Below are positions 1 through 64,000 of a DNA stretch of 64,000 nucleotides, in pieces. A program made the translations under genes and the position numbers. The notes under the pieces were generated by a model, which ran no database searches, was not told the DNA's origin, and saw nothing but the letters and a program-made list of their open reading frames with translations. The stretch is from Elusimicrobiota bacterium (GTDB lineage: Bacteria > Elusimicrobiota > Elusimicrobia > F11). Location of the stretch: the NCBI GenBank assembly GCA_022072025.1, contig JAJVIP010000011.1:81200-145199 (forward strand), written 5' to 3'. Each line of letters begins with the position of its first letter. Within the stretch, counting starts at the first letter, position 1.

Positions 1-601
1 AGGGGTTCTCCACATCACAAAGAACATAAATTCTTGCGCGCCGTAACCGCGGGTCCAAACCTTGAAAATCCACACGGTCGAGTTTCTGCAAATCTTTGGG
101 TTTCGCCGATATGCTTCGTCCGGTATGACCATAATAACGCAGGCCCAAGGCCTGGAGGGCGCCAGCCCCTCCATCAGAACAAGCGGTCCCGCCCACCCCC
201 ATCAAAATCTCTTTGCAATCGTGATCCAACGCCGCTTTAATCAACTGTCCTGTGCCGTAACTTGTGGCTTCCATGATTCTGTTTTTTCCACGAATCAGAG
301 CCAATCCGGAGGCCCGCGCCATTTCTATGACAGCTCGCCGCGGACGACTTTTTGTTTCCTCAATCAAAGCCCAAGATGCTTTCACTTTTCGTCCCAAGGG
401 GCCTTCCACCCATGTGAATTTTTTTGTTCCATCCAAGGCATGGGTTAAAACATCCAAGGTTCCGTCACCCCCATCGGCCAAAGGTAAAAATATTAAGGTG
501 GCTTTCGGAAATTGTTCTCGAACCGACCGGCCCATCAGCCGAGCCGCTTGAGAAGGAGTCAACGTGCCCTTAAAGGCTGTGGGACTTAAAAGAATACGCA
601 A
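1..601 (-). CDS. glxK: Glycerate kinase, N-terminal ~200 aa; gene continues beyond the window start
   Basis: Manual reverse-strand translation from TTG at 601 gives MRILLSPTAFKGTLTPSQAARLMGRSVREQFPKATLIFLPLADGGDGTLDVLTHALDG... This matches the glycerate kinase N-terminus (APDSFKGSL and ADGGEGT motifs). Absent from the ORF track because it is truncated by the window edge. The upstream TAA at 605-607 delimits the start. Confidence 0.75.
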   Translation of the reverse strand, partial: MRILLSPTAFKGTLTPSQAARLMGRSVREQFPKATLIFLPLADGGDGTLDVLTHALDGTKKFTWVEGPLGRKVKASWALIEETKSRPRRAVIEMARASGLALIRGKNRIMEATSYGTGQLIKAALDHDCKEILMGVGGTACSDGGAGALQALGLRYYGHTGRSISAKPKDLQKLDRVDFQGLDPRLRRARIYVLCDVENP

Positions 602-604
602 GAG

Positions 605-1120
605 TTAAGCGGCCAAACGTTTCTTAAGAGACCGAGCTCCCACCGCCAAAATGGAATGACTGGCCAGCCATTCCTGGACTATGGCCTCCCATTGTTTCTG
701 GCAATAGACATGCCACCGATTGTTTTCTTCAATATGTTCTTTAAGAAGTTGTTTAAACCGTCGACACGATTCTCGACCTCTCAACGAACCCACAAGTTTC
801 TCCCGAAGTTTGGCGCCGCGAACCGTTTGGCAAAACTCCAGCATCCAACGGTGTTCGGGACGTCCAAACGCCTCGGGAATTCGAACATAGTCTTTGCTTC
901 CCAAGACAATGATTTCTCTTGCCAAGGGAATCAATGCCTGTTCCCAGCAGGGAACAGAATCATGCGCGTCTTCACTTCGCTCGGCGATCACGCGAATTAA
1001 AACCCGAGATAAACTTAAAACCCGGCCTGAATTTTTGTGGAAAAAATAGTCATTGGACTCACGGCATACATCCCGCATCGATTGAGCAACCATGTCATAA
1101 TCAACAGTGAGCGCTTTCAT
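605..1120 (-). CDS. Hypothetical protein (171 aa), co-oriented and overlapping with the upstream UDG gene
   Basis: ORF-track ORF. No family recognised by eye. Its 20-nt overlap with the UDG gene and immediate adjacency to glxK suggest an operon member. Confidence 0.5.
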   Translation of the reverse strand: MKALTVDYDMVAQSMRDVCRESNDYFFHKNSGRVLSLSRVLIRVIAERSEDAHDSVPCWEQALIPLAREIIVLGSKDYVRIPEAFGRPEHRWMLEFCQTVRGAKLREKLVGSLRGRESCRRFKQLLKEHIEENNRWHVYCQKQWEAIVQEWLASHSILAVGARSLKKRLAA

Positions 1121-1706
1121 GGGTTCTTTCCTCCTCTAGAAATAAGTGTGACTTCAAAATTTTCAGATGTTCAACTGTTTCGGGTATTTTTCGAGGATCT
1201 CTCAGCAAATAGGCTGGATGGTAAAGCAAGAAAAACTTGGCCTGTGGATATTTCGCTAAGTTAAAAAACCGACCCACCCGTTCTTTCATGCCCCGCCCTT
1301 TTTCCTCTGGCATCAAATGTTTGGCGGCAGTGGCCCCCAACAAAACCACCACCTGGGGCCGAACATGTTGGATTTGCCATTCCAGGTAAGGCCGACAATT
1401 GTCCGCCTCGTGGGAGGTTGGTGGACGATTGTTGGGCGGACGACACTTGACCACATTGACAATCAACATATCTCGATTGGTGTCGAGATCAATGGCCGCC
1501 ATGAGCTTATCGAGTAGTCCCCCCGCTCGTCCCACGAAAGCCTTTCCTAGAAAATCTTCTTTTTCACCGGGGGCTTCCCCAATGATCATTAATTTCGCGT
1601 CGGAGTTACCTCGGTCGACAACGATGTGTTGACGATCCCGGCACAAGTCAGGGCATTTGGCGCACTGAGATTCCATGAGTCGATTTTTAAATTCAACGTA
1701 GTCCAT
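1101..1706 (-). CDS. Uracil-DNA glycosylase, family 4 (Fe-S cluster type)
   Basis: N-terminal Cys cluster CAKCPDLC. Motif A is GEAPGEKEDFLGKAFVGRAGGLL. Motif B is HPAYLLRDP near the C-terminus. Length 201 aa is typical. Confidence 0.85.
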   Translation of the reverse strand: MDYVEFKNRLMESQCAKCPDLCRDRQHIVVDRGNSDAKLMIIGEAPGEKEDFLGKAFVGRAGGLLDKLMAAIDLDTNRDMLIVNVVKCRPPNNRPPTSHEADNCRPYLEWQIQHVRPQVVVLLGATAAKHLMPEEKGRGMKERVGRFFNLAKYPQAKFFLLYHPAYLLRDPRKIPETVEHLKILKSHLFLEEERTHESAHC

Positions 1707-2574
1707 GACACAACTTTTGAAAATTGCACCGCTGACAGGTTAGAGAGGAATTGGGAAACGGCAGAGAAAAGGGATCGGATGGGAAATTTCTTTTGGTCTC
1801 TTCGAGCAGCGTGGATTCTTCTTCTATTTTAAGATGGGTGTTGATGAGGGCATCTTCATTGACGGTTGCATGAAAGGTCTGCCCTGTGAGCATGGACACG
1901 GCACATGCATTAATTTGTTCAGGCTCGGCCCCCCACACCTCATGGGCATAAAGTGCGGCCACCAGCAGCGAGGGTTCCGCCTCTGTGATGGAATTCGAGG
2001 TTTTCCAATCAATCAAGAAAAATTTGCCTTCTGTTTCTATGGCACAGTCAATTTTCACATAGGCCTTTATTCCATTCACATCAAATTCCAATAGCTCATC
2101 GACCACTTTCCAACATTCAGGCCCCAGTCCCGACAAACGTTTCAACCAATTGGATTGCGTAAACCAACGAAGGCTCTTCTCCACTGTATCCCAATGCCCG
2201 CGCCAAACTTCAGGTGCGATTTTCATTTCATATTCATGCTCTCTCAGGCGGCCCTCGGCCCCCTGCCCCTCACGAGAAGCCTTATACTGAACTCTCATCT
2301 TGTCTTTCAGGTTTTCAATAAGCCCTTCCGTTGAAGGAAGAGCGTTCCCCTGACGAAGGGTTTTAAGCAGTTCTCCCACCGCTTCGTGAATAAAGGACCC
2401 TGTCCACAAATGGCGGTTCTTTAGTTTTTTAAGAGCGGCGGCCTGTCCATAAACGGGGTCCACGCTCGCGTCGCGGGTCGCTTTCATGTGAAGAGCCAAC
2501 TTGCGAGAACATTCTTTGAGCATGTCCACTTGGGACCTGGACCACAGGGGCCGATCGGCCAATTCAACACTCAT
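1693..2574 (-). CDS. PD-(D/E)XK superfamily nuclease (Cas4/RecB-like fold) with C-terminal Cys cluster
   Basis: IDCAIE...FLIDWKTS resembles the D-EXK catalytic motif. The C-terminal CQRCNFQKLC plus earlier Cys residues resemble the Cas4/AddB Fe-S module. Overlaps UDG by 14 nt and the HK gene by 4 nt. Confidence 0.55.
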   Translation of the reverse strand: MSVELADRPLWSRSQVDMLKECSRKLALHMKATRDASVDPVYGQAAALKKLKNRHLWTGSFIHEAVGELLKTLRQGNALPSTEGLIENLKDKMRVQYKASREGQGAEGRLREHEYEMKIAPEVWRGHWDTVEKSLRWFTQSNWLKRLSGLGPECWKVVDELLEFDVNGIKAYVKIDCAIETEGKFFLIDWKTSNSITEAEPSLLVAALYAHEVWGAEPEQINACAVSMLTGQTFHATVNEDALINTHLKIEEESTLLEETKRNFPSDPFSLPFPNSSLTCQRCNFQKLCHGLR

Positions 2575-4880
2575 GGTTTTTTTCTCACGCGAATCGGGTA
2601 GAGGTCCAAAGCTGAATCACGCCATTGGCCGCGACGGTTGTCATGGGCCTCTTTTTCAGCGGCAATAAGGTCAGGGAGATAGCTTTCTTCATTGGGCAAA
2701 GTGGACACCAAAGCCAGCCCTTGTTTCACCAGTTCTTGGTTCACAAAAATTCCATCCACGAACACATAGGCCAACCACACCCCATCTATGTCCCGCTCTT
2801 GAAGGCCATATTTAAATTGAACTTCTTTTTTTTCAACCCAAGCGCGATTGGCGGACATCGCCTCAATGGCATGAAGGCTTCCTTTTTTGGGGACAATGAC
2901 GCCCAAATAACGAACCCGGGTCCCATCCTCCAGCTGAATCAAATTGGAATCTAGAACCCGCCGCACCGTGCCCCAATAAGGACGCGCCAACAACGGCGAC
3001 AATACCGCCAGGGAAACAAAAATGAACGCTGAAAAACCTCGAAAAATTTTCTTCCAGAAACCAGGGCGGCTTTGGTGAGGTTGAGCCGGGGAAGGCGCCG
3101 ACGCGGGAAGAGGTTGAGGAACAACAACAGAATTCGCCGAACGCTGAACACAGGGAACCGTAAATGAAAACAAACTGCCCGTTCCGCTCGTTGGGGGCGG
3201 ACTATGTACCCATAACTTTCCTTTGTGTAAATCCACCAAGGCCTGACAAATACTGAGACCGAGGCCTGTTCCGCGAATATCTAATTTTTCATTTGGTTTG
3301 AGTTGCACAAACCGATCAAAAATTCGTTTTTGGTCTTCCTTGGATATTCCGGGTCCCGTGTCTTCAACTTCAACAACGATCATGTTTTTCCCGGACTCTT
3401 CATACCGTTTGGCTCTCACCATTACTTTTCCCCCTGAAGGCGTAAACTTAATGGCATTTGAAATGAGATTGTTGACCACTTGCAGAATGCGATCCGAATC
3501 AACAAAAGCGGGAGGGATTTCTTCAATTTGTTGATACTCCACGTGAATTCCCCGGCCCTTGGACCATGTTTCCATGCTCACGGTGGCTTCCTTAAGAAGT
3601 GGTTCGAGCTCCACAACCTGGGGGCGAATGTCCATTTTCCCTGATTCCATTTTTGAAAAATCCAATAAATCATCAATAAGACGTGACAACCGGTCTACAT
3701 TTCTAACCGCCATGGAAAGCATTTTCTTTTGATCTTGAGTGACAGGACCAGCCGATTCTTCGAGAATGGCATTGACGGATAATTTCAATGCATGCACCGG
3801 CGCTCGCAGGTCATGAGTGACGTTCGCCATAAATTCATTTTGTAAACGTGTCAGCTCTTTTTGTTTCGTCACATCCGATAACACCGACACCATTCCTATG
3901 ATGCGGCCATTGGTATCTTGAACTGTGGCAGAACTGGCGCGAAGAGTTTTTTTGGCTTCTTGAGAGCCTAAAACTTGAACTTCTCGGGTGAGAGGGCGAT
4001 CGGTGGGGACGGTAAGATCCTTGGCCAGGGCCACCATTTGTTCCTCCCGAATGCCCTCCCACAAAGGCCGGCCCACACTTTCCCCCAATTTAACGCCATA
4101 AATCGATTCCGCCGCGGAGTTCATAAGCAACACTTTGCCTGTTTCGTCCACCACCACGACGCCTTCGGCGGTTTCTCCTATAACACTCTCGGTGCGGATC
4201 TGCTCATTGGTCAGGCGGGTTTTTTCCTGATTAAATTCCACCACCACTTTTTCAACCGCTCGATCAATTTGGTCTTTGACAAGATCCAAGGCGCGAGACA
4301 ACAATCGCCCCCGATCCGCCGGATCCAGAACAGATTTTTCGATTAATTTCTTGAGAAGATCCTGTAGGGGAAGGGTTTCAAAATCCTTTAAGCCTCCTTC
4401 TGCTCCCAGACCTCCAAGCGCGCCCATATCTTCTTTTTTCGTAACAGCATCGTCTTCGCCAATTTTGGCGTAACGGGCCTCGTTTAGTTTGATATGGGTT
4501 ACTTGCTGGGAGTCCAAAAACTCCGCCGCTTTAAGATTTGTTCGACGCATATCAGACGCGGAGGCCAACCGGAAGAAAGGAATCATTTCCGAGAGCGGAA
4601 TACCGCGAAGGAACGTGAGGGAATGGAGATTGTGAACTGTCAACAATTGCAAGAAGGGACGAAGTGACACATCGGGAGCATCGGTGGGTTTTTTTCCATT
4701 AACGATTAGTTTGGATTCATTGTTGGCCACCACCAGTTCTGAATCTTGGGCGAGCAATACCCCCAAAAGTCGATGAGATTCTTCAACCGCCCCTTTAACG
4801 GAAGGATGGTCAGGAGAATAGAGGGTCATTTGAGCCAACGTACGGCCTGTGGTTAAGAGAAATTCAGATAAATCGCTCAC
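2571..4880 (-). CDS. Sensor histidine kinase (PAS-HisKA-HATPase_c) fused via a C-terminal TM helix to a thermonuclease (SNase)-like domain
   Basis: H-box NEFMANVTHDLRAPV. ATPase N/G boxes NLISNAIKFT, VEDTGPGI and GTGLGLSI. A low-complexity Pro/Ala linker follows, then the TM helix FSAFIFVSLAVLSPLLA. The SNase-like tail is GTVRRVLDSNLIQLEDGTRVRYLGVIVP...VWLAYVFVDGIFVNQELVKQGLALV. No response regulator gene is adjacent. Confidence 0.8.
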   Translation of the reverse strand: MSDLSEFLLTTGRTLAQMTLYSPDHPSVKGAVEESHRLLGVLLAQDSELVVANNESKLIVNGKKPTDAPDVSLRPFLQLLTVHNLHSLTFLRGIPLSEMIPFFRLASASDMRRTNLKAAEFLDSQQVTHIKLNEARYAKIGEDDAVTKKEDMGALGGLGAEGGLKDFETLPLQDLLKKLIEKSVLDPADRGRLLSRALDLVKDQIDRAVEKVVVEFNQEKTRLTNEQIRTESVIGETAEGVVVVDETGKVLLMNSAAESIYGVKLGESVGRPLWEGIREEQMVALAKDLTVPTDRPLTREVQVLGSQEAKKTLRASSATVQDTNGRIIGMVSVLSDVTKQKELTRLQNEFMANVTHDLRAPVHALKLSVNAILEESAGPVTQDQKKMLSMAVRNVDRLSRLIDDLLDFSKMESGKMDIRPQVVELEPLLKEATVSMETWSKGRGIHVEYQQIEEIPPAFVDSDRILQVVNNLISNAIKFTPSGGKVMVRAKRYEESGKNMIVVEVEDTGPGISKEDQKRIFDRFVQLKPNEKLDIRGTGLGLSICQALVDLHKGKLWVHSPPPTSGTGSLFSFTVPCVQRSANSVVVPQPLPASAPSPAQPHQSRPGFWKKIFRGFSAFIFVSLAVLSPLLARPYWGTVRRVLDSNLIQLEDGTRVRYLGVIVPKKGSLHAIEAMSANRAWVEKKEVQFKYGLQERDIDGVWLAYVFVDGIFVNQELVKQGLALVSTLPNEESYLPDLIAAEKEAHDNRRGQWRDSALDLYPIRVRKKP

Positions 4881-5551
4881 AACAAATCCTCGCCTTGGGT
4901 CAGATCACGGAAAAGATAATCGGGCGCTCCGGTTTCCAATTGTTCGAGAGATACCTGTCCAGTGGCCACCGCAACGGATTTGAACCTGGCCCGTTTGGCG
5001 GCCGAAACATCCAACAGGGTATCGCCAATAATAAAAACATCCTCATCTTTGATTTGTTGTTGGGTCCTTTCTTGCGCACGTTTGTGACCCCATCGCAAAA
5101 CCTCGGCTCGATCTTCCGCATCAGACCCAAAACCGCCAAATGGGAAGAACGAATTGAGCCGTGTGGATCCCAACTTAAGGCGAGCGCCCTTTTCTAAATT
5201 TCCCGTTCCCAAACCGGCCACAATGTCACTGCGAGAAGCGACCTTCTCAATAAAATATTCCACTCCTTTTAACACACGGGTTTGAGCTTGTTTCATTTCT
5301 GTTTCCAAGTGGGCAAGATAGGTTTGTGCGATGGATTCAATTTCTTCTTGGGAAGCATCGCGTTCAAAAAAAAATTTAACGATTTCTCGAAAAATGGCGG
5401 GGTCTGTTTTTCCACTGGGGTTAATTCGAGTATCGGCATTTGAGAGCCCATAGAGTTCTTGAAAAGCTTTGCTTAGTGCCCGCAGGCCCGCCCCACCTGT
5501 GGAGACAAGTGTCCCATCCAAATCGAAAAGAAATAGGCGTAAAGAAGTCAT
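4877..5551 (-). CDS. HAD-superfamily hydrolase (phosphoglycolate phosphatase-like)
   Basis: N-terminal FLFDLDGTLV motif I. HAD-like downstream motifs. 224 aa. Confidence 0.85.
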   Translation of the reverse strand: MTSLRLFLFDLDGTLVSTGGAGLRALSKAFQELYGLSNADTRINPSGKTDPAIFREIVKFFFERDASQEEIESIAQTYLAHLETEMKQAQTRVLKGVEYFIEKVASRSDIVAGLGTGNLEKGARLKLGSTRLNSFFPFGGFGSDAEDRAEVLRWGHKRAQERTQQQIKDEDVFIIGDTLLDVSAAKRARFKSVAVATGQVSLEQLETGAPDYLFRDLTQGEDLL

Positions 5552-5570
5552 GGTCTCGACGAGGATCTTA

Positions 5571-7037
5571 TCATTTCGGAACGGTTTTCAATTTTTCCTC
5601 CCATTGGCACGCCAACTCAAAATCCCCCCTTTTTAAACTTTGATCGATAAGAATTTTCAAAACGGATCGGGCCAGAGGTACGGTTGGTCGGTTCCGTAAT
5701 GCGGTCACATAGGCTTCCTGGGCTTGCCCCCATCGCCCTTGTTGCTGTAGGGCCCCTGCATAGGAGGCCCAAGCAAATGCATTCTGGGGATCTTCTTGAA
5801 CAGACGCAAGCCAAAGCATTTCATCACTTCGCCAGTCTTTCGAGCGTGAAAATGTCAAACCCGCCAATATGAGAAGGACCAAACATCCCAACCATTTCAA
5901 GGTGGAGTGTTTTCCCAACAAAGAAAATCCCAAAGCCACACCGATCATGGGAAGATATAAGAACCGGTCAGCCGCAAAAGTGACCAGGGGAACAAATCCA
6001 CTGTGCGGGGCCCAAAAAACAAGAAATATGATGGATATCAATGATTTTGAATACCATTTCTTTGATTGTCCAAGAACCGGCATCAATAACAATAGGAAGA
6101 TGACCCCCCCGAACCAAAGTCCCATGGTTCCAAATCCAAGAGATTCGGGGGCTTGCACACTGACATTCAGAGAAACCGGCCAAAGAAGGGATTGAGCATA
6201 ATGAGCCAAAGCCACCAACCCGTCTCCCATTGAAACGAACCAAGACTCACTGCGATTCACAGGCTGAGCCCAATGCCCCAAAACCTGACGCCGGATAACC
6301 ATATAGATGAAACCCAGGGCAAACAATGGAACGATTTTCATTCCTTGCCTTGAAGAATTCGTATTTCGACCAATAAAATAAAGAATAACAGGCAGGCCGA
6401 GCGCGGTTTCTTTGGAAAAAAGGGCAATGAGATAACAAAGAAGGGCGCCCATATAATAAAAGGTGCCCTTGTTGGGATTCTTCAGGAATCTGTCCCATAG
6501 AACCAGCGTGCCCAAACATCCCGTGGCGCACATAAGAATAGACCGTTGTGATATCCATACCACACTTTCTACCTGGACAGGATGAAGAAGAAACAATCCC
6601 GTTCCCAAAAAAGCTCCCCACCATTGGCTGCGTTTGGAAAGGAAAACCCAAAGAAGAGTGCCATTCATGAAATGAAGAATGAGATTTACAACGCGAAAAC
6701 AGGCCGGGGTCAGACCACAAAGAACCTTGTTGATAGCAAACGTCAATGTGCTTAATGGACGATAAACATCCATTGGAATCCCACTGGCAGGGGCGGCACT
6801 GGTCAAGGCATCAGAAAAAAATCGTCCCAAGGGGAAGATATGATCCAAAGCAGGATTTTTAACGATGAACCACCAATCGTCATAAACAAAGGAATACCCC
6901 AACGAAGGGAGGTAAACCATCGCGGCCAAAAGGAAGAGAACCCACTTGGCTTTTGCTTCAACATTCATATGCAAAAATTTCAATCTCATAAACAACATCC
7001 AGTAATTATAATGACATAGATGACCACACTCACCCAA
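5571..7037 (-). CDS. Multi-pass membrane protein with C-terminal TPR repeats (TMTC-like putative O-mannosyltransferase, DUF1736-type)
   Basis: N-terminal region YSFVYDDWWFIVKNP is typical of TMTC/PMT-like GT-C proteins. About 11 hydrophobic helices. C-terminal TPR-like AWASYAGALQQQGRWGQAQEAYVTAL. The true start may be 6989 (MRLKF) or 6968 (MNVEAK) rather than 7037. Confidence 0.6.
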   Translation of the reverse strand: MGECGHLCHYNYWMLFMRLKFLHMNVEAKAKWVLFLLAAMVYLPSLGYSFVYDDWWFIVKNPALDHIFPLGRFFSDALTSAAPASGIPMDVYRPLSTLTFAINKVLCGLTPACFRVVNLILHFMNGTLLWVFLSKRSQWWGAFLGTGLFLLHPVQVESVVWISQRSILMCATGCLGTLVLWDRFLKNPNKGTFYYMGALLCYLIALFSKETALGLPVILYFIGRNTNSSRQGMKIVPLFALGFIYMVIRRQVLGHWAQPVNRSESWFVSMGDGLVALAHYAQSLLWPVSLNVSVQAPESLGFGTMGLWFGGVIFLLLLMPVLGQSKKWYSKSLISIIFLVFWAPHSGFVPLVTFAADRFLYLPMIGVALGFSLLGKHSTLKWLGCLVLLILAGLTFSRSKDWRSDEMLWLASVQEDPQNAFAWASYAGALQQQGRWGQAQEAYVTALRNRPTVPLARSVLKILIDQSLKRGDFELACQWEEKLKTVPK

Positions 7038-9392
7038 CCAAAAACCTGGATTGTTCTTCCCGTTTATTGGGATACCGAGTCATTTCTGGAGCTTCGAAAA
7101 AAAATACCCGTGTCCGCTTCCTACCTACTCATTGATGATTCCGCGGGTGAAGATTCGGCCATATCAAAATTAGAAAATGATCCCACGCTGCGTATTCTCA
7201 AATGTCCCCGCAACATGGGTCATCAAAAAGCCCTGGTGTATGGTCTGCGAACTTTGGTTCCCGAATTGGGAGACAATGACATCATCTTAACCATGGACAG
7301 CGATGGCGAGGATAAACCTGAGGATGTTCCTTTGCTTCAGAAGAGGCTGATCGACAACCCAGATAAAATTATTTTGGCTTACCGAACCAAACGAAACGAA
7401 TCCCTACCGTTCAAGATTCTCTACTTTTTCTTTAAGATTTTATTTCGTCTTGCCACAGGCCGTATCATACGTTCAGGAAATTTTGCGGGATTTCGAAGCG
7501 GCTTCATCAAACAATTCTTGGGCCATCCATTCTTTGACCTTTGCTACTCCTCGACACTGTTAAACCTCGGTGTCCCCATTGAATATATTCCGTGCGAAAG
7601 GGGCAGGAGATATCAGGGTTCCTCTCATATGAGTTATCTCAAACTCATTAAACATGGATTTTCAATGATGCTTCCCTTTCGAACTAAAATATATAAAAGG
7701 CTTCGCTTCGCGTTGTTCACCTTATTGGGAATTTTGGTGGGATCGGCCATTTTTTCCCAATCCAACACCTATGATGAACCCTGTTTCATTACGGCGGGAG
7801 TGACTCATGTGGCCACGGGGAAAATCGAATTGGAGACAGTCTATCATCCTCCCCTCCAAAAATATTTGATGGGCCTAGCGGTTTTATCGGCCTTTCCATC
7901 TTTTCCAATGGGGCTTCATCATCTTAGAGAAATAGATCCATTCTTATACGGCCATAGGTTTTTCTATGAAAACCGAATTAAACCGGAATTTCTTTTAGCT
8001 TTGGGCCGCTTACCCACGTTATTTCTATCTCTGCTACTGGCCGGATTATTATTTGCCTGGGCCCAACGTTGGTTCGGAGAAGGGGGCGCCTTGTTGGCTT
8101 TAACCGCTTATATTTTGGAGCCAAATATTCTCGCCCATTCGAGTATCGCTTCTATGGACATCGGGGTCACCGCATTTATGTTTGCGGCCTGTTACTTTTC
8201 GCTAAAGTGGCACGAAGAAAAAAGAAGGCATGATATTTACCTCGCAGGCGCTTTCGCAGGGTTTGCCATGGCCACAAAACTTTCCGGGGCATTCGTTTTT
8301 TTTTGGATTGCGATTCTTCTTTTAACTCTCCCTCTTTTTGACAACGAAAAAAGGTTTGTATTAAAGAAACCTGTTTTTTATTGGACCTTCAGCAAGACTT
8401 TGGTCGCGGTTTTATTTTGCGCTATCGCAATGATTGTTTTGATTTATCAAGTCCGCTATGCGGGAATGTTTTTGGATCTTTTGAAAGGAATGGTGGAAGT
8501 GGTTTTTGGGGACCATCCCACCCAGAGATATCCAAATTTTTTCCATGGCCAGAATAAATGGGGCGGGTGGTGGTATTACTTTCCAATCGCATTTCTTATT
8601 AAAACAACTCTGCCTTGGTTGATCTTACTGGGTTTATCCCTGGCGGTGGTGCCTTGGAAAAAAAAGGGGCCATTGCTTCTATTGTGCGGATCTTTCTTGT
8701 TGGTATGTTCCATTTCCGACAAACACAACGGCCTTCGATATTTTTTACCAGCGTTCCCATTCTTTTGTCTTTTAATCGGAGGGTTGGCGCCTGCTCTCGG
8801 GGCAAAACGCTGGGCCCGTTGGTTCATAAGTGGAATGTTGATGTGGATGGGAATCGAAGTGGGATGCTTGTTCCCCAATTGGTTGACTTATTTTAATCAG
8901 ACGGTCGGTGGGCCGTCACAAGGATACAAATGGTTGGTGGATTGCAACCTTGATTGGGGCCAAAATATGCCACAACTGCGAAGTTATTTAAAGAATCATG
9001 GAAATCCAGAAGTGATTGTGGCCTGTTTTGGAACAGTTAACCATGAATATTATCTGGGACCTCATCAAACATTGATTTTCGATCACAACACAACCAATGG
9101 CCGAACAAAACACATCAACTCTCAATCACCAGAAAGAGAATGGTTGATTGTCAGCGCCACACTTCTTCAAGGTTTTGGTCTGTCAGATCCCAAAGTTTTT
9201 TCTTGGTTGCAACAGAAAACTCCCTTAGCTCAAGTGGCCAACAGTATTTTCATTTATGATGTGACCCATGACGCGGAAAGCCAATTCAAAATTGGCGAAA
9301 TCTATCACCGCAATGGGCAAAGCGCTTATGCCGATCGGCAATTGCAACGCGCCAAAGACATTATTTCCCAATACAAAACTGCCGGAAAATAG
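7020..9392 (+). CDS. Fusion protein: N-terminal GT2 polyprenyl-phosphate sugar synthase (Dpm1/ArnC-like) plus C-terminal GT-C PMT/ArnT-like glycosyltransferase
   Basis: N-terminus VLPVYWD...DSDGEDKPEDV (GT2 DXD region). The remaining ~550 aa are polytopic with PMT/ArnT-like loops. The 5' end overlaps the divergent TMTC-like gene. Confidence 0.7.
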   Translation: MTTLTQPKTWIVLPVYWDTESFLELRKKIPVSASYLLIDDSAGEDSAISKLENDPTLRILKCPRNMGHQKALVYGLRTLVPELGDNDIILTMDSDGEDKPEDVPLLQKRLIDNPDKIILAYRTKRNESLPFKILYFFFKILFRLATGRIIRSGNFAGFRSGFIKQFLGHPFFDLCYSSTLLNLGVPIEYIPCERGRRYQGSSHMSYLKLIKHGFSMMLPFRTKIYKRLRFALFTLLGILVGSAIFSQSNTYDEPCFITAGVTHVATGKIELETVYHPPLQKYLMGLAVLSAFPSFPMGLHHLREIDPFLYGHRFFYENRIKPEFLLALGRLPTLFLSLLLAGLLFAWAQRWFGEGGALLALTAYILEPNILAHSSIASMDIGVTAFMFAACYFSLKWHEEKRRHDIYLAGAFAGFAMATKLSGAFVFFWIAILLLTLPLFDNEKRFVLKKPVFYWTFSKTLVAVLFCAIAMIVLIYQVRYAGMFLDLLKGMVEVVFGDHPTQRYPNFFHGQNKWGGWWYYFPIAFLIKTTLPWLILLGLSLAVVPWKKKGPLLLLCGSFLLVCSISDKHNGLRYFLPAFPFFCLLIGGLAPALGAKRWARWFISGMLMWMGIEVGCLFPNWLTYFNQTVGGPSQGYKWLVDCNLDWGQNMPQLRSYLKNHGNPEVIVACFGTVNHEYYLGPHQTLIFDHNTTNGRTKHINSQSPEREWLIVSATLLQGFGLSDPKVFSWLQQKTPLAQVANSIFIYDVTHDAESQFKIGEIYHRNGQSAYADRQLQRAKDIISQYKTAGK

Positions 9393-10698
9393 CGCTGAGG
9401 ACGTCCTCGGTTATTTCTTCTCCAGTGATTTGTCCCAACTCTTGAAGAGCCGCGCGAATATCGAGGGCCATCGCTTCCTCTGATTCTTTTTGATCCACAG
9501 CCTTCATTGCTTGCAACAGATGCCCTTTGGCTTTTTCCAAATGTTTCGCGTGCCGAAGGTTGGTAATGACCAAGGTTGATTCTGATTCTTTAGAAGAACC
9601 TTGCACTTTGTGCAAGACGGCCAACTTGAGTTGGGATAGCCCTTGACCGTTCTTGGCTGATACCACAACCCCCTCCGGCCACTGGACCTGAAGACCGCAA
9701 TCGGCTTTGTTGAGAACAACCACCGTGTTGCGATCCTTTAAACGGGCCAGCAAATCCTGATCCTCCCGCGTGAGAGGTTGACTGGCGTCCAAAACCAGTA
9801 GAAGGATATCGGCGTGAGCGTGAGCTTGCTCGGCCCGGGCGGTTCCAAGAGATTCCACTTCATCGGTGGTTGACCGCAAACCCGCCGTGTCAACGAGCAC
9901 AATCGGGAATCCCTCCCATTCCATTTTTTCCTCCAAGGTATCTCGTGTCGTCCCTGGGACGCTGGTCACAATCGCTCGATCTTGGGCCAACAAGGCGTTA
10001 AACAACGAAGATTTCCCCACATTGGGTTTACCGGCCAAAGCCACGCGAAGACCCTCACGAAACCATCGGCCTTTGACGCTGGTCGATAGAAGATCTCCCA
10101 AATCTTGCAGGACGCTCGTTAAAGAAGATTTCATTTTGTGTTGATCAATGAGCGGAAGCCCCTCTTCCGAAAAATCGAGGTTGGCCTCCACGTGGGCCAA
10201 CAAATCGATAAGCGGGGACCGAATTTTTTTTATTCGATGGGAAAGCTGGCCTTTCAATTGTTCTGTGGCGACAGCCCTGGCTTTGGTAGATACCGAATGG
10301 ATCAGTTGGGCCACCGCTTCTGCTTGGGCCAAATCCATTTTTCCGTTTAAGAAGGCGCGTTCCGTAAATTCACCGGGTTGAGCCATACGAGCGCCACTCG
10401 ATTCACAGAGTTTGACCACCTCTTTTAGGATGACCGGGCTGCCATGACAAGAAAATTCCAATACATCTTCACCGGTGTACGAATGCGGGGAACGAAAAAC
10501 GGAAGCAATCACTTCATCCACGCCTGCAATCCAACCATGATGGAGGGTGTGGGAAGGGGCTTCAGAAATCTTTTTTTTCGACTGGAAGAGGCGATCTCCA
10601 ATGGAAAAGGCTTGAGAACCGGACAACCGGACAACACCCAGTCCTCCTTCCCCAAGGGGAGTGACAATGGCGACAATGGTGTCGTCAGAGTGATTCAT
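9361..10698 (-). CDS. mnmE: tRNA modification GTPase MnmE (TrmE)
   Basis: N-terminal IVAIVTPLGEGGLGVVRLSG. G-domain GKPNVGKSSLFNALL...DTAGLR...NKAD. C-terminal CIGK. Follows yidC as in the canonical cluster. Confidence 0.95.
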   Translation of the reverse strand: MNHSDDTIVAIVTPLGEGGLGVVRLSGSQAFSIGDRLFQSKKKISEAPSHTLHHGWIAGVDEVIASVFRSPHSYTGEDVLEFSCHGSPVILKEVVKLCESSGARMAQPGEFTERAFLNGKMDLAQAEAVAQLIHSVSTKARAVATEQLKGQLSHRIKKIRSPLIDLLAHVEANLDFSEEGLPLIDQHKMKSSLTSVLQDLGDLLSTSVKGRWFREGLRVALAGKPNVGKSSLFNALLAQDRAIVTSVPGTTRDTLEEKMEWEGFPIVLVDTAGLRSTTDEVESLGTARAEQAHAHADILLLVLDASQPLTREDQDLLARLKDRNTVVVLNKADCGLQVQWPEGVVVSAKNGQGLSQLKLAVLHKVQGSSKESESTLVITNLRHAKHLEKAKGHLLQAMKAVDQKESEEAMALDIRAALQELGQITGEEITEDVLSAIFRQFCIGK

Positions 10699-10707
10699 AA
10701 AAGAAGG

Positions 10708-12303
10708 CTAAGCGGTGGTTTCGGGTGAAGGACTTTTATGAACGCCCAACAATAGTTGCAGAGAAATGGTGGTTAAACTGTTGACACACCAATAGAGGAC
10801 GAGCCCCGCTGGCAACTTATGAAACATAATCGTAAACATGATGGGCATAAACATCATGACCTTCGCTTGCGCCGGATCGGCCACAACCGCGGTCATTTTT
10901 TGTTGAAGGAACATGCCCGCCCCCATAATAATAGGAAGCACAAAATAGGGGTCGTAAACTCCCAAATCTTTGATCCAGAAAATCCATGGCGCCCCGCGCA
11001 ACTCATAGGCGACATTCAAGGTTGAATAAAACGCGAAAAAAACCGGAATTTGAAGCAACATGGGAAAACACCCTTCCATGCCCATAAATTTCATTCCGTT
11101 TTTCTTGTAAAAATTAAAGGTTTCGACCTGTAAACGTTTGGGGTCGCTCTTGTATTGCTCTTGAAGTTTTTTGATGTGCGGTTGAAGCTCCCGCATCTTG
11201 GCAGAATGTTGGAGATTCTTTCGGGTGAGTGGGAAAACAAGCAATTGAATACAAAAGGTCAATAAGATTATCGCCCAACCATAATTCCCTGTTAAAGCGC
11301 GAAAGAAGTTGAGGCTTTTAAGAAGAATTTTTGCGATCACACCAAAAAAACCAAAATCGACGGCTTGATCGAGCCCTTTTCCAAATTTCTTTAGATCGTC
11401 ATAGGATTTGGGCCCTGAATAATAGTGAAACCGCAACTGTCGGGTTTCGCCCGCGCCCAGTTCAATATTTATCGGAACCGCCACCAAAGGAGGATGGATG
11501 CGGTCCGCCACCACCTTAAGCCCCGTTATCAGGCCCTCAACAGGGATTAAGGCCGATAAAAAATGATGATTATCCAATCCGACCCATTGGAACGTATCAT
11601 TGTCGATCAAATCGATATTTCTGGAGAACACAAATCCTGGCTTCCAAGACTTAATCCGCGCCGCCAATCCCAACGCTCTTGTCTCGGCTTGAACCGCACT
11701 TTGATTCTTTTCGTCATAGGCGAGGTTCACATCATGTTTATCGACACCATTCCCCAAAGGAATGAACATTTGGAGCGATTGGCTGTTTTGGGTCGGGTTT
11801 GAAAAAATCAATGAAATACTGTGGAAAGGAGGCGTGGCCAAGAGTTGAATTTCTTTTTTTAAACTCAGTCCATTCGGCAGCAGGCCTATAAAAACGGCGT
11901 GGTTCTCAGAGATTTTTTCTGCTGAAAAATTGACTTCCCGAAACGTTTCCAATGGTGAAAATTGCCGATGTTTTTCCGGCACCACCAGTTCTGTCCAATG
12001 ATTTTTTTCATGGATTTGCCAACTCGCCACTCGAGCCCCTCGACTGAGGATCGATACTTTTGTCTTGTCGGCTTCAAGAATTGTAAGAGTTTCTTTCTCA
12101 ATTGCAGGAGTTCTCGTCTCAGATAGTGAAGGGCGGCTCATAACCGGTGGAGGGGTCGCAGGCTCAAGTGTTGAAGGTGCCGTCCTGGACGCAACCGTCT
12201 TGGTGGGACGAGAGCCGTAACGACTCATGACAAATGTTTCCCAAAACATCAGAAAACCCATCATAAACACGGCAGCTATAATCAGGTTTAAATTTTTATT
12301 CAT
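10708..12303 (-). CDS. yidC: Membrane protein insertase YidC
   Basis: N-terminal TM, periplasmic domain, then a conserved 5-TM core (FMPIMFTIMF, CVNSLTTISLQL). Sits between yidD and mnmE. Confidence 0.93.
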   Translation of the reverse strand: MNKNLNLIIAAVFMMGFLMFWETFVMSRYGSRPTKTVASRTAPSTLEPATPPPVMSRPSLSETRTPAIEKETLTILEADKTKVSILSRGARVASWQIHEKNHWTELVVPEKHRQFSPLETFREVNFSAEKISENHAVFIGLLPNGLSLKKEIQLLATPPFHSISLIFSNPTQNSQSLQMFIPLGNGVDKHDVNLAYDEKNQSAVQAETRALGLAARIKSWKPGFVFSRNIDLIDNDTFQWVGLDNHHFLSALIPVEGLITGLKVVADRIHPPLVAVPINIELGAGETRQLRFHYYSGPKSYDDLKKFGKGLDQAVDFGFFGVIAKILLKSLNFFRALTGNYGWAIILLTFCIQLLVFPLTRKNLQHSAKMRELQPHIKKLQEQYKSDPKRLQVETFNFYKKNGMKFMGMEGCFPMLLQIPVFFAFYSTLNVAYELRGAPWIFWIKDLGVYDPYFVLPIIMGAGMFLQQKMTAVVADPAQAKVMMFMPIMFTIMFHKLPAGLVLYWCVNSLTTISLQLLLGVHKSPSPETTA

Positions 12304-12478
12304 ATGGGTCCAAGCCTCCGTTTCCCCAGGGCGCGCAACGAATCAATCGCTTCAATCCAAAAAACAAACCCCACAGGCCTCGCGCTTTCACGGCCTCCTT
12401 CATGTATTCCGAACAACTCGGGATATATCGGCATCGCCCCCCCAAGTACGGAGAGAGGGCCCATTGATAGAAGGACAC
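12296..12478 (-). CDS. yidD: Membrane protein insertion efficiency factor YidD
   Basis: 60 aa MSFYQWALSPYLGGRCRYIPSCSEYMKEAV... matches the YidD/haemolytic-domain signature (PSCSEY). Overlaps the yidC start by 8 nt. Confidence 0.8.
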   Translation of the reverse strand: MSFYQWALSPYLGGRCRYIPSCSEYMKEAVKARGLWGLFFGLKRLIRCAPWGNGGLDPYE

Positions 12479-12527
12479 AAGTGAACAAAGGTAGCGAGAC
12501 AGGAAAATTCCAGCGGGGTGGAAATTT

Positions 12528-12662
12528 TTAGGCGGAAAGTCGTTTTCGTTTTTTAAATCGACGGCGACTTAAGACCCCTCGCCCGCCAGAAGTCTTCATG
12601 CGAGCGCGAAACCCAATTTTCTTTTTTCTACGACGTTTGTTTGGCTGATACGTTCTTTTCAT
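12528..12662 (-). CDS. rpmH: 50S ribosomal protein L34
   Basis: Manual translation gives [44 protein letters not shown] (44 aa), which is unmistakably L34. Below the ORF-track size cutoff. Confidence 0.9.
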
Positions 12663-12848
12663 AAGGCGCGGAGTCTAACCTTTTGCATTGTTCAAGTGCA
12701 ATCGTTACGAATTTTTTACCAAACCTTAAGAGAATCTTAAGACCGATTTTTTATACTCATTTCAATAATAAGGAAGAGGTGGCTCTGGCGCCCCCGGTTT
12801 TTCTTCCAGTTTAAGTGTTGTGTCCCTGATGCCACTTCACAAAGCAAT

Positions 12849-15800
12849 GTGGGGGCGTTCGTGTATACTCAACACGCTCGGCGAAAAGTCGGGCTCTTTG
12901 TTTCCTTCATATATTTCATCAGCCAGTGCGCGCTGGCGCATACGATGGAATTGAACCTCCTTAAAAACCGCTCGCATCCGCTCCTCTTTAACCCGCCCCT
13001 ATCTCTTCCCGCATCAATCGGGACCTTCCGCAAGCGAAATGCCGGTCACTCCGGTTTGACTGTCATTCACATCAGCGATATCCACCTAAACCACGAAGCC
13101 CAGGAGAACATCGGAAATATGGTCACGCAATTGATGAAAGCTGGCGAAGTCCGACTGGTGGCATTGGAAGGCGCTTTTGAAACCATTCACATGGATCGTT
13201 TTCGATCTTTTAGCGATCAAGACGCCCTCCGCCGCGCGGCGAAGTATGCGCTCAAAAAGAACCAAATTTCTGGCGCGGTTCATTCTTGTTTAACCTTTGA
13301 TGGAAAGGCGCCTGCATTGGTGGGCATCGATGATGAAATCAGTTACAAAACCAACATGGAGGCCTACCGCCAAGCCCACGCCCTGATTCCCGCAATGAAG
13401 AGTTCACTTAAAGAGGAACGTGCGTATAATAATAAGGAGGCAGAACAGTTATTCGGCCCGGAGTTATTGGCACTCTACAACCAATCCATCGCATACCGAG
13501 CCAACCAGATAAATACGGGAACCTATCTCCGCTTTTTGTCTGACGCTGGAGCAGACCTTGCCCTCGAATTGGAAACCTTTCTGGCTGCCTCAGAGATTGA
13601 ATCCGCACTCGACTTCTCACAAGCGGGCCGCGAGCGGACACTATTTTTTGAACGTCTGGCCGTATCTTTATCAAGGCAAGCCGTCAGGGATTTGGAAAAT
13701 AAGAGTTCCGCTTTTCGCTGGGGACAAATCAACCAAGCTGGTTATTACAGTTATCTAAGGGAATTGAGCAAAAACGTTGGCCTTGATCTGGCTCATTACC
13801 CAGCTTTCGCGGAATACGTTCGTTACATCCTTCTTTCCAACGACATCAACGTGGAGAAACTGTACCGATCTTTGGATGAAACGGAAGACCGTTTGTTCAA
13901 GCAGCTCATCCAAACACCACTTGAGCGAGCGGTGGTGGCCAAATCAAAACGTCTTGCTCTCAGTGAAAAACTTGTGGATTTCTCACTGACACCGGAGGAA
14001 TGGAAGGAATACTGTAGAAGCGAGCCGATGGCCCGTCCGACCTCACGGGAACTGCAACCATTTGAATCGTTCTACCGAGAAGCTGAAAAGCGTGACCGAA
14101 AGATGGCGGAAAACCTCCTAAAGGCAGTACATGGTGCAGGAAATAATCAATCCCATCAGGGGCCAAGTACTGTCGTTCTGGTGACCGGCGGCTTTCACGC
14201 GCGCGGAATTGAAGAGATTTTGACCAAAGCCGGAGCAACTGTGGTTTCTTTCGTCCCGCGGATCACCAAAGTGGAAACCGTGTCCGGCGCGGAAAATTTG
14301 AGTCTGTTCGTTCAAGAAAAGGCTCCGCTGGAAAAACTCTTCGAGGGACAAAAACTTTTCCTCTCCCAAAATCCCGCCAACTTAATTCATCTTATTCCAG
14401 GAATAGCCGCAGTGAAAGCGGTCACCACCCCCGCTGTTCCGGCGCAGCAAGTGGTGGATGGCTTGCTGCCGCAGGGGCATGGCTCGCGCATGACCGCTCG
14501 AAAAAAAGGGAATGAAGTGCTGGTCACTCTCCAATATCGGGGACAAAATGAAACCACGGCCTACCAAGTCGATCCGCAAGGAAACATCCAATCCGATCGC
14601 CGCATACGGCCCAACCCACTCCCCGAACTGCTGGCGTTGACGCTTACGCTTTGGTTGGGAACGTCAGTCTTTATCAACCCAGCCGCCTTTATCCTGCAAC
14701 TCGCATTCACAATCGCGGCAACACGGCTGGTGTGGTTTTCCTCAATATTCGTTCACGGTCTTGGGCATGTGGTGTTCAAATGGTGGGTTGATAAAAATTA
14801 TCGGATGAGCTTGACCGAGGCCGCAGAAGGAATAACTTTAAGCGAATTTTTTCTTGGCCTGCTCCCGTTCGCGCCGATCTTTACGCCATGGTTGTCGAAT
14901 CGGATCAGCGTTGCTCCTGGCGACCCTGACCCCGAAAAGGTTTCCTTTAAAGCGCTGGGCGGGCCGGTATTCAATATTTTTTCGGCAGGCGCCGCCGCGG
15001 GAGCGCTTGTCTTCCTCAGCCGTTTCCCGGGCCATCCCTTCTATCTCTCCGCGCTCTTGTATTTGTTTCTTGTTCTCAACTTTGTTTTTCTGGCTGCTTC
15101 GGTGTCGGACTTTGAATCCTTCGCCACGGGCCTGGCCCCGGATGGGTTTGCCTGCGGGTTTCTGGATTATTTTTCCCCGCTCCGCAAGCTGATCGGCGGC
15201 GAATCCCGGTTCACATACGGTCCGATGTACCGGAACCAGCAACTTGTTCGCCAGCAAAAGGAACAACGACAATATTCAAATGGAAGATGGACCGGCGTTA
15301 TTCAACGCGCGGTCGAACAAATCACCACAACCACCAAAATATTGAGCAACCGCGGCACCCAAGCCTATGGGTTTGAGGTCAAATTGCGCACACCCCAAGG
15401 CGCCGTGGTATTGGCGGGTTTGAAAGACGTGAATCCAAAACGAGCCACGCTTCACCGCCGACTCGCCGAAGACCTCGTGAAAATCCTCAACCGGGCCATC
15501 CTGTCCGGGCTGACCGTATTGGATGATTTTTTTTCCTATTCATCGCACCTGCGATTTGGAACCTCTTCCGCGCCTTCGAAAATTGAAACGCACCCGCACG
15601 CCAGTCCCGAACAATGGGTGGAGAGATATAACTGGTCCGATCCTTCCCGCGCCATCCGTCAAGTTCGTGAGATTTTCCAAATCAGCATAAAACACAACGG
15701 GGACAACGATGGCATCAAAGATATTGAGGAAGTTCTCGAAATGTATCCCTTTTATGTATTCGGGAAAAATTATTCGTTCAAAGAGATACGACGGCAGCTG

Positions 15801-18800
15801 AACAGAATTCTATATAGGGATCCCACCCGCGGTGATTCGCCCGTGATCGCTTCTTTGCTCTCCCTGTTCATCACCCAAGGCCGTTTCGACGCCGCGGCTC
15901 GACTGGCTTACATCCAAATGGCCGATACGTTCCAGAATGCCTTTCAGGACCTCGATAATCCAAGCAAAGTTGATCGAATCGCAAAAACTTGGGGCGCCGC
16001 GTTTGAATCGATCTTTAAAAAACACCAAGAACATATTTTTGAAAGGAGCGAAATCGGTTGGACGCCGAATGTGGCGTATATCAAACAGGTGTTTTTACCG
16101 GCGCTTAAAAATGCGTTGGGCCACAACCGACAAATCGTTGAGGACCCTTATTTAAGGGCCCTTTTCACTCATGAAGAAAACTTTGATGCGTTCATTCAAT
16201 CCACCGTGCATTTGTTTCTCTACAACGACACCTACCGTGGGATCCAGATGATGGTCTCCTCCGCCCAATCCTCAAGCACTTTCGGTCTTTCAGTAAACAA
16301 CACGCTGGAACCAAAAAAGAATTTCTGGCTCGCCAAAGGTCAACCGGCCGCGATGGGCCACAACCCCGCGACCGGCGAAATCATCACCGCCTCCGACCCC
16401 GGAGCGGTCTTGGGGGCGTTAAACGAAAATTCGCGGATCCTCACGTTTAATGACAGTCAAGGTGAAATCGTCGTCTTGGACATGGAAGATCCCTGGTCGC
16501 CTCATATGTCCATTTTTTCCCTCAGCGCCCATCGTGAGCTGACGTCGGAAGAAATCGAATCGCGTTGGGTGAATCTTGAAAAAAATCCTTACATCAAGAT
16601 TCCGGATAAAAACGGCAATGGCACATCCAACCTAAAAAAAGATTTGACCGACTTAAGTGCGGTTTTGGCCAACATCCACGATAGTTTTGACTTGAAGCAC
16701 CGAAACAATCCACGGAAACCTTCAAATCGGCTGTCGGCCGATCGCCTTAAGAAATGGCTGGTTGAAAAGGCCAATAATTTTCATTTCAAAACAGAAGCAA
16801 AAAGCCAAATGGCCGATATTGTTTTTATTGCCGAGGGTTCCACCCACGACGTTCTCTTGAGAAAAGCCCATGATCTGTCCGCGGTATTCCCCGGGCTCAA
16901 TATTCAAGTCATCACGGGGAACGATTACATGCGAGACAGCGAATCCTATTTCAGCGGATCGGGCAAAGATTTTTCCATGGGTAAAAATACTCTTGTTTTC
17001 TGCGCCAGCCAATCCGGGATGACGTTTTCCAACGTGGAGTCGGTCCGAGACGCTGAATATCGAAGGAGGAAGGGCCAATTAATGGACGTCTTTATCATGA
17101 CCGGGGAGTGGTTCTCCGTCATGGGGGACTCGCTGGGCCAGGAATTTTTTCCGGATTCCGAGTTCAGCGGCCGCCTCTTCAGCAACATGAGCGGCCGAAG
17201 GTACTCCGAAGCCGCCACGATGGCCACCGCCACCGACTTTTTTTTCAGCGAATTGTTCTTGGATATTTTTTCCGACATAAGCGATCTGCAGCCCTTCAAT
17301 ATGAAATTGTCAAAAGAAGGAGTGGCACAACTAAAAAAACAGATCATACCGCTCATCAATACCGCCATTCCGGAACTCACCGGGGTTGATGCCAATAAAA
17401 ACTTGGTCCCATCGGACGTTCATCGGCGCCTGTTGGAAAGGGGTTGGTATCTTTCAGACAGCGTGTCGGAGCAGTTGTTCATGATTTCAATGCTGCGAAT
17501 TTATACCTTTGTGTCCGTCACGCTTCATCTCCCCATTTTTAGATTGATGACAATGATCCTGGTCGGGGCGGTGCTCTTGACGACTGGATTGCCATCTTGG
17601 AGTTCCTTGTTCGATGGAACGTTGATGGCTTTTTTGGGGCTTGCGGGGGGAGTTTTATTCCATTTCGCAAACATTTTGGATGCCCTTTTCTACTCTCACC
17701 AGGACATCCTTTTTACCTACCTGATCCGGTTGCTCCAAGGCCGGCCCATTCGCGCGCGGATCGGTCCGCGGTTTTTGGCCATCGGCGGGCCGCACAGTCG
17801 TCTTCTTCGTGAATATTTTAGGGCGTCCGTTTTGGAGGCGCCAGGGGTTCTTCAATTTGCGGGAGTGGACGGAGCGGATTTGGATGGTGATTTCATGCAC
17901 CGATTCAAGGACTCCAACCGCGGAGCCCTGGTGTTTTTCCATATAGACGACTCCGAATCACCTGAACCATCACATCAGTCGGATGCCACCTCCGCAAGAA
18001 TGACTTTCAATCAGACCAACGGCGTTCAAAATTGGGGTGTTGGGCCGGAAATCATCATCAATTCGATTGCCCCGCAAAAGGAGTCCCAGTACGTGGTTCC
18101 ATCTGTCGCGGTGGACAACTCCGAGGGCCAGCCGGTTGGAGGATATTCCAAAAACGACAGCGTTTTTAACGACCTTCATTCCCGGTGGTTCAATGAACTG
18201 AAACTCTTGGTAAGTGGTCAGGTGGTGGCGGCGGAAATGTCGGACAATTTGTCCAAGGCGCGAATGCGGTTTTACGTGCGCCGGTCCGATTCCCCGCTCC
18301 AAATCTTTTTGGAAAATATGGCTCGGCCGGTGTCCGCCGCCTATTCCGCCATCGCCTTGAGAGCGAATGCCATCATGATGAAACGGTTTTTCCGGAGCGG
18401 TCAAGAATCCCGCATTTTTGAGCCCGGAAAAGGGCAAAGCGGCCTCACTGTGTTCACCACCCAAATCATGCCGCCCCACCCCCTGGACAAACAAGCGGCC
18501 GAAAGAGATATTTCCGCCATCGCCGATCATTTGCGCAATTTTGGTTTGAATGAATCGATGCCGTGGGTGCCCGAGTCCGGGCCCATCGCTGTCGCCATGG
18601 CAAGGCTTTATGATCCAATTCTGGCTGTCCACAAAAACACGGGAGGTAACGAGAGAGCGGTGGCAACAAATGCCGCGCCAGCCACCGCTTTGGGGAGCGG
18701 TTATCCTCAGCGAAAATCCAACACAAGACGTTACTCATGGGGGATTTTCGGCGGGAATGGCTCCACGCTCTATTCGGGTTGGATGATTGGATTTATATTG

Positions 18801-21800
18801 GGCGCTGTGGCGCTCTTCGATCAACTCCATATCAGTCACCCTTCAGCCGTGTTAACAACAGCGACGATTCTCTTCGGCGGAGTTTGGTTTCTGATGAGAA
18901 GGCAAACGGGACCGCCTCCGTCTCTCCGGCTCGCTTTCGAAACGCTGGAACGCAGGGATTTTCTTAATGCGCTGCCGCTCACGGAAGCTCCAAAAACCGG
19001 CCCTCCCGAACCGGCTTGGGTTGAAGTCGCCCATAATAATCTTCTCAACATCATCCAAATCAACGCCCAAGAAAAAGTGCTGGTTGATTCCGACTCCAGC
19101 CAAATCAACCAAATCCGCTTGGACTATGTTTTAAACGAACGTCCCGTCGTCAATGTCCTTGATCATTTTGGATTTGATGTCTCAGGAAAAGCGGAATCGT
19201 TTCTTCTCACGCAAAAGGTTGACGGGAGGACGAAACAAATACCCGGTGAGTTTTCAGAATTCGACCCACAGGGAAGACCTCTCATTGGCAAGGCTTTCGA
19301 TGCGGATTCCGGACAAACCTTTGAATTCAGCTTTGAGCACAACTCATTCATTTCAGATTCCATCATCGGATTTGTCTCGGACGCAACCATCACCGATTCT
19401 GCTGGCCACTCTATTGTGTTGGTGATCGATCCAAGCCAGATCGAATATTCAGACGGCGCCCTATCCATCGAAATTGTGCCGACGCCCTTGTCTCGGATGC
19501 CGCCGCTTCCCAAAGTTAGAGAAGTGCGTCCCGTTGTGGACTTGGATTCCTCCCCGTCTAATTCCCCCCCTCCGCCGCAAATTCCCCTCTTTGGCTCCCG
19601 GAACTCCGAGGAGGAAATGGACGAAGAGACAGGATTGCCTCCCGAAGCCGCACTAGCGATCGCGCCCAACTATGAGATTTTGGACCGCTTGCCCCCGGAC
19701 CGCGAACCGGCCGACGTGAAGGCGGATGCGGCTGCACCGGAAGTGGAAAATGAAAGGACAGCAACCATCATCTCTGCCAAAGCGGAAGCCCAAGCTCCCA
19801 ACCTTCCTCGACAGAATGTTGAAGGCCTGATCGCGAGTGGCGATCGCTTTCGCGGCGGTGACGGCGGCTCTGCGATCAATCAAAACTTGACCCCTATTTC
19901 AGATGAATCTTGGGTCCCTTTCGATCCTAGAGCAGCGCTTTTGCTCGGAGCGGGGATTGTTTCGATGGCGGCTTCATCAACGGCATCAAGATTCTCGTTG
20001 GCAAGATTGACGGATTGGCTCGCCAGGCCGAAAGTGGCGCTGAGCCGGGATCATAAAACCCTGACTTTGAAATTCTCGCGCCGGTCAAAAATTGAAGTCT
20101 GGTTCCCTTCCGGAGCGACTGAGCGGGAGGTTCACTTCCGATCGGTTAACGGCAACGGTCCATTTCGGCTGATCGGAGGAGCGATGGAAGTCCACTTGAA
20201 CCGCGCCACTGGGGAACTGAGGTTCCAAAGTCCGCAGGAGAACGGGCCGGTTTTCCTTGTTCCCAATCCAAACGGCGGAGTGGACCGGCATACATCGTTG
20301 GTTTTACCTCTCAATGAAAAATATCAACTGCCGGCGAGCCTACCCACTGATACCGCCGACTGGTCGGCGGCGCGGAAAATATTGCGCGTTCTGTTTATCT
20401 CGATCGCCTTCCTATGCCTGGGCGCGGCCCTCACCCTATGGGTGGGGCCGAGCCTTGCGCGCCTTGACGCCGAAAGTCTTCTCCATTGGACCGCGAAAAA
20501 GATGGCGTGGGCGCAGCAACACAAAATTGAGCTGACCAATTGGACGGGACTGATTGGTTCTACGCTTCTTATCTTTTGGATATTTCGCGACAAATCACCG
20601 CTTTCTACCCACGAGTCCTGGCGCAAAAACTTAAAGACATGGTTTTACCGTGGTTTGTTTTTGGCGACTCTCATCGGCATCAATCTATTGCCCATCCAAT
20701 GGTGGGTGCCGGCGTATTTGACCGCCGCGGGTTTCGGATTGTTTTACGGCTCGGTTGCATTCGCTTATTTCATCTTTGTGCCGTTCGCTTGGGCGTTGCG
20801 CCTGATCAGTCTTCTGTTCCGTTGGCACCCCGCTTTTTCCGCGAAGGCGTCCCTCTATAAAGATCTAAAAGCCGTCCTCGGAATGAGTTTGGTTATCGGT
20901 TTGGCCGCTGTCGGTTGGCGTTCGAGGGAGCGTTTGCTTCCGGAAAAACCCGAAGCGCGTTTGGAGCGGATGATGAAAGATTTTTCTCACACGCCGTGGC
21001 CCAAGACGGTGAGCAAAAGCGGCACGCCGTTCAACCAAAATACGTCCCTGAACCAAGACGAGGTCCCGGTGAAAAATTTTAAAACGCAATTTTCTCGTGA
21101 TTTCGCAGTGAACCCGGTGCGGTTTCAATCCGGGCCGACGTCGAGTCTCGTGGTCCTGCGCGCGCAAAAACAAGGTGTTCGGGAAGTGCATCCCAACGCT
21201 TCTTTTTCAAAGATGGAATGGGTTGATCCCCTCAATGAAATCCCCTTGATGGGTCAAGAACCGATGCTCAGGCTCATACGGCCGGTGTTGGAGAAAAAGG
21301 CCAGTGACCTGTCCAAAGAAATCAATTACCGAAAACAGGTGTTGGAACATTTCGATGAAGCGGGGTTGTTTGATGGCAATTTCATAAAGGCGGCGACCAA
21401 GCTGACCAGTTGGGCGGAAATTATTTCATTGGAATTGGAACATTTTCAGCTCGCGCAGGAAGTGGACGTTTACGGCCACGTGTTGACGCCATTCAAAGAA
21501 GGAGAAACGGGCCGCGCCATCGCCAGCCAAAGAATGTTGGGAACGATGTCATCCTCCCCAATGAATACGCCCCAGGACAAATTGAGTGAAATCGATTCCC
21601 CAAGCGATATCCGGGGCGAAAACGGACAGGAGCTGTTTCAAAGCGACCGGCGGCTGACCCTGCAAGTGGTCCTGTCGATGCGGGATTGGATTATGTTTGA
21701 CACCCACCGAATTAAGGCCTCGTTAACAATGCGAGATGGCCACACGCACCAAGCCTCTGTGAAGGCTTGTGATTTTGAACATCGCCTTGACGACACAACC

Positions 21801-24800
21801 TTGCTCACGTTGGCCCTTTATTCGGATAAAAATATATTCGGCCCGGACCGCCTTCCCCTTTCGGTGCACATTGAAATGCCAATGAGAACCGTGCCGGTGC
21901 ACGCCGAGGACCCACGGGCCGAAGACCCACGGCTGGAATCCTCGTGGCCGGCCTCTTGGATCACCATGGGAAAGCGGACCTCGTCTCCCGTCCAAACCAC
22001 CGGCATTGCAAGCCGGGTGGATTTTTATGTTGATGAATGTGATTGGGTCAGCGCCGCTCAGGTGGTGGCCGGCGCCAACAAACGAGATCAAGCGCGGCGT
22101 ATCGCTCTTCTAAAGGAAACTCGAAAATTCGCGGACGCCGGCACAAAATTTTTGACCCGCTTGGAGAAACTTCGCAAACAAAAGAATGTGGTGTATGACC
22201 CGCCCGAAGTCAAGAAATTCATGGCGGTATTCAGGCAAATCAATGAGCTCTTGTCGGAACAAGGATTCGTTGAATACCAATCCCCCCATGAAGGTCTGAT
22301 TGTTGGAACCTTCAACTCTCAAGGCCAGGCCATTGGGGACGGACCTGTGGCGCAGATCCTGGGTCCGGAAATATTCGCGGTGGATTTGATAGAGGCTCAC
22401 GTCCCGGTGCAGATTAACGACATCTGTAAAGTTCGCAGTGTGACTGGAGAAGAAACGTTGGGTGTGGTGTTTGATGTTAAACCGGCTCTCGGCGTCGGTT
22501 CCGGGAGGCAAAACCAAAGCCAGATGAAAGGCGTGTTGATCAAAATCCCCGGGAAAAGAGTGTGGTGGGGGGACGGCCAATACGGCATCCAGGTGATTTA
22601 CCGCCCGGGCGGCTTCGCCACTTCCCCAAGGGAATCCTCCGACGTTCCACCGCCTCTTTATCCGGTCAGATACATTCAACCGCCGGATGAAGAAACCAAA
22701 ACATTGCTTGTGCAACGCCTCCTGAAAGCGGCTCAAGCGGCCCATCATCCCCCTGTTGTCCTTGAAACGCCAAAAGATTGGCCAGTCGGAAAAGTTTCTT
22801 CGGACGACTCGGAGATCGTTCGAAAAATAATTTTGGATCCCAACAGCGATTCGCGACGCGACCATTTACGCCGACATTTAGAAGATGAGGGAGTCAATGA
22901 AGCTGAAATGAAGAGTTTGGTTCTCAAAGGCTATTCCGACACGCGCCAAATGACATTGGATCATCTTTTCGCCCAACGTCGCATTGAAGACCTCATCCGG
23001 TTCCACCAACTTTTGTTTGACCAGGACCCAAACAGTGACATGACTCTATTGGCAAGGTCCCACATTCTTGCCTTGATTGATCTGGGAAGTTTTAATGAAA
23101 AAGACAAACACGGGCATCCCATCGAAGATCCGCTGGAACGTTTGTCGTTATCGGGATCCCGCAGTGAAGAACGTGGGGCGGCCGGTCGGTTTTTAACCTC
23201 CGTTCTTTGTTTGCCCCAAGCGGGTTACAATCCGCACACAGAACTGACTGTCCGGCGGATTCTCTCCAGCCAGTTTTGGAAAACTTATGCTGATAAAATT
23301 CAACTGGCCCGGGATTTGGAATGGGCCACAGAAACGCCTGTTAACCAAAACCTCCGCGCCAAAGCCGCCAACCTGCTTCGATCATGGGTGTTCGCTGACA
23401 TCGCCCTCCACACACTCAGAAATCTGGGGCCTTATGAAGAAGAGGCGGTCCATCTCGACTGGTGGGACTGGCTGGATGACAACCGTTGGTTGCGTTTGCA
23501 AGACATGCTGGCCAGCGATGCTGCGGACAGAGAATTTCTGCCCCATTCTCCTTGGACATTAACGGAGCAAGACCCGGAAATATATTTCAAAGGACTCATG
23601 AGCAACGACCTCTATGAGTTGACCCGGATCGAATACCAGGCTTTGCTGGAACAAGCGAAACAAGCTCCGCTGGGGCGTATCCGAGTCGACAACTACGGGT
23701 CCGCTGACGCTATCCCGAAAGCCGATCATGTGTTTGACCAACTGAACTTGGCCGCCCAAGAGACGGAGCATCTCCCAGGCTTAAACTCGCCGCATGCCAT
23801 TGAAAGATTCATCCATATCGCCGCGCGGGCCGCGTCTCGAAATCAATATTACAGATTCCGCCTTGAACAAAGCGTCAGGTTGTTAATGAAAATGGAAAAC
23901 CTTGAGTTAAGAAATTTTTTATTGGCGCGAATCACGGTTGAAACACAAGATCCGGGTCTTTTGAGTTTCCTTTTGGATAAAGACGTGGACGACTTGCTTG
24001 TTCAACACATGACCCAGATGAAAATTTATTCGCAGGCCGACCCCGGTCTTCTCATGATGCATCAACAAGCGTTGATCAAACTGTGCGGCTTGATGACGGC
24101 GGACGACTCCTATGAAAGGCGTGAAGACACTCTAAGAACCGTCATCGAATCGTTAAGCGATTCCGAATTGATGGACATCGTTTCTCCAGCCGAGACTCCA
24201 CGCACGACCATTCGGGATGTGATGGAAGGCGCCGGCATCCCTGAAGAGGTGTTTGTGTCAATGGCCCAAGTGGAATTTTCTAAACACGCCTTGCTCTGGG
24301 GCACCCCTCAAGTCAAAAAATGGAGCGGACTGACCATTGGGTCTCAAAAACTCACGCCCGAGGTTTCCGCGTTAAACAATATCGAGGATGCGTTATCCCC
24401 ACATCATTTTGATCCAAAAGATCTTGAGCGGGCGCTGCGTTTTGGTCTGCAAAACCATCCGAGCGCTTTCGACAAACTGGGAGAAGCCTACGAATTGCGC
24501 AAGAACCGGCTTAAAAACGTCTCGTCTCACGATCGCGTGGAGCACCTGGACATTTGGCGCCTGGGGGCTGGACTTGTATTGACGGTGCTGGGCCTCCTCT
24601 TGGGCGCGACGCTGCGGATTTTGAGAAGCAAAAAATCCGAGGCTCTGCTCATCAACGAAATCGGGAGCAGCCACCTCGGGTGGCGCCGTTGGTTGCCTCC
24701 ATGGTTATCCGGGTTGATTCTATGGACAGCGCTCTTCCTATCCTCTGAACAAGAGGGCTTTGCCGCTCCGGTCCATTCAATCCAACCGGGAATCGCACCA

Positions 24801-24992
24801 ACGAGGGACAGTCGCCCTTTAGAGGTCATGCCCACTGTGTCTCTGGGCCTTGCCGATCTCTATGACCGGATCCCCCATTCAGAAAAAAGAAGGGACAACT
24901 CCCCTGATGAAAAATTGCCATGGGACATCAAAGCCTCACGAATGATTGAAATAAAAATTAAAAAAATAAGACATCTGAACCGCCACGCCTGA
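12849..24992 (+). CDS. Giant multi-domain polytopic membrane protein (4047 aa), function unknown
   Basis: A single 12,144-nt open frame. An N-terminal signal-peptide-like segment (RRKVGLFVSFIYFISQCALA-HT) supports the GTG start at 12849; the alternative ATG is 12945. Roughly 20 hydrophobic helices fall in four clusters (about aa 590-790, 1460-1570, 1930-2010, 2350-2560, plus 2 near the C-terminus) separated by large soluble regions. Motifs: ISDIHLNHE near the N-terminus, HGLGH within a TM cluster, an SIS-like CASQSGMT (nt 17001-17024), and a Pro/acidic linker (nt ~19490-19760). Followed by a strong intrinsic terminator. Confidence 0.8.
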   Translation: MGAFVYTQHARRKVGLFVSFIYFISQCALAHTMELNLLKNRSHPLLFNPPLSLPASIGTFRKRNAGHSGLTVIHISDIHLNHEAQENIGNMVTQLMKAGEVRLVALEGAFETIHMDRFRSFSDQDALRRAAKYALKKNQISGAVHSCLTFDGKAPALVGIDDEISYKTNMEAYRQAHALIPAMKSSLKEERAYNNKEAEQLFGPELLALYNQSIAYRANQINTGTYLRFLSDAGADLALELETFLAASEIESALDFSQAGRERTLFFERLAVSLSRQAVRDLENKSSAFRWGQINQAGYYSYLRELSKNVGLDLAHYPAFAEYVRYILLSNDINVEKLYRSLDETEDRLFKQLIQTPLERAVVAKSKRLALSEKLVDFSLTPEEWKEYCRSEPMARPTSRELQPFESFYREAEKRDRKMAENLLKAVHGAGNNQSHQGPSTVVLVTGGFHARGIEEILTKAGATVVSFVPRITKVETVSGAENLSLFVQEKAPLEKLFEGQKLFLSQNPANLIHLIPGIAAVKAVTTPAVPAQQVVDGLLPQGHGSRMTARKKGNEVLVTLQYRGQNETTAYQVDPQGNIQSDRRIRPNPLPELLALTLTLWLGTSVFINPAAFILQLAFTIAATRLVWFSSIFVHGLGHVVFKWWVDKNYRMSLTEAAEGITLSEFFLGLLPFAPIFTPWLSNRISVAPGDPDPEKVSFKALGGPVFNIFSAGAAAGALVFLSRFPGHPFYLSALLYLFLVLNFVFLAASVSDFESFATGLAPDGFACGFLDYFSPLRKLIGGESRFTYGPMYRNQQLVRQQKEQRQYSNGRWTGVIQRAVEQITTTTKILSNRGTQAYGFEVKLRTPQGAVVLAGLKDVNPKRATLHRRLAEDLVKILNRAILSGLTVLDDFFSYSSHLRFGTSSAPSKIETHPHASPEQWVERYNWSDPSRAIRQVREIFQISIKHNGDNDGIKDIEEVLEMYPFYVFGKNYSFKEIRRQLNRILYRDPTRGDSPVIASLLSLFITQGRFDAAARLAYIQMADTFQNAFQDLDNPSKVDRIAKTWGAAFESIFKKHQEHIFERSEIGWTPNVAYIKQVFLPALKNALGHNRQIVEDPYLRALFTHEENFDAFIQSTVHLFLYNDTYRGIQMMVSSAQSSSTFGLSVNNTLEPKKNFWLAKGQPAAMGHNPATGEIITASDPGAVLGALNENSRILTFNDSQGEIVVLDMEDPWSPHMSIFSLSAHRELTSEEIESRWVNLEKNPYIKIPDKNGNGTSNLKKDLTDLSAVLANIHDSFDLKHRNNPRKPSNRLSADRLKKWLVEKANNFHFKTEAKSQMADIVFIAEGSTHDVLLRKAHDLSAVFPGLNIQVITGNDYMRDSESYFSGSGKDFSMGKNTLVFCASQSGMTFSNVESVRDAEYRRRKGQLMDVFIMTGEWFSVMGDSLGQEFFPDSEFSGRLFSNMSGRRYSEAATMATATDFFFSELFLDIFSDISDLQPFNMKLSKEGVAQLKKQIIPLINTAIPELTGVDANKNLVPSDVHRRLLERGWYLSDSVSEQLFMISMLRIYTFVSVTLHLPIFRLMTMILVGAVLLTTGLPSWSSLFDGTLMAFLGLAGGVLFHFANILDALFYSHQDILFTYLIRLLQGRPIRARIGPRFLAIGGPHSRLLREYFRASVLEAPGVLQFAGVDGADLDGDFMHRFKDSNRGALVFFHIDDSESPEPSHQSDATSARMTFNQTNGVQNWGVGPEIIINSIAPQKESQYVVPSVAVDNSEGQPVGGYSKNDSVFNDLHSRWFNELKLLVSGQVVAAEMSDNLSKARMRFYVRRSDSPLQIFLENMARPVSAAYSAIALRANAIMMKRFFRSGQESRIFEPGKGQSGLTVFTTQIMPPHPLDKQAAERDISAIADHLRNFGLNESMPWVPESGPIAVAMARLYDPILAVHKNTGGNERAVATNAAPATALGSGYPQRKSNTRRYSWGIFGGNGSTLYSGWMIGFILGAVALFDQLHISHPSAVLTTATILFGGVWFLMRRQTGPPPSLRLAFETLERRDFLNALPLTEAPKTGPPEPAWVEVAHNNLLNIIQINAQEKVLVDSDSSQINQIRLDYVLNERPVVNVLDHFGFDVSGKAESFLLTQKVDGRTKQIPGEFSEFDPQGRPLIGKAFDADSGQTFEFSFEHNSFISDSIIGFVSDATITDSAGHSIVLVIDPSQIEYSDGALSIEIVPTPLSRMPPLPKVREVRPVVDLDSSPSNSPPPPQIPLFGSRNSEEEMDEETGLPPEAALAIAPNYEILDRLPPDREPADVKADAAAPEVENERTATIISAKAEAQAPNLPRQNVEGLIASGDRFRGGDGGSAINQNLTPISDESWVPFDPRAALLLGAGIVSMAASSTASRFSLARLTDWLARPKVALSRDHKTLTLKFSRRSKIEVWFPSGATEREVHFRSVNGNGPFRLIGGAMEVHLNRATGELRFQSPQENGPVFLVPNPNGGVDRHTSLVLPLNEKYQLPASLPTDTADWSAARKILRVLFISIAFLCLGAALTLWVGPSLARLDAESLLHWTAKKMAWAQQHKIELTNWTGLIGSTLLIFWIFRDKSPLSTHESWRKNLKTWFYRGLFLATLIGINLLPIQWWVPAYLTAAGFGLFYGSVAFAYFIFVPFAWALRLISLLFRWHPAFSAKASLYKDLKAVLGMSLVIGLAAVGWRSRERLLPEKPEARLERMMKDFSHTPWPKTVSKSGTPFNQNTSLNQDEVPVKNFKTQFSRDFAVNPVRFQSGPTSSLVVLRAQKQGVREVHPNASFSKMEWVDPLNEIPLMGQEPMLRLIRPVLEKKASDLSKEINYRKQVLEHFDEAGLFDGNFIKAATKLTSWAEIISLELEHFQLAQEVDVYGHVLTPFKEGETGRAIASQRMLGTMSSSPMNTPQDKLSEIDSPSDIRGENGQELFQSDRRLTLQVVLSMRDWIMFDTHRIKASLTMRDGHTHQASVKACDFEHRLDDTTLLTLALYSDKNIFGPDRLPLSVHIEMPMRTVPVHAEDPRAEDPRLESSWPASWITMGKRTSSPVQTTGIASRVDFYVDECDWVSAAQVVAGANKRDQARRIALLKETRKFADAGTKFLTRLEKLRKQKNVVYDPPEVKKFMAVFRQINELLSEQGFVEYQSPHEGLIVGTFNSQGQAIGDGPVAQILGPEIFAVDLIEAHVPVQINDICKVRSVTGEETLGVVFDVKPALGVGSGRQNQSQMKGVLIKIPGKRVWWGDGQYGIQVIYRPGGFATSPRESSDVPPPLYPVRYIQPPDEETKTLLVQRLLKAAQAAHHPPVVLETPKDWPVGKVSSDDSEIVRKIILDPNSDSRRDHLRRHLEDEGVNEAEMKSLVLKGYSDTRQMTLDHLFAQRRIEDLIRFHQLLFDQDPNSDMTLLARSHILALIDLGSFNEKDKHGHPIEDPLERLSLSGSRSEERGAAGRFLTSVLCLPQAGYNPHTELTVRRILSSQFWKTYADKIQLARDLEWATETPVNQNLRAKAANLLRSWVFADIALHTLRNLGPYEEEAVHLDWWDWLDDNRWLRLQDMLASDAADREFLPHSPWTLTEQDPEIYFKGLMSNDLYELTRIEYQALLEQAKQAPLGRIRVDNYGSADAIPKADHVFDQLNLAAQETEHLPGLNSPHAIERFIHIAARAASRNQYYRFRLEQSVRLLMKMENLELRNFLLARITVETQDPGLLSFLLDKDVDDLLVQHMTQMKIYSQADPGLLMMHQQALIKLCGLMTADDSYERREDTLRTVIESLSDSELMDIVSPAETPRTTIRDVMEGAGIPEEVFVSMAQVEFSKHALLWGTPQVKKWSGLTIGSQKLTPEVSALNNIEDALSPHHFDPKDLERALRFGLQNHPSAFDKLGEAYELRKNRLKNVSSHDRVEHLDIWRLGAGLVLTVLGLLLGATLRILRSKKSEALLINEIGSSHLGWRRWLPPWLSGLILWTALFLSSEQEGFAAPVHSIQPGIAPTRDSRPLEVMPTVSLGLADLYDRIPHSEKRRDNSPDEKLPWDIKASRMIEIKIKKIRHLNRHA

Positions 24993-25085
24993 GCGGAAAT
25001 AAAAGCGTTGATTTCTGGCGGGATTTTAATTAGTGTGGCCAGAGTTTCATCGACGGAAACTATTTTAAGGTTTGGACACGGACGT

Positions 25086-25123
25086 CCTTTGATCAACGGT
25101 TTGATCAAAGGGCGTTTTTTTTT
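25086..25123 (+). terminator. Rho-independent terminator downstream of the giant ORF
   Basis: Perfect 11-bp stem CCTTTGATCAA / TTGATCAAAGG with loop ACGG, followed by GCG and a 9-T run. Confidence 0.75.
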
Positions 25124-25169
25124 GCCTCAAGATTTTGTGGGAAAAATTTAATTACGAGGAGAAACAATT

Positions 25170-25898
25170 ATGCATTTAGAAGAGTTGGGCATTCCATATA
25201 CGGATTTGGGTAATCAAAAAGAAATCGAGCTGTTTTGGCATATCAGCCAGAGCCTTGTTTCAAAAAGTTATCTGCAAGAGATTCTACAGTTGATTGTGAC
25301 AATGACGGCAGAAGTCATGAAATCAAAAACCTGTTCTCTGATGCTGTTGGACCCTGAAAAAGGGGAGTTGCGTATAGCTGCCACCCAAGCTTTGAGCCCT
25401 CTGTACATCAACAAACCCCCCGTTAAGGTGGGTGAAAGTGTCTCCGGCCGAGCTGTTCAAGACCGAAAACCGGTGGTGGTGGCAGATGTAACGAAGGACA
25501 AAAGTTATGGCTATCCCGAAGTGGCACGCAAAGAGGGCTTTGTATCAATGATTTCCATGCCTATGCAGATTGAAGGGCGTGTTATTGGGGTGATTAACAG
25601 CTATACCCATCAGGTTCATAATTTCACGGATTTGGAGATCAAAATTTTACAAGCGGTGGCCAATCAAGCCGCGGTGGCCATTGAAAACACCAAATTAAGA
25701 CAAGAAAATCTGGAAACCAAACAAGCCTTAGAAGACCGTAAAAAGGTGGACCAAGCCAAGGCACTGCTCATGCAAAAGGATGGGTTGAGTGAAATGGAAG
25801 CCCATCAACTGCTGCAAAAGACCAGCCGCGACCAGAGAAAGCCCATGGTGGAAATCGCCAATGCGATCTTGCTCGCCTATCCGTTGCGTAAAAAATAA
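25170..25898 (+). CDS. GAF plus ANTAR domain protein (RNA-binding antitermination-type regulator)
   Basis: A GAF-like sensor region is followed by the C-terminal ANTAR signature ALEDRKKVDQAKALLMQKDGLSEMEAHQLLQKTSRDQRKPMVEIANAIL. GAGGAG RBS 7 nt upstream of the ATG. Confidence 0.8.
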   Translation: MHLEELGIPYTDLGNQKEIELFWHISQSLVSKSYLQEILQLIVTMTAEVMKSKTCSLMLLDPEKGELRIAATQALSPLYINKPPVKVGESVSGRAVQDRKPVVVADVTKDKSYGYPEVARKEGFVSMISMPMQIEGRVIGVINSYTHQVHNFTDLEIKILQAVANQAAVAIENTKLRQENLETKQALEDRKKVDQAKALLMQKDGLSEMEAHQLLQKTSRDQRKPMVEIANAILLAYPLRKK

Positions 25899-25958
25899 TT
25901 TTTGGTATGCTCCACCCTTCATTTTTAAAACAAATTTTCCCCGACGGATACCTAACTC

Positions 25959-27356
25959 ATGATGATCACAAGCAAAACAAACGAAGAACTTTGGGATTTT
26001 GTCCTTGGCCAACTTAAACCCGAACTTAAAGACGAAACATTTAATCTGTGGCTGAAACCGCTGAAGGCGGTAAAAAACGAAGAGGGTCAATTTGTGCTTC
26101 GCGTGCCCAATCGATTTTTCTCTGATTGGATTAAAGCTCATTATCAAACCCGCATTGAAAACTTGTTGTCGGAGTTTTTGGGAAGCCAAATCAAATTAAG
26201 TTTTGAAACCCAAGCCGATGAATCAATGTTGCCTGTCCCCACTCAATACAAACCCTCAACCGACATCAAACTAACCTCCTCTTCATCTACCAAAACCAAC
26301 GCTTTTGCCGACGAAATCAAAATAGAAGCCAAATATGCGTTTGATAATTTTGTGGTGGGACCTTCCAACCGATTCGCTGAAGCCGCCGCCGAGGCCGTGG
26401 CGCGCGACCCAGGACGGACTTACAATCCGCTTTTCATTTATGGAGGCGTGGGGCTCGGAAAAACTCATTTGCTTCATTCGATCGCCCGTCACATACTTAA
26501 AAATCAACCCAACGCCAGAATCACCTACGTTCCCAGCGAACGTTTTATTAATGAATTCATCGATGCTATTCGTTTTGAACGAATGAAAGAATTTCGATCC
26601 AAGTACCGGGGGCTGGATTGTTTGCTGATTGATGACATCCAATTTCTTATGGGAAAAGAATCTTCTCAAGAAGAATTTTTCTACACGTTCAACACCCTCT
26701 ATGACTCGCGCAAACAAATTGTGATCTGCTCTGACCGCCCCCCCAAAGAAACCTTGGTCGGGGATCGGCTCATTTCTCGGTTTGAATGGGGCGTCATAGC
26801 CGATATTCAACCGCCGGATCTGGAAACGCGCATCGCTATATTAAGGAAGAAGACCGCTGAATCCGGTCAACAAGCCCCCGATGACGTGATTTTGTTCGTT
26901 GCTTCCCATATCAAAACGAACATTCGAGAATTGGAAGGCTCTATTACGAGAATAATGGCCTACGCAAATTTGACCGGTTTTCCATTGACAGTCGATACCG
27001 CTCGAACTGTTTTAAAAGACATTTTAACAGGCCCTGACCATGCGGCACCTGTAACGATTGAGCAAGTTCAAAAAGTGGTGGCGCGACATTTTAATTTGGA
27101 CCTACGAGACATGAAATCCAAACGTCGCACCGACGCCATCGCGTTTCCCCGACAAGTGGCCATGTATTTATGCCGAACCTTGACCGAACTTTCCACCATT
27201 GAAATTGGGGCGGGTTTTGGCGGCAAAGATCACACAACGGTTATGCACGGCTGCAGTAAAATCAAAAACAAGCTTAGTGGAGACCCTTATTTTGTAGCGT
27301 TGGTTAATAAAATCACACAAGATATTCGAGAGGAAAGCCTGCTTATAACGCCTTAA
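25959..27356 (+). CDS. dnaA: Chromosomal replication initiator DnaA
   Basis: N-terminal domain ELWDFVLGQL...NLWLKPL. AAA+ Walker A GGVGLGKTHLLH. Sensor and box VII regions. C-terminal DNA-binding domain ...AMYLCRTLTELSTIEIGAGFGGKDHTTVMH. Confidence 0.97.
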   Translation: MMITSKTNEELWDFVLGQLKPELKDETFNLWLKPLKAVKNEEGQFVLRVPNRFFSDWIKAHYQTRIENLLSEFLGSQIKLSFETQADESMLPVPTQYKPSTDIKLTSSSSTKTNAFADEIKIEAKYAFDNFVVGPSNRFAEAAAEAVARDPGRTYNPLFIYGGVGLGKTHLLHSIARHILKNQPNARITYVPSERFINEFIDAIRFERMKEFRSKYRGLDCLLIDDIQFLMGKESSQEEFFYTFNTLYDSRKQIVICSDRPPKETLVGDRLISRFEWGVIADIQPPDLETRIAILRKKTAESGQQAPDDVILFVASHIKTNIRELEGSITRIMAYANLTGFPLTVDTARTVLKDILTGPDHAAPVTIEQVQKVVARHFNLDLRDMKSKRRTDAIAFPRQVAMYLCRTLTELSTIEIGAGFGGKDHTTVMHGCSKIKNKLSGDPYFVALVNKITQDIREESLLITP

Positions 27357-27532
27357 TTGGCCTGGATAAGTTGTGGATGGATTCTTAGTAAGTGGTGTGA
27401 AACTGTGGATAAAAGTAAAAGATGGGGATGGTTGGGATAAGCGGGGAAAGTTATCCACTTGAGACGCGAATTAAAAGTTTCTTTGAAAGAGTCTGACAAT
27501 CAGAAAATTTAATCTGGGAGGTCCCAGTTATC
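27357..27532. promoter_or_regulatory. Candidate oriC / DnaA-box cluster in the dnaA-dnaN intergenic region
   Basis: Perfect TTATCCACA on the reverse strand at 27404-27412 (TGTGGATAA). Near-consensus boxes: TTATCCACT (27451-27459), CCTGGATAA (27361-27369), TGTGGATGG (27372-27380) and TTGGGATAA (27432-27440). An AT-rich stretch follows at 27470-27510. Confidence 0.6.
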
Positions 27533-28705
27533 ATGGCGACGAACACATATACGACGACTTCTACGTCTTCTTCTCAAAATAAAAGAAGTCAGTTAATGAA
27601 ACTACATCTAACCAAGGCTGATTTATTTAAAGGAATCCAAATTGTTCAATCAGCTATTTCGGTTCGAAGCACGCTTCCTGTTTTGGGAAACATCCTTTTT
27701 GAGGCTTCTGATCAAGGTTTACGTTTATCAGCCACAGACTTGGAAGTAGGAATTCGAACGTGGATTAAAGCGGATATCATCGAGAAGGGCGCTGTGACCA
27801 TTCCCGCTAAAATTTTGGCTGACTTTTTGAGAACATTGGAAGATGACCGGGAAGTAAAGTTAGAGGTTTCTGAAAACAATAAGATTGAAGTGAAATCCAA
27901 CCGGGACCGTTTAAATATCACGGGACTTCCCAAAGAAGATTATCCTGTTTTGCCTGAGTTTGAAGAATCAAAAGCGGTCACCATTTCCAAAGCCACGCTC
28001 AAAGAAATGTTCAAAAAAACCATGTTTGCCGCTTCTTCTGATGAAACTCGTTATGTCTTAAATGGTGTTCATATTATCGTGGATGCGGGAAAAGCAATCG
28101 CCGTTGCAACTGATGGGCGCCGTTTGGCCTATATTCAAAGACCCGTTCCTGGAAAAGATCTCCAAATTAAAGTCATCATTCCAACCAAAGCCGTTCAAGA
28201 AGTCATGCGTCTTATATCCGAAGAAAACTCATCATCTGACACGCTTAAGGTTTCATTTACCGACAATCAAGCCAGCTTTTCGGATGGTTCCACTGTTATT
28301 CTCTCCCGCTTAATTGAAGGACATTTCCCAAATTTTGAGCAAGTCATCCCGAAGTCCAAAGAGATTCAACTTCGTTTGAATCGCCTCGCGTTTCTTTCAT
28401 CCGTCACACGAGCTGCTGTGGGAACCCTGGAGCGTGGGGGATCGGTTCGATTAACATTAACCAAGGGAGTTATGAAAATTCAGGCTGCGGCCCAAGGTCG
28501 CGTTGAAGTAGAGTCTGAACTCTCAACCAACTATGAGGGAAGTGAACTCGAGGTGGCTTTTAATCCTCTTTATTTGATCGATGTTCTTAAAGCATTGGAG
28601 CAAACCGATGTGGTGGTTGAATTGACCACCGCGCTCAATCCAGGCGTGATACGGCCGGCCGACGATGAAGCCTATCGGTATGTGATGATGCCGATGAAAA
28701 TCTGA
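27533..28705 (+). CDS. dnaN: DNA polymerase III beta sliding clamp
   Basis: MKLHLTKADLFKGIQIVQSAISVRSTLPVLGNILFEA... then three clamp domains. GGGAGG RBS upstream of 27533. The first 21 residues form a Thr/Ser-rich extension; internal ATG at 27596 is a possible alternative start. Confidence 0.93.
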   Translation: MATNTYTTTSTSSSQNKRSQLMKLHLTKADLFKGIQIVQSAISVRSTLPVLGNILFEASDQGLRLSATDLEVGIRTWIKADIIEKGAVTIPAKILADFLRTLEDDREVKLEVSENNKIEVKSNRDRLNITGLPKEDYPVLPEFEESKAVTISKATLKEMFKKTMFAASSDETRYVLNGVHIIVDAGKAIAVATDGRRLAYIQRPVPGKDLQIKVIIPTKAVQEVMRLISEENSSSDTLKVSFTDNQASFSDGSTVILSRLIEGHFPNFEQVIPKSKEIQLRLNRLAFLSSVTRAAVGTLERGGSVRLTLTKGVMKIQAAAQGRVEVESELSTNYEGSELEVAFNPLYLIDVLKALEQTDVVVELTTALNPGVIRPADDEAYRYVMMPMKI

Positions 28706-28727
28706 CCCCTCGCGCGCGCCTCTAGGA

Positions 28728-29847
28728 ATGTTTCTCCGCACAATTACGCTTCGACAGTTTCGCAATCACAAAGAGTTACAGTTGGAAGTTGAATCGGGTG
28801 TTAATTTGTTGATTGGCTCCAATGGGGCCGGAAAAACAAATGTTATTGAAGCCATTGCGGTACTCACCACAGGGTTTTCTCCCCGGGGCGCAGAACCAGA
28901 AACATTGGTTGAGTGGAACCAAGAGGGCTTTTTCATCAAGGGAGATTTTCATTACGAAGAGGAAGGGTTTGATCCTCTCTCGCTTGAAATGAAATATCGG
29001 TTGGGGTCCGTGCGAGTTGTTCGACAAAATGGAAAAATTCCCGTCAAATTAAGAGACTTAATGGGCCGGGTCCCTTTGGTGAGTTTTGTTCCTGAAGATT
29101 TGGCTTTGGTCAAAGGTGAACCGGAGCTCAGGCGACGGGCCATGAATATGATTTTGTGTCAGGTGGACCCTATGTATTCCGCCGTTCTCCGGAAATATTC
29201 TGAAGCTGTAAAATCACGCAACGCAGCTTTGAGGCAATTGGCGGAAGGAGTTATTGGAAAAGAAGCTTTGGTTCCTTGGAATCAAGCGGTCGTCGAACAG
29301 GGTTTGATTTTGTGCCGAAAGCGAGCTGAATTTCTGGAAGAATTTTCAATACGCGTTTCAAAAATTCAAGAACGAATCAGTGATCATCAAGAAAATGTGA
29401 GCCTTGAGTACAAGCCCTCTTTTATCGGTCCCTGGAATGAAACGGCAGGGGCCCGCTGGTTTGAAGAGATGAATCGATGTGAAGCGCAGGAGTTGGCGAT
29501 GGGTTCAACGGTGATGGGGCCGCATCGAGATGATGTGTTGTTCCTCATGAATGGACGAGCGGCCCGGCAATTTTCTTCGGAAGGACAAAAACGAACCACG
29601 GCCGTCGCATTTAAGCTCGCGGAGATTCCTTATGTGGAAGAAAAATTGGGACAAAAGCCCATCTGCTTGCTGGATGATGTCCTTTCCGAGTTGGATGCGA
29701 AGCGAGCCGCTCATTTGTTGGAAGAGCTCTCGCGCACGGGCCAATGTTTTGTCACCATGACGGGTCTTGAATCGTGGCCGCGCGAACGGGATTTACCCGC
29801 GGCGGTCTTTCGAGTTGATTCCTCGGGAGTAAAGCGAGAAGAAATTT

Positions 29848-29855
<8 letters not shown>
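28728..29855 (+). CDS. recF: DNA replication and repair protein RecF
   Basis: Walker A GSNGAGKTNVIEAI, ABC signature region, Walker B LLDDVLSELD. Confidence 0.95.
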
Positions 29856-32674
<2,819 letters not shown>

Positions 32675-32691
32675 TTTAGGAGATCTATTCC

Positions 32692-35163
32692 ATGGCCAAG
32701 GAAGAAAAACCAAAACAAACGGATTTTCGCACTGCTCCAACCAACATTGAAGATGAAATGAAAACCTCTTACATCGATTACGCCATGAGCGTAATTGTGG
32801 GGCGCGCCATCCCTGATGTGAGAGATGGTCTAAAACCAGTCCATCGTCGTGTGCTCTACACCATTGATGAAATGGGATTGGCCTACAACAAGCCCTACAA
32901 GAAATCAGCTCGCGTCGTTGGAGACGTTTTGGGTAAGTATCACCCCCACGGCGATTTGTCGGTGTATGACGCGTTGGTTCGCATGGTTCAAGATTTTTCT
33001 CTTCGGTACCCCCTCATTGACGGTCAAGGCAACTTTGGTTCTGTGGACGGAGATTCTCCGGCGGCGATGCGCTACACCGAAGTGCGTCCTGCTCGGATTA
33101 CCGATGAGCTCATAACTGACATTGACAAAGAAACAGTTGATTTCGTCCCCAACTATGATGGTTCTTTGCGGGAGCCGTCCATTTTGCCAGCGCGCCTTCC
33201 CAATTTGCTGATCAACGGGTCCTCTGGCATTGCGGTGGGTATGGCCACAAATATCCCCCCCCATAACATCACCGAAGTGTGTGACGCGACGATGGCTGTC
33301 ATCGAAAATCCGGAAATTGAAATTAAAGAACTGTCCAAATTTGTGAAGGGCCCCGATTTCCCGACGGGTGGAATTATTCTTGGTAAACAGGGCATCAAGG
33401 ATTATTTTGAAAAGGGCCGAGGTTCAGTGCGTGTTCGCGCCAAGACTGAAATCGAAGATATCAAAGGCGGTCGCCAAGCCATTATTGTTAATGAATTACC
33501 GTATCAAGTGAACAAAGCAGTTTTGCTCGAAAGCATTGCGGAATTGGTTCGTGATAAAAAGATTACGGAGATATCCGACCTTCGAGATGAATCGAACCGT
33601 GAAGGGATACGGATGGTCATTGAAATCAAACGCGATGGGAACGCGCAAATCGTTTTGAATCAGCTCTATAAGATGACCCAGTTGGAAACTTCTTTTGGCG
33701 TCATTATGTTGGCCTTGGCTGGTGGAAAACCCAAGGTTTTGTCACTTAAAGACACGATTACTCATTATTTGGCTCACCGCCAAGAGGTGGTCATACGACG
33801 GACCCAATTTGAATTGGCCAAGGCCGAGGCGCGGGCCCATATTTTGGAAGCACTTCGAATAGCCATTGATCATTTGGACGAAGTCATAAAAATTATCCGT
33901 CAATCAAAAGACACGCCCACGGCTCGTGAAAAATTAATAGCACGTTTTGAATTTTCTCAGATACAAGCCCAAGCCATTTTGGACATGCGTCTACATCAAT
34001 TGACCAACTTAGAGCGGGAAGCGCTTGAAAATGAATACAAAGAACTGATCAAAACGATTGCTCGACTTAAGGGTATTCTAGCGGACCCGAAAAAGGTGAT
34101 GGCGATCATTCGAGAAGAATTAACCGCTATTCGGGACAAATACGGGGACAAACGCCGCACCCAAATTCAAGCTTCATTTGAAGAATTCGATGTTGAAGAT
34201 CTTATCGCTGATGAAGAAGTGGTGGTCACCATTTCTCATACCGGCTATGTGAAACGGTTGCCGGCGGACACGTACCGTGCTCAAGGGCGTGGCGGACGTG
34301 GTTTGACTGGAATGACCACCAAGGAAGAAGATTTTGTGGAACAAGTATTTGTGACAAGCACTTTGGCGCACTTGCTCCTTTTCACGAGCCGCGGTCGCGT
34401 TTATGGCATTCGTGTCTATGAAATTCCAGACGCCGGACGAACGGCGCGTGGAAAAGCTATGGCCAATTTTATTCCCATCGAATCCACGGAAAAGATTACG
34501 GCCGCCATTGCCATTCGTTCATTCTCGGAAGGCACAGAAGGTTTTCTCACGCTTTGCACGCGGGGCGGTCAAATCAAGAAGACACCGATCACAGAATTCG
34601 ACAGTATCCGCAAGAGCGGCATTATCGCGATGGGTTTGGACGAAGGCGATATTTTGATTGGGGCCAAGTTGGTAGACGGTAAAAAAGACATCCTATTGGC
34701 CACGAGCGCGGGTATGTCCATTCGGTTCCCCGAGAGCGAAATTCGGGCGATGGGCCGAGGAGCCGGTGGAGTTCGCGGCATCAAGCTTGAGACAGGCGAC
34801 CAGGTGGTCGGTCTTGAAGTCGTCGATCCCAAAGAAGAGAAGAACTTAACGCTTCTTACCACTTGTGAGTTTGGTTATGGCAAGCGGACAGAGCTTTCTG
34901 AATATCGAGATCAATCCCGGGGTGGCAAAGGAGTCATCACCATCAAAGCGACCGATCGAAATGGGCCTGTGGTGGGGATTCGGTTGGTCACCGATAAAGA
35001 TGATGTGATGATCATGACTGAAAAAGGGATGGCCATTCGGCTTCATTGTAAAGATCTCTCAGTTATATCCCGCAATACCCAAGGGGTTCGGCTGGTTCGC
35101 CTGGAAGAAGGGGATAAAGTGGCCGCAATCGCGTCGGTTGTCTCGGAAGTTCCAGAGGGATAG
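32692..35163 (+). CDS. gyrA: DNA gyrase subunit A
   Basis: N-terminus YIDYAMSVIVGRAIPDVRDGLKPVHRR and the active-site Tyr region. C-terminal beta-pinwheel repeats. Follows gyrB. Confidence 0.97.
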   Translation: MAKEEKPKQTDFRTAPTNIEDEMKTSYIDYAMSVIVGRAIPDVRDGLKPVHRRVLYTIDEMGLAYNKPYKKSARVVGDVLGKYHPHGDLSVYDALVRMVQDFSLRYPLIDGQGNFGSVDGDSPAAMRYTEVRPARITDELITDIDKETVDFVPNYDGSLREPSILPARLPNLLINGSSGIAVGMATNIPPHNITEVCDATMAVIENPEIEIKELSKFVKGPDFPTGGIILGKQGIKDYFEKGRGSVRVRAKTEIEDIKGGRQAIIVNELPYQVNKAVLLESIAELVRDKKITEISDLRDESNREGIRMVIEIKRDGNAQIVLNQLYKMTQLETSFGVIMLALAGGKPKVLSLKDTITHYLAHRQEVVIRRTQFELAKAEARAHILEALRIAIDHLDEVIKIIRQSKDTPTAREKLIARFEFSQIQAQAILDMRLHQLTNLEREALENEYKELIKTIARLKGILADPKKVMAIIREELTAIRDKYGDKRRTQIQASFEEFDVEDLIADEEVVVTISHTGYVKRLPADTYRAQGRGGRGLTGMTTKEEDFVEQVFVTSTLAHLLLFTSRGRVYGIRVYEIPDAGRTARGKAMANFIPIESTEKITAAIAIRSFSEGTEGFLTLCTRGGQIKKTPITEFDSIRKSGIIAMGLDEGDILIGAKLVDGKKDILLATSAGMSIRFPESEIRAMGRGAGGVRGIKLETGDQVVGLEVVDPKEEKNLTLLTTCEFGYGKRTELSEYRDQSRGGKGVITIKATDRNGPVVGIRLVTDKDDVMIMTEKGMAIRLHCKDLSVISRNTQGVRLVRLEEGDKVAAIASVVSEVPEG

Positions 35164-35275
35164 TTCCCAAGCGCAAATTTTTTTTGAGCTGATTTTTCAA
35201 TACAAAACCCATTTATTCACAAGATTTTTTGGATTTTGTCATTGCTTTGTCACAGTTTTCCTTTAGACTTCAGAC

Positions 35276-35650
35276 ATGGATAACAGGGACCGAAGACAAC
35301 ATCCAAGACTCGAGGGTCAATTCCAAGTTGATCTTCTGAATATGGGGGATGACCCCGCCATCTCAGAGTTTGAATGTGTGGTGACTGGCGAGGCTCTTGA
35401 TATTTCAAGAACGGGACTGCGACTAAAAGTAACCTACCGAGTTCCCGTGGGCACTTTTTTAAGTGCCATCGTATACTACAGAAACCATGAATCTATTTGT
35501 TTGTGTGAAGTGGTGTGGCGTCGAGAACTCATGGGTGAGCAAGTATATGGCCTCTATGTTCGAGAATGGTCCAAGCTGGATTGCCAACTTTCCCAACGGT
35601 TCGCGGGCATGGAAAGTCAAGGGAATCCACAGATTGCCTACCAAGATTAG
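35276..35650 (+). CDS. PilZ domain protein (putative c-di-GMP receptor)
   Basis: RRQHPR (RxxxR) and DISRTGLRL (DxSxxG) PilZ motifs. 124 aa. Confidence 0.7.
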   Translation: MDNRDRRQHPRLEGQFQVDLLNMGDDPAISEFECVVTGEALDISRTGLRLKVTYRVPVGTFLSAIVYYRNHESICLCEVVWRRELMGEQVYGLYVREWSKLDCQLSQRFAGMESQGNPQIAYQD

Positions 35651-35723
35651 CAACCCCCCCACCCTACCCTCTCCTTATTCTCTTAGGTGAAATTTCCTCA
35701 AATCTCGTTTATCCTTCTGAAGT

Positions 35724-36515
35724 ATGGTTGGTCGGTTACTGTTTTCCATCGGCGGGATTTTAGCTGGATTGATGGTTCCCTTCAGCTGGTTCTTGTGGCG
35801 GGCCTTTTCATCGCGTCATGAGTGGTGGATGGCGTTTTTAAAAAAAGAAATGAGCCATCATCACGAAATCTATATTTGTACCGGTTTATTTTCCGTTATG
35901 ATTTTCTCCATTGTTGGATATTTACTCGGCAAGAAAAATGATGACCTCAGACTGGAATCGAAAAACGTCGAAGATTCCAATCGAACCCTAAACCATTTGG
36001 CAACCACCGATGGGCTCACGGGGCTTTTCAACGCACGATATATGAACGACAGGATGAATATCGAAATCGAAGGTTCTCGGATCTCCCCCTTAACTTGTTT
36101 GCTTGTTGATGTTGATCATTTCAAAAGAATCAATGATGGTTACGGCCATCCTTTTGGAGATGAAGTATTGGTTCGTGTGGCACAAATCATGAAGCAATCC
36201 GCACGCCGGATTGATCCGGTGGGGCGAATGGGTGGGGAAGAATTTCTGGTTCTTTTACCTGGTGCGCCATGTAGACGCGCTCAGGAGATTGCTCAAAAAA
36301 TTAGACGCGACGTTTCGAACGAACCTTTTTTGTTTGAAGGAAAACCTGTCCATGTGACAGTGAGTGTGGGTTTGGCCACCTGTCCCTCAATCGGCATCTC
36401 AAATCAAAGTGAATTGTTGCATGCTGTCGATGAAGCACTTTACTCGGCCAAACGGTCCGGACGAAACCGCGTGGTCGCTTGGAAACCCCCTCAAGACCAG
36501 AGGAAAGCCGCTTAA
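35724..36515 (+). CDS. Membrane-anchored diguanylate cyclase (GGDEF)
   Basis: Two N-terminal TM helices, then a GGDEF domain with RMGGEEF active site and inhibitory-site-like RIND. Confidence 0.85.
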   Translation: MVGRLLFSIGGILAGLMVPFSWFLWRAFSSRHEWWMAFLKKEMSHHHEIYICTGLFSVMIFSIVGYLLGKKNDDLRLESKNVEDSNRTLNHLATTDGLTGLFNARYMNDRMNIEIEGSRISPLTCLLVDVDHFKRINDGYGHPFGDEVLVRVAQIMKQSARRIDPVGRMGGEEFLVLLPGAPCRRAQEIAQKIRRDVSNEPFLFEGKPVHVTVSVGLATCPSIGISNQSELLHAVDEALYSAKRSGRNRVVAWKPPQDQRKAA

Positions 36516-36576
36516 ACTCTCCCATTCCAGCAAATTCCCTTTTGTATACTCCGGCACATTCAATTTTCATGAATTT

Positions 36577-36665
36577 GGTTTTTGATGGAGGGGTCGCATA
36601 GTGGCCTAGTGCGCTGGTTTGCTAAACCGGTATACGGGTTATACCGTATCGAGGGTTCGAATCCC
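36577..36665 (+). tRNA. tRNA-Ser (anticodon GCU)
   Basis: Manual fold: acceptor GGAGGGG / CCCCTCC, U8, D-stem GCA/TGC with a GG loop, anticodon stem CTGGT/ACCGG around loop TTGCTAA (GCT), a long variable arm (TATACGGGTTATACCGTATC), T-arm GAGGG-TTCGAAT-CCCTC, discriminator G. No encoded CCA. Confidence 0.85.
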
Positions 36666-36750
36666 TCCCCCTCCGAATTTGAGGTACTTACCGGGCACAG
36701 TTTTGGCCAAATCTCGCCTATGGACGAATTATTGGCAACACAACCTGAAA

Positions 36751-38418
36751 ATGACCAAAAACCTATTAAAAACCATCACACTTCTCTGCCTAGGCGGAAT
36801 TTTTGTGGCCTTTTTCCCCTGGATTTTTTCCTTTCAAGGTCAAGTGTTGGGTCAACGTATTTCTATTCGATCTTTGGGCGATTCCCTGGGGATTTTATTG
36901 GTGATCCTTGGGCTTTTCGCTCTTATCAGACCTCATTTTCGTAGAGGTCTTGATGATTTCGCCAAAAATTTGGACGGCCTTCCAAAACCATTTCAAGATA
37001 GGATCATGGGTATCGCCTTGTTGATTCATTTGATGGGAATCATCAGTCACAAACTCCGAGCCCATTTCATGTTGAGCACCCATGCCTTTGACTTGGGTTT
37101 TTTCTCCAATATTTGCTGGAACACGGCGAATGGAAACTGGTTTTTTAGCTCGGATTTGGAACGAAATTTCATGTCAGTTCATGTGAATTGGATTTTGTGG
37201 CCTTTATCTTTTTTTTATCGGTTTTTCCCCACCTCCGCAGTGCTTCTGGTGGCACAGGCCGTTTTTATGTGCTCGGCCGTATTTATTTTTTGGATTCTGG
37301 CTCAAAAAATCACAGGGCGTTTTTCGGCTGGTGGGTTGGCCTCTCTTCTGTTGGCCTGTTCCCCCTATTTCAACCATTCTATTTCCAATGATTTTCATCC
37401 AGATACGTGGCTCCTGCCTTGTTTAATGGCCGCCTTGTGGGCCTGGAAAAGTAATAAGCCCGTGATGTTGCTTTTATTCGCGCTTGGTTCATTGGCAGCC
37501 AAAGAAGATCTGTCGGTTGTTTTGTGTGGATTTGGTTTGTTGTTAATTTTCCAACAAAAATGGCGGGTCGCGGGGGCCAGCTTGATTGTCTTGTCTTTAG
37601 CGGTGTTTTTGTTTCACACCCAATATTTTATCCCTCACTTCATTGAAGGTTCCTCAGAGTCACTTCTTTTTACGCGTTATCCATTGTTGGGTTCAAATTT
37701 TGAAGAAATTGTACGAGGTTTATTTCTGGAGCCAACCCGATTGTTGCGTGCTTTGGCCTATGAACCCAGTAAATATTGGCGGTTTTTTTGTTATTTTTTT
37801 CCGACGGCCGGTTTAACTTTCTTGTCTCCGCTGTTTTTAATTCCCCCCGTCATCAGTGTGATGCCACATCTCCTGTCTCAAGCTTCCACGCAACTGTCTT
37901 TGGCGGATATTTATTCTCTTCCGTCACAACCTTTTATTTTCGTGGGAGCGGTCTTGGGTGCTCAACGATTGGTGGTATGGCGCGGCGGAAAAATTATTCC
38001 ATTTATAATTTCGATCTTGTTGGTGGTAGCTGGGCTTGGGATTTTAAATTCCCCCCGTTTTTTCCGGAATCAAGCTCGCGCTCGAACGGAGGCTTTTTCT
38101 GAGATAAAACGATTGATACCGGATCAAGCCTCCCTGGTGGCCCAACAAAGCCTGCATCCTCATTTTGAGTGCCGTGCCAACATCCAATTGTTTCCGATCG
38201 GCTTCTCCATGCCCTCTTTGCAAAAGCGCTATATGACAAACCCGGAATTTATTTTGGCTGATCGAATTGGCAATGCGCTGCCCTATGATGGGTTCTTTTT
38301 GACTGCTGCGATTCAAGAACTCGAAAATAACCCGGATTACGAAAAGATTTTTGAACGAGAAAATTTCTTGTTGTTCAAGCGGCGCGTCGATGAGAATCTT
38401 CGCTGGCAAGGAACTTAA
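36751..38418 (+). CDS. Polytopic membrane protein (DUF2079-like, possible GT-C-type glycosyltransferase), 555 aa
   Basis: First ATG after the tRNA gives [22 protein letters not shown]... with about 12 hydrophobic helices. The ORF-track start at 36619 lies inside the tRNA and is rejected. Confidence 0.6.
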
Positions 38419-38453
38419 ACCTGAACGCCTTACAATCTGAAAAAAGCCCCTAT

Positions 38454-40211
38454 TTGCGTCAGCATGCCAAAAACCCTGTGAATTGGCATCCATGGCATGA
38501 GGACGCGCTTAAACAGGCCAAAGAAGCCAATCTCCCTATTTTCCTGTCTATTGGGTACTCCACTTGTCACTGGTGCCATGTCATGGCCCATGAATCGTTT
38601 GAAAACGAGAACACGGCCAAATTCATGAACGAAAATTTTTTCAATATCAAGGTGGATCGTGAAGAACGGCCCGATGTGGATGCGATTTATATGATGGCGG
38701 TCCAAGCCCTCACAGGTTCAGGAGGGTGGCCTTTATCGGTGTGGTTGACCCCGGACTTAAAACCTTTTTTTGCGGGAACCTACTTTCCGCCGGAGGAGCG
38801 GTACGGACGGGCAAGCTTTTCTTCTGTTCTGCATCAATTGGCTGATATATGGTTTCACGAGCGATCCAAAATATTGGAATCGGCTGAACAAATATCAGAA
38901 ATGTTAAAGCAGTTCGCCGGGAATTCGTCTCAGGCCGTGTCAGATCCCCTCCAGATAAGAAACCTGGCCCGCCAAACCTATGAGTCACTTCAATCCATGT
39001 TTGATCCAAAGTTTGGAGGGTTCGGTCCAGCGCCAAAATTTCCCATGCCTGTTTATCTGTCTTTCCTGTTAGATTATTTTGAGCGGACCCACGAACCCAA
39101 CGCACTGGCCATGGTGGAATTGACGATGGAAAAAATATCGATGGGTGGAATTTATGATCAATTGGGAGGTGGATATGCCCGTTATTCAACGGATGAAAAA
39201 TGGCTGGTTCCCCATTTTGAGAAGATGCTTTATGACAATGCGCAATTAATTTCCGTCACCGCTCAATTGTTTAAGTTAACGGGGCAAAATAAATGGAAGG
39301 AATTAACCCGTGAAGCCGTTTCCTATGTCATCAAAGACTTGGGTCACCCAGAAGGAGGTTTTTATTCTGCGGAAGATGCTGACAGTGAGGGAAAAGAGGG
39401 AACTTTTTATCTCTGGACGCTTCAACAAGTAATAGAACATTTGACCCAAAAGGAAGCGGATGCCTTTATTAAATTCTTCGGACCGACCCTTCAGGGGAAT
39501 TTCGTGGATCCCCACCACCTTGAAGACGGGAAAAACATTCTCGCCCAAACAGGGGCCTCTGTTGATCCCGAAGCTTTAATATCGGCGAAAAAGAAATTAT
39601 TGGCGGTGCGCAATCAACGTCCCCGGCCTGCCCGTGATGAAAAAATTTTGGTGGAATGGAATGGGTTGATGATCAGCGCCCTCATCCAAGCTTTTAAGGT
39701 TTTGCAAGACCCTTCCTATTTGGAAATGGCAGAGAAAACAGCTCAATTCATTCATAGGAGAATGTTTGACTCAACCGCGGTTCAACTGTATCGAAGTTGG
39801 TGTGATGGTGTTTGCATAGTGAAAGCTCAACAAAGTGATTTTTCCTTTCTTATTCAAGGCCTTTTGGATTTGTACGAATGCTCAAACAAAGACAATTGGA
39901 AAGGATGGGCGGTACAATTGCAAGAAATTCATGACCAGTTATTTTTCGATGAGGAATTGGGTGGGTATTTCATGAATAACGCCAGGCCAGATCTGCTGAT
40001 TCGTTTAAAAGATAACAACGACAATGTGATTCCTTCAGGAAATTCCATTGCTGTCCGCAATGGATTTCGTCTAACCCGTTTGATAGATCGGCCTGAGTTT
40101 CAAATACGGGCGAAGAAAACCATCCAAGCTTTTTCATCGCGCCTGGTGTCGCAACCCACTTCGATGGTTTCGTTGGTATCCATTTTAAATTCCAACCTTG
40201 TGGAGTTGTGA
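38454..40211 (+). CDS. Thioredoxin-domain protein of the YyaL/DUF255 family (N-acylglucosamine 2-epimerase-like fold)
   Basis: [11 protein letters not shown]...STCHWCHVM (thioredoxin-like CxxC) followed by an alpha/alpha-toroid-like region. Conserved residues continue upstream of the TTG at 38454 (see findings). Confidence 0.8.
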
Positions 40212-40241
40212 AAACTCTCCTTTTTTGAGTTTAATTGCATC

Positions 40242-40715
40242 ATGAGCGATATATATATGTCACGGGCTGGTCATGAGAAATTAATGGCCGAACTTAAAAT
40301 GTTGGAGCAACGTAAACGAGATTTGTCGATGGAAATTGGTGAAACTCGAGAACAAGGAGATCTAAGGGAAAATGCGGGTTATCACTTCGCTCGCGAAAAA
40401 CAAAGCGAGACTTTGAGGCGAATAGCTGAAATACACACCAAACTGGCCAACGCGAAAATTATTGAAGATTTGAACCTTCCCAAAGACGAAGTAATTATCG
40501 GCATGAAAGTCACCATTCGTGAAATCGAAACCAGCGATGATTATGAATACACTTTGGTGGGCCCCGAGGAGTCCGACCCGGCGGCTGGTAAAATTTCGGT
40601 TCATGCCCCGATTGCGCAAGGCCTCTTGGGTTCCAAGGTGAATGCGGAAGTGACCATCGACTTGCCGGGTGGGAAAACGAAATTCAAAATTCTCAAGATA
40701 GAAGTGGCCCTTTAA
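40242..40715 (+). CDS. greA: Transcription elongation factor GreA
   Basis: N-terminal coiled coil with REQGDLRENAGY, and a C-terminal FKBP-like domain. 157 aa. Confidence 0.93.
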   Translation: MSDIYMSRAGHEKLMAELKMLEQRKRDLSMEIGETREQGDLRENAGYHFAREKQSETLRRIAEIHTKLANAKIIEDLNLPKDEVIIGMKVTIREIETSDDYEYTLVGPEESDPAAGKISVHAPIAQGLLGSKVNAEVTIDLPGGKTKFKILKIEVAL

Positions 40716-40727
40716 ATCTTCCTGTCA

Positions 40728-41867
40728 GTGAAACTGCTTATTAACTCACGTCACAGAATTCTTTTTTCCATCTTGGGACTTTTACTGATGGTTTCACCGG
40801 GATGCTCTGAAGCTCCCATAGAAAAAATCTCAAAACCAGAAGTCCCCTTGTGGGGGGATGTTCCTTATGGGCGCCCTTCTTGCGTAAAAGGAATCCATCT
40901 GACTTCCTGGTATACGGGTTCCAAAAAAGGCCGTGAACGCTTTGAAAAATTATTTGCGGAAACCGAATTAAACACAGCCGTTATCGATATCAAAGAGTCG
41001 GAAGGAGACGTGTATATTCCTGGTGTCACATTGGAGGGCAAGCCCAATTATGTGGCCGCTATCCCGGATATCAAAGATTACCTCAATTATTTGAAAGCCA
41101 GAGGCGTTTATACCATCGCTCGAATTGTGGTGTTCCACGACAATCATCTGGCTCGCCAAAAACCAGATTGGGCGGTTCGATCTTCCCAGCCCATTCCTCT
41201 TGCCAAGGAGAAAGGATACCGCTCGGATGTGTGGGTGGACAGAAAAGGTTCAGCTTGGGCGGACCCATTCAACCCGCATGTTTGGGACTATCATATCGAT
41301 ATCGCCATGAAAGCGGTGGATTTGGGATTTCAAGGCATTCAATTTGATTACATTCGATTTCCTTCAGACGGTCCAACCAAACTTTGCGTTTATTCCAAAC
41401 CTGCAAACGCGACGACCAAAGTGGAAGCATTGGGTAATTTTTTGGAACGCGCTCGCAAGAAATGCCGTGAACGGGGTGTTGAGTTATCGATTGATGTTTT
41501 TGGTCTGGTGGGTTCCAATGACGATGATATGGGGATAGGACAGAGGTTGAGCCGGCTTTATGAACATGTTGATGTGGTGTCTCCCATGATGTACCCCTCT
41601 CATTACGCCCTTGGAGAATATGGCCTCAAAAACCCCAACCACAGTCCCTACGAAACCATTTACCGGGGAATCAGTGACACAAAAAAAATCATGAAAAATC
41701 CTAATGTCCAATTACGTCCTTACCTACAGGATTTCAGTCTTGGAGTGAAATATACCGCGCAACATGTGCGAGACCAAATCAACGCAGCCGAGGACTTGGG
41801 AATCAATGAATGGTTGCTTTGGAATCCCACTTGCCGTTACACCCGAGAGGCTCTCCTCCCCAACTGA
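40728..41867 (+). CDS. Putative glycoside hydrolase-like lipoprotein (DUF4015 family, TIM-barrel)
   Basis: Lipoprotein signal LLMVSPGCS. Conserved GIHLTSWYTG and GFQGIQFDYIRFP segments typical of DUF4015/GH-like proteins. Confidence 0.55.
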   Translation: MKLLINSRHRILFSILGLLLMVSPGCSEAPIEKISKPEVPLWGDVPYGRPSCVKGIHLTSWYTGSKKGRERFEKLFAETELNTAVIDIKESEGDVYIPGVTLEGKPNYVAAIPDIKDYLNYLKARGVYTIARIVVFHDNHLARQKPDWAVRSSQPIPLAKEKGYRSDVWVDRKGSAWADPFNPHVWDYHIDIAMKAVDLGFQGIQFDYIRFPSDGPTKLCVYSKPANATTKVEALGNFLERARKKCRERGVELSIDVFGLVGSNDDDMGIGQRLSRLYEHVDVVSPMMYPSHYALGEYGLKNPNHSPYETIYRGISDTKKIMKNPNVQLRPYLQDFSLGVKYTAQHVRDQINAAEDLGINEWLLWNPTCRYTREALLPN

Positions 41868-41868
41868 A

Positions 41869-43410
41869 TTAGGCGGCACGTTTTCTTTCGAATTCTTCTT
41901 GGAGGGCTCGGATTTGAGAGCGTTTGGCTTCGTGGGCGAGGGCATTTTCGATAGCCAAGGCGGCTCGCCTTGTAAAGGTATCCCCCGCCCCCAATTCAAT
42001 AGAAGAAAATTTTTCAAATCGATTGGTTTTTTCCACTTTTAAAACTCCCAAAATCTCTCCCTGCATGTTTTCCAAAGAAAACATTTTAGGCAATTCGGAT
42101 TCTATGCCGCCTCCTCTCATCAATTGAGCGGGGGGTTGATGGGGACCGTGTTGATAAAGGAGCAATTCAATTTTTTTAGCATCAAGGATGGCGGCTATTC
42201 CATCAAGGAGTGTTTCAAGTGTTTTTTCCACAGATCGCGACGAGGCAATGGTGATCGCCGTCACCCAACTGTTCATTTCCAGGGATTTTCTCAATTCCTT
42301 CATTTGATGAATACGTTGGATGGACATCCCCATGGACTTGGAAACAAATTGAAGAAATTTTAATTCATCAGCCTGAAATGCCTGTTCTTCGGGACTGGCA
42401 GTGAAAAGCACTCCAAAGGGTTCATTTTCTGCGCCCACCAGAGGCAAGCACACATGAGATTTGAACGAGAATTTCTCTGTCGGACATTCGAAATCTTGAT
42501 TTTTATCGTTCAATAAAAAAATTGAGTTGTTGCGCATGACAGGACATGATTGGCAAGGGATTTCTTGCTGGATATCCGTTTGTTCATCTGTCGTAATGGT
42601 TGCGGATTTGAGGGTGGCTCCATCTTGCTGAAGGAATAAAAATCGAGACCAACATTTGAGATCGGGCCCCAAACCTTCATTGATGAGGGTTATGATTTTT
42701 GGCGTTGTGTCATTTTTATCCTTCAAATCGGTTAATCCATTGAGCGCATCAGAAATCAACGTTAAATTTTTTAGTTGGCGAATTTGTTTTTTCTCGAGTT
42801 CATCTTGTTTGCGCAATATGACCAGCGATAAACAGGCGATGCTGGCAGTCAAGAGCATAAAAAAAAGGCGGGCGCCCAAATTTGAAATCATGGCGGGACT
42901 ATGTTCTGTGAGAGAAGAACCCACGACCAGCGCATAGAGCAATACTCCGCCAAACCCACTGTGTATAACAACACCCATGTCTCTGTGAAAAGCGTGTACG
43001 ACCAGTGGAATAAAATAAATGAAATACAGCGGGCTGTTGACCCCTCCTGTGAAATAAACCGCAAGTGACATGGCTACCAAATCAACTGAGGAAAAAATGA
43101 AGTCGAATTTCCTTGGATGAGAGAGCTTTGTGTTGAGTCGCGTTATTGCATATTGCACGATCCCAAAAAACCCAAAAACCATAGAAATCGATGCAAGGGA
43201 AGAAACCGAATTCTGAATCCACAATACAACGCAGGCTAGATAGGTGGGAACAGAGATCCAAATGCGAATCGCATTATCAAACCTGATTTTTCGTTGTCTA
43301 GAACCTAAACTATCAAACGAAGAAAATCCATCAGGGTCATGATGAATGGTGAGATCCAATAAGACGAGATCTTTAACGCGTTTCCAGATATCCATGATTT
43401 TTGGGGCCAA
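41869..43410 (-). CDS. Membrane-anchored sensor with tandem GAF-like domains and no recognisable output domain
   Basis: N-terminal ~200 aa with about 6 TM helices, then two GAF-like regions. Convergent with the preceding gene. Confidence 0.55.
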   Translation of the reverse strand: MAPKIMDIWKRVKDLVLLDLTIHHDPDGFSSFDSLGSRQRKIRFDNAIRIWISVPTYLACVVLWIQNSVSSLASISMVFGFFGIVQYAITRLNTKLSHPRKFDFIFSSVDLVAMSLAVYFTGGVNSPLYFIYFIPLVVHAFHRDMGVVIHSGFGGVLLYALVVGSSLTEHSPAMISNLGARLFFMLLTASIACLSLVILRKQDELEKKQIRQLKNLTLISDALNGLTDLKDKNDTTPKIITLINEGLGPDLKCWSRFLFLQQDGATLKSATITTDEQTDIQQEIPCQSCPVMRNNSIFLLNDKNQDFECPTEKFSFKSHVCLPLVGAENEPFGVLFTASPEEQAFQADELKFLQFVSKSMGMSIQRIHQMKELRKSLEMNSWVTAITIASSRSVEKTLETLLDGIAAILDAKKIELLLYQHGPHQPPAQLMRGGGIESELPKMFSLENMQGEILGVLKVEKTNRFEKFSSIELGAGDTFTRRAALAIENALAHEAKRSQIRALQEEFERKRAA

Positions 43411-43474
43411 TTAACCCGTGGTTTAGTGTAGCGTGAGATGGCGAATAATCAAGCAAACGATCTTGCGGGCGCGC

Positions 43475-43512
43475 AAAAAACACCCCTACTTTTCAATTCG
43501 TTTATTCGGGGT
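43475..43512 (-). terminator. Weak candidate intrinsic terminator downstream of def
   Basis: On the minus strand, CACCCC...GGGGTG stem followed by TTTTTT. The loop is long, hence low confidence. Confidence 0.3.
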
Positions 43513-43517
43513 GGGGC

Positions 43518-44024
43518 CTATTTGACTTTGCGTCGGAAAATGTCGGTGTCAAGGTTGATAACCCGATCTAAAAACAACATCCCATGCAGGTGATCAATTT
43601 CATGCTGAAAAGCCAAAGCTTCGAAACCATGGGCTCGAAAAACATGAGATTCTCCCCTCACAGATTGGGTTTCAACTAAGACCGTTTCGAATCTTCGAAC
43701 ATTTCCCAGCAAATCCGGTACCGACAAACATCCCTCGCGGGGATTCTGAATCCCATGTCCTTCGATGAGACGGGGATTAATAAGAATCACAAATCCATTG
43801 TGGCTGGAGGGCCCTTTTGTTCTCGCTCGAGAAATATCAATGACACTGACCTGTAAGGGAATCCCAATCTGAGGCGCCGCCAGTCCCACTCCCGGAGAAG
43901 AGGCCATTGTGTCGGTGAGATCCGTGATAAGCTGCCGAAGATCGGCCCCAAATTTTTCTACTGGCTTGCAGGGTTTCGCCAATATTGGATCGGGAAATAA
44001 TCTTATAGGGTGAACCGACATCAA
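43518..44024 (-). CDS. def: Peptide deformylase
   Basis: GIGLAAPQIG, EGCLSVPD and HEIDHLHG motifs. Confidence 0.93.
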   Translation of the reverse strand: MMSVHPIRLFPDPILAKPCKPVEKFGADLRQLITDLTDTMASSPGVGLAAPQIGIPLQVSVIDISRARTKGPSSHNGFVILINPRLIEGHGIQNPREGCLSVPDLLGNVRRFETVLVETQSVRGESHVFRAHGFEALAFQHEIDHLHGMLFLDRVINLDTDIFRRKVK

Positions 44025-44566
44025 AGCGTCAGATTATTTAGTGGCTCGAAACCAATTTTAACCCTCAATTTGGTTCCCAATTTTTTTAATCCCAACTTGA
44101 TTGAAGGAAGCCAGTTTTTCTCGAGGGTCTCCCCCTCAATAAAAAGAATATATCCATGTGACTGGCCTAAACCAGAACGGTGAGACCTTAGGTCTGTGAT
44201 GTTGAATTTTTTTTTCGCTAAAAAATCTGTTATGTGAAAAACAAGACCCGGCTGATCCTTACCGTGCACGCGAATGATATAGGAATCTTTTTTGGCGGGT
44301 TGAAATTGAGCTTGTTGCTTTGTGATTTTCCTAATCCCCAGCTTCATACCAAAGGAATTCTTTTTAAAAATGAATTTTTTTTCAGCAAGGTTTTTTCTCG
44401 ATGTGAATATGAGAAACATCGCAAACTCAGATCCCAAGCGCATCATAGAGGAGTCTTCAAGATTGCAATTTAAATCAAAGAGAATTTTTGTGATTTGCGC
44501 CACGAATCCCGGATGGTCCTGCCCCGAAGCCGATAAAAGGTAATAATTCATTAACCGACAATACAA
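44021..44566 (-). CDS. ACT-domain protein (GcvR/UPF0237-like tandem ACT)
   Basis: Two ACT-like beta-alpha-beta-beta-alpha-beta units (GQDHPGFVAQITKILFDLNCNL, GKDQPGLVFHITDFLAKKKFNI). Overlaps def by 4 nt. Confidence 0.6.
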   Translation of the reverse strand: MYCRLMNYYLLSASGQDHPGFVAQITKILFDLNCNLEDSSMMRLGSEFAMFLIFTSRKNLAEKKFIFKKNSFGMKLGIRKITKQQAQFQPAKKDSYIIRVHGKDQPGLVFHITDFLAKKKFNITDLRSHRSGLGQSHGYILFIEGETLEKNWLPSIKLGLKKLGTKLRVKIGFEPLNNLTL

Positions 44567-44663
44567 AAATTATATTGAGGGCTTCTTTCCGACGGAATTT
44601 GATATATTCCCCGCTTCATTTTTCTGTTTTAAATTGCGATAGATTTTGGAGGATGTAACCAGA

Positions 44664-45704
44664 ATGACTGTTGGAACCGCTGTAAATAAAAAGACATACA
44701 ATGTTGCTGTTGTTGGCGCTACCGGGGCGGTGGGGCTGGAAATGGTTCGAATGCTCGAAAACCGAAAATTTCCGATCAAATCTCTTCGATTATTTGCCAG
44801 TGAAAAATCAGCGGGAAGAAAAATAAAATTTAATAAAAAACAAGTATGTGTTGAAATACTTGATAGTGAATTACTTTCAGGATTAGATGTCGCCATATTC
44901 TCTGCGGGAGCAACGGTTTCCAAAGAATTCGCACCGATTTTTGCTGAAAAAGGAATTTTTGTTATTGATAATTCCAGTGCCTGGAGAATGGATCCAGAAA
45001 TTCCATTGGTTGTTCCAGAAGTTAATCCTCATGCTCTCGCCCGGGAAAAAAAAATTATTGCCAATCCCAATTGTTCAACCATTCAAATGGTGGTTGCCTT
45101 GAAGCCAATCCATGATGCGGTAAAAATTAAAACCATACGTGTAGCCACCTACCAAGCTGTTTCTGGTGCAGGAGCGAAAGGGATTCACGAACTTGAGAAC
45201 CAATCCAAAGCCTGGGCCTCTGGAAAAAAGATTCCCCCCTCCGCCAAATTTCCTCATCAAATTGGATTTAACTTGATTCCCCAAATTGATGTGTTTACGG
45301 ACAATGGTTACACCAAAGAAGAAATGAAAATGGTTAACGAAACGCGGAAAATAATGGAATCTCCAGAAATGGAAATTTCTGCCACCTGTGTGCGGGTGCC
45401 CGTATTTCGTTCCCATTCTGAAGCAGTGTGGATTGAAACCGAAAATCCTATCAGCCCCCAGCAAGCCCGCATGTTGTTGTCAAAAGCGCCTGGAGTGGTT
45501 CTGCAGGATGAACCAGAAAAGTCTCTATATCCCATGCCTTTGGCCGCCCAGGATCAACAAATTACCTATGTGGGTAGAATTCGACAGGATCTTATTTCTC
45601 CCAATGGCCTCTCTCTTTGGGTGGTATCCGATAATTTGTTGAAGGGAGCAGCTCTCAATGCGGTTGAAATTGCCGAACTGCTGGTCAATCAAGGCATTCT
45701 TTGA
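44664..45704 (+). CDS. asd: Aspartate-semialdehyde dehydrogenase
   Basis: NVAVVGATGAVG Rossmann motif, active-site region NPNCSTIQMVVAL and a C-terminal domain. ATG at 44664 with GGAGGA RBS; the ORF-track TTG at 44646 is unlikely. Confidence 0.93.
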   Translation: MTVGTAVNKKTYNVAVVGATGAVGLEMVRMLENRKFPIKSLRLFASEKSAGRKIKFNKKQVCVEILDSELLSGLDVAIFSAGATVSKEFAPIFAEKGIFVIDNSSAWRMDPEIPLVVPEVNPHALAREKKIIANPNCSTIQMVVALKPIHDAVKIKTIRVATYQAVSGAGAKGIHELENQSKAWASGKKIPPSAKFPHQIGFNLIPQIDVFTDNGYTKEEMKMVNETRKIMESPEMEISATCVRVPVFRSHSEAVWIETENPISPQQARMLLSKAPGVVLQDEPEKSLYPMPLAAQDQQITYVGRIRQDLISPNGLSLWVVSDNLLKGAALNAVEIAELLVNQGIL

Positions 45705-45799
45705 TGTTCCACGTGGAACAATGAGTGAGCGCCTTTATTGTTTTTCCACATTCAATCGTTTTAATTATTCAAAATAGGTTTTTTTGAGGAGGATGTGAC

Positions 45800-46969
45800 A
45801 TGAAGTTTCAAAAATTTACCGGGATATCTATAGGAATAATTTTCTGTGGATATTCCATGGGTTTTTCAGAAACCATCGGAAAAAGCATTGCCACAGTGAA
45901 TGGGGAGGCGATTTTTTCAGGTGAGTTTGAAAATAATTTTGAGGCGCTGTTGGAACAACAAAAGAAAATGGCTCCAGCTGAAACTCCAACAACAGAATGG
46001 AAGAATGCCAATAAAAAACTATTACTGGATCAAATGATTGAGGAAAAACTTCTGCTTCAGGAGGCCAACAAAAAAAAGATTGTCGTTCCAAAACGACAGC
46101 TTGAGGAAGGGATCCTTCAAGTAAAAAATCGTTTCAAAACTTTATCTCCTGGGGCCAAACCCACCAAAGAGGATTTTGAACGAGAGTTAACCCCCAATGA
46201 AAATAAAGAATTTCTTGAAGAACTCAAACAGCAAGGGATCACAGAAAAAGAATTTGAAAATAAAATCAACGATCAATTAAAAGTGCTGCGGCTAACCGAA
46301 GATGAAATTCGTAGCAAAGTGGCCATTCCTGTTAAGGAGAATTCATCAGCTGAAAATGAGCCAAAAGAACTAACGCCTCAGTACGAAAAAGAGGCACGAG
46401 AACTCTACGCGGAAATTGAAAAGAAGTTCACTATCAAGGATTTTAAGCCTGATCCCGATAATGAAATTGACCAAATTGTTGAGGTGTTAAAGTCCAAGCT
46501 CGGGGAGTCTATTCATGCTCGCCACATTCTGGTGAAATCAGAACGCACCGATGATTTTAAAAAACGTCAAGCGGCCTTGGCCAAGGCCCAAGCGATTAAA
46601 AAAGAGTTGGACAAGGGAGCGGACTTTATTGACCTGGCCAATAAGAAATCCGAAGGCCCCAGCTCAAAAAATGGAGGAGATTTGGGGTTTTTTTCCCGAG
46701 GACAAATGACACCAGAATTCGAAAAAGCCGCCTTTGGTTTGCCTGTGGGAGGGATTTCAGACGTTGTTGAAACTGAATTTGGTTACCATATTATTATGGT
46801 GGAGGAGAAAAAGGCCGCCAAAAGGCTGCGTTTTGATGATATCAAGCTTGATTTGGCCGGTTACTTGTATCAAAAGCAAATGAAAGATCGATATGATCAG
46901 TATGTTTCCGAGCTCAGGAAGAAAGCTGATATTAAAATTCTTTTAAACCTCGAGGGTGAAAAGGGGTAA
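45800..46969 (+). CDS. Peptidyl-prolyl cis-trans isomerase, SurA/PrsA-like (parvulin domain)
   Basis: N-terminal signal/TM, SurA-like helical region, then a parvulin domain (HARHILVK...GGDLGFFSRGQMTPEFE...GYHIIMV). GAGGAGG RBS. Confidence 0.85.
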   Translation: MKFQKFTGISIGIIFCGYSMGFSETIGKSIATVNGEAIFSGEFENNFEALLEQQKKMAPAETPTTEWKNANKKLLLDQMIEEKLLLQEANKKKIVVPKRQLEEGILQVKNRFKTLSPGAKPTKEDFERELTPNENKEFLEELKQQGITEKEFENKINDQLKVLRLTEDEIRSKVAIPVKENSSAENEPKELTPQYEKEARELYAEIEKKFTIKDFKPDPDNEIDQIVEVLKSKLGESIHARHILVKSERTDDFKKRQAALAKAQAIKKELDKGADFIDLANKKSEGPSSKNGGDLGFFSRGQMTPEFEKAAFGLPVGGISDVVETEFGYHIIMVEEKKAAKRLRFDDIKLDLAGYLYQKQMKDRYDQYVSELRKKADIKILLNLEGEKG

Positions 46970-47014
46970 AAAATTCTTGACCAGCGAATTGATTAATTGT
47001 ATGAACCTCGGCCT

Positions 47015-47473
47015 ATGTTGAATAAAACTTTTCAGCCCACCCAATCTTCGATCAAACGCCAATGGCATTTGGTGGATGCGAACAATCAGGTGTTGGGCCG
47101 CCTGGCCTGTGATATTTCTAAGAAGCTCGTCGGAAAAAATAAAAGCTTTTTTGCCCCTCATGTTGATTGCGGAGATTTTGTGGTGGTGGTAAACGCCGAA
47201 GGCATTCGCGTCACAGGCAATAACAAACCGGTTCAGAAAATAGATTTCCGCCATTCGGGATATCCCGGAGGAGCAACAATTACTCCTTATGATGAATTTT
47301 TAAGAAAAAAACCCCAGCGTGCCATTGAATTGGCAGTTTCGGGAATGCTCCCGAAAAACAAATTGCGCGGTCGGCAGATGACCCGTCTTAAAATCTATAA
47401 AGGCGCCACTCATCCTCATGGTGCACAATTTGCCTCAAAAAAATTATCAGCTACTCCATCCAGCAAAGGTTAA
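47015..47473 (+). CDS. rplM: 50S ribosomal protein L13
   Basis: KRQWHLVDANNQVLGRLA... is typical L13. ATG at 47015 preferred over the ORF-track TTG at 46997. Confidence 0.95.
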   Translation: MLNKTFQPTQSSIKRQWHLVDANNQVLGRLACDISKKLVGKNKSFFAPHVDCGDFVVVVNAEGIRVTGNNKPVQKIDFRHSGYPGGATITPYDEFLRKKPQRAIELAVSGMLPKNKLRGRQMTRLKIYKGATHPHGAQFASKKLSATPSSKG

Positions 47474-47487
47474 AAGGTCTTCATTTC

Positions 47488-47904
47488 ATGGCAACAACCA
47501 CTGTCACTTCAGTATCATTTCCACTTTGGACAACAGGCCGCCGCAAGGAAAGCGTGGCGCGTGTTCGAGTCATTCAAGGTACCGGCCAACTTCTCATTAA
47601 CAACAAATCGGTGAATGAATATTTTGGCGGACATCCTCGCGCCAAAGCGGATGCTACTGCTCCGCTCCATCACGCCCGAGGAGCCAATGCAATGGATTTT
47701 CATATTACTGTTGTAGGTGGAGGAGTTACCGGACAATCGGGAGCTGTTCGTCACGGTATCGCTCGGGCCATTGTGGCTTTAGAACCCAATTTGAGAACAA
47801 TTCTTCACAAAGAAGGGCTTTTGACGCGAGACCCCCGCATGGTTGAACGCAAAAAGCCTGGGCAGCCCAAGGCCCGTCGTCGTTTCCAACATTCCAAACG
47901 ATAA
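47488..47904 (+). CDS. rpsI: 30S ribosomal protein S9
   Basis: GGGVTGQSGAVRHGIARAIV...PKARRRFQHSKR is a conserved S9 C-terminus. Immediately follows rplM. Confidence 0.95.
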   Translation: MATTTVTSVSFPLWTTGRRKESVARVRVIQGTGQLLINNKSVNEYFGGHPRAKADATAPLHHARGANAMDFHITVVGGGVTGQSGAVRHGIARAIVALEPNLRTILHKEGLLTRDPRMVERKKPGQPKARRRFQHSKR

Positions 47905-48802
47905 ATCACAAACTCTCGCTGATTCGTACGAATCTCGTGGAAATGCTCACCAACAAGCGGGACGTTTTCGAGAAGCTCGTCAATTCTATGAGAAGTGGTT
48001 TCAACTAAAACCCAGCTTCGAATCCGCTTGTCGACTTGGAGATGTCTGCCGCCAAGTCGAAGATTTCAAGGTTGCTCTTCGGTGGTATAAAAAGGGGGAG
48101 GAGTTCTCTCTCCGCCACGGAACATCACGAGAATGGACGGATGCTCAATTGGGAAAAGCCATGTGCATTCGGGGTTTGGGAAAATACCAACAAGCCCTAT
48201 CTCTTCTTAAAAAGTGTTTATCTGCCTATAAAAAATCCAAAGACATAGAAGGAGAAGCCTATGTTCTTTGGGCCTTGGGAACCACTCACAGATTTGCCTG
48301 TCAATTCGCACAAGCAGAAAAACAACTTCGTCTCAGCGTGGAGAAATACTCTTTATTAAAGGATCCCAGTGGCTTGGCCTACGCGCGGGCTGGCTTAGGG
48401 GGAACCCTTCGAATGAGAGGAAAACCACAAGAGTCCTTTCATTTGTATCAAAAGGCGAGTCAATTTTTTTCGCAGGCCAAAGACCATTTTGGAATTGCTT
48501 ATTCCAGTTGTGGTCAGGGAAATGCTCTTCGAATGATGGGTTTTTCTGACAAAGCCTTGCCGTATATGAACAAAGCTATCCGAATTTATAAAGCCCTTCG
48601 TTTACGAGGCCCTCTGGGTTTTGTGCTCTGGAGCCGATCTCAAGCCTTTCTTGCCTTGAAGAAAAGAGATCAAGCCCAACGGGATCTTCAAGAAGCACGG
48701 CGTCAATTCCTTTTGGTTAAAGATAGAAGGGGACTGAAATACTGCGTTTTGGGCCATCGTCAACTTCAAAAAAAGCCTTGCAAGATTATCCAAATCCCTT
48801 AA
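47843..48802 (+). CDS. TPR-repeat protein
   Basis: Multiple 34-residue TPR-like repeats. The start is uncertain: ATG at 47843 overlaps rpsI by 62 nt and no in-frame start exists between 47905 and ~48150. Confidence 0.55.
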   Translation: MNAKSLGSPRPVVVSNIPNDKSQTLADSYESRGNAHQQAGRFREARQFYEKWFQLKPSFESACRLGDVCRQVEDFKVALRWYKKGEEFSLRHGTSREWTDAQLGKAMCIRGLGKYQQALSLLKKCLSAYKKSKDIEGEAYVLWALGTTHRFACQFAQAEKQLRLSVEKYSLLKDPSGLAYARAGLGGTLRMRGKPQESFHLYQKASQFFSQAKDHFGIAYSSCGQGNALRMMGFSDKALPYMNKAIRIYKALRLRGPLGFVLWSRSQAFLALKKRDQAQRDLQEARRQFLLVKDRRGLKYCVLGHRQLQKKPCKIIQIP

Positions 48803-48859
48803 AGTAAAAGCGTTCCATAAATCGCATTATTTTGATGTATTTACGTCAGGAGGATTCTT

Positions 48860-49147
48860 GTGAAGAAGAATGAATTGATCGACAGGGTTACCCATGAAGC
48901 TCGTCTCCGTCGTTCAGAAGCTATTCGGGCAGTCAAGGCTGTGGTTTCATCTATTCGGGCCACCATATCGGAGGGGGGGAAAATTTCTTTGTCCGGATTG
49001 GGGACCTTTAAGGTGAAATCGAGAAAAGCCCGGCCAGGGCGCAATCCCAAAACAGGAGAGACGATTCAAATTCCTGTGGGCCGAAAAATTTCTTTTAAGC
49101 CCAGCTTGGCTTTGAAGAAACTCGTTAAAACGCCCAGTTCTTTCTAA
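48860..49147 (+). CDS. HU/IHF-family DNA-binding protein
   Basis: MKKNELIDRV...GKISLSGLGTFKVKSRKARPGRNPKTGETIQIP is an HU-family signature. GTG start with AGGAGG RBS. Confidence 0.9.
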   Translation: MKKNELIDRVTHEARLRRSEAIRAVKAVVSSIRATISEGGKISLSGLGTFKVKSRKARPGRNPKTGETIQIPVGRKISFKPSLALKKLVKTPSSF

Positions 49148-49246
49148 ATCGGTTTTTTTAAATTCGTGAGACCTGCTCAGACGTAAGAGGAGGTCGTCAC
49201 CATTGTGGCGCCACCCGTCGATTGCCGGGTCTGAACGCGTCAATTT

Positions 49247-49268
49247 GGGATTCTATTTTATTAGAATC
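49247..49268. promoter_or_regulatory. Perfect 8-bp-arm palindrome (GGATTCTA-N6-TAGAATCC) 8 nt upstream of the aminotransferase start; candidate operator
   Basis: Read directly from the sequence. Dyad symmetry is typical of a dimeric transcription-factor site and would overlap the RBS region. Confidence 0.35.
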
Positions 49269-49276
49269 CTCACCCC

Positions 49277-50515
49277 ATGATCGCCGCTCCCCAGAAACTT
49301 AAGAATCTACCTCCTTATATATTTGGAAGGATCAAAACTCTAGGCTTAGAGGCCGCCGCCAATCGACTGGATGTTATTGATCTTTCCATGGGAAATCCTG
49401 ATTTGCCAACTCCACAGCCGATCATCGATCGTTTGGTGGATACCGTTTCTCACCATCCCAGAACGCATCGTTACCCACAAGCGAAAGGCATGCCGAAATT
49501 TCGCAAGGCTGTGGCGGATTGGATGAAGAAGAGATTTGACGTTTCAATTAATCCCGAGAGTGAAGTTTGTTCGTTGATTGGATCTAAAGAAGGAATTGCA
49601 AATCTGTGCCAATCCTATTTGAGAGCGGGGGACATTGCCTTGGTTCCAAGTCCCTGCTATCCAGTTCATTTTTATGGGGTGGTTTTGTCCCAGGGAGTGC
49701 CTCATTTGCTGCCGATCAACGAACAAAACAATTATCTTCCCGAACTTGAAAAGATTCCCGAAAAAATCGCACGGCGAGCAAAAATATTCTTTTTAAATTA
49801 TCCAAACAATCCCACCGCCGCGGTTATCGAGGATACGCACTACTTAAAAGAAGTCATTCGTTTCGCAAAAAAATATGGGATTTTGGTTTGTTACGATAAC
49901 GCCTATTCGGAAATCGCTTTTGATGGATATCGCCCCATCAGTTTCTTCGAAATTCCCGGCGCGAGAGATGTGGGACTCGAATTCCATTCCTTTTCCAAAA
50001 CTTTCAACATGGCAGGATGGCGGTTGGGTTGGGCGTGTGGACCAGAAAAATTATTGGGCCCATTGGTGAAATTCAAATCCTATATTGATTATGGCGCACC
50101 CACTTTTATTCAACTTTCAGGAGTCAAAGCTCTTGAAATATGGCCGGGGTGCGTGAATGAATTGGTTTCTATTTATCAGACAAGGCGAGACTATTTACAC
50201 GAAGGTCTGACCGCTTTGGGATGGACGGTCAAAAAACCCAAGGCCACCATGTATCTTTGGGCGGAAATACCTGAACCGTATAAAAAATTGGGTTCTCTTA
50301 AATTTTGTGAAAAGTTGATCAAAGAAACCGGGATTGCCTTATCTCCCGGAGTCGGATTTGGGGAGGCTGGCGAGGGTTATGTCCGCTTTGCCTTGGTGAC
50401 AAGGAACAGTCGTCTCTATGATTTATTGGTTCGATTAAAAAAATTCCAAGGAATTTCTGGCGTGAACATCCGAAAACCCAAGGGTCCAGAAGTCAAAGGA
50501 TCGATGTCCGAATGA
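49277..50515 (+). CDS. PLP-dependent class I/II aminotransferase (possibly LL-diaminopimelate aminotransferase DapL-like or AlaA-like)
   Basis: N-terminal KNLPPYIFGRIK motif. Fold-type I aminotransferase with the lysine region SFSKTFNMAGWRLG. Sits among aspartate-family biosynthesis genes (asd, hom, thrC). Confidence 0.8.
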   Translation: MIAAPQKLKNLPPYIFGRIKTLGLEAAANRLDVIDLSMGNPDLPTPQPIIDRLVDTVSHHPRTHRYPQAKGMPKFRKAVADWMKKRFDVSINPESEVCSLIGSKEGIANLCQSYLRAGDIALVPSPCYPVHFYGVVLSQGVPHLLPINEQNNYLPELEKIPEKIARRAKIFFLNYPNNPTAAVIEDTHYLKEVIRFAKKYGILVCYDNAYSEIAFDGYRPISFFEIPGARDVGLEFHSFSKTFNMAGWRLGWACGPEKLLGPLVKFKSYIDYGAPTFIQLSGVKALEIWPGCVNELVSIYQTRRDYLHEGLTALGWTVKKPKATMYLWAEIPEPYKKLGSLKFCEKLIKETGIALSPGVGFGEAGEGYVRFALVTRNSRLYDLLVRLKKFQGISGVNIRKPKGPEVKGSMSE

Positions 50516-51816
50516 AAGAAAAAGTGACGCTTGGTTTAATTGGATTTGGTGTCGTCGGCAGTGGAACTGTTGAACTGTTAAGACGACAGAAACAGGACAT
50601 TGAGTCATGCGTTGGGGCTCCGGTGGAACTGAAATGGATTTGTAGCCGAAGTCGAAAACGTTCTCCCCTTATTGATCGGGGCGTTCACCAAACGAAGGAT
50701 TGGAAAGTGGTGGTTGCGGATCCCGAGGTCGATTGTGTTGTGGAGCTGATGGGGGGAACTGATCCCGCTAAAAAAGTGGTTCTTTCCGCTCTCAAACACG
50801 GTAAACATGTGGTCACTGCCAACAAATCGATCCTCTCGGAATATTGGAACGAAATTTTTGAACTCGCGCATGAACGCCGACGGTTGGTTTATTTTGAGGC
50901 TGCGGTCGGGGGCGGTGTTCCAGTGGTGCAAGCACTCAACGAGGGTTTGGCGGGCAATGAAATCTATAAGATTGTCGGAATTTTGAATGGAACCACCAAT
51001 TTCATTTTGACCAAGATGCAGGAATCCAACATGAGCTTTAAGGCGGCGCTTAAATTGGCTCAAGCGGCCGGATATACGGAGGCCGATCCTTCTTTTGATA
51101 TTGAAGGCGTTGATGCTGCCCAAAAAGTTTCAATTTTGGGTTCTGTGGCCACCGGTCAATGGGTTCCGCCTTCCCAAATTTACTCAGAAGGCATATCTCA
51201 TCTTCAATCGGTGGACCTTCGTCTTATCAAAGATCGCATTCATGGAACCATTAAATTGCTGGGAATCGCGGAAAAAACCGAAGATGGCTGGGTTTTCCGG
51301 GTTCATCCCACCTTGGTGGCGCGCACGCATCCCTTTGCCAATGTACGCAACGAATACAATGCCATTGCGTTTCATGGCTCCGCGGTGGGCGACGTGATGC
51401 TCTATGGTAAGGGAGCCGGGCGGTTGCCCACCTCAAGTGCCGTCATATCAGACATCATTTTTCTTTCGCGTCAGATTGCCAATGGCACGGCGGGCCAGTT
51501 GCCTTATTTGAGTCGGTTGGCTCGAAAGCCCATCAAATTTGCGGACATGGCGAGTGTTCAATCCCGCTATTACTTGAGGGTGACAACAGTGGACCGGCCC
51601 GGTGTGTTGGCCACCATCACCGGTATCTTGGGAAAAAATCAAGTATCGATTGCTTCTGTTCATCAGGACACTTTTGAAGACTCCAGTTATAAGAAGTCTG
51701 TGCCGATTACCTTATTGACTCATATGACACGTGAGGCAGATATTCAGGCGTCGGTCAAAGCCATCAATGATTTGTCGGCTATTAAAGCGCCCACCGTTTT
51801 ACTGCGCATGGAATAA
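50512..51816 (+). CDS. hom: Homoserine dehydrogenase (with C-terminal ACT domain)
   Basis: LGLIGFGVVGSG Rossmann motif, catalytic domain, and a C-terminal ACT (LRVTTVDRPGVLATITGILG). ATGA overlap with the upstream gene. Confidence 0.93.
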   Translation: MKEKVTLGLIGFGVVGSGTVELLRRQKQDIESCVGAPVELKWICSRSRKRSPLIDRGVHQTKDWKVVVADPEVDCVVELMGGTDPAKKVVLSALKHGKHVVTANKSILSEYWNEIFELAHERRRLVYFEAAVGGGVPVVQALNEGLAGNEIYKIVGILNGTTNFILTKMQESNMSFKAALKLAQAAGYTEADPSFDIEGVDAAQKVSILGSVATGQWVPPSQIYSEGISHLQSVDLRLIKDRIHGTIKLLGIAEKTEDGWVFRVHPTLVARTHPFANVRNEYNAIAFHGSAVGDVMLYGKGAGRLPTSSAVISDIIFLSRQIANGTAGQLPYLSRLARKPIKFADMASVQSRYYLRVTTVDRPGVLATITGILGKNQVSIASVHQDTFEDSSYKKSVPITLLTHMTREADIQASVKAINDLSAIKAPTVLLRME

Positions 51817-51819
51817 TTG

Positions 51820-52887
51820 ATGAGTCATTCCAAGGGAGTCATCGAACAGTACCACGCCTATCTTCCCATCAAGCCGGGATGTCAAATTATTACGCTTCAA
51901 GAAGGAAACACGCCATTGGTGGAAGCGCCGCGTTTGGCCAAAGCGTTGGGGGCTCCCCACATATCCCTTTACTTGAAATTGGAAGGCCTCAATCCCACCG
52001 GTTCATTTAAGGATCGGGGGATGACGTTGGCCGTCACCGATGCGGTGGCCCAAGGGTCCAAAACCATTATTTCAGCTTCTACCGGGAACACCTCCGCCTC
52101 CGCAGCGGCCTATGCGGCGAGGGCGGGCATCAAGTGTGTGGTGCTCATTCCTGATGGAAATATTGCTTTGGGGAAATTGTCACAAGGACTCATGTATGGA
52201 GCCCAAGTCTTGGCCATCCAAGGTAATTTTGATGACGCGCTTGAACTAGTCAAAGAGATTTCAAGACAATATCCCATCACCATGGTCAATTCTCTTAATG
52301 AAATGAGAATTGAAGGACAAAAAACCGGGGCCTTCGAAATTGTCGATGCATTGGAGGATGCCCCAGACTATCAATTCATGCCCGTTGGAAATGCCGGCAA
52401 TATCACCGCCTATTGGAAGGGATATTGTGAATATTTTAAAAAGAAGAAGATAAATTCATACCCCAAATTGATGGGTTTTCAAGCCGAAGGAGCCGCCCCC
52501 ATTGTTCAAGGAAAACCAATCAAAAATCCTTCGACCATTGCCACGGCCATCAAAATTGGAAATCCCGCTTCCTGGAAGCGAGCAGAAGCAGCCCGAGACG
52601 AGTCCGGTGGAGTTATTGATTCTGTCACCGATGATGAAATCCTTGAGGCCTACAAACTCATGGCGCAACTGGAAGGGGTTTACTGCGAACCGGCCAGTGC
52701 CGCAGGCGTGGCGGGATTAAAAAAATACATTTCCCAAGGGAAAATTTCACTGACTCCCCAATCCAAAGTGGTTGCCATCATAACTGGCCATGGGTTAAAA
52801 GATCCCGATCGGGCCATTGCTGTTATGCCGCGACCCCTGTCGGTTAAAGCCGATGTGAAATCCATTCTTGACGTGCTTCATATTTAA
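51820..52887 (+). CDS. thrC: Threonine synthase
   Basis: PLP-binding PTGSFKDRG motif and the GNTSASAAAYAARAG region. ATG at 51820; the ORF-track TTG at 51817 abuts the hom stop. Confidence 0.93.
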   Translation: MSHSKGVIEQYHAYLPIKPGCQIITLQEGNTPLVEAPRLAKALGAPHISLYLKLEGLNPTGSFKDRGMTLAVTDAVAQGSKTIISASTGNTSASAAAYAARAGIKCVVLIPDGNIALGKLSQGLMYGAQVLAIQGNFDDALELVKEISRQYPITMVNSLNEMRIEGQKTGAFEIVDALEDAPDYQFMPVGNAGNITAYWKGYCEYFKKKKINSYPKLMGFQAEGAAPIVQGKPIKNPSTIATAIKIGNPASWKRAEAARDESGGVIDSVTDDEILEAYKLMAQLEGVYCEPASAAGVAGLKKYISQGKISLTPQSKVVAIITGHGLKDPDRAIAVMPRPLSVKADVKSILDVLHI

Positions 52888-53243
52888 TGACGATAGGGCG
52901 AAAATTATTGATTTTGGCCCAGGTACTCGGAACAATCCTTTTTGTGACCCATTACCAGGTTCATGGGGGGCAACCCGTTCTGGCTTGGATTTTTCCTCTG
53001 ATCATCTTGATTTTGATCATCATCAATTCAATTTGGTTTACGCGTTTTTCTTCTTGGCTTATTTTCTCCATGGCTTTTTTTGGTTTTTTGGTTGTATTAA
53101 GCGCTTTTACGTTGCGGTGGCGTCTGCAACCCGATTTTCAATCCGCCCCTTTTTACCGAACTCTGCTGATGTATGTTATTTTTGTCTATATTAGTTTGGG
53201 CCAAATCAAAATACTGGGGAGTACCTCATGGGACAAACACTGA
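52887..53243 (+). CDS. Small hypothetical membrane protein (3-4 TM)
   Basis: Hydrophobic 118-aa ORF between thrC and the liv operon; coding status uncertain. Confidence 0.35.
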   Translation: MTIGRKLLILAQVLGTILFVTHYQVHGGQPVLAWIFPLIILILIIINSIWFTRFSSWLIFSMAFFGFLVVLSAFTLRWRLQPDFQSAPFYRTLLMYVIFVYISLGQIKILGSTSWDKH

Positions 53244-53284
53244 GAGAGATATTTAAATTATTCAGTAGGAAGAATCTGGATTCA

Positions 53285-53410
53285 GGTGAGACTGTCGCCC
53301 CGGTAATTCTCTGGCCAGGGCCCAGGTGTAATCCTGGACGAAAATCTGGATCCCTGCCCGTCCGGCAGGCGGGCCGGTCAAACGGTAGGCCGGGACGGGG
53401 AGTCGGTCCC
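53285..53410. repeat. GC-rich nested palindromic element in the liv-operon leader; shares end motifs with the tyrS-tal element
   Basis: Motifs GACTGTCGCCCCGG ... CCCGTCCGGC / GCCGGGACGGG ... GGAGTC. The terminal GTCGCCCCGG and GGCCGGGACG also occur at 63403-63415 and 63564-63573. Confidence 0.3.
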
Positions 53411-53431
53411 CTTGTTCTTGGCTTGGCGGGA

Positions 53432-54535
53432 ATGGTTTTTTTATCAACCGGCTTCTTTTCCTGTAAACCCGCTGAAAAAAAGATAAAGATCGCCTTGGCC
53501 ATGCCTTTAACAGGCGATATCGCCTCTTTGGGGCAGGGACTCAAACGCGCTGTCACGCTGGCGATTGAAGAAGCCAACAAAAATCATCTGACTCCCCAAC
53601 CCTTGGAATTGGTCGTGTTCGACGATCGGTCTGACCCGCGTGAAGCCGTCAGTGTGGCCAACCGAATTGCCTCGGATCGTCATGTGGTGGCCGTGATTGG
53701 ACATTTCAATTCGGGTTGTTCAATTCCAGCGTCACGGGTTTATGCGCAGGCGGGTTTGGCCATGCTCACGCCGGCCTCCTCAAATCCTGAACTCACGCTG
53801 CAACAATTGTCTCCTCAATGGGTCTATCCCAAATCTATTTTCCGGGCCAACACCACAGACAATGTTCAAGGCGCCTTTGGGGCTGATTTCGTCTCAAGCA
53901 CGTTGAAGCTGAACCGGGTGGCCATTATTCACGACAAATCCGCCTATGGCCAGGGAGTGGCTGAAGAATTCAAAAAACAATTTGAATTAAACAAAGGGGT
54001 GGTGACCGCATTTGAAGGACTTCAGGTCCAAGACCGTGATTTTCGATCGCTTCTCACGCGCGTGAAGGCCACGCAGCCCCAAGCGCTCTACTTCGGAGGC
54101 ATGTTTTCTGAAGGGGGCATTCTCGTCCGCCAATTGCGAGACATCGGATTTAAAGGGCCCTTTGTCACCTGTGAAGCCAATTACGATCCCGCTTTCTTAA
54201 AGGTGGCCGGGGAAGCTGCCGAAGGAGCCTATGTGACTTTTTTGGGTTCACCCCCTGAACTTTTGCCGACGGCTCAAGAATTTATTGTTCGTTACCGAGA
54301 GCGGTATCCCACTGACGAATTAAAGTCCTACGATGCTTATGGTTACGAGACCGGAAACATCATTATTGATGCCATCAAAACCGTGGGAACCGACCGCGCA
54401 AAAATAATTGAACATCTTCGCGGGATCAAATTTACAGGCGTGTTGGGCACCACCTCGTTTGATGAAAAAGGAGACACGTTGAATAAGGCCATCACGTTGT
54501 TTCAAGTGAAAAAAGGAGCTTTTGTCCATCTTTAA
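53432..54535 (+). CDS. Branched-chain amino acid ABC transporter substrate-binding protein (LivJ/K family)
   Basis: Lipoprotein-like signal MVFLSTGFFSC followed by a type-I periplasmic-binding fold. ATG at 53432 preferred: the ORF-track extension from 53228 is GC-rich, non-protein-like and contains the palindromic element. Confidence 0.85.
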   Translation: MVFLSTGFFSCKPAEKKIKIALAMPLTGDIASLGQGLKRAVTLAIEEANKNHLTPQPLELVVFDDRSDPREAVSVANRIASDRHVVAVIGHFNSGCSIPASRVYAQAGLAMLTPASSNPELTLQQLSPQWVYPKSIFRANTTDNVQGAFGADFVSSTLKLNRVAIIHDKSAYGQGVAEEFKKQFELNKGVVTAFEGLQVQDRDFRSLLTRVKATQPQALYFGGMFSEGGILVRQLRDIGFKGPFVTCEANYDPAFLKVAGEAAEGAYVTFLGSPPELLPTAQEFIVRYRERYPTDELKSYDAYGYETGNIIIDAIKTVGTDRAKIIEHLRGIKFTGVLGTTSFDEKGDTLNKAITLFQVKKGAFVHL

Positions 54536-55424
54536 CACACTGATCGAACAGTTGATCAATGGCTTAACGCTCGGCGCCATTTACGCTTTGGTCGCTCTCG
54601 GCTACACCATGGTGTATGGAATATTGCTCATGATTAACTTTGCCCATTCTGAAATTTTCATGATGGGTGCTTTCGTGGGATGTGCGGTTCTAACGCTTTG
54701 CGGAGCTCTTCCCGCGCCCCTTGCGATGGGGTTGGCGGTTGTGGGCGCGATGATCGTTTGTGGCCTCGCGGCCTTGGGCGTTGAAAAATTAGCTTATGCC
54801 CCTTTGCGCAAAGCTTCCCGACTGGCGCCGCTTATATCAGCCATTGGCGTGTCCATTGTTCTTCAAAATGGTTTTTTTCTTTGGCGAGATGATTTTCTCG
54901 GATTTCCAAACGTCATTCCTGAAAGGCACTTTTATTTTGGGCCCCTGCACTTTTCTTTGATTCAGTTGATCATTCTTTTCAGCAGTTTGATTTTGATGCT
55001 CGGTTTGTGGTTGTTCGTGAACCACACGCGGTTTGGTCAAGCCATTCGGGCTTGTTCTCAAGACCGTGAAGCGGCCGGTTTGATGGGTATCCCTGTGAAT
55101 GCCATGATTTCGCTTACTTTTTTTATCGGGGCCTCGCTCGGCGCGGCTGGAGGCATCCTTTACAGCCTGTATTATGGTTCCATTAAATACAACATGGGAT
55201 TTGTGCCTGGAATAAAAGCGTTTACGGCTGCGGTGTTGGGGGGCATTGGCAACATCCCGGGAGCCATGGTGGGCGGATTGATTTTGGGGATGGCGGAATC
55301 TTTGGGCGCGGCTTTTTTACCGCAGGCTTCGTGGAAAGATGTGTTCGCCTTTGGAATTCTCATTTTGGTTCTCGTCATTCGCCCTTCGGGTCTTCTGGGA
55401 GAGCGTACCGCCGAGAAGGTATGA
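54522..55424 (+). CDS. livH: Branched-chain amino acid ABC transporter permease LivH
   Basis: Typical LivH N-terminus LINGLTLGAIYALVALGYTMVYG and 8 TM helices. Confidence 0.9.
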   Translation: MSIFNTLIEQLINGLTLGAIYALVALGYTMVYGILLMINFAHSEIFMMGAFVGCAVLTLCGALPAPLAMGLAVVGAMIVCGLAALGVEKLAYAPLRKASRLAPLISAIGVSIVLQNGFFLWRDDFLGFPNVIPERHFYFGPLHFSLIQLIILFSSLILMLGLWLFVNHTRFGQAIRACSQDREAAGLMGIPVNAMISLTFFIGASLGAAGGILYSLYYGSIKYNMGFVPGIKAFTAAVLGGIGNIPGAMVGGLILGMAESLGAAFLPQASWKDVFAFGILILVLVIRPSGLLGERTAEKV

Positions 55425-56404
55425 AAATTTTTCATCGACCGTCCTGGTCGAACTTGTTGTTGGGTTTGCTGATTGTTTTTTCGATTCTATTTCCTCCCTT
55501 TCTTCTCAATTCCGATTATTCCTATGTGTTGCAACTGTTGGTGACAGTCGGTCTCTATATGATTTTGGCCATGGGATTGAATTTGGTGGTAGGCTTTTTG
55601 GGTTTGTTGGATTTGGGCTTTATGGCTTTCTATGCGATCGGCGCTTACAGTATGGCGCTTCTGTCCTGCGCTGGTTTTGGGTTTTGGGCAACGCTTGGAC
55701 TCTCAGTTCTTTTGACCATGGGTTTCCGTTTGTTGCTCGGGGCCCCCGTGTTGAGATTGCGCGGAGATTATTTAGCGATTGTAACTCTGGGATTTGGAGA
55801 AATTACCCGTATTGTTCTCAACAATTGGGACTCGCTAACTCAAGGCCCCAAAGGAATATCGTTGCTTACCCATCCAGATGTTGTTCCGATTACTTTTTTT
55901 GGATTTCACATTTCCAATAATTTGAACTTTTACTATTTGACCCTGTTTTTTGTTTTTGTCTGCGCGACTTTAAGCCTTCGTCTCAAATATTCACGCATCG
56001 GTCGCGCCTGGATGGCCATTCGTGAAGATGAAATGGCGGCCCGTCTCACCGGCATTCAAATAACACGAATGAAATTGATTGGTTTTGTTATCAGCGCGGG
56101 ATTTGCGGGGATTGCGGGTGGAATCTTCGCGAGATCTCAAAATTTTGTGACGCCGGAGTCGTTTACGTTTTGGGAATCGGTGATGCTTGTGGCCATGGTG
56201 GTGATTGGCGGTATGGGATCGGTGGGAGGGGTTCTTCTGGGTGCGGCCATCGTGATCCTGGTGCCTGAAATGTTGCGGAGTCTGTTGGGAAGCGGGTTCG
56301 TGAGTTGGCGTTATTTTCTTTTTGGACTCGCGTTGGTGTTGATCGCCCTTTACCGGCCCCAGGGCCTTTGGCCCAACCGGCGCAAAATCGTGGAACTTGA
56401 ATGA
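55421..56404 (+). CDS. livM: Branched-chain amino acid ABC transporter permease LivM
   Basis: ATGA overlap with the livH stop. GLNLVVGFLGLLDLGFMAFYAIGAY is a LivM signature. The ORF-track 5' extension is rejected. Confidence 0.9.
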   Translation: MKIFHRPSWSNLLLGLLIVFSILFPPFLLNSDYSYVLQLLVTVGLYMILAMGLNLVVGFLGLLDLGFMAFYAIGAYSMALLSCAGFGFWATLGLSVLLTMGFRLLLGAPVLRLRGDYLAIVTLGFGEITRIVLNNWDSLTQGPKGISLLTHPDVVPITFFGFHISNNLNFYYLTLFFVFVCATLSLRLKYSRIGRAWMAIREDEMAARLTGIQITRMKLIGFVISAGFAGIAGGIFARSQNFVTPESFTFWESVMLVAMVVIGGMGSVGGVLLGAAIVILVPEMLRSLLGSGFVSWRYFLFGLALVLIALYRPQGLWPNRRKIVELE

Positions 56405-57195
56405 TCCTGCTCAAAACTCAAGGGCTCAGTAAATTATTTGGCGGATTGCATGCTTTACAAGATGTGAATTTCGTGATTATGCCTGGCGAGATTGTGAGTC
56501 TCATTGGCCCCAACGGAGCGGGAAAAACCACCTTCTTTAATTTGCTTACTGGCGTTTATAAGCCCGATGGAGGAACCATCGAATTTTCGGGTGAACGAAT
56601 TGATGGCCGGCCTTCGCATTGGATAGTGAAGCGGGGACTCGCGCGCACATTTCAAAATATTCGGCTGTTCAACAACATGACGGTTCTCGAAAATGTGATG
56701 GTGGGCCGGCATTGTCGAACGCGATCTGAACTGGGTTCTGCTTTGTTGAGGACGCCGGGATTTTTCCGGGAAGAACGTGAAATCACTCAATTTGCGCGTG
56801 AGCGACTTCAATTCGTGGGCCTTTTGAAATTCGCTAACCATTTGGCGGGGGGATTGGCCTATGGAGCGCAGCGCCGGCTCGAGTTGGCGCGGGCTTTGGC
56901 CACAGAACCTCGGCTGCTTTTGTTGGATGAGCCCACCGCGGGCATGAGTCACGCGGAATCACTTGAAATGTTGGAACTGATCCAACAAATCGCCAATGAA
57001 GGCGTCACGATCCTTTTAATTGAACATCGTATGAGTTTGGTCATGCGCGTGTCCCAACGGGTTCACGTGTTGGATCATGGCGTAAAGATTGCCGAAGGCT
57101 CCCCCAGTGAAATCCAGGCTCATCCCAAAGTGATTCAGGCCTATTTGGGGTCGGGACAAGAAACGCCAGAAATCAGTGATTTGGGTCATGCTTAA
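56401..57195 (+). CDS. livG: Branched-chain amino acid ABC transporter ATP-binding protein LivG
   Basis: Walker A GPNGAGKTT, signature LAYGAQRRLELARAL, Walker B LLLDEP. Confidence 0.92.
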   Translation: MILLKTQGLSKLFGGLHALQDVNFVIMPGEIVSLIGPNGAGKTTFFNLLTGVYKPDGGTIEFSGERIDGRPSHWIVKRGLARTFQNIRLFNNMTVLENVMVGRHCRTRSELGSALLRTPGFFREEREITQFARERLQFVGLLKFANHLAGGLAYGAQRRLELARALATEPRLLLLDEPTAGMSHAESLEMLELIQQIANEGVTILLIEHRMSLVMRVSQRVHVLDHGVKIAEGSPSEIQAHPKVIQAYLGSGQETPEISDLGHA

Positions 57196-57907
57196 GGTCA
57201 CCGACATTCATGTGGGGTATGGAAAAATAAAAGCGCTCCATGGCGTTAGTCTTTATGTCGACTCCGGTGAAGTGGTGACGCTCATCGGCGCCAATGGATC
57301 TGGAAAAAGCTCTTTTCTCAAAGCCCTCTCAGGGTTGTTGCCCGCGACCGCGGGTGAAATTATTTTTGAAGGCACCCGAATTGATAAATACCCGCCCCAT
57401 GAAATTACCCGGTTGGGATTGGTTCAAATTCCCGAAGGCCGCCGAATATTTCCGCTTTTAACGGTTGAAGAAAACCTTCAAATGGGGGCCTTTTTCCGAA
57501 AAGATCACGGAGCTGTCTCCGATGACATGGATCATCTCTACAATTTATTTCCCAAACTTAAAGAGAGACGCAAACAACTGGGCGGCACATTATCGGGAGG
57601 GGAACAACAGATGTTGGCGTTTGGCCGAGCCCTCATGGCTCGACCCAAGTTGCTCGCTTTGGATGAACCGTCCATGGGTTTGGCTCCGTTTATTGTGGAT
57701 AAAGTGTTTGAAATTATTCGAGACATCAACCGTCGTGGGGTAACCATCTTGTTGGTTGAACAAAACGCGCGAGCGGCCCTTTCAGTGGCCGGGCGCGGTT
57801 ATGCCTTGGAAACAGGCCATGTGATTTTGGAAGACACCGCGAAAAACCTGCTCACCAATGACAAAGTTAAACAGTGCTACTTGGGCATTCAGGAAAATCT
57901 CCTATGA
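57176..57907 (+). CDS. livF: Branched-chain amino acid ABC transporter ATP-binding protein LivF
   Basis: Walker A GANGSGKSS, signature LSGGEQQMLAFGRAL, Walker B LALDEP. Confidence 0.92.
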   Translation: MIWVMLKVTDIHVGYGKIKALHGVSLYVDSGEVVTLIGANGSGKSSFLKALSGLLPATAGEIIFEGTRIDKYPPHEITRLGLVQIPEGRRIFPLLTVEENLQMGAFFRKDHGAVSDDMDHLYNLFPKLKERRKQLGGTLSGGEQQMLAFGRALMARPKLLALDEPSMGLAPFIVDKVFEIIRDINRRGVTILLVEQNARAALSVAGRGYALETGHVILEDTAKNLLTNDKVKQCYLGIQENLL

Positions 57908-59160
57908 AACTGTTTCGATTGGAGTTCATTTGCGTTGGATCAGAACTTTTAACGGGAAAAATTAACACGCATACCGCCTACCTCGGGCAGAGACTGGCCT
58001 CGTTGGGTTTGTCCATTTCGCGGGAACATGCGGTGGGCGACAATCCTCGCCTTATGCGGGAAACATTTTCAGAGGTCCTGAGCCGTTCAAATGTTGTTAT
58101 TTGCGCAGGCGGATTGGGGCCCACCTTTGACGATATCACCCGAGACGTATGGGCCGCTGTGTTAAATCGAAAACTCGTCCATCAACCTTGGCTTTTGGAG
58201 GACATCAAGAAAAAGTTTCGTTCTCGTGGGGTCGTGATGCCACCAATGAACCGGCGGCAGACGTTTGTGTTGGAAGGAGCCCGAGTTATTCCCAACAATT
58301 GCGGGACCGCTCCTGGACAGATTCTTAAATTCAGGAATAAATGGTTGATTCTTCTTCCTGGTCCGAGTCGTGAGTTGGTTCCCATGGTGGAGAATAATGT
58401 CCTTCCCCATTTACAGAATGAATGCGCGGCCAACCCCCTCCGCCAAAAATCACTTTTAATCTTCGGTGTTCCCGAATCAACGGTGGATCAAATGATTCGA
58501 CCTTGGGTGGCACGCCGAAAAGATTTTATGGGGTGCCGGGTCACCCACGGCATTTTGGCTTCTCAAGCGATCATCACTGTTAAATTTTCGGTTTCAGGAA
58601 AAAGTTCAATCCAAGTCGAAAAGACCGCTGATCGATTGGAAAAAGAGGCCAGAAAAATTTTGGGCCGGTTGGTTTTTGGAACAGGCCAGGAAACTTTGGA
58701 AGGAATTGTGGGCGAACTTCTACGCAAAAAAAACAAAACCTTGGCCGTGGCCGAGTCTTGCACGGGCGGCTTGATTTCGAAATTGTTGACCGATGTCGCG
58801 GGTTCCTCTGATTATTTTGCGGAAGGAGTTGTGACCTATACGAACCAGAGCAAGATGAAACGCCTCGGGGTGAAAACCTCCACATTGGCGCGTGTGGGCG
58901 CTGTTTCACCAGAGGTGGCCAAAGAGATGGTGTTGGGATTGCGGAAATCTTCGGGCGCCACCTACGGATTGTCAGTGACGGGCGTGGCCGGACCCTCGGG
59001 CGGATCACTCCAAAAACCCGTGGGACTTGTTTTTATTGGGGTGTCGGGCCCACGCGGAACCAAAATCGAAAAACATCAATTCCGCGGCGACCGCGCCAGC
59101 ATCCGCCACCGCGCCGCCCTCACCGCGCTCAATAGTCTCCGAGAAACATTGCTACCTTAA
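57904..59160 (+). CDS. cinA: CinA-family protein (N-terminal MoCF-binding domain plus C-terminal nicotinamide-nucleotide amidohydrolase PncC-like domain)
   Basis: MKLFRLEFICVGSELLTGKINTHTAYLG (MoCF domain). C-terminal LAVAESCTGGLISKLLTDVAGSS. ATGA overlap with livF. Confidence 0.9.
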   Translation: MKLFRLEFICVGSELLTGKINTHTAYLGQRLASLGLSISREHAVGDNPRLMRETFSEVLSRSNVVICAGGLGPTFDDITRDVWAAVLNRKLVHQPWLLEDIKKKFRSRGVVMPPMNRRQTFVLEGARVIPNNCGTAPGQILKFRNKWLILLPGPSRELVPMVENNVLPHLQNECAANPLRQKSLLIFGVPESTVDQMIRPWVARRKDFMGCRVTHGILASQAIITVKFSVSGKSSIQVEKTADRLEKEARKILGRLVFGTGQETLEGIVGELLRKKNKTLAVAESCTGGLISKLLTDVAGSSDYFAEGVVTYTNQSKMKRLGVKTSTLARVGAVSPEVAKEMVLGLRKSSGATYGLSVTGVAGPSGGSLQKPVGLVFIGVSGPRGTKIEKHQFRGDRASIRHRAALTALNSLRETLLP

Positions 59161-59750
59161 GTCCGCTCTTCTGTTCGATTCGTTGCGAATTGCAAAAGTT
59201 TCCATTTCCTTGTCATGCGGTGTAGAGATTCTTCATTTGAGAATGAGTGGAGGTCGCGAATGTTGATCCACGCCAGTTCAATGGATTCTCTCCCTGCGAG
59301 AACCGGGTCGGAACCCACCGCTTGAAAAACAAAACGGACGTCGTAATGGTAATGAGCGGGTTCATTGGTTCTGGCGGGAATGGGGTGAATGTCCACATCA
59401 AATATTCGGTTTGAAAGGGGGCGTATCCCTTTTTTAAGTCCCGACTCCTCATAGGCTTCGCGCAAGGCCACGGCTTGAATATCGCAATCGCCATCGGCAT
59501 GCCCCCCCAACTGCAGCCATTTCCCTAATTTTTTGTGATGAGTAAGAAGAACCTTTTCTCCCGTTTGATCCATCAACCAGGCAGAGCCGGTTATGTGACC
59601 ACTCCAATGGCTTCGCTCAAAACATTTCGGATGGGCGGTCACGAAAGCGAGAATTTGATTTCTCTGCCGATCATCTTCATCATCGATGGCCACGTAATTT
59701 TCAAGCAAATGGATCAGGGGGGTTCTATTATCAGACGGATCTATCCTCAT
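59157..59750 (-). CDS. NUDIX hydrolase
   Basis: Nudix box GGHADGDCDIQAVALREAYEESGL. Confidence 0.85.
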   Translation of the reverse strand: MRIDPSDNRTPLIHLLENYVAIDDEDDRQRNQILAFVTAHPKCFERSHWSGHITGSAWLMDQTGEKVLLTHHKKLGKWLQLGGHADGDCDIQAVALREAYEESGLKKGIRPLSNRIFDVDIHPIPARTNEPAHYHYDVRFVFQAVGSDPVLAGRESIELAWINIRDLHSFSNEESLHRMTRKWKLLQFATNRTEERT

Positions 59751-59776
59751 GAGACTGAAAGTTATGAAATGCGGAC

Positions 59777-60613
59777 ATGGGCGCCAAATACGGCCAACAT
59801 TTTTTAGTCAACTCCCATGCGGCGGAACGAATTGTCGCATCAATGGGTCTGGGAGCGGAAGATTCCGTTCTTGAAATCGGTCCCGGCAAAGGGGCGTTAA
59901 CGGCTTTTCTCTTGAAAGCCCACTATTTGGCGATTGTTGAAATAGACCCCGACATGGTGGCCCTCCTGCAAGGTCGGTTTAAAAGTTTTCCACAAGTGAA
60001 TCTCTTTCAAGCGGATATACTTCGTTTTGATTTTTCTCGTCTTAATGGGAGTATTTCGGGACCATCGTCAACTCGGCAACCCATTGGCCGGGAGGACGGC
60101 ACAAAAAAGCCATTTAAGGTGGTGGGAAACCTGCCTTACAATTTGACCTCTCCTATTCTTCGCCGTCTTTCGGATTGGAAGGGGTGGGAAACCGCCACGC
60201 TCATGGTTCAAAAAGAGGTGGCCGAACGGCTTTGCGCCGCTCCCGCCACGTCGGCCTATGGAGCCTTGACTGTGGGGATGGGTCTCACCTGCCAGATAGG
60301 ATTTGTATTCGAATTGTCGGAAAAATCTTTCAGTCCGCCTCCCAAGGTTAAGTCGGCTGTCGTCAAATTGATTCGTCGGGCCTCGCCATTGACGTCCGAT
60401 ATTGAAGGAACCCAACGCGTGATTCAGGCGGCTTTCCAGCAACGCCGAAAAACAATTCTGAATTCGCTTTCACATGGATTGGGGCTTGAAAAAGGCCAAG
60501 TTGAAATATTCTTGAAAGGGTTGGGTATTGACCCGCTCATTCGGCCGGAACGTCTACCGATTCAAGCTTTTGTTCAGCTCAACGAGGTTTTGTCGAAAAA
60601 TGGGATTCCGTAG
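59777..60613 (+). CDS. rsmA: 16S rRNA (adenine1518/1519-N6)-dimethyltransferase RsmA/KsgA
   Basis: GQHFLVN, SAM-binding LEIGPGKGALT, and VVGNLPYNLTSPIL motifs. Confidence 0.93.
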   Translation: MGAKYGQHFLVNSHAAERIVASMGLGAEDSVLEIGPGKGALTAFLLKAHYLAIVEIDPDMVALLQGRFKSFPQVNLFQADILRFDFSRLNGSISGPSSTRQPIGREDGTKKPFKVVGNLPYNLTSPILRRLSDWKGWETATLMVQKEVAERLCAAPATSAYGALTVGMGLTCQIGFVFELSEKSFSPPPKVKSAVVKLIRRASPLTSDIEGTQRVIQAAFQQRRKTILNSLSHGLGLEKGQVEIFLKGLGIDPLIRPERLPIQAFVQLNEVLSKNGIP

Positions 60614-61964
60614 AAATAGCGTTGGTTTGAATGTTTCTCCCCATCAGGGGCTGGAGCCCCACCACGCTAAAAAATAAGTTGAGACTGGAAATGTGTTGAA
60701 CCCCAGCTCGCACTTCTTGGAATTTTCCGGACAGAAAAAAGTGCACAAGGAACCGTCCCACCGAAGAAACCAGAAATAAACTGAGAAGTGGAAATCCAAA
60801 GAGCGCGGGAAGATGATCGCTTAGCCAGCCTCCAAGTCCGGCCCCAGCGAAAATGGCGATGCCATTGATCAAATTAAAGTAACCCAGACACCGCATCCTT
60901 TTGGAGGGTGTGACGGCATCGTAAATGTAATTGACGGCGCACAGGTTGAACCCCCCCCAAAGAATACCGGCCAAGGCCTCGACAAACATCAGCGGAACCA
61001 AATGATGAAAGACCAGCCAGAAGAGTGGAATGGTGGGAATAAGGAGGCTGGTGGTTTTCAGAATTCGTGCATTCCCGACTTGATCAGCATGCCGCCCCCA
61101 AATGGGGAATGCGATTAAACTGGACAAGGTGGACATGAGTGTAATGGCCATAAACCCCAAATAGTCAAAATGCAGATCGCGCAACATGTGAACGCTGAAG
61201 TAGGGTGCCGCCAAATGGGTGGTGAAAGTAAGGCCGGACACATAAAAAACAAACTTCACGAAATTGCTCTCACGCGTTCGCCTGAGAAACATCCACAACG
61301 TGAATTCGCTTTCTTTGGTTTTTGTGTAGGGAAGGTCGGTCATTTGGCGAATGAAATGATGAGAAGCGAATCGGGCCGCGGCGCTGGAAAGGAACATAAA
61401 CATAAACCCCGCTTCAGGAGAGATCCATTTTTTCCAAAGGTACAGAAACCCGCCCCAAAAGAGGAGTGTCCCCAGACTTGTCAGGCCCATAAGACGTGAT
61501 CGCCATCCAAAATAATCACCTCGGCGATGGGCGGGCAAATATTCGCTGACCAGACTTCCCCAGGGTGGCCCCAGTAGACCTCCAATGACTTTGTAGACAG
61601 AAAACAGAAACGTCAAAACAACGAGTTTATGAGGGATTGGCAAAAAGGGAAGCAGTCCAATGGGCAATAAAAAGAACGCTTGGACCAAAACACCTTGGGT
61701 AAGTACCCGCAAACGACTCCCCGTGATATGAACCGCGGATACGGCCCAGGCTTGAGCCAAAGCGGAAAGCAAATTGGGGATGGCCACCAACCATCCCACC
61801 TGTTGATTGGTCGCTCCCAGCAGGAGCGCAAACGGCACCATATACGTATCGACAATGCTGATCATGATTTGGGCGGCCACCCCATCTTTTGAGCAGGCTT
61901 TGAGGCTTCGTTGGATATGTTGGTTTTCAGGGGCTTGTGACCGGAGTTCAGTGGAGGGAAGCAT
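60579..61964 (-). CDS. MFS-family transporter
   Basis: About 12 TM helices in two 6-helix halves. 35-nt convergent overlap with rsmA. Confidence 0.8.
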   Translation of the reverse strand: MLPSTELRSQAPENQHIQRSLKACSKDGVAAQIMISIVDTYMVPFALLLGATNQQVGWLVAIPNLLSALAQAWAVSAVHITGSRLRVLTQGVLVQAFFLLPIGLLPFLPIPHKLVVLTFLFSVYKVIGGLLGPPWGSLVSEYLPAHRRGDYFGWRSRLMGLTSLGTLLFWGGFLYLWKKWISPEAGFMFMFLSSAAARFASHHFIRQMTDLPYTKTKESEFTLWMFLRRTRESNFVKFVFYVSGLTFTTHLAAPYFSVHMLRDLHFDYLGFMAITLMSTLSSLIAFPIWGRHADQVGNARILKTTSLLIPTIPLFWLVFHHLVPLMFVEALAGILWGGFNLCAVNYIYDAVTPSKRMRCLGYFNLINGIAIFAGAGLGGWLSDHLPALFGFPLLSLFLVSSVGRFLVHFFLSGKFQEVRAGVQHISSLNLFFSVVGLQPLMGRNIQTNAISTESHFSTKPR

Positions 61965-61995
61965 GGTTGGCTCTTATCAAAAAGTGCTTTCTTTA

Positions 61996-62131
61996 GGCAA
62001 AACCGGTTTTTTTGTCAAGGGCAGCCCTTCGGGCTGCCACTTTTCCGGGGCTTGTATCCCCGGAAAAGTACCGCGGTAAGGTAACCCCGGACTTACATCC
62101 GGGGCTTCGGCCGCAGTGATTTGGTAAGGAG
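61996..62131 (+). promoter_or_regulatory. Structured leader upstream of tyrS (UUCG-capped GC hairpin plus two near-identical hairpins); possible cis-regulatory RNA
   Basis: Palindrome AAAACCGGTTTT (61999-62010). Hairpin GGCAGCC-CTTCG-GGCTGCC (62020-62038) followed by ACTTTTCC. Twin hairpins CCGGGG-CTTGTAT-CCCCGG (62045-62063) and CCCCGG-A-CTTACAT-CCGGGG (62085-62104) flank GUACCGCGG (62068-62076), which matches the 3' half of the T-box consensus. AAGGAG at 62126-62131. Confidence 0.3.
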
Positions 62132-62151
62132 CGCTTGGTTCATTTCTTATA

Positions 62152-63342
62152 ATGCGCCTCATGCAAAATGTTGACGAATCAGTTTCTAGAATTCTTCGCG
62201 GAACAACCCATGTGGTGTCTGAAGGAGAACTTCGTGAAAAATTAAAAAAAGGTCGCCCGTTGCGAGTCAAATTGGGCGTGGATCCCACAGCTCCCGATAT
62301 TCATTTGGGCCACACCGTGGTTCTCTCCAAGTTAAAGACCTTTCAAGATTTGGGCCACACCGTCGTCTTTATCATTGGTGATTTCACGGCCGCCATTGGC
62401 GACCCTTCTGGCCGCGACACCACGCGCCCCCCTCTCTCCGAGCAAATGATCAATGACAATATTCAGACCTACACCGATCAAGTCTTTAAAGTCCTCAACA
62501 AAGACAAAACCGAGGTTCGCTACAACGGCGAATGGCTCTATGACTTATTTGATCGTTCCAATCCCGCCTTTATGCCGAAAACCATTTTGAGAAACCACAC
62601 TGTTCAGCAGCTCATGGAGCGAGACGATTTTGCTCAACGTCGAAAAGCCGGGCAACCCATTTCGCTTTTGGAGCTCATGTATCCCCTTTTCCAGGGGTAT
62701 GATTCGGTGGCGGTCAAAGCCGATGTGGAACTGGGGGGGCATGATCAATTGTTCAACCTTTTGATGGGGCGGCAAATGCAAAAGGATGCCCAGCAGGAAC
62801 CCCAAGTGGTCTTAACACTGCCTCTTCTTGAAGGCTTGGATGGAGTTCGAAAAATGTCCAAATCCTACGGCAATCATGTGGGCGTGAAAGACCCTCAGGA
62901 TCAAATGTTTGGAAAACTTATGTCTATATCAGACCAGCTCATGTGGAAATATTTTGAGCTTTTAACCGAAGAAAATTTGGATGAAGTCAAAAAATTACAT
63001 CCCATGGAAGCCAAAAAACATTTGGCGGGGCTCGTGGTGACACGATTTCATGGAGAAGGGGCGGGAAAAAGCGCCAGGGAAAATTTTGAACAGATCTTTT
63101 CTAAAAAAGAAAATCCCGATGAAATGGAAGAGTTTCGGTTCACTTCCAAAGAAATGGACGCCGTTGAGTTGATTGTGGCGGCGAAGTTGGCTTCTTCAAA
63201 AAATGAAGCCAGACGCCTCGTGGAACAGGGCGGGGTGCAATTGGATGGTCAACGCGTCAACTTGGGAGAAAAAATTACCGTTTCGGTCCCAGGCGTGCTA
63301 AAAGTGGGAAAAAGAAAATTTAAGAAGTTGATACCTTTATAG
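62152..63342 (+). CDS. tyrS: Tyrosine--tRNA ligase (with C-terminal S4-like domain)
   Basis: HIGH motif (PDIHLGH), KMSKS motif (KMSKSYGN), and a C-terminal S4 region. The start could be ATG 62152 or 62161. Confidence 0.93.
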   Translation: MRLMQNVDESVSRILRGTTHVVSEGELREKLKKGRPLRVKLGVDPTAPDIHLGHTVVLSKLKTFQDLGHTVVFIIGDFTAAIGDPSGRDTTRPPLSEQMINDNIQTYTDQVFKVLNKDKTEVRYNGEWLYDLFDRSNPAFMPKTILRNHTVQQLMERDDFAQRRKAGQPISLLELMYPLFQGYDSVAVKADVELGGHDQLFNLLMGRQMQKDAQQEPQVVLTLPLLEGLDGVRKMSKSYGNHVGVKDPQDQMFGKLMSISDQLMWKYFELLTEENLDEVKKLHPMEAKKHLAGLVVTRFHGEGAGKSARENFEQIFSKKENPDEMEEFRFTSKEMDAVELIVAAKLASSKNEARRLVEQGGVQLDGQRVNLGEKITVSVPGVLKVGKRKFKKLIPL

Positions 63343-63398
63343 GAGTAGATTATGAAATGGAATCGTGGGATCTTGTTTGTATGCGAAGAAATGTTTGA

Positions 63399-63579
63399 GG
63401 GTCGCCGTCGCCCCGGCCTAGCTTTTAAGTGGAATGATGGTTGGCAAGTGTATAAGCCGGGGCCCAGTCGTTCCGGCAGAAGGTGTGATGGGATCACCTC
63501 CCTCTTGGGAGAGACTGGGTCCCGGCTTATACTCTTCTCAGCGCACACATCCTTTAAAAAATGGGCCGGGACGACGGCC
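63399..63579. repeat. ~180-nt nested inverted-repeat element (REP/MITE-like or structured RNA) in the tyrS-tal intergenic region
   Basis: Outer arms GGTCGCCGTCGCCCCGGCC (63399-63417) and GGGCCGGGACGACGGCC (63563-63579). Inner 19-bp arms TATAAGCCGGGGCCCAGTC (63451-63469) and GACTGGGTCCCGGCTTATA (63513-63531) with one G.U position. Central small hairpins GTGAT-GGG-ATCAC and CTCCC-TCTT-GGGAG. Confidence 0.45.
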
Positions 63580-63617
63580 ATGCTTGATCCCTTGTTGGGT
63601 TGCAGCGGAGTTGTGCT

Positions 63618-64000
63618 ATGAATCCGTTGGTTGAATTGGGGTCACAAAAACAAAGTTTCTGGTTGGATTTTATACGGCGTAGTTTGCTCACCAGTGGCGC
63701 CTTAAAGAAAATGGTGGTCGAAGATGGCTTGCGGGGCATGACCTCCAATCCCACTATTTTTGAAAAGGCCATCTCCTCAGGCAGCGAATATGACGCTGAT
63801 TTGAAGAAGCTGGCTCTGAAGGGATTATCGACTGAAGAAATTTTTGAAAACATCGCCGTGAAAGATATCCAGATGGCCGCGGACATATTAAAAACGGTTT
63901 ATAAATCAAGTGGGGGGACCGATGGTTTTGTCAGTTTGGAAGTCAACCCCGACTTGGCGTACAACACCCAGGCCACCGTGGCCCAAGCGAAACATCTATT
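63618..64000 (+). CDS. tal: Transaldolase, N-terminal part; gene continues beyond the window end
   Basis: Manual translation MNPLVELGSQKQSFWLDFIRRSLLTSGALKKMVVEDGLRGMTSNPTIFEKAI... matches the transaldolase N-terminus (GxTSNPTIF). Not in the ORF track because it is truncated. Confidence 0.85.
   Translation, partial: MNPLVELGSQKQSFWLDFIRRSLLTSGALKKMVVEDGLRGMTSNPTIFEKAISSGSEYDADLKKLALKGLSTEEIFENIAVKDIQMAADILKTVYKSSGGTDGFVSLEVNPDLAYNTQATVAQAKHL

What the first reader, a model, noticed from the sequence alone, without database searches (positions are those of the whole stretch)
12296..12662. rnpA (RNase P protein) is missing from the rpmH-rnpA-yidD-yidC-mnmE cluster
rpmH (12528-12662) is followed after only 40-50 nt by yidD (12296-12478) and then yidC and mnmE, all on the minus strand. 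In most bacteria rnpA sits between rpmH and yidD. There is no room and no ORF for a ~120-aa basic protein here. The organism may encode rnpA elsewhere, have a highly divergent form, or use a protein-only RNase P (HARP-like) as in Aquificae and scattered other lineages.
Basis: partly seen in the sequence, partly recalled or inferred. Interest (0 to 1): 0.55.

Follow-up and report, generated by a model that had tools for sequence, protein, structure and literature searches.

The report
rnpA deleted from Elusimicrobiota rpmH operon
In a whole group of uncultured Elusimicrobiota bacteria, the gene for the protein part of RNase P is missing from its near-universal place next to the ribosomal protein L34 gene; the only other bacteria I found with this layout have given up the classical RNase P, but whether these bacteria have done so could not be settled from the sequence available.

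Summary
On the minus strand, rpmH (12528-12662) is followed after 49 nt by yidD, then yidC and mnmE. No frame holds an RnpA-like ORF, remnant or nested gene.

This is not an assembly accident. The window comes from an uncultured Elusimicrobiota bacterium, and all 9 related loci that show this region have rpmH directly followed by yidD. In other bacteria, 103 of 107 loci have rnpA there, including sister Elusimicrobiota (Endomicrobiia and others).

Three of the four exceptions are Thermodesulfovibrionales. That lineage is known to lack classical RNase P components and to carry the protein-only enzyme HARP. The literature reports the same reduced order, rpmH-yidD-yidC, for Aquifex.

I found no rnpA, RNase P RNA or HARP in about 74 kb of this organism or about 100 kb of relatives. 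No HARP labelled Elusimicrobiota turned up in the parts of the databases I could see. Whole genomes could not be searched.

My estimates:
- True loss of RnpA: about 0.45.
- Relocation of rnpA elsewhere in the genome: about 0.40.

The searchable literature does not mention this. A scan of seven named MAG assemblies would settle it.

The parts
12528..12662 (-). rpmH, ribosomal protein L34 (44 aa), first gene of the operon
   Evidence: Pfam PF00468, E 8e-19, full length. Orthologues lie in the same position in all clade loci.
12479..12527 (-). Spacer between rpmH and yidD, where rnpA sits in most bacteria. It is 49 nt to the GTG start and 25 nt to the homologous CTG.
   Evidence: Read directly from the sequence. 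There is no RnpA profile hit in any frame. The equivalent gaps in relatives are 6-111 nt.
12296..12502 (-). yidD, membrane protein insertion efficiency factor. The canonical-start ORF is 12296-12478 (GTG). Homology and the aligned start codon of relatives extend it to CTG 12502-12500.
   Evidence: Pfam PF01809, E 7e-23, with the match starting 6 codons upstream of the GTG. Frame translations and the DNA alignment with L002 and L004 support the longer form. Its stop overlaps the yidC start by 8 nt.
10708..12303 (-). yidC, membrane insertase (531 aa)
   Evidence: Pfam 60KD_IMP E 2e-52 and YidC_periplas E 3e-14. It is 45-67% identical to clade orthologues and at most 37% identical to sister Elusimicrobiota that carry rnpA.
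9361..10698 (-). mnmE (trmE), a tRNA modification GTPase. It starts 9 nt after the yidC stop, with no jag/khpB between them.
   Evidence: Pfam TrmE_N, MnmE_helical and MMR_HSR1. jag is absent from 10 of 10 clade loci.
12663..12680 (-). Conserved 18-nt stretch immediately upstream of the rpmH start codon (GGTTAGACTCCGCGCCTT)
   Evidence: Nearly identical in the window, L002 and L004. Its function was not tested, and the consensus scan found no sigma-70-like promoter.
25959..27356 (+). dnaA, marking the replication-origin region. It is followed by dnaN, recF, dciA, gyrB and gyrA.
   Evidence: Pfam Bac_DnaA, E 4.5e-67. In L005, L006, L084 and L094 dnaA is directly divergent from rpmH.

Best explanation
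Shown: an ancestor of a family- or order-level clade of uncultured Elusimicrobiota cleanly deleted rnpA, and also jag/khpB, from the origin-proximal operon rpmH-rnpA-yidD-yidC-jag-mnmE. What remains is rpmH-yidD-yidC-mnmE. yidD now starts 6-111 nt after the rpmH stop and is probably translated by coupling to rpmH.

Inferred: I consider it slightly more likely than not that these bacteria have no canonical RnpA anywhere in the genome. They would then resemble Aquificaceae and Thermodesulfovibrionales, the only other lineages I found with this exact layout. In that case they would mature tRNA 5' ends with a protein-only RNase P, either HARP or something else, encoded outside this window.
For: 1. 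All 9 clade loci that show the region lack rnpA, against 103 of 107 other loci that have it. The clade loci come from different assemblies, with GC content of 44-62%.
2. Sister Elusimicrobiota keep rpmH-rnpA-yidD-yidC-jag, so the absence is a derived loss. This was seen in Endomicrobiales, GCA_042562855.1, GCA_020523885.1 and metagenome loci L086-L099.
3. Three of the four non-clade exceptions (L109, L116, L159) are Thermodesulfovibrionales/Nitrospirota, shown by an exact L34 match to MCK4910435.1. That group is reported to lack both RNase P components (PMC4779614) or to encode only HARP (PMC6380272).
4. A 2024 review states that Aquifex aeolicus and A. pyrophilus have this region reduced to rpmH-yidD-yidC (PMC10941002).
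5. All 7 Elusimicrobia-type rnpA genes I looked up sit in the canonical context; none is relocated.
6. No rnpA, rnpB or HARP occurs in the window, in its 10-kb extension, or in the relatives' loci.
Against: - RnpA is close to universal in bacteria.
- Only about 74 kb of this organism and about 100 kb of relatives were seen, so a gene elsewhere would have been missed.
- No replacement enzyme was found. None of the HARP sequences I could see named is from Elusimicrobiota: two lists of the best 120 hits, and 20 of the 197 family representatives.
- A published table of 751 HARP-positive genomes has no Elusimicrobiota, although it appears to cover mainly isolate genomes.
- Known HARP-only bacteria come mostly from hot or extreme habitats, whereas this clade's MAGs carry names suggesting a fen (fen_), a bioreactor (MBR) and similar moderate sources.
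- Elusimicrobium minutum is not among the complete genomes reported to lack RNase P components.
Confidence: 0.45

Rival explanations
1. rnpA has simply moved. The clade keeps an ordinary RnpA and RNase P RNA elsewhere in the genome, and only the operon linkage to rpmH was lost.
For: RnpA and rnpB are essential and almost universal. The review says rnpA is near rpmH in the majority of genomes, which means not in all. Only 2-4% of a genome was inspected. No HARP could be tied to Elusimicrobiota. Other Elusimicrobiota have normal RnpA.
Against: Among 116 loci with rpmH next to yidD, I found no lineage with this layout that is known to keep rnpA elsewhere. The three clear exceptions belong to a lineage that lacks RnpA. 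All 7 Elusimicrobia-type rnpA genes I looked up are in the canonical context.
Confidence: 0.4
2. The RNase P RNA is retained, but the protein subunit is unrecognisable or has been replaced by a non-homologous protein. Alternatively, the clade uses a protein-only RNase P that is neither HARP nor PRORP.
For: No HARP was seen for this phylum in any sample. The habitats are moderate, unlike those of most HARP carriers.
Against: There is no positive evidence. No candidate lies in the conserved operon. The conserved SNase-like domain of the neighbouring sensor kinase has lost its catalytic residues, and the UPF0158 protein matches no solved structure by sequence. No RNase P RNA lies in the held sequence.
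Confidence: 0.1
3. Assembly or gene-calling artefact: rnpA was dropped by misassembly, or it is a frameshifted pseudogene.
For: None, apart from the metagenomic origin of the sequence.
Against: The same junction appears in 9 independent assemblies from different projects, with gaps of only 6-111 nt. The six-frame profile search finds no fragment.
Confidence: 0.01

Closest known systems
Aquifex aeolicus / A. pyrophilus rpmH-yidD-yidC locus (Aquificaceae, HARP-only RNase P)
   Same: The reduced gene order is the same, with rnpA excised between rpmH and yidD (PMC10941002).
   Different: Aquificaceae are hyperthermophiles with a demonstrated HARP (Aq_880) and no rnpB. Here no HARP was found, genome-wide absence of rnpA and rnpB is not shown, and the organisms appear to be mesophilic.
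Thermodesulfovibrionales (Nitrospirota) rpmH-yidD-yidC loci
   Same: In my own sample (L109, L116, L159), rpmH is followed directly by yidD with a gap of 26-92 nt, with no rnpA and no jag. The lineage is reported to lack RNase P ribonucleoprotein components and to carry HARP.
   Different: It is a different phylum, has an unusual L34 N-terminus, and has many HARP genes annotated in databases. No HARP genes are seen for Elusimicrobiota.
Canonical rpmH-rnpA-yidD-yidC-jag-mnmE operon of sister Elusimicrobiota (Endomicrobiia and other MAGs)
   Same: The same operon, next to dnaA, with homologous L34, YidD, YidC and MnmE.
   Different: Those lineages keep rnpA (PF00825) and jag. Their YidC is only 32-37% identical to the window's, against 45-67% within the clade.
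Thermus rpmH nested inside rnpA
   Same: It is another way in which rnpA can appear to be missing downstream of rpmH. This resemblance rests on my own knowledge of Feltens et al. 2003.
   Different: Tested here: both alternative frames over rpmH contain stop codons, so no nested gene exists.

Membership tests
Canonical bacterial rpmH-rnpA operon (RnpA, Pfam PF00825) | An ORF of about 110-160 aa with the Ribonuclease_P domain (RNR motif) directly downstream of rpmH | tested here: not met
   The gap is 25-49 nt. The RnpA profile finds nothing in a six-frame search of the window or L001-L008. No RNR-like motif occurs anywhere in the window.
Canonical bacterial rpmH-rnpA operon (RnpA, Pfam PF00825) | rnpA present somewhere in the genome | not testable with these tools
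   It is absent from 64 kb plus 10 kb of this organism. The rest of the genome is not available.
Thermus-type overlapping rpmH/rnpA | A long ORF in another frame spanning rpmH | tested here: not met
   Both alternative frames have stop codons.
RnpA-less bacteria with a reduced rpmH-yidD-yidC locus (Aquificaceae, Thermodesulfovibrionales) | rpmH directly followed by yidD and yidC | tested here: met
   conserved in 9 of 9 clade loci.
RnpA-less bacteria with a reduced rpmH-yidD-yidC locus (Aquificaceae, Thermodesulfovibrionales) | No RNase P RNA gene (rnpB) in the genome | not testable with these tools
   None in the window at the gathering or E<=1 thresholds, and none in L082 or L002-L008. This is only a small part of any genome.
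RnpA-less bacteria with a reduced rpmH-yidD-yidC locus (Aquificaceae, Thermodesulfovibrionales) | A HARP gene (PIN_5, PF08745) present | tested here: inconclusive
   No HARP in the 1.49 Mb of loci held at that point, using the verified Aq_880 sequence as query. No Elusimicrobiota name appears among the HARP hits and representatives I sampled or in the published table. Genomes of the clade were not searched.
YidD (PF01809) | The conserved YidD domain with its cysteine-containing motifs | tested here: met
   E 7e-23 over profile positions 2-66 of 67.

The most novel reading that the evidence does not exclude
This mesophilic Elusimicrobiota clade has neither RnpA with RNase P RNA nor HARP. It would then process tRNA 5' ends with a kind of RNase P not yet described, or with an RNase P RNA that works without RnpA.
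Probability: 0.1. Interest if true: 0.95.

Novelty: new member of a known kind. Interest (0 to 1): 0.6.

Why it matters
RNase P is essential, and its bacterial form of one RNA plus RnpA was long thought universal. Aquifex was the exception, and it led to the discovery of HARP.

If this clade lacks RnpA, it would be another free-living bacterial lineage to have abandoned the ribonucleoprotein enzyme, after Aquificaceae and some Nitrospirota, and one that does not seem to come from extreme habitats. That would show that the switch is not tied to extreme habitats. It would also provide either a new HARP-only group or, if HARP is absent too, a lead to a new enzyme.

The analysis suggests a cheap screen as well. 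In my sample of 116 loci, direct adjacency of rpmH and yidD picked out Thermodesulfovibrionales (a lineage reported to lack RnpA) plus this clade, with one ambiguous Burkholderiales locus (L033) as the only other exception.

If rnpA turns out to be elsewhere in the genome, the finding is a minor operon rearrangement.

Tried and rejected
- **RnpA remnant or frameshifted pseudogene in the spacer:** rejected. There is no profile hit, and the spacers in relatives are short and not conserved.
- **Nested Thermus-type rnpA:** rejected because of stop codons in both frames.
- **rnpA elsewhere in the window or its extension:** Pfam scans of about 50 genes and a six-frame profile search found none.
- **RNase P RNA in the held sequence:** none.
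- **HARP in the held sequence:** none in 1.49 Mb.
- **Neighbouring conserved genes as substitutes:**
  - The SNase-like domain of the PAS histidine kinase (2571-4880) has lost its catalytic residues and lies beyond a predicted membrane segment.
  - The TPR protein (5571-7037) is missing from some clade loci.
  - The PD-(D/E)XK and UDG pair looks like a DNA repair module.
  - The UPF0158 protein matches no solved structure by sequence.
- **Finding a clade rnpA through the protein database:** the best 120 hits to an Elusimicrobiota RnpA profile were visible, and all 7 that I looked up were canonical loci of other organisms.
- **Finding a clade HARP through the database:** Logan-only candidates turned out to be Kuenenia (P0265) or to lie on a contig rich in multihaem cytochromes (P0269).
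- **Extending the organism's contig:** I gained 10 kb on the left and nothing on the right.
- **Literature:** no paper links Elusimicrobia or Elusimicrobiota with missing rnpA or RNase P. One search was wasted on badly chosen terms.

Full report
**What is in the window**

On the minus strand, four ORFs match Pfam models:

| Gene | Coordinates | Pfam evidence |
|---|---|---|
| rpmH | 12528-12662 | Ribosomal_L34, E 8e-19 |
| yidD | 12296-12478 | YidD, E 7e-23 |
| yidC | 10708-12303 | 60KD_IMP, YidC_periplas |
| mnmE | 9361-10698 | TrmE_N, MnmE_helical, MMR_HSR1 |

- The rpmH stop codon and the first canonical yidD start (GTG at 12478) are 49 nt apart.
- The Pfam YidD match begins 6 codons upstream of that GTG, and the frame stays open back to rpmH.
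- The start codons of relatives (ATG in L002, GTG in L004) align with CTG 12502-12500. The real gap is therefore probably 25 nt.
- yidD overlaps yidC by 8 nt, and mnmE starts 9 nt after yidC.

**Is rnpA hidden there?**

- I built an RnpA profile from 57 RnpA ORFs found in control loci, plus the E. coli and B. subtilis proteins written from memory.
- In a six-frame search with all filters off, the best hit across the window, L001 and seven related loci had E = 0.3 (the window's own best was 3.7). The same profile scores 1e-10 to 1e-41 on control loci.
- Both alternative reading frames across rpmH contain stop codons, which excludes the Thermus arrangement in which rpmH is nested inside rnpA.
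- No RNR-like motif occurs anywhere in the 64 kb.

**Where the window comes from**

- The YidC protein occurs on a 71.8-kb Logan contig from run SRR10609165.
- A scan of GTDB species genomes found its nearest relatives in seven Elusimicrobiota MAGs, with YidC 51-67% identical.
- The window is the replication-origin region: dnaA, dnaN, recF, dciA, gyrB and gyrA lie at 25.9-35.2 kb.
- In relatives L005, L006, L084 and L094, dnaA is directly divergent from rpmH, which is the classical arrangement.
- In the window and in L003, a giant ORF and a GAF-ANTAR regulator are inserted between them.

**The absence holds across the clade and is derived**

- Nine loci of the clade show the region upstream of yidC: the window, L002-L006, L084, L085 and L094.
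- They come from different projects, with GC content of 44-62%.
- All nine have rpmH followed directly by yidD, with gaps of 6-111 nt.
- Among 107 other loci in which rpmH and yidD are close together, 103 have an RnpA ORF between them (Fisher p = 9e-11).
- The nine clade loci share ancestry, so this reflects one old event.
- The nearest loci outside the clade (YidC 32-37% identical) all carry rnpA.
- A database search with their RnpA sequences returned proteins named as from Endomicrobiales, Endomicrobiia and "Elusimicrobia bacterium".
- Looking up seven of those hits showed the full order wherever the contig reached. This order is rpmH-rnpA-yidD-yidC, followed in L162, L165 and L171 by jag and mnmE, and in L164 by jag. 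One hit (L163) lay at a contig end, so only the genes upstream of rnpA were visible.
- The phylum's ancestral state is therefore canonical. This clade lost rnpA, and also jag, which is absent from 10 of 10 clade loci.

**What the exceptions are**

- Four of the 107 other loci lack rnpA.
- One is a Burkholderiales locus (L033) with a 289-nt gap and a weak RnpA-like hit.
- The other three (L109, L116, L159) share an unusual L34 that begins MGTYTTYRPH.
- The L159 protein is identical to L34 of Thermodesulfovibrionales and Nitrospirota MAGs.
- Thermodesulfovibrio yellowstonii is reported to lack both RNase P components (PMC4779614).
- Some Nitrospirae genera are reported to encode only HARP (PMC6380272).
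- My own HARP searches returned many Thermodesulfovibrionales proteins.
- So every other lineage I could find with this layout is one that has abandoned the ribonucleoprotein RNase P. This is the main reason to take the loss hypothesis seriously.

**The search for a replacement or a relocated gene**

- Pfam scans of about 50 genes in the window, and the precomputed Pfam labels on the genes of a further 10 kb to its left, show no Ribonuclease_P, PIN_5 or PRORP domain.
- Rfam finds only one tRNA in the window, even at E<=1, and nothing in the relatives' loci.
- I verified the Aq_880 HARP sequence against PDB entry 7F3E. It has no match in the 1.49 Mb of loci held at that point.
- The HARP family is small: 197 representatives at 50% identity among 1.84 billion proteins.
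- The named groups I could see were Aquificae, Methylacidiphilaceae, Kuenenia, Thermodesulfovibrionales/Nitrospirota, an Omnitrophica MAG and Thermoprotei. None was Elusimicrobiota.
- A published table of 751 HARP-positive genomes has no Elusimicrobiota either. It seems to cover mainly isolate genomes, so it says little about uncultured groups.
- These are samples, not an exhaustive search.

**Weighing the explanations**

- For true loss:
  - The layout matches lineages that lack RnpA.
  - The loss is old and clean.
  - No Elusimicrobia-type rnpA was found in a non-canonical context.
- For relocation:
  - RnpA is nearly universal.
  - Only a few percent of any genome was inspected.
  - No replacement enzyme was found.
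  - The habitats appear to be moderate.
  - Elusimicrobium minutum is not listed among genomes that lack RNase P components.
- My estimates:

| Explanation | Probability |
|---|---|
| Genome-wide loss of canonical RnpA | 0.45 |
| Relocation of rnpA | 0.40 |
| Something stranger (unrecognisable subunit, RNA alone, or a new enzyme) | 0.10 |
| Artefact | ~0.01 |

**Novelty**

- Full-text searches found no paper that links Elusimicrobia or Elusimicrobiota with a missing rnpA or an unusual RNase P.
- The layout itself is known from Aquifex. This is best described as a new, unreported member of a known kind of locus.
- Its importance depends on a simple genome scan that I could not run.

Noticed in passing
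window 12478-12508 (minus strand): The yidD start is probably misplaced. The first canonical start (GTG at 12478) removes about 8 conserved N-terminal residues. The start codons of relatives (ATG in L002, GTG in L004) align with CTG 12502-12500 in the window, which suggests either a near-cognate start or re-initiation after rpmH.
   Followed up: partly
window 10699-10707; clade loci L002-L008, L084, L094: jag/khpB, which lies between yidC and mnmE in sister Elusimicrobiota and in 89 of 153 other loci, is absent from all 10 clade loci that cover this junction. It is also absent from the three Thermodesulfovibrionales loci, although L109 ends right after yidC. Two RNA-binding protein genes have therefore left this operon.
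   Followed up: partly
window 12849-24992 (+) and 25170-25898 (+): A 4047-aa ORF with no Pfam domain, plus a GAF-ANTAR regulator, is inserted between rpmH and dnaA. Four relatives have dnaA directly divergent from rpmH. L003 carries a homologue of the giant protein that is 31% identical.
   Followed up: partly
window 2571-4880 (-): A sensor kinase (PAS, HisKA, HATPase) is followed by a predicted membrane segment and a staphylococcal-nuclease-like domain. It is 56-74% identical across the clade, more conserved than YidC. The nuclease catalytic residues (D21, D40, T41, E43, R87 of the S. aureus enzyme) are replaced, so the domain is probably not an active nuclease.
   Followed up: partly
window 12663-12680 (minus strand): The 18 nt directly upstream of the rpmH start codon (GGTTAGACTCCGCGCCTT) are almost identical in the window, L002 and L004, although the coding sequence has diverged. 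This may be a leader or promoter element. The consensus scan found no sigma-70-like promoter.
   Followed up: no
L109 1122-1262, L116 3881-4021, L159 3947-4087: Thermodesulfovibrionales L34 proteins have an unusual N-terminus (MGTYTTYRPH in place of MKRTYQP). Their loci show the same rpmH-yidD-yidC order without rnpA.
   Followed up: partly
window 36586-36676 (+): tRNA-Ser(GCU) is the only tRNA in the window and does not encode the 3' CCA. A sub-threshold Rfam hit, 'Plastid-psbl-rps4', on the opposite strand is the antisense of this tRNA and not a real element.
   Followed up: yes
window 9361-9392: The 3' end of a fused GT2/PMT-type glycosyltransferase gene (7020-9392, + strand) overlaps the 3' end of mnmE (minus strand) by 32 nt, in convergent orientation.
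   Followed up: no
L033 3879-4319: A Burkholderiales locus has a 289-nt gap between rpmH and yidD, and only a weak RnpA-like signal (E 2.7e-4) in a frame continuous with L34. This could be a degenerate or fused rnpA, or a sequencing error.
   Followed up: no

Follow-up and report, generated by a model that had tools for sequence, protein, structure and literature searches.

The giant open reading frame at positions 12849-24992 of the window (the whole 64,000-nt stretch of DNA that was analysed) is a genuine single gene of an Elusimicrobia bacterium, and its product belongs to a large family of giant mosaic proteins of the inner membrane, so far uncharacterised. What defines this family is a signal-like segment at the N-terminus followed by a hydrolase head of ~560 aa with the TIKI/ChaN/erythromycin-esterase fold; the series of membrane helices and enzyme domains behind the head differs from lineage to lineage. 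In the window protein this series begins with a site-2-protease (M50)-like membrane module and a GlmS-like module, and we lean slightly towards the view that the protein, with these three modules, acts as a membrane-anchored polyprotein. All three modules are recognisable as enzymes, and the GlmS-like one would be active only if the chain is cut.

The gene and its neighbours in the window are:

12849..24992, plus strand: giant ORF, 4047 aa from a GTG start, with no internal stop in the ORF listing
12528-12662, minus strand: rpmH, then yidD, yidC and mnmE on the same strand
25080-25117, plus strand: intrinsic-terminator-like hairpin 3' of the giant gene (17-pair stem and T-run)
25170-25898, plus strand: GAF-ANTAR gene
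25959-27356, plus strand: dnaA, then dnaN and recF on the plus strand

The earlier note on this DNA, made from the letters alone, had described an uninterrupted frame encoding a membrane-embedded multi-domain giant, and this holds. A frame-0 codon-usage signal is positive in all 200-codon blocks, and the same locus recurs on a 71.8-kb contig of the Logan assembly SRR10609165 and on a 161-kb NCBI MAG contig, both of which call a protein of 4015 aa. In the public gene calls the start is M33 (ATG at 12945), and the product is listed for an Elusimicrobia MAG under "hypothetical protein". It is extremely improbable that the frame is an artefact, either of chimeric assembly or of sequencing errors that fused ordinary genes: the source is a metagenome-assembled genome, the contig of one relative (P0001) carries it in two parts (1072 + 847 aa), and GC3 differs from that of the neighbouring genes (0.58 vs 0.40-0.52), but the two assemblies concur on the frame, 4047 stop-free codons do not arise by chance, the domain order is kept in four relatives from other samples (P0003, P0005, P0016 and P0004) at 16-33% identity, and the junction between the M50-like module and the Cys-Gly that follows it is kept to the residue. 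The giant gene is indeed richer in GC than its flanks, as had been noted (GC 0.51-0.54 vs 0.44-0.48, with GC3 pointing the same way), and the long antisense ORFs reported inside it (up to 251 aa) are present as an expected by-product of its composition. The strong terminator and the GAF-ANTAR gene before dnaA are likewise where they had been placed. The position between rpmH and dnaA, to which weight had been given, is real, but this synteny is absent from the loci of three relatives (L003, L005 and L006); being not common to the relatives, the position therefore says little about function. Nothing here points to the ultra-small or episymbiotic lifestyle that had been suggested for the host, which is an Elusimicrobia MAG.

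The layout of the protein, numbered from the GTG, is as follows (all on the plus strand):

aa 1-32 (12849..12944): signal-like segment, with a basic n-region RRK and the hydrophobic stretch ...FISQCALAHT
aa 33-590 (12945..14618): family-defining head, with a TIKI/ChaN/EreA/TraB-like alpha/beta core
aa 591-760 (14619..15128): M50-like module, with HGLGH (aa 636-640), GGPVFN and the conserved N744...S751..D754
aa 769-1250 (15153..16598): class-II (Ntn) glutamine amidotransferase of the GlmS type, starting at the invariant Cys769-Gly770
aa 1285-1540 (16701..17468): first SIS (phosphosugar-binding) subdomain, with the CASQSGMT loop at nt 17001-17024 (aa 1384-1391)
aa 1543-1626 (17475..17726): hydrophobic helices between the SIS subdomains, an insertion also found in homologues
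aa 1627-1900 (17727..18548): second SIS-like subdomain; the GlmS alignment spans the full target, with lower model confidence here
aa 1972-2016 (18762..18896): two hydrophobic helices, then RRQTGPPPSLRLAFETLERRDFL
aa 2017-2510 (18897..20378): variable soluble region rich in Pro and acidic residues; beyond close homologues no relatives are detectable
aa 2514-2690 (20388..20918): five to six hydrophobic helices
aa 2695-3900 (20931..24548): conserved soluble region with counterparts in P0003 and P0005 alone (28-29% identity)
aa 3907-3965 (24567..24743): final pair of hydrophobic helices

The signal-peptide-like N-terminus, whose RRK and hydrophobic core had been read as secretory, is kept across the family with the consensus F.T[NQ]C.LAHA. 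Because this segment is conserved, translation from the GTG, or from some other start codon that precedes aa 14, is favoured over M33. The hydrophobic segments number ~18-20, close to the 20 or so helices counted in the earlier note; they fall, however, into six groups (aa 14-32, 591-750, 1543-1626, 1972-2016, 2514-2690 and 3907-3965) rather than four clusters.

The head shows a TIKI/ChaN/erythromycin-esterase-type fold. Its AF2 model (pLDDT 85) has the parallel beta-sheet alpha/beta core of the TIKI/TraB/ChaN/erythromycin-esterase superfamily, interrupted by a helical insertion of ~300 aa. The invariant residues of the head are D77, H79, N81, Q85, E107, G447, G448 and H450, among which D77-x-H79, E107 and H450 show no variation across 31 sequences and appear, from the alignment, to form an intact (D/E)xH...E...H, the TIKI 2His/2acid motif. 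The spacing from His to Glu is 28 in RRSP (H3902/E3930) and Bcr135 (H85/E113) (PMC6254334), and it is also 28 in the head. The ISDIH at this place had been taken for a metallophosphoesterase motif; the motif is there, but it is the (D/E)xH of the TIKI constellation, and we rejected the metallophosphoesterase assignment. PF04187 reaches 15-21 bits against a gathering cut-off of 27.7 (best E 7.3e-6, in one relative), and Foldseek of the head model against the PDB returned no significant match. The head shares the catalytic constellation and its His-Glu spacing with the superfamily that includes RRSP and HopBA1, but differs from it in the ~300-aa split of the core, in its position, always N-terminal in very long membrane proteins after a signal-like segment, and in that no curated family takes it in.

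The protein is no orphan, as over 7000 relatives of its head exist: an exhaustive search with the head profile retrieved 7185 representatives at E<=1e-3 (2086 at E<=1e-30), with no further copy of the head in the window. The best 150 of these 7185 matches, 553-6013 aa in length, all align at profile positions ~10-580 only, and the bodies behind the head are unrelated between members (methyltransferases, kinases and sigma-factor-like regions occur among them). It was the exhaustive profile search, not a word-indexed search, that opened the family; word-indexed searches found one relative with aa 760-1545 and none with aa 2015-4047, a single-sequence search of the PDB with the giant protein gave no match, and Pfam and NCBIfam, searched with the whole protein and with segments, yielded nothing significant or above threshold. 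No curated family recognises the protein, and part of the supposedly unnameable body is a complete GlmS/GFAT-like enzyme (below). With the head, a conserved domain predicted at high confidence, thousands of unannotated giant membrane proteins can be grouped by their N-terminus, and such proteins are a recognised blind spot in the genomes of Elusimicrobiota and Omnitrophota.

A conserved N-terminal region with a highly variable remainder might also be expected of a surface adhesin or a secreted giant of the toxin type, the kind to which most bacterial giants belong (RTX, cadherin or Ig-repeat proteins), or of a polymorphic toxin, and the TIKI fold does occur in the effectors RRSP, HopBA1 and PMT. 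We consider this improbable. Self-BLAST of the giant protein detected no internal repeats, on which the repeat-adhesin idea was rejected, the ~18-20 membrane helices are spread along the chain, the bodies of the family bear housekeeping-type cytoplasmic enzymes (a GlmS-like module, methyltransferases, kinases and sigma-factor-like regions), and the neighbourhood holds neither an immunity-gene-like gene nor a secretion system.

Directly behind the head, the membrane module has an HxxxH at the end of a membrane helix, as RseP and aq_1964 do, and appears to share with them an LLP loop, a GGPxxN helix and a later helix ending in a conserved Asp, in what looks like the motif order of RseP. The metal-site guess made for HGLGH was a reasonable one: the motif occupies the HExxH position, with Gly in place of the catalytic Glu, which is missing in six of the seven bacterial members. 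HExxH is intact in P0016 (HEGGH) and in P0152-P0155, and the relatives also keep SDLPGGP. The assignment stays below curated thresholds throughout: Peptidase_M50 (Pfam) scores 21 bits in P0016 (E 2.3e-4; cut-off 27.2), a PDB profile search matched the zinc metalloprotease aq_1964 at E 0.2, and hhalign against E. coli RseP gave E 0.005 and only 7% probability, with a motif-for-motif alignment; the candidate third ligand D754 and GGPVFN are conserved. Unlike RseP and aq_1964, the module has no catalytic Glu and no PDZ domains, and it is fused in cis to the very enzyme whose N-terminus the module would need to generate.

That enzyme, at aa 769-1900, is fused straight onto the M50-like module, and the structural model together with profile alignments shows it to have a predicted GlmS-like fold with conserved glutaminase residues. 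A model of aa 762-1950, built from an alignment without any GlmS sequence, matched full-length GFAT-1 (E 1.4e-17) and E. coli GlmS (E 8e-16, TMt 0.68) in Foldseek (overall TMt 0.60-0.68 and E 1e-17 to 1e-15 over the full-length enzymes), 1xff for the glutaminase domain (E 1e-6, TMt 0.74) and isolated isomerase domains (E ~1e-6); its pLDDT is 80-95 in the glutaminase and first SIS subdomains and 50-70 in the second. GlmS and PurF were the top matches of the glutaminase region in a PDB profile search, and hhalign against E. coli GlmS reached 92-94% probability (E 1.6e-7 and 6.6e-7) and placed Cys769 on Cys1. Near-invariant in alignments of 7 and 15 sequences are C769, G770, R/G835-836, H900, R902, T905, N950, G951, D952, D996 and S997, and C769, R835, R902, T905, N950, G951 and D996 are aligned by hhalign to Cys1, Arg26, Arg73, Thr76, Asn98, Gly99 and Asp123 of GlmS. 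The CASQSGMT that had been noticed as SIS-like is the phosphate-binding loop of the isomerase domain in both Foldseek and hhalign (ASQSGMT on SQSGET of GlmS, with S-x-S-G-x-T conserved). The second SIS-like region is conserved in P0003, P0004, P0005 and P0016; the hhalign alignment stops at GlmS residue 476, before the isomerase residues Glu488, His504 and Lys603, for which no equivalents were recognised in the low-confidence model of this subdomain.

The module shares with GlmS/GFAT the order glutaminase, SIS-1, SIS-2, a superposable predicted fold, the glutaminase catalytic residues and the SQSGxT loop. It differs in the position of the catalytic Cys (the 769th of 4047 residues instead of the first), in a helical insertion of ~120 aa in the glutaminase domain (aa ~1015-1135), in the transmembrane helices between the SIS subdomains and in its sequence, which is about 10-12% identical to GlmS and was matched by no Pfam GATase or SIS model even at E<=10 with isolated segments. 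At least part of the dark sequence is a recognisable enzyme that curated profiles miss. The unit of M50-like module and GlmS-like module with transmembrane helices also occurs in stand-alone proteins of ~1600 aa, including some from eukaryotic transcriptomes; if confirmed, this arrangement in cis would be a candidate for a new family of enzymes.

Class-II amidotransferases rely on an N-terminal Cys with a free alpha-amino group. As Cys769 is internal and the encoded chain does not begin with it, the chain would have to be cleaved between Ala768 and Cys769 for this nucleophile to form, and a polyprotein-like maturation is favoured. The cut might be autocatalytic or made by the adjoining protease-like module; the latter probably cannot make it itself in the window protein because its catalytic Glu is missing. 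Two EukProt homologues (P0157 and P0158) have M-C-G-N-W-G as their very first residues, and P0152-P0156 carry an M50-like domain directly before the same CG. The internal catalytic Cys makes cleavage of a giant protein testable, as it predicts one precise product with its N-terminus at Cys769.

Alternatively, the chain could stay uncleaved as a polytopic signalling or structural protein of the envelope, with the GlmS-like module as a sensor or scaffold that binds a phosphosugar or glutamine but has no glutaminase activity and the M50-like module as an anchor only. Pseudo-enzymes are common in mosaic proteins, and HGLGH without the catalytic Glu in six of seven bacterial members, isomerase catalytic residues that are not recognisable and the lack of any known protease cleavage motif at Ala768/Cys769 all agree with such a chain. 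We regard it as possible but the less probable outcome, given the homologues that start with Met-Cys and a glutaminase set (Cys, Arg-Gly, His-x-Arg-x-x-Thr, Asn-Gly-Asp and Asp-Ser) that is near-invariant down to 16-25% identity, at which catalysis is hard to dispense with.

Under the preferred cleavage reading, the product would be a membrane-anchored polyprotein whose pieces may couple glutamine-dependent amination of a phosphosugar-type substrate in the cytoplasm to hydrolase or adaptor functions in the periplasm, in the service of envelope metabolism. The head and the C-terminal region would face the periplasm and the GlmS-like module the cytoplasm if the M50-like module follows an RseP-like three-helix topology. 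Against this, a basic RRIR lies just before the first helix of that module, and the positive-inside rule would put the head's end on the cytoplasmic side.

Huge proteins are known from Elusimicrobiota and Omnitrophica (PMC11573180). The "Archaeovorin-type" giants of Omnitrophota exceed 30,000 aa, are rich in transmembrane segments, carry a SecA-like DEAD domain and are flanked by type-II-secretion-like and pilZ loci, and post-translational cleavage has been proposed for them (West-Roberts et al. 2023, 10.1101/2023.11.21.568195). The window protein is comparable to the giants of these same or neighbouring phyla in its many transmembrane helices, which alternate with enzyme domains so divergent that they come to light only in predicted structures, in its N-terminal peptidase-type domain and in the proposed cleavage. 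In contrast to the Archaeovorin type, it is a tenth of the size (4 kaa against >30 kaa), has no Pfam SecA-like match and lies between rpmH/yidC and GAF-ANTAR/dnaA rather than beside type-II-secretion-like or pilZ genes. A term search of the main text of 10.1101/2023.11.21.568195 found neither a TIKI-like head nor an amidotransferase module. We regard the protein as a new form of the giant membrane proteins already known from Omnitrophota and Elusimicrobiota.

Among the 150 best-matching members of the head family, 11 contain internal segments that resemble Tat signals (14 matches vs ~3 in shuffles); these segments, together with the cleavage proposed for the Omnitrophota giants, support the polyprotein or fusion reading. 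A broader proposition, which we hold to be rather unlikely, is that head-bearing giants in general are self-processing membrane polyproteins, single ORFs doing the job of an operon. The TIKI-type hydrolase, the M50-like module or both would then cut the chain, the cut at Ala768/Cys769 would give a membrane-tethered GlmS-like amidotransferase its N-terminal nucleophile, and internal signal-peptide-like segments (of the Tat type in several members) would direct the released pieces across the membrane.

The second half of the protein is less widely shared. Two relatives that come from other samples, P0003 and P0005, align colinearly with the whole protein over aa 68-1746 and 2520-3989, and aa 2520-3990 is common only to these two relatives of ~5000 aa. 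A PDB profile search with the C-terminal 1200 aa was empty, and no HlyD or membrane-fusion match was found in the window protein itself; faint ones occur in the two homologues (HlyD_3, E 1.2e-4, in one of them; HlyD_D23, E 0.05, in P0003). The ~170-aa tail domain of P0003 and P0005 is missing after aa 3965, and a universal C-terminal tail domain was rejected, as iteration with BLAST and HMMs led to several separate tail clusters. The last helix of the group at aa 2514-2690 has as its counterpart in P0003 and P0005 a segment resembling a twin-arginine signal, the RR of which has been lost in the giant protein.

The giant gene occupies 12849..24992 on the plus strand and reads through 4047 codons from a GTG start without a stop, as the earlier note had described, with frame 0 preferred by codon-usage log-likelihood in all of its 200-codon blocks. 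The higher GC than in neighbouring genes, also noted earlier, was confirmed and is most marked in GC3 (0.58 versus 0.40-0.52). No internal repeats were found by self-comparison of the protein; its hydrophobic helices do number about 18-20, but they form six groups and not the four first proposed. An exact-sequence look-up identified the gene as MCG3205146.1, annotated [quoted passage not shown] and carried by a 161-kb MAG contig, and dnaA of the same locus as MCG3205148.1; the same giant gene is also present in the Logan assembly of SRR10609165. Both public calls (MAG record and Logan) place the start at Met33 (4015 aa). The family N-terminus consensus F.T[NQ]C.LAHA matches aa 22-31 of the GTG-initiated product, and the family-conserved segment FISQCALAHT (window 12849-12944) lies upstream of Met33. 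Because the family N-termini align before Met33, the longer form is likelier, and annotation probably places the start 32 codons too far downstream.

Profile search of the whole protein against curated libraries gave no match, and a word-indexed protein search returned one relative only (P0001). An exhaustive HMMER search with a two-sequence profile of aa 1-1084 matched 7185 cluster representatives at E<=1e-3 (2086 at E<=1e-30), so the giant is not the family-less protein that it had seemed to be. The best 150 of these matches were all confined to profile positions ~10-580 (430-610 bits), in proteins of 553 to 6013 aa. P0006, which belongs to a Candidatus Omnitrophica MAG, is the nearest named relative. 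Giants of 3727, at least 3936 and at least 3950 aa are encoded at three loci from GTDB species genomes, all Elusimicrobia MAGs; these giants have only the first 500-700 aa in common with the window protein and, unless closely related, with each other. In the bodies of 17 members, behind the head (aa 33-590 in the window protein), Pfam matches were nearly all singletons (ABC1 kinase, peptidase M48, NAGPA, sigma-70 regions, methyltransferases, subtilase, GH77, epimerase, SNF2, adenylate kinase, HEAT and TPR repeats). The family therefore combines a constant head with an idiosyncratic body. Huge, unannotated proteins are enriched in Elusimicrobiota and Omnitrophica (PMC11573180), and giants that are rich in TM helices and studded with enzyme domains, for which cleavage is suspected, have been described from Omnitrophota (10.1101/2023.11.21.568195).

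The head was modelled by AlphaFold2 from a 31-sequence alignment (pLDDT 85, pTM 0.83), and Foldseek gave no significant match to the model (top: an Ere-family protein, E 0.05). Sub-threshold matches to the ChaN/Tiki Pfam model occurred at the equivalent site in four independent members. The invariant residues D77-x-H79, E107 and H450 match the catalytic 2His/2acid motif known from hydrolases of the TIKI superfamily, with the same 28-residue His-to-Glu spacing as in RRSP and Bcr135 (PMC6254334); the core is interrupted by a helical insertion of ~300 aa. Since these residues and their spacing fit the TIKI superfamily, ISDIH is functionally meaningful, yet as part of a TIKI-type pattern and not as the metallophosphoesterase motif suggested earlier. 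We assign the head to the TIKI/ChaN/Ere type with moderate confidence, and found no published account in which a TIKI-like head marks a family.

The clearest assignment in the body is a GlmS-like module (aa 769-1900: glutaminase, SIS-1, TM helices, SIS-2), which we hold with high confidence. Class-II amidotransferase motifs are visible by eye in this block, and a seven-sequence profile searched against PDB had GlmS and PurF as top matches (E 0.007-0.1). The hhalign alignment to E. coli GlmS (94% probability, E 1.6e-7) begins exactly at Cys769, which corresponds to GlmS Cys1, and with a 15-sequence profile it extends colinearly over GlmS residues 1-476 (92%, E 6.6e-7), pairing SQSGMT with SQSGET. 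The AlphaFold2 model of aa 762-1950, built from an alignment without any GlmS sequence, reached pLDDT 80-95 over the first ~780 residues and retrieved full-length human GFAT-1 (E 1.4e-17), E. coli GlmS (E 8e-16, TMt 0.68) and isolated glutaminase and isomerase domains (E ~1e-6) in Foldseek. The SIS-like site guessed at CASQSGMT thus belongs to a complete GlmS-like module. Unlike GlmS, it carries a ~120-aa helical insertion within the glutaminase domain and hydrophobic helices between its SIS subdomains, and its isomerase active site could not be assigned.

The preceding block (aa 591-760) is M50-like, an identity held with lower confidence than those of the head and the GlmS-like module. In the relative P0016 it matches Peptidase_M50 (E 2.3e-4; motif HEGGH), a 15-sequence profile weakly matches the Aquifex site-2 protease (E 0.2), and hhalign to E. 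coli RseP (E 0.005, low probability) pairs HGLGH / LLP / GGPVFN with HEFGH / IPLGG / AGPVAN; Asp754 is conserved at the end of a later helix. Of the seven bacterial members, six have Gly instead of the catalytic Glu, and the module is probably derived from M50 and catalytically impaired in the giant.

In class-II (Ntn) amidotransferases the mature chain has to begin with Cys. Every member has an invariant Cys-Gly ~15 residues downstream of its M50-like module. A wider search (Logan, JGI, EukProt) added the relatives P0152-P0158. In stand-alone relatives of 1545-1753 aa, an M50-like domain with intact HExxH leads straight into CGNWG, and the layout is then glutaminase-SIS-TM-SIS as in the giant; two EukProt transcripts start directly with M-C-G-N-W-G. 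These proteins are the strongest argument that the cysteine must be, and in some lineages is, N-terminal; the giant is therefore probably cleaved at Ala768|Cys769. Cleavage could plausibly be autocatalytic, a route known from propeptide-bearing amidotransferases, or the work of a protease module. The stand-alone proteins may represent an undescribed membrane-bound GFAT-like enzyme family reaching eukaryotes. Neither an M50-like/GlmS-like membrane unit nor an internal-Cys argument for processing of giants was found in published descriptions.

For aa 2520-3990, the only homologues found were P0003 (5029 aa) and P0005 (5125 aa), whose colinearity with the window protein covers both halves. Neither a structure nor a family assignment was reached for this region, and faint HlyD-type matches came from the homologues only. 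In P0003 and P0005, the helix ahead of this region has the textbook form of a twin-arginine signal (TRRxFL...), the RR of which is lost in the window protein. The RRxF[LIVM] motif alone occurs 14 times in 11 of the 150 members (versus ~3 in shuffles), with internal sites in P0085 (aa 601), P0094 (aa 703, 1730), P0123 (aa 651), P0003 (aa 3397) and P0005 (aa 3593). In several of the hits, a hydrophobic stretch and an AxA/AQ-type site come after the motif. A ~170-aa tail of P0003 and P0005 is absent from the window protein, which stops ~80 aa past its last membrane helix (window 24750-24992), and no tail-domain remnant fits into the 180 nt that separate the giant gene from GAF-ANTAR. Directly after a membrane-helix pair lies the motif LAFETLERRDFL (window 18930-18965, aa 2028-2039; LNLESLEDRTLL at P0003 aa 2276), which may resemble the motif at the N-terminus of giant exoproteins from planctomycetes.

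If the M50-like module were arranged as in RseP, its metal site would face the cytoplasm and the head would be periplasmic, in agreement with the signal-like N-terminus. A cytoplasmic location would follow for the GlmS-like module, as its substrates demand, and a periplasmic one for the C-terminal region, in line with the HlyD-type hints and an ancestral Tat signal. The basic RRIR stretch ahead of the first M50-like helix argues for the opposite topology.

The flanks are as first described, with rpmH (12528-12662), yidD, yidC and mnmE on the minus strand and GAF-ANTAR, dnaA, dnaN, recF, gyrB and gyrA downstream on the plus strand, and the strong terminator is present (hairpin and T-run, 25080-25117, plus strand). 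Adjacency to rpmH or dnaA was absent in the relatives' loci examined, so the position is an oddity of this genome and not a functional clue. The window holds no further copy of the head. The usual gene order is rpmH-rnpA-yidD-yidC; here no rnpA ORF lies between rpmH and yidD (gap ~50 nt, window 12478-12528). Three other genes of the window are:

2571-4880, minus strand: histidine kinase (PAS-HisKA-HATPase) with a C-terminal staphylococcal-nuclease (SNase) domain, an unusual output
5571-7037, minus strand: 488-aa ORF with a TTG start, without Pfam match at E<=1e-5
7020-9392, plus strand: family-2 glycosyltransferase fused to a PMT/PMT_2 (dolichyl-phosphate-mannose-type) membrane glycosyltransferase domain

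The cumulative GC skew reaches its minimum at ~18000-20000, within the giant gene and not beside dnaA.
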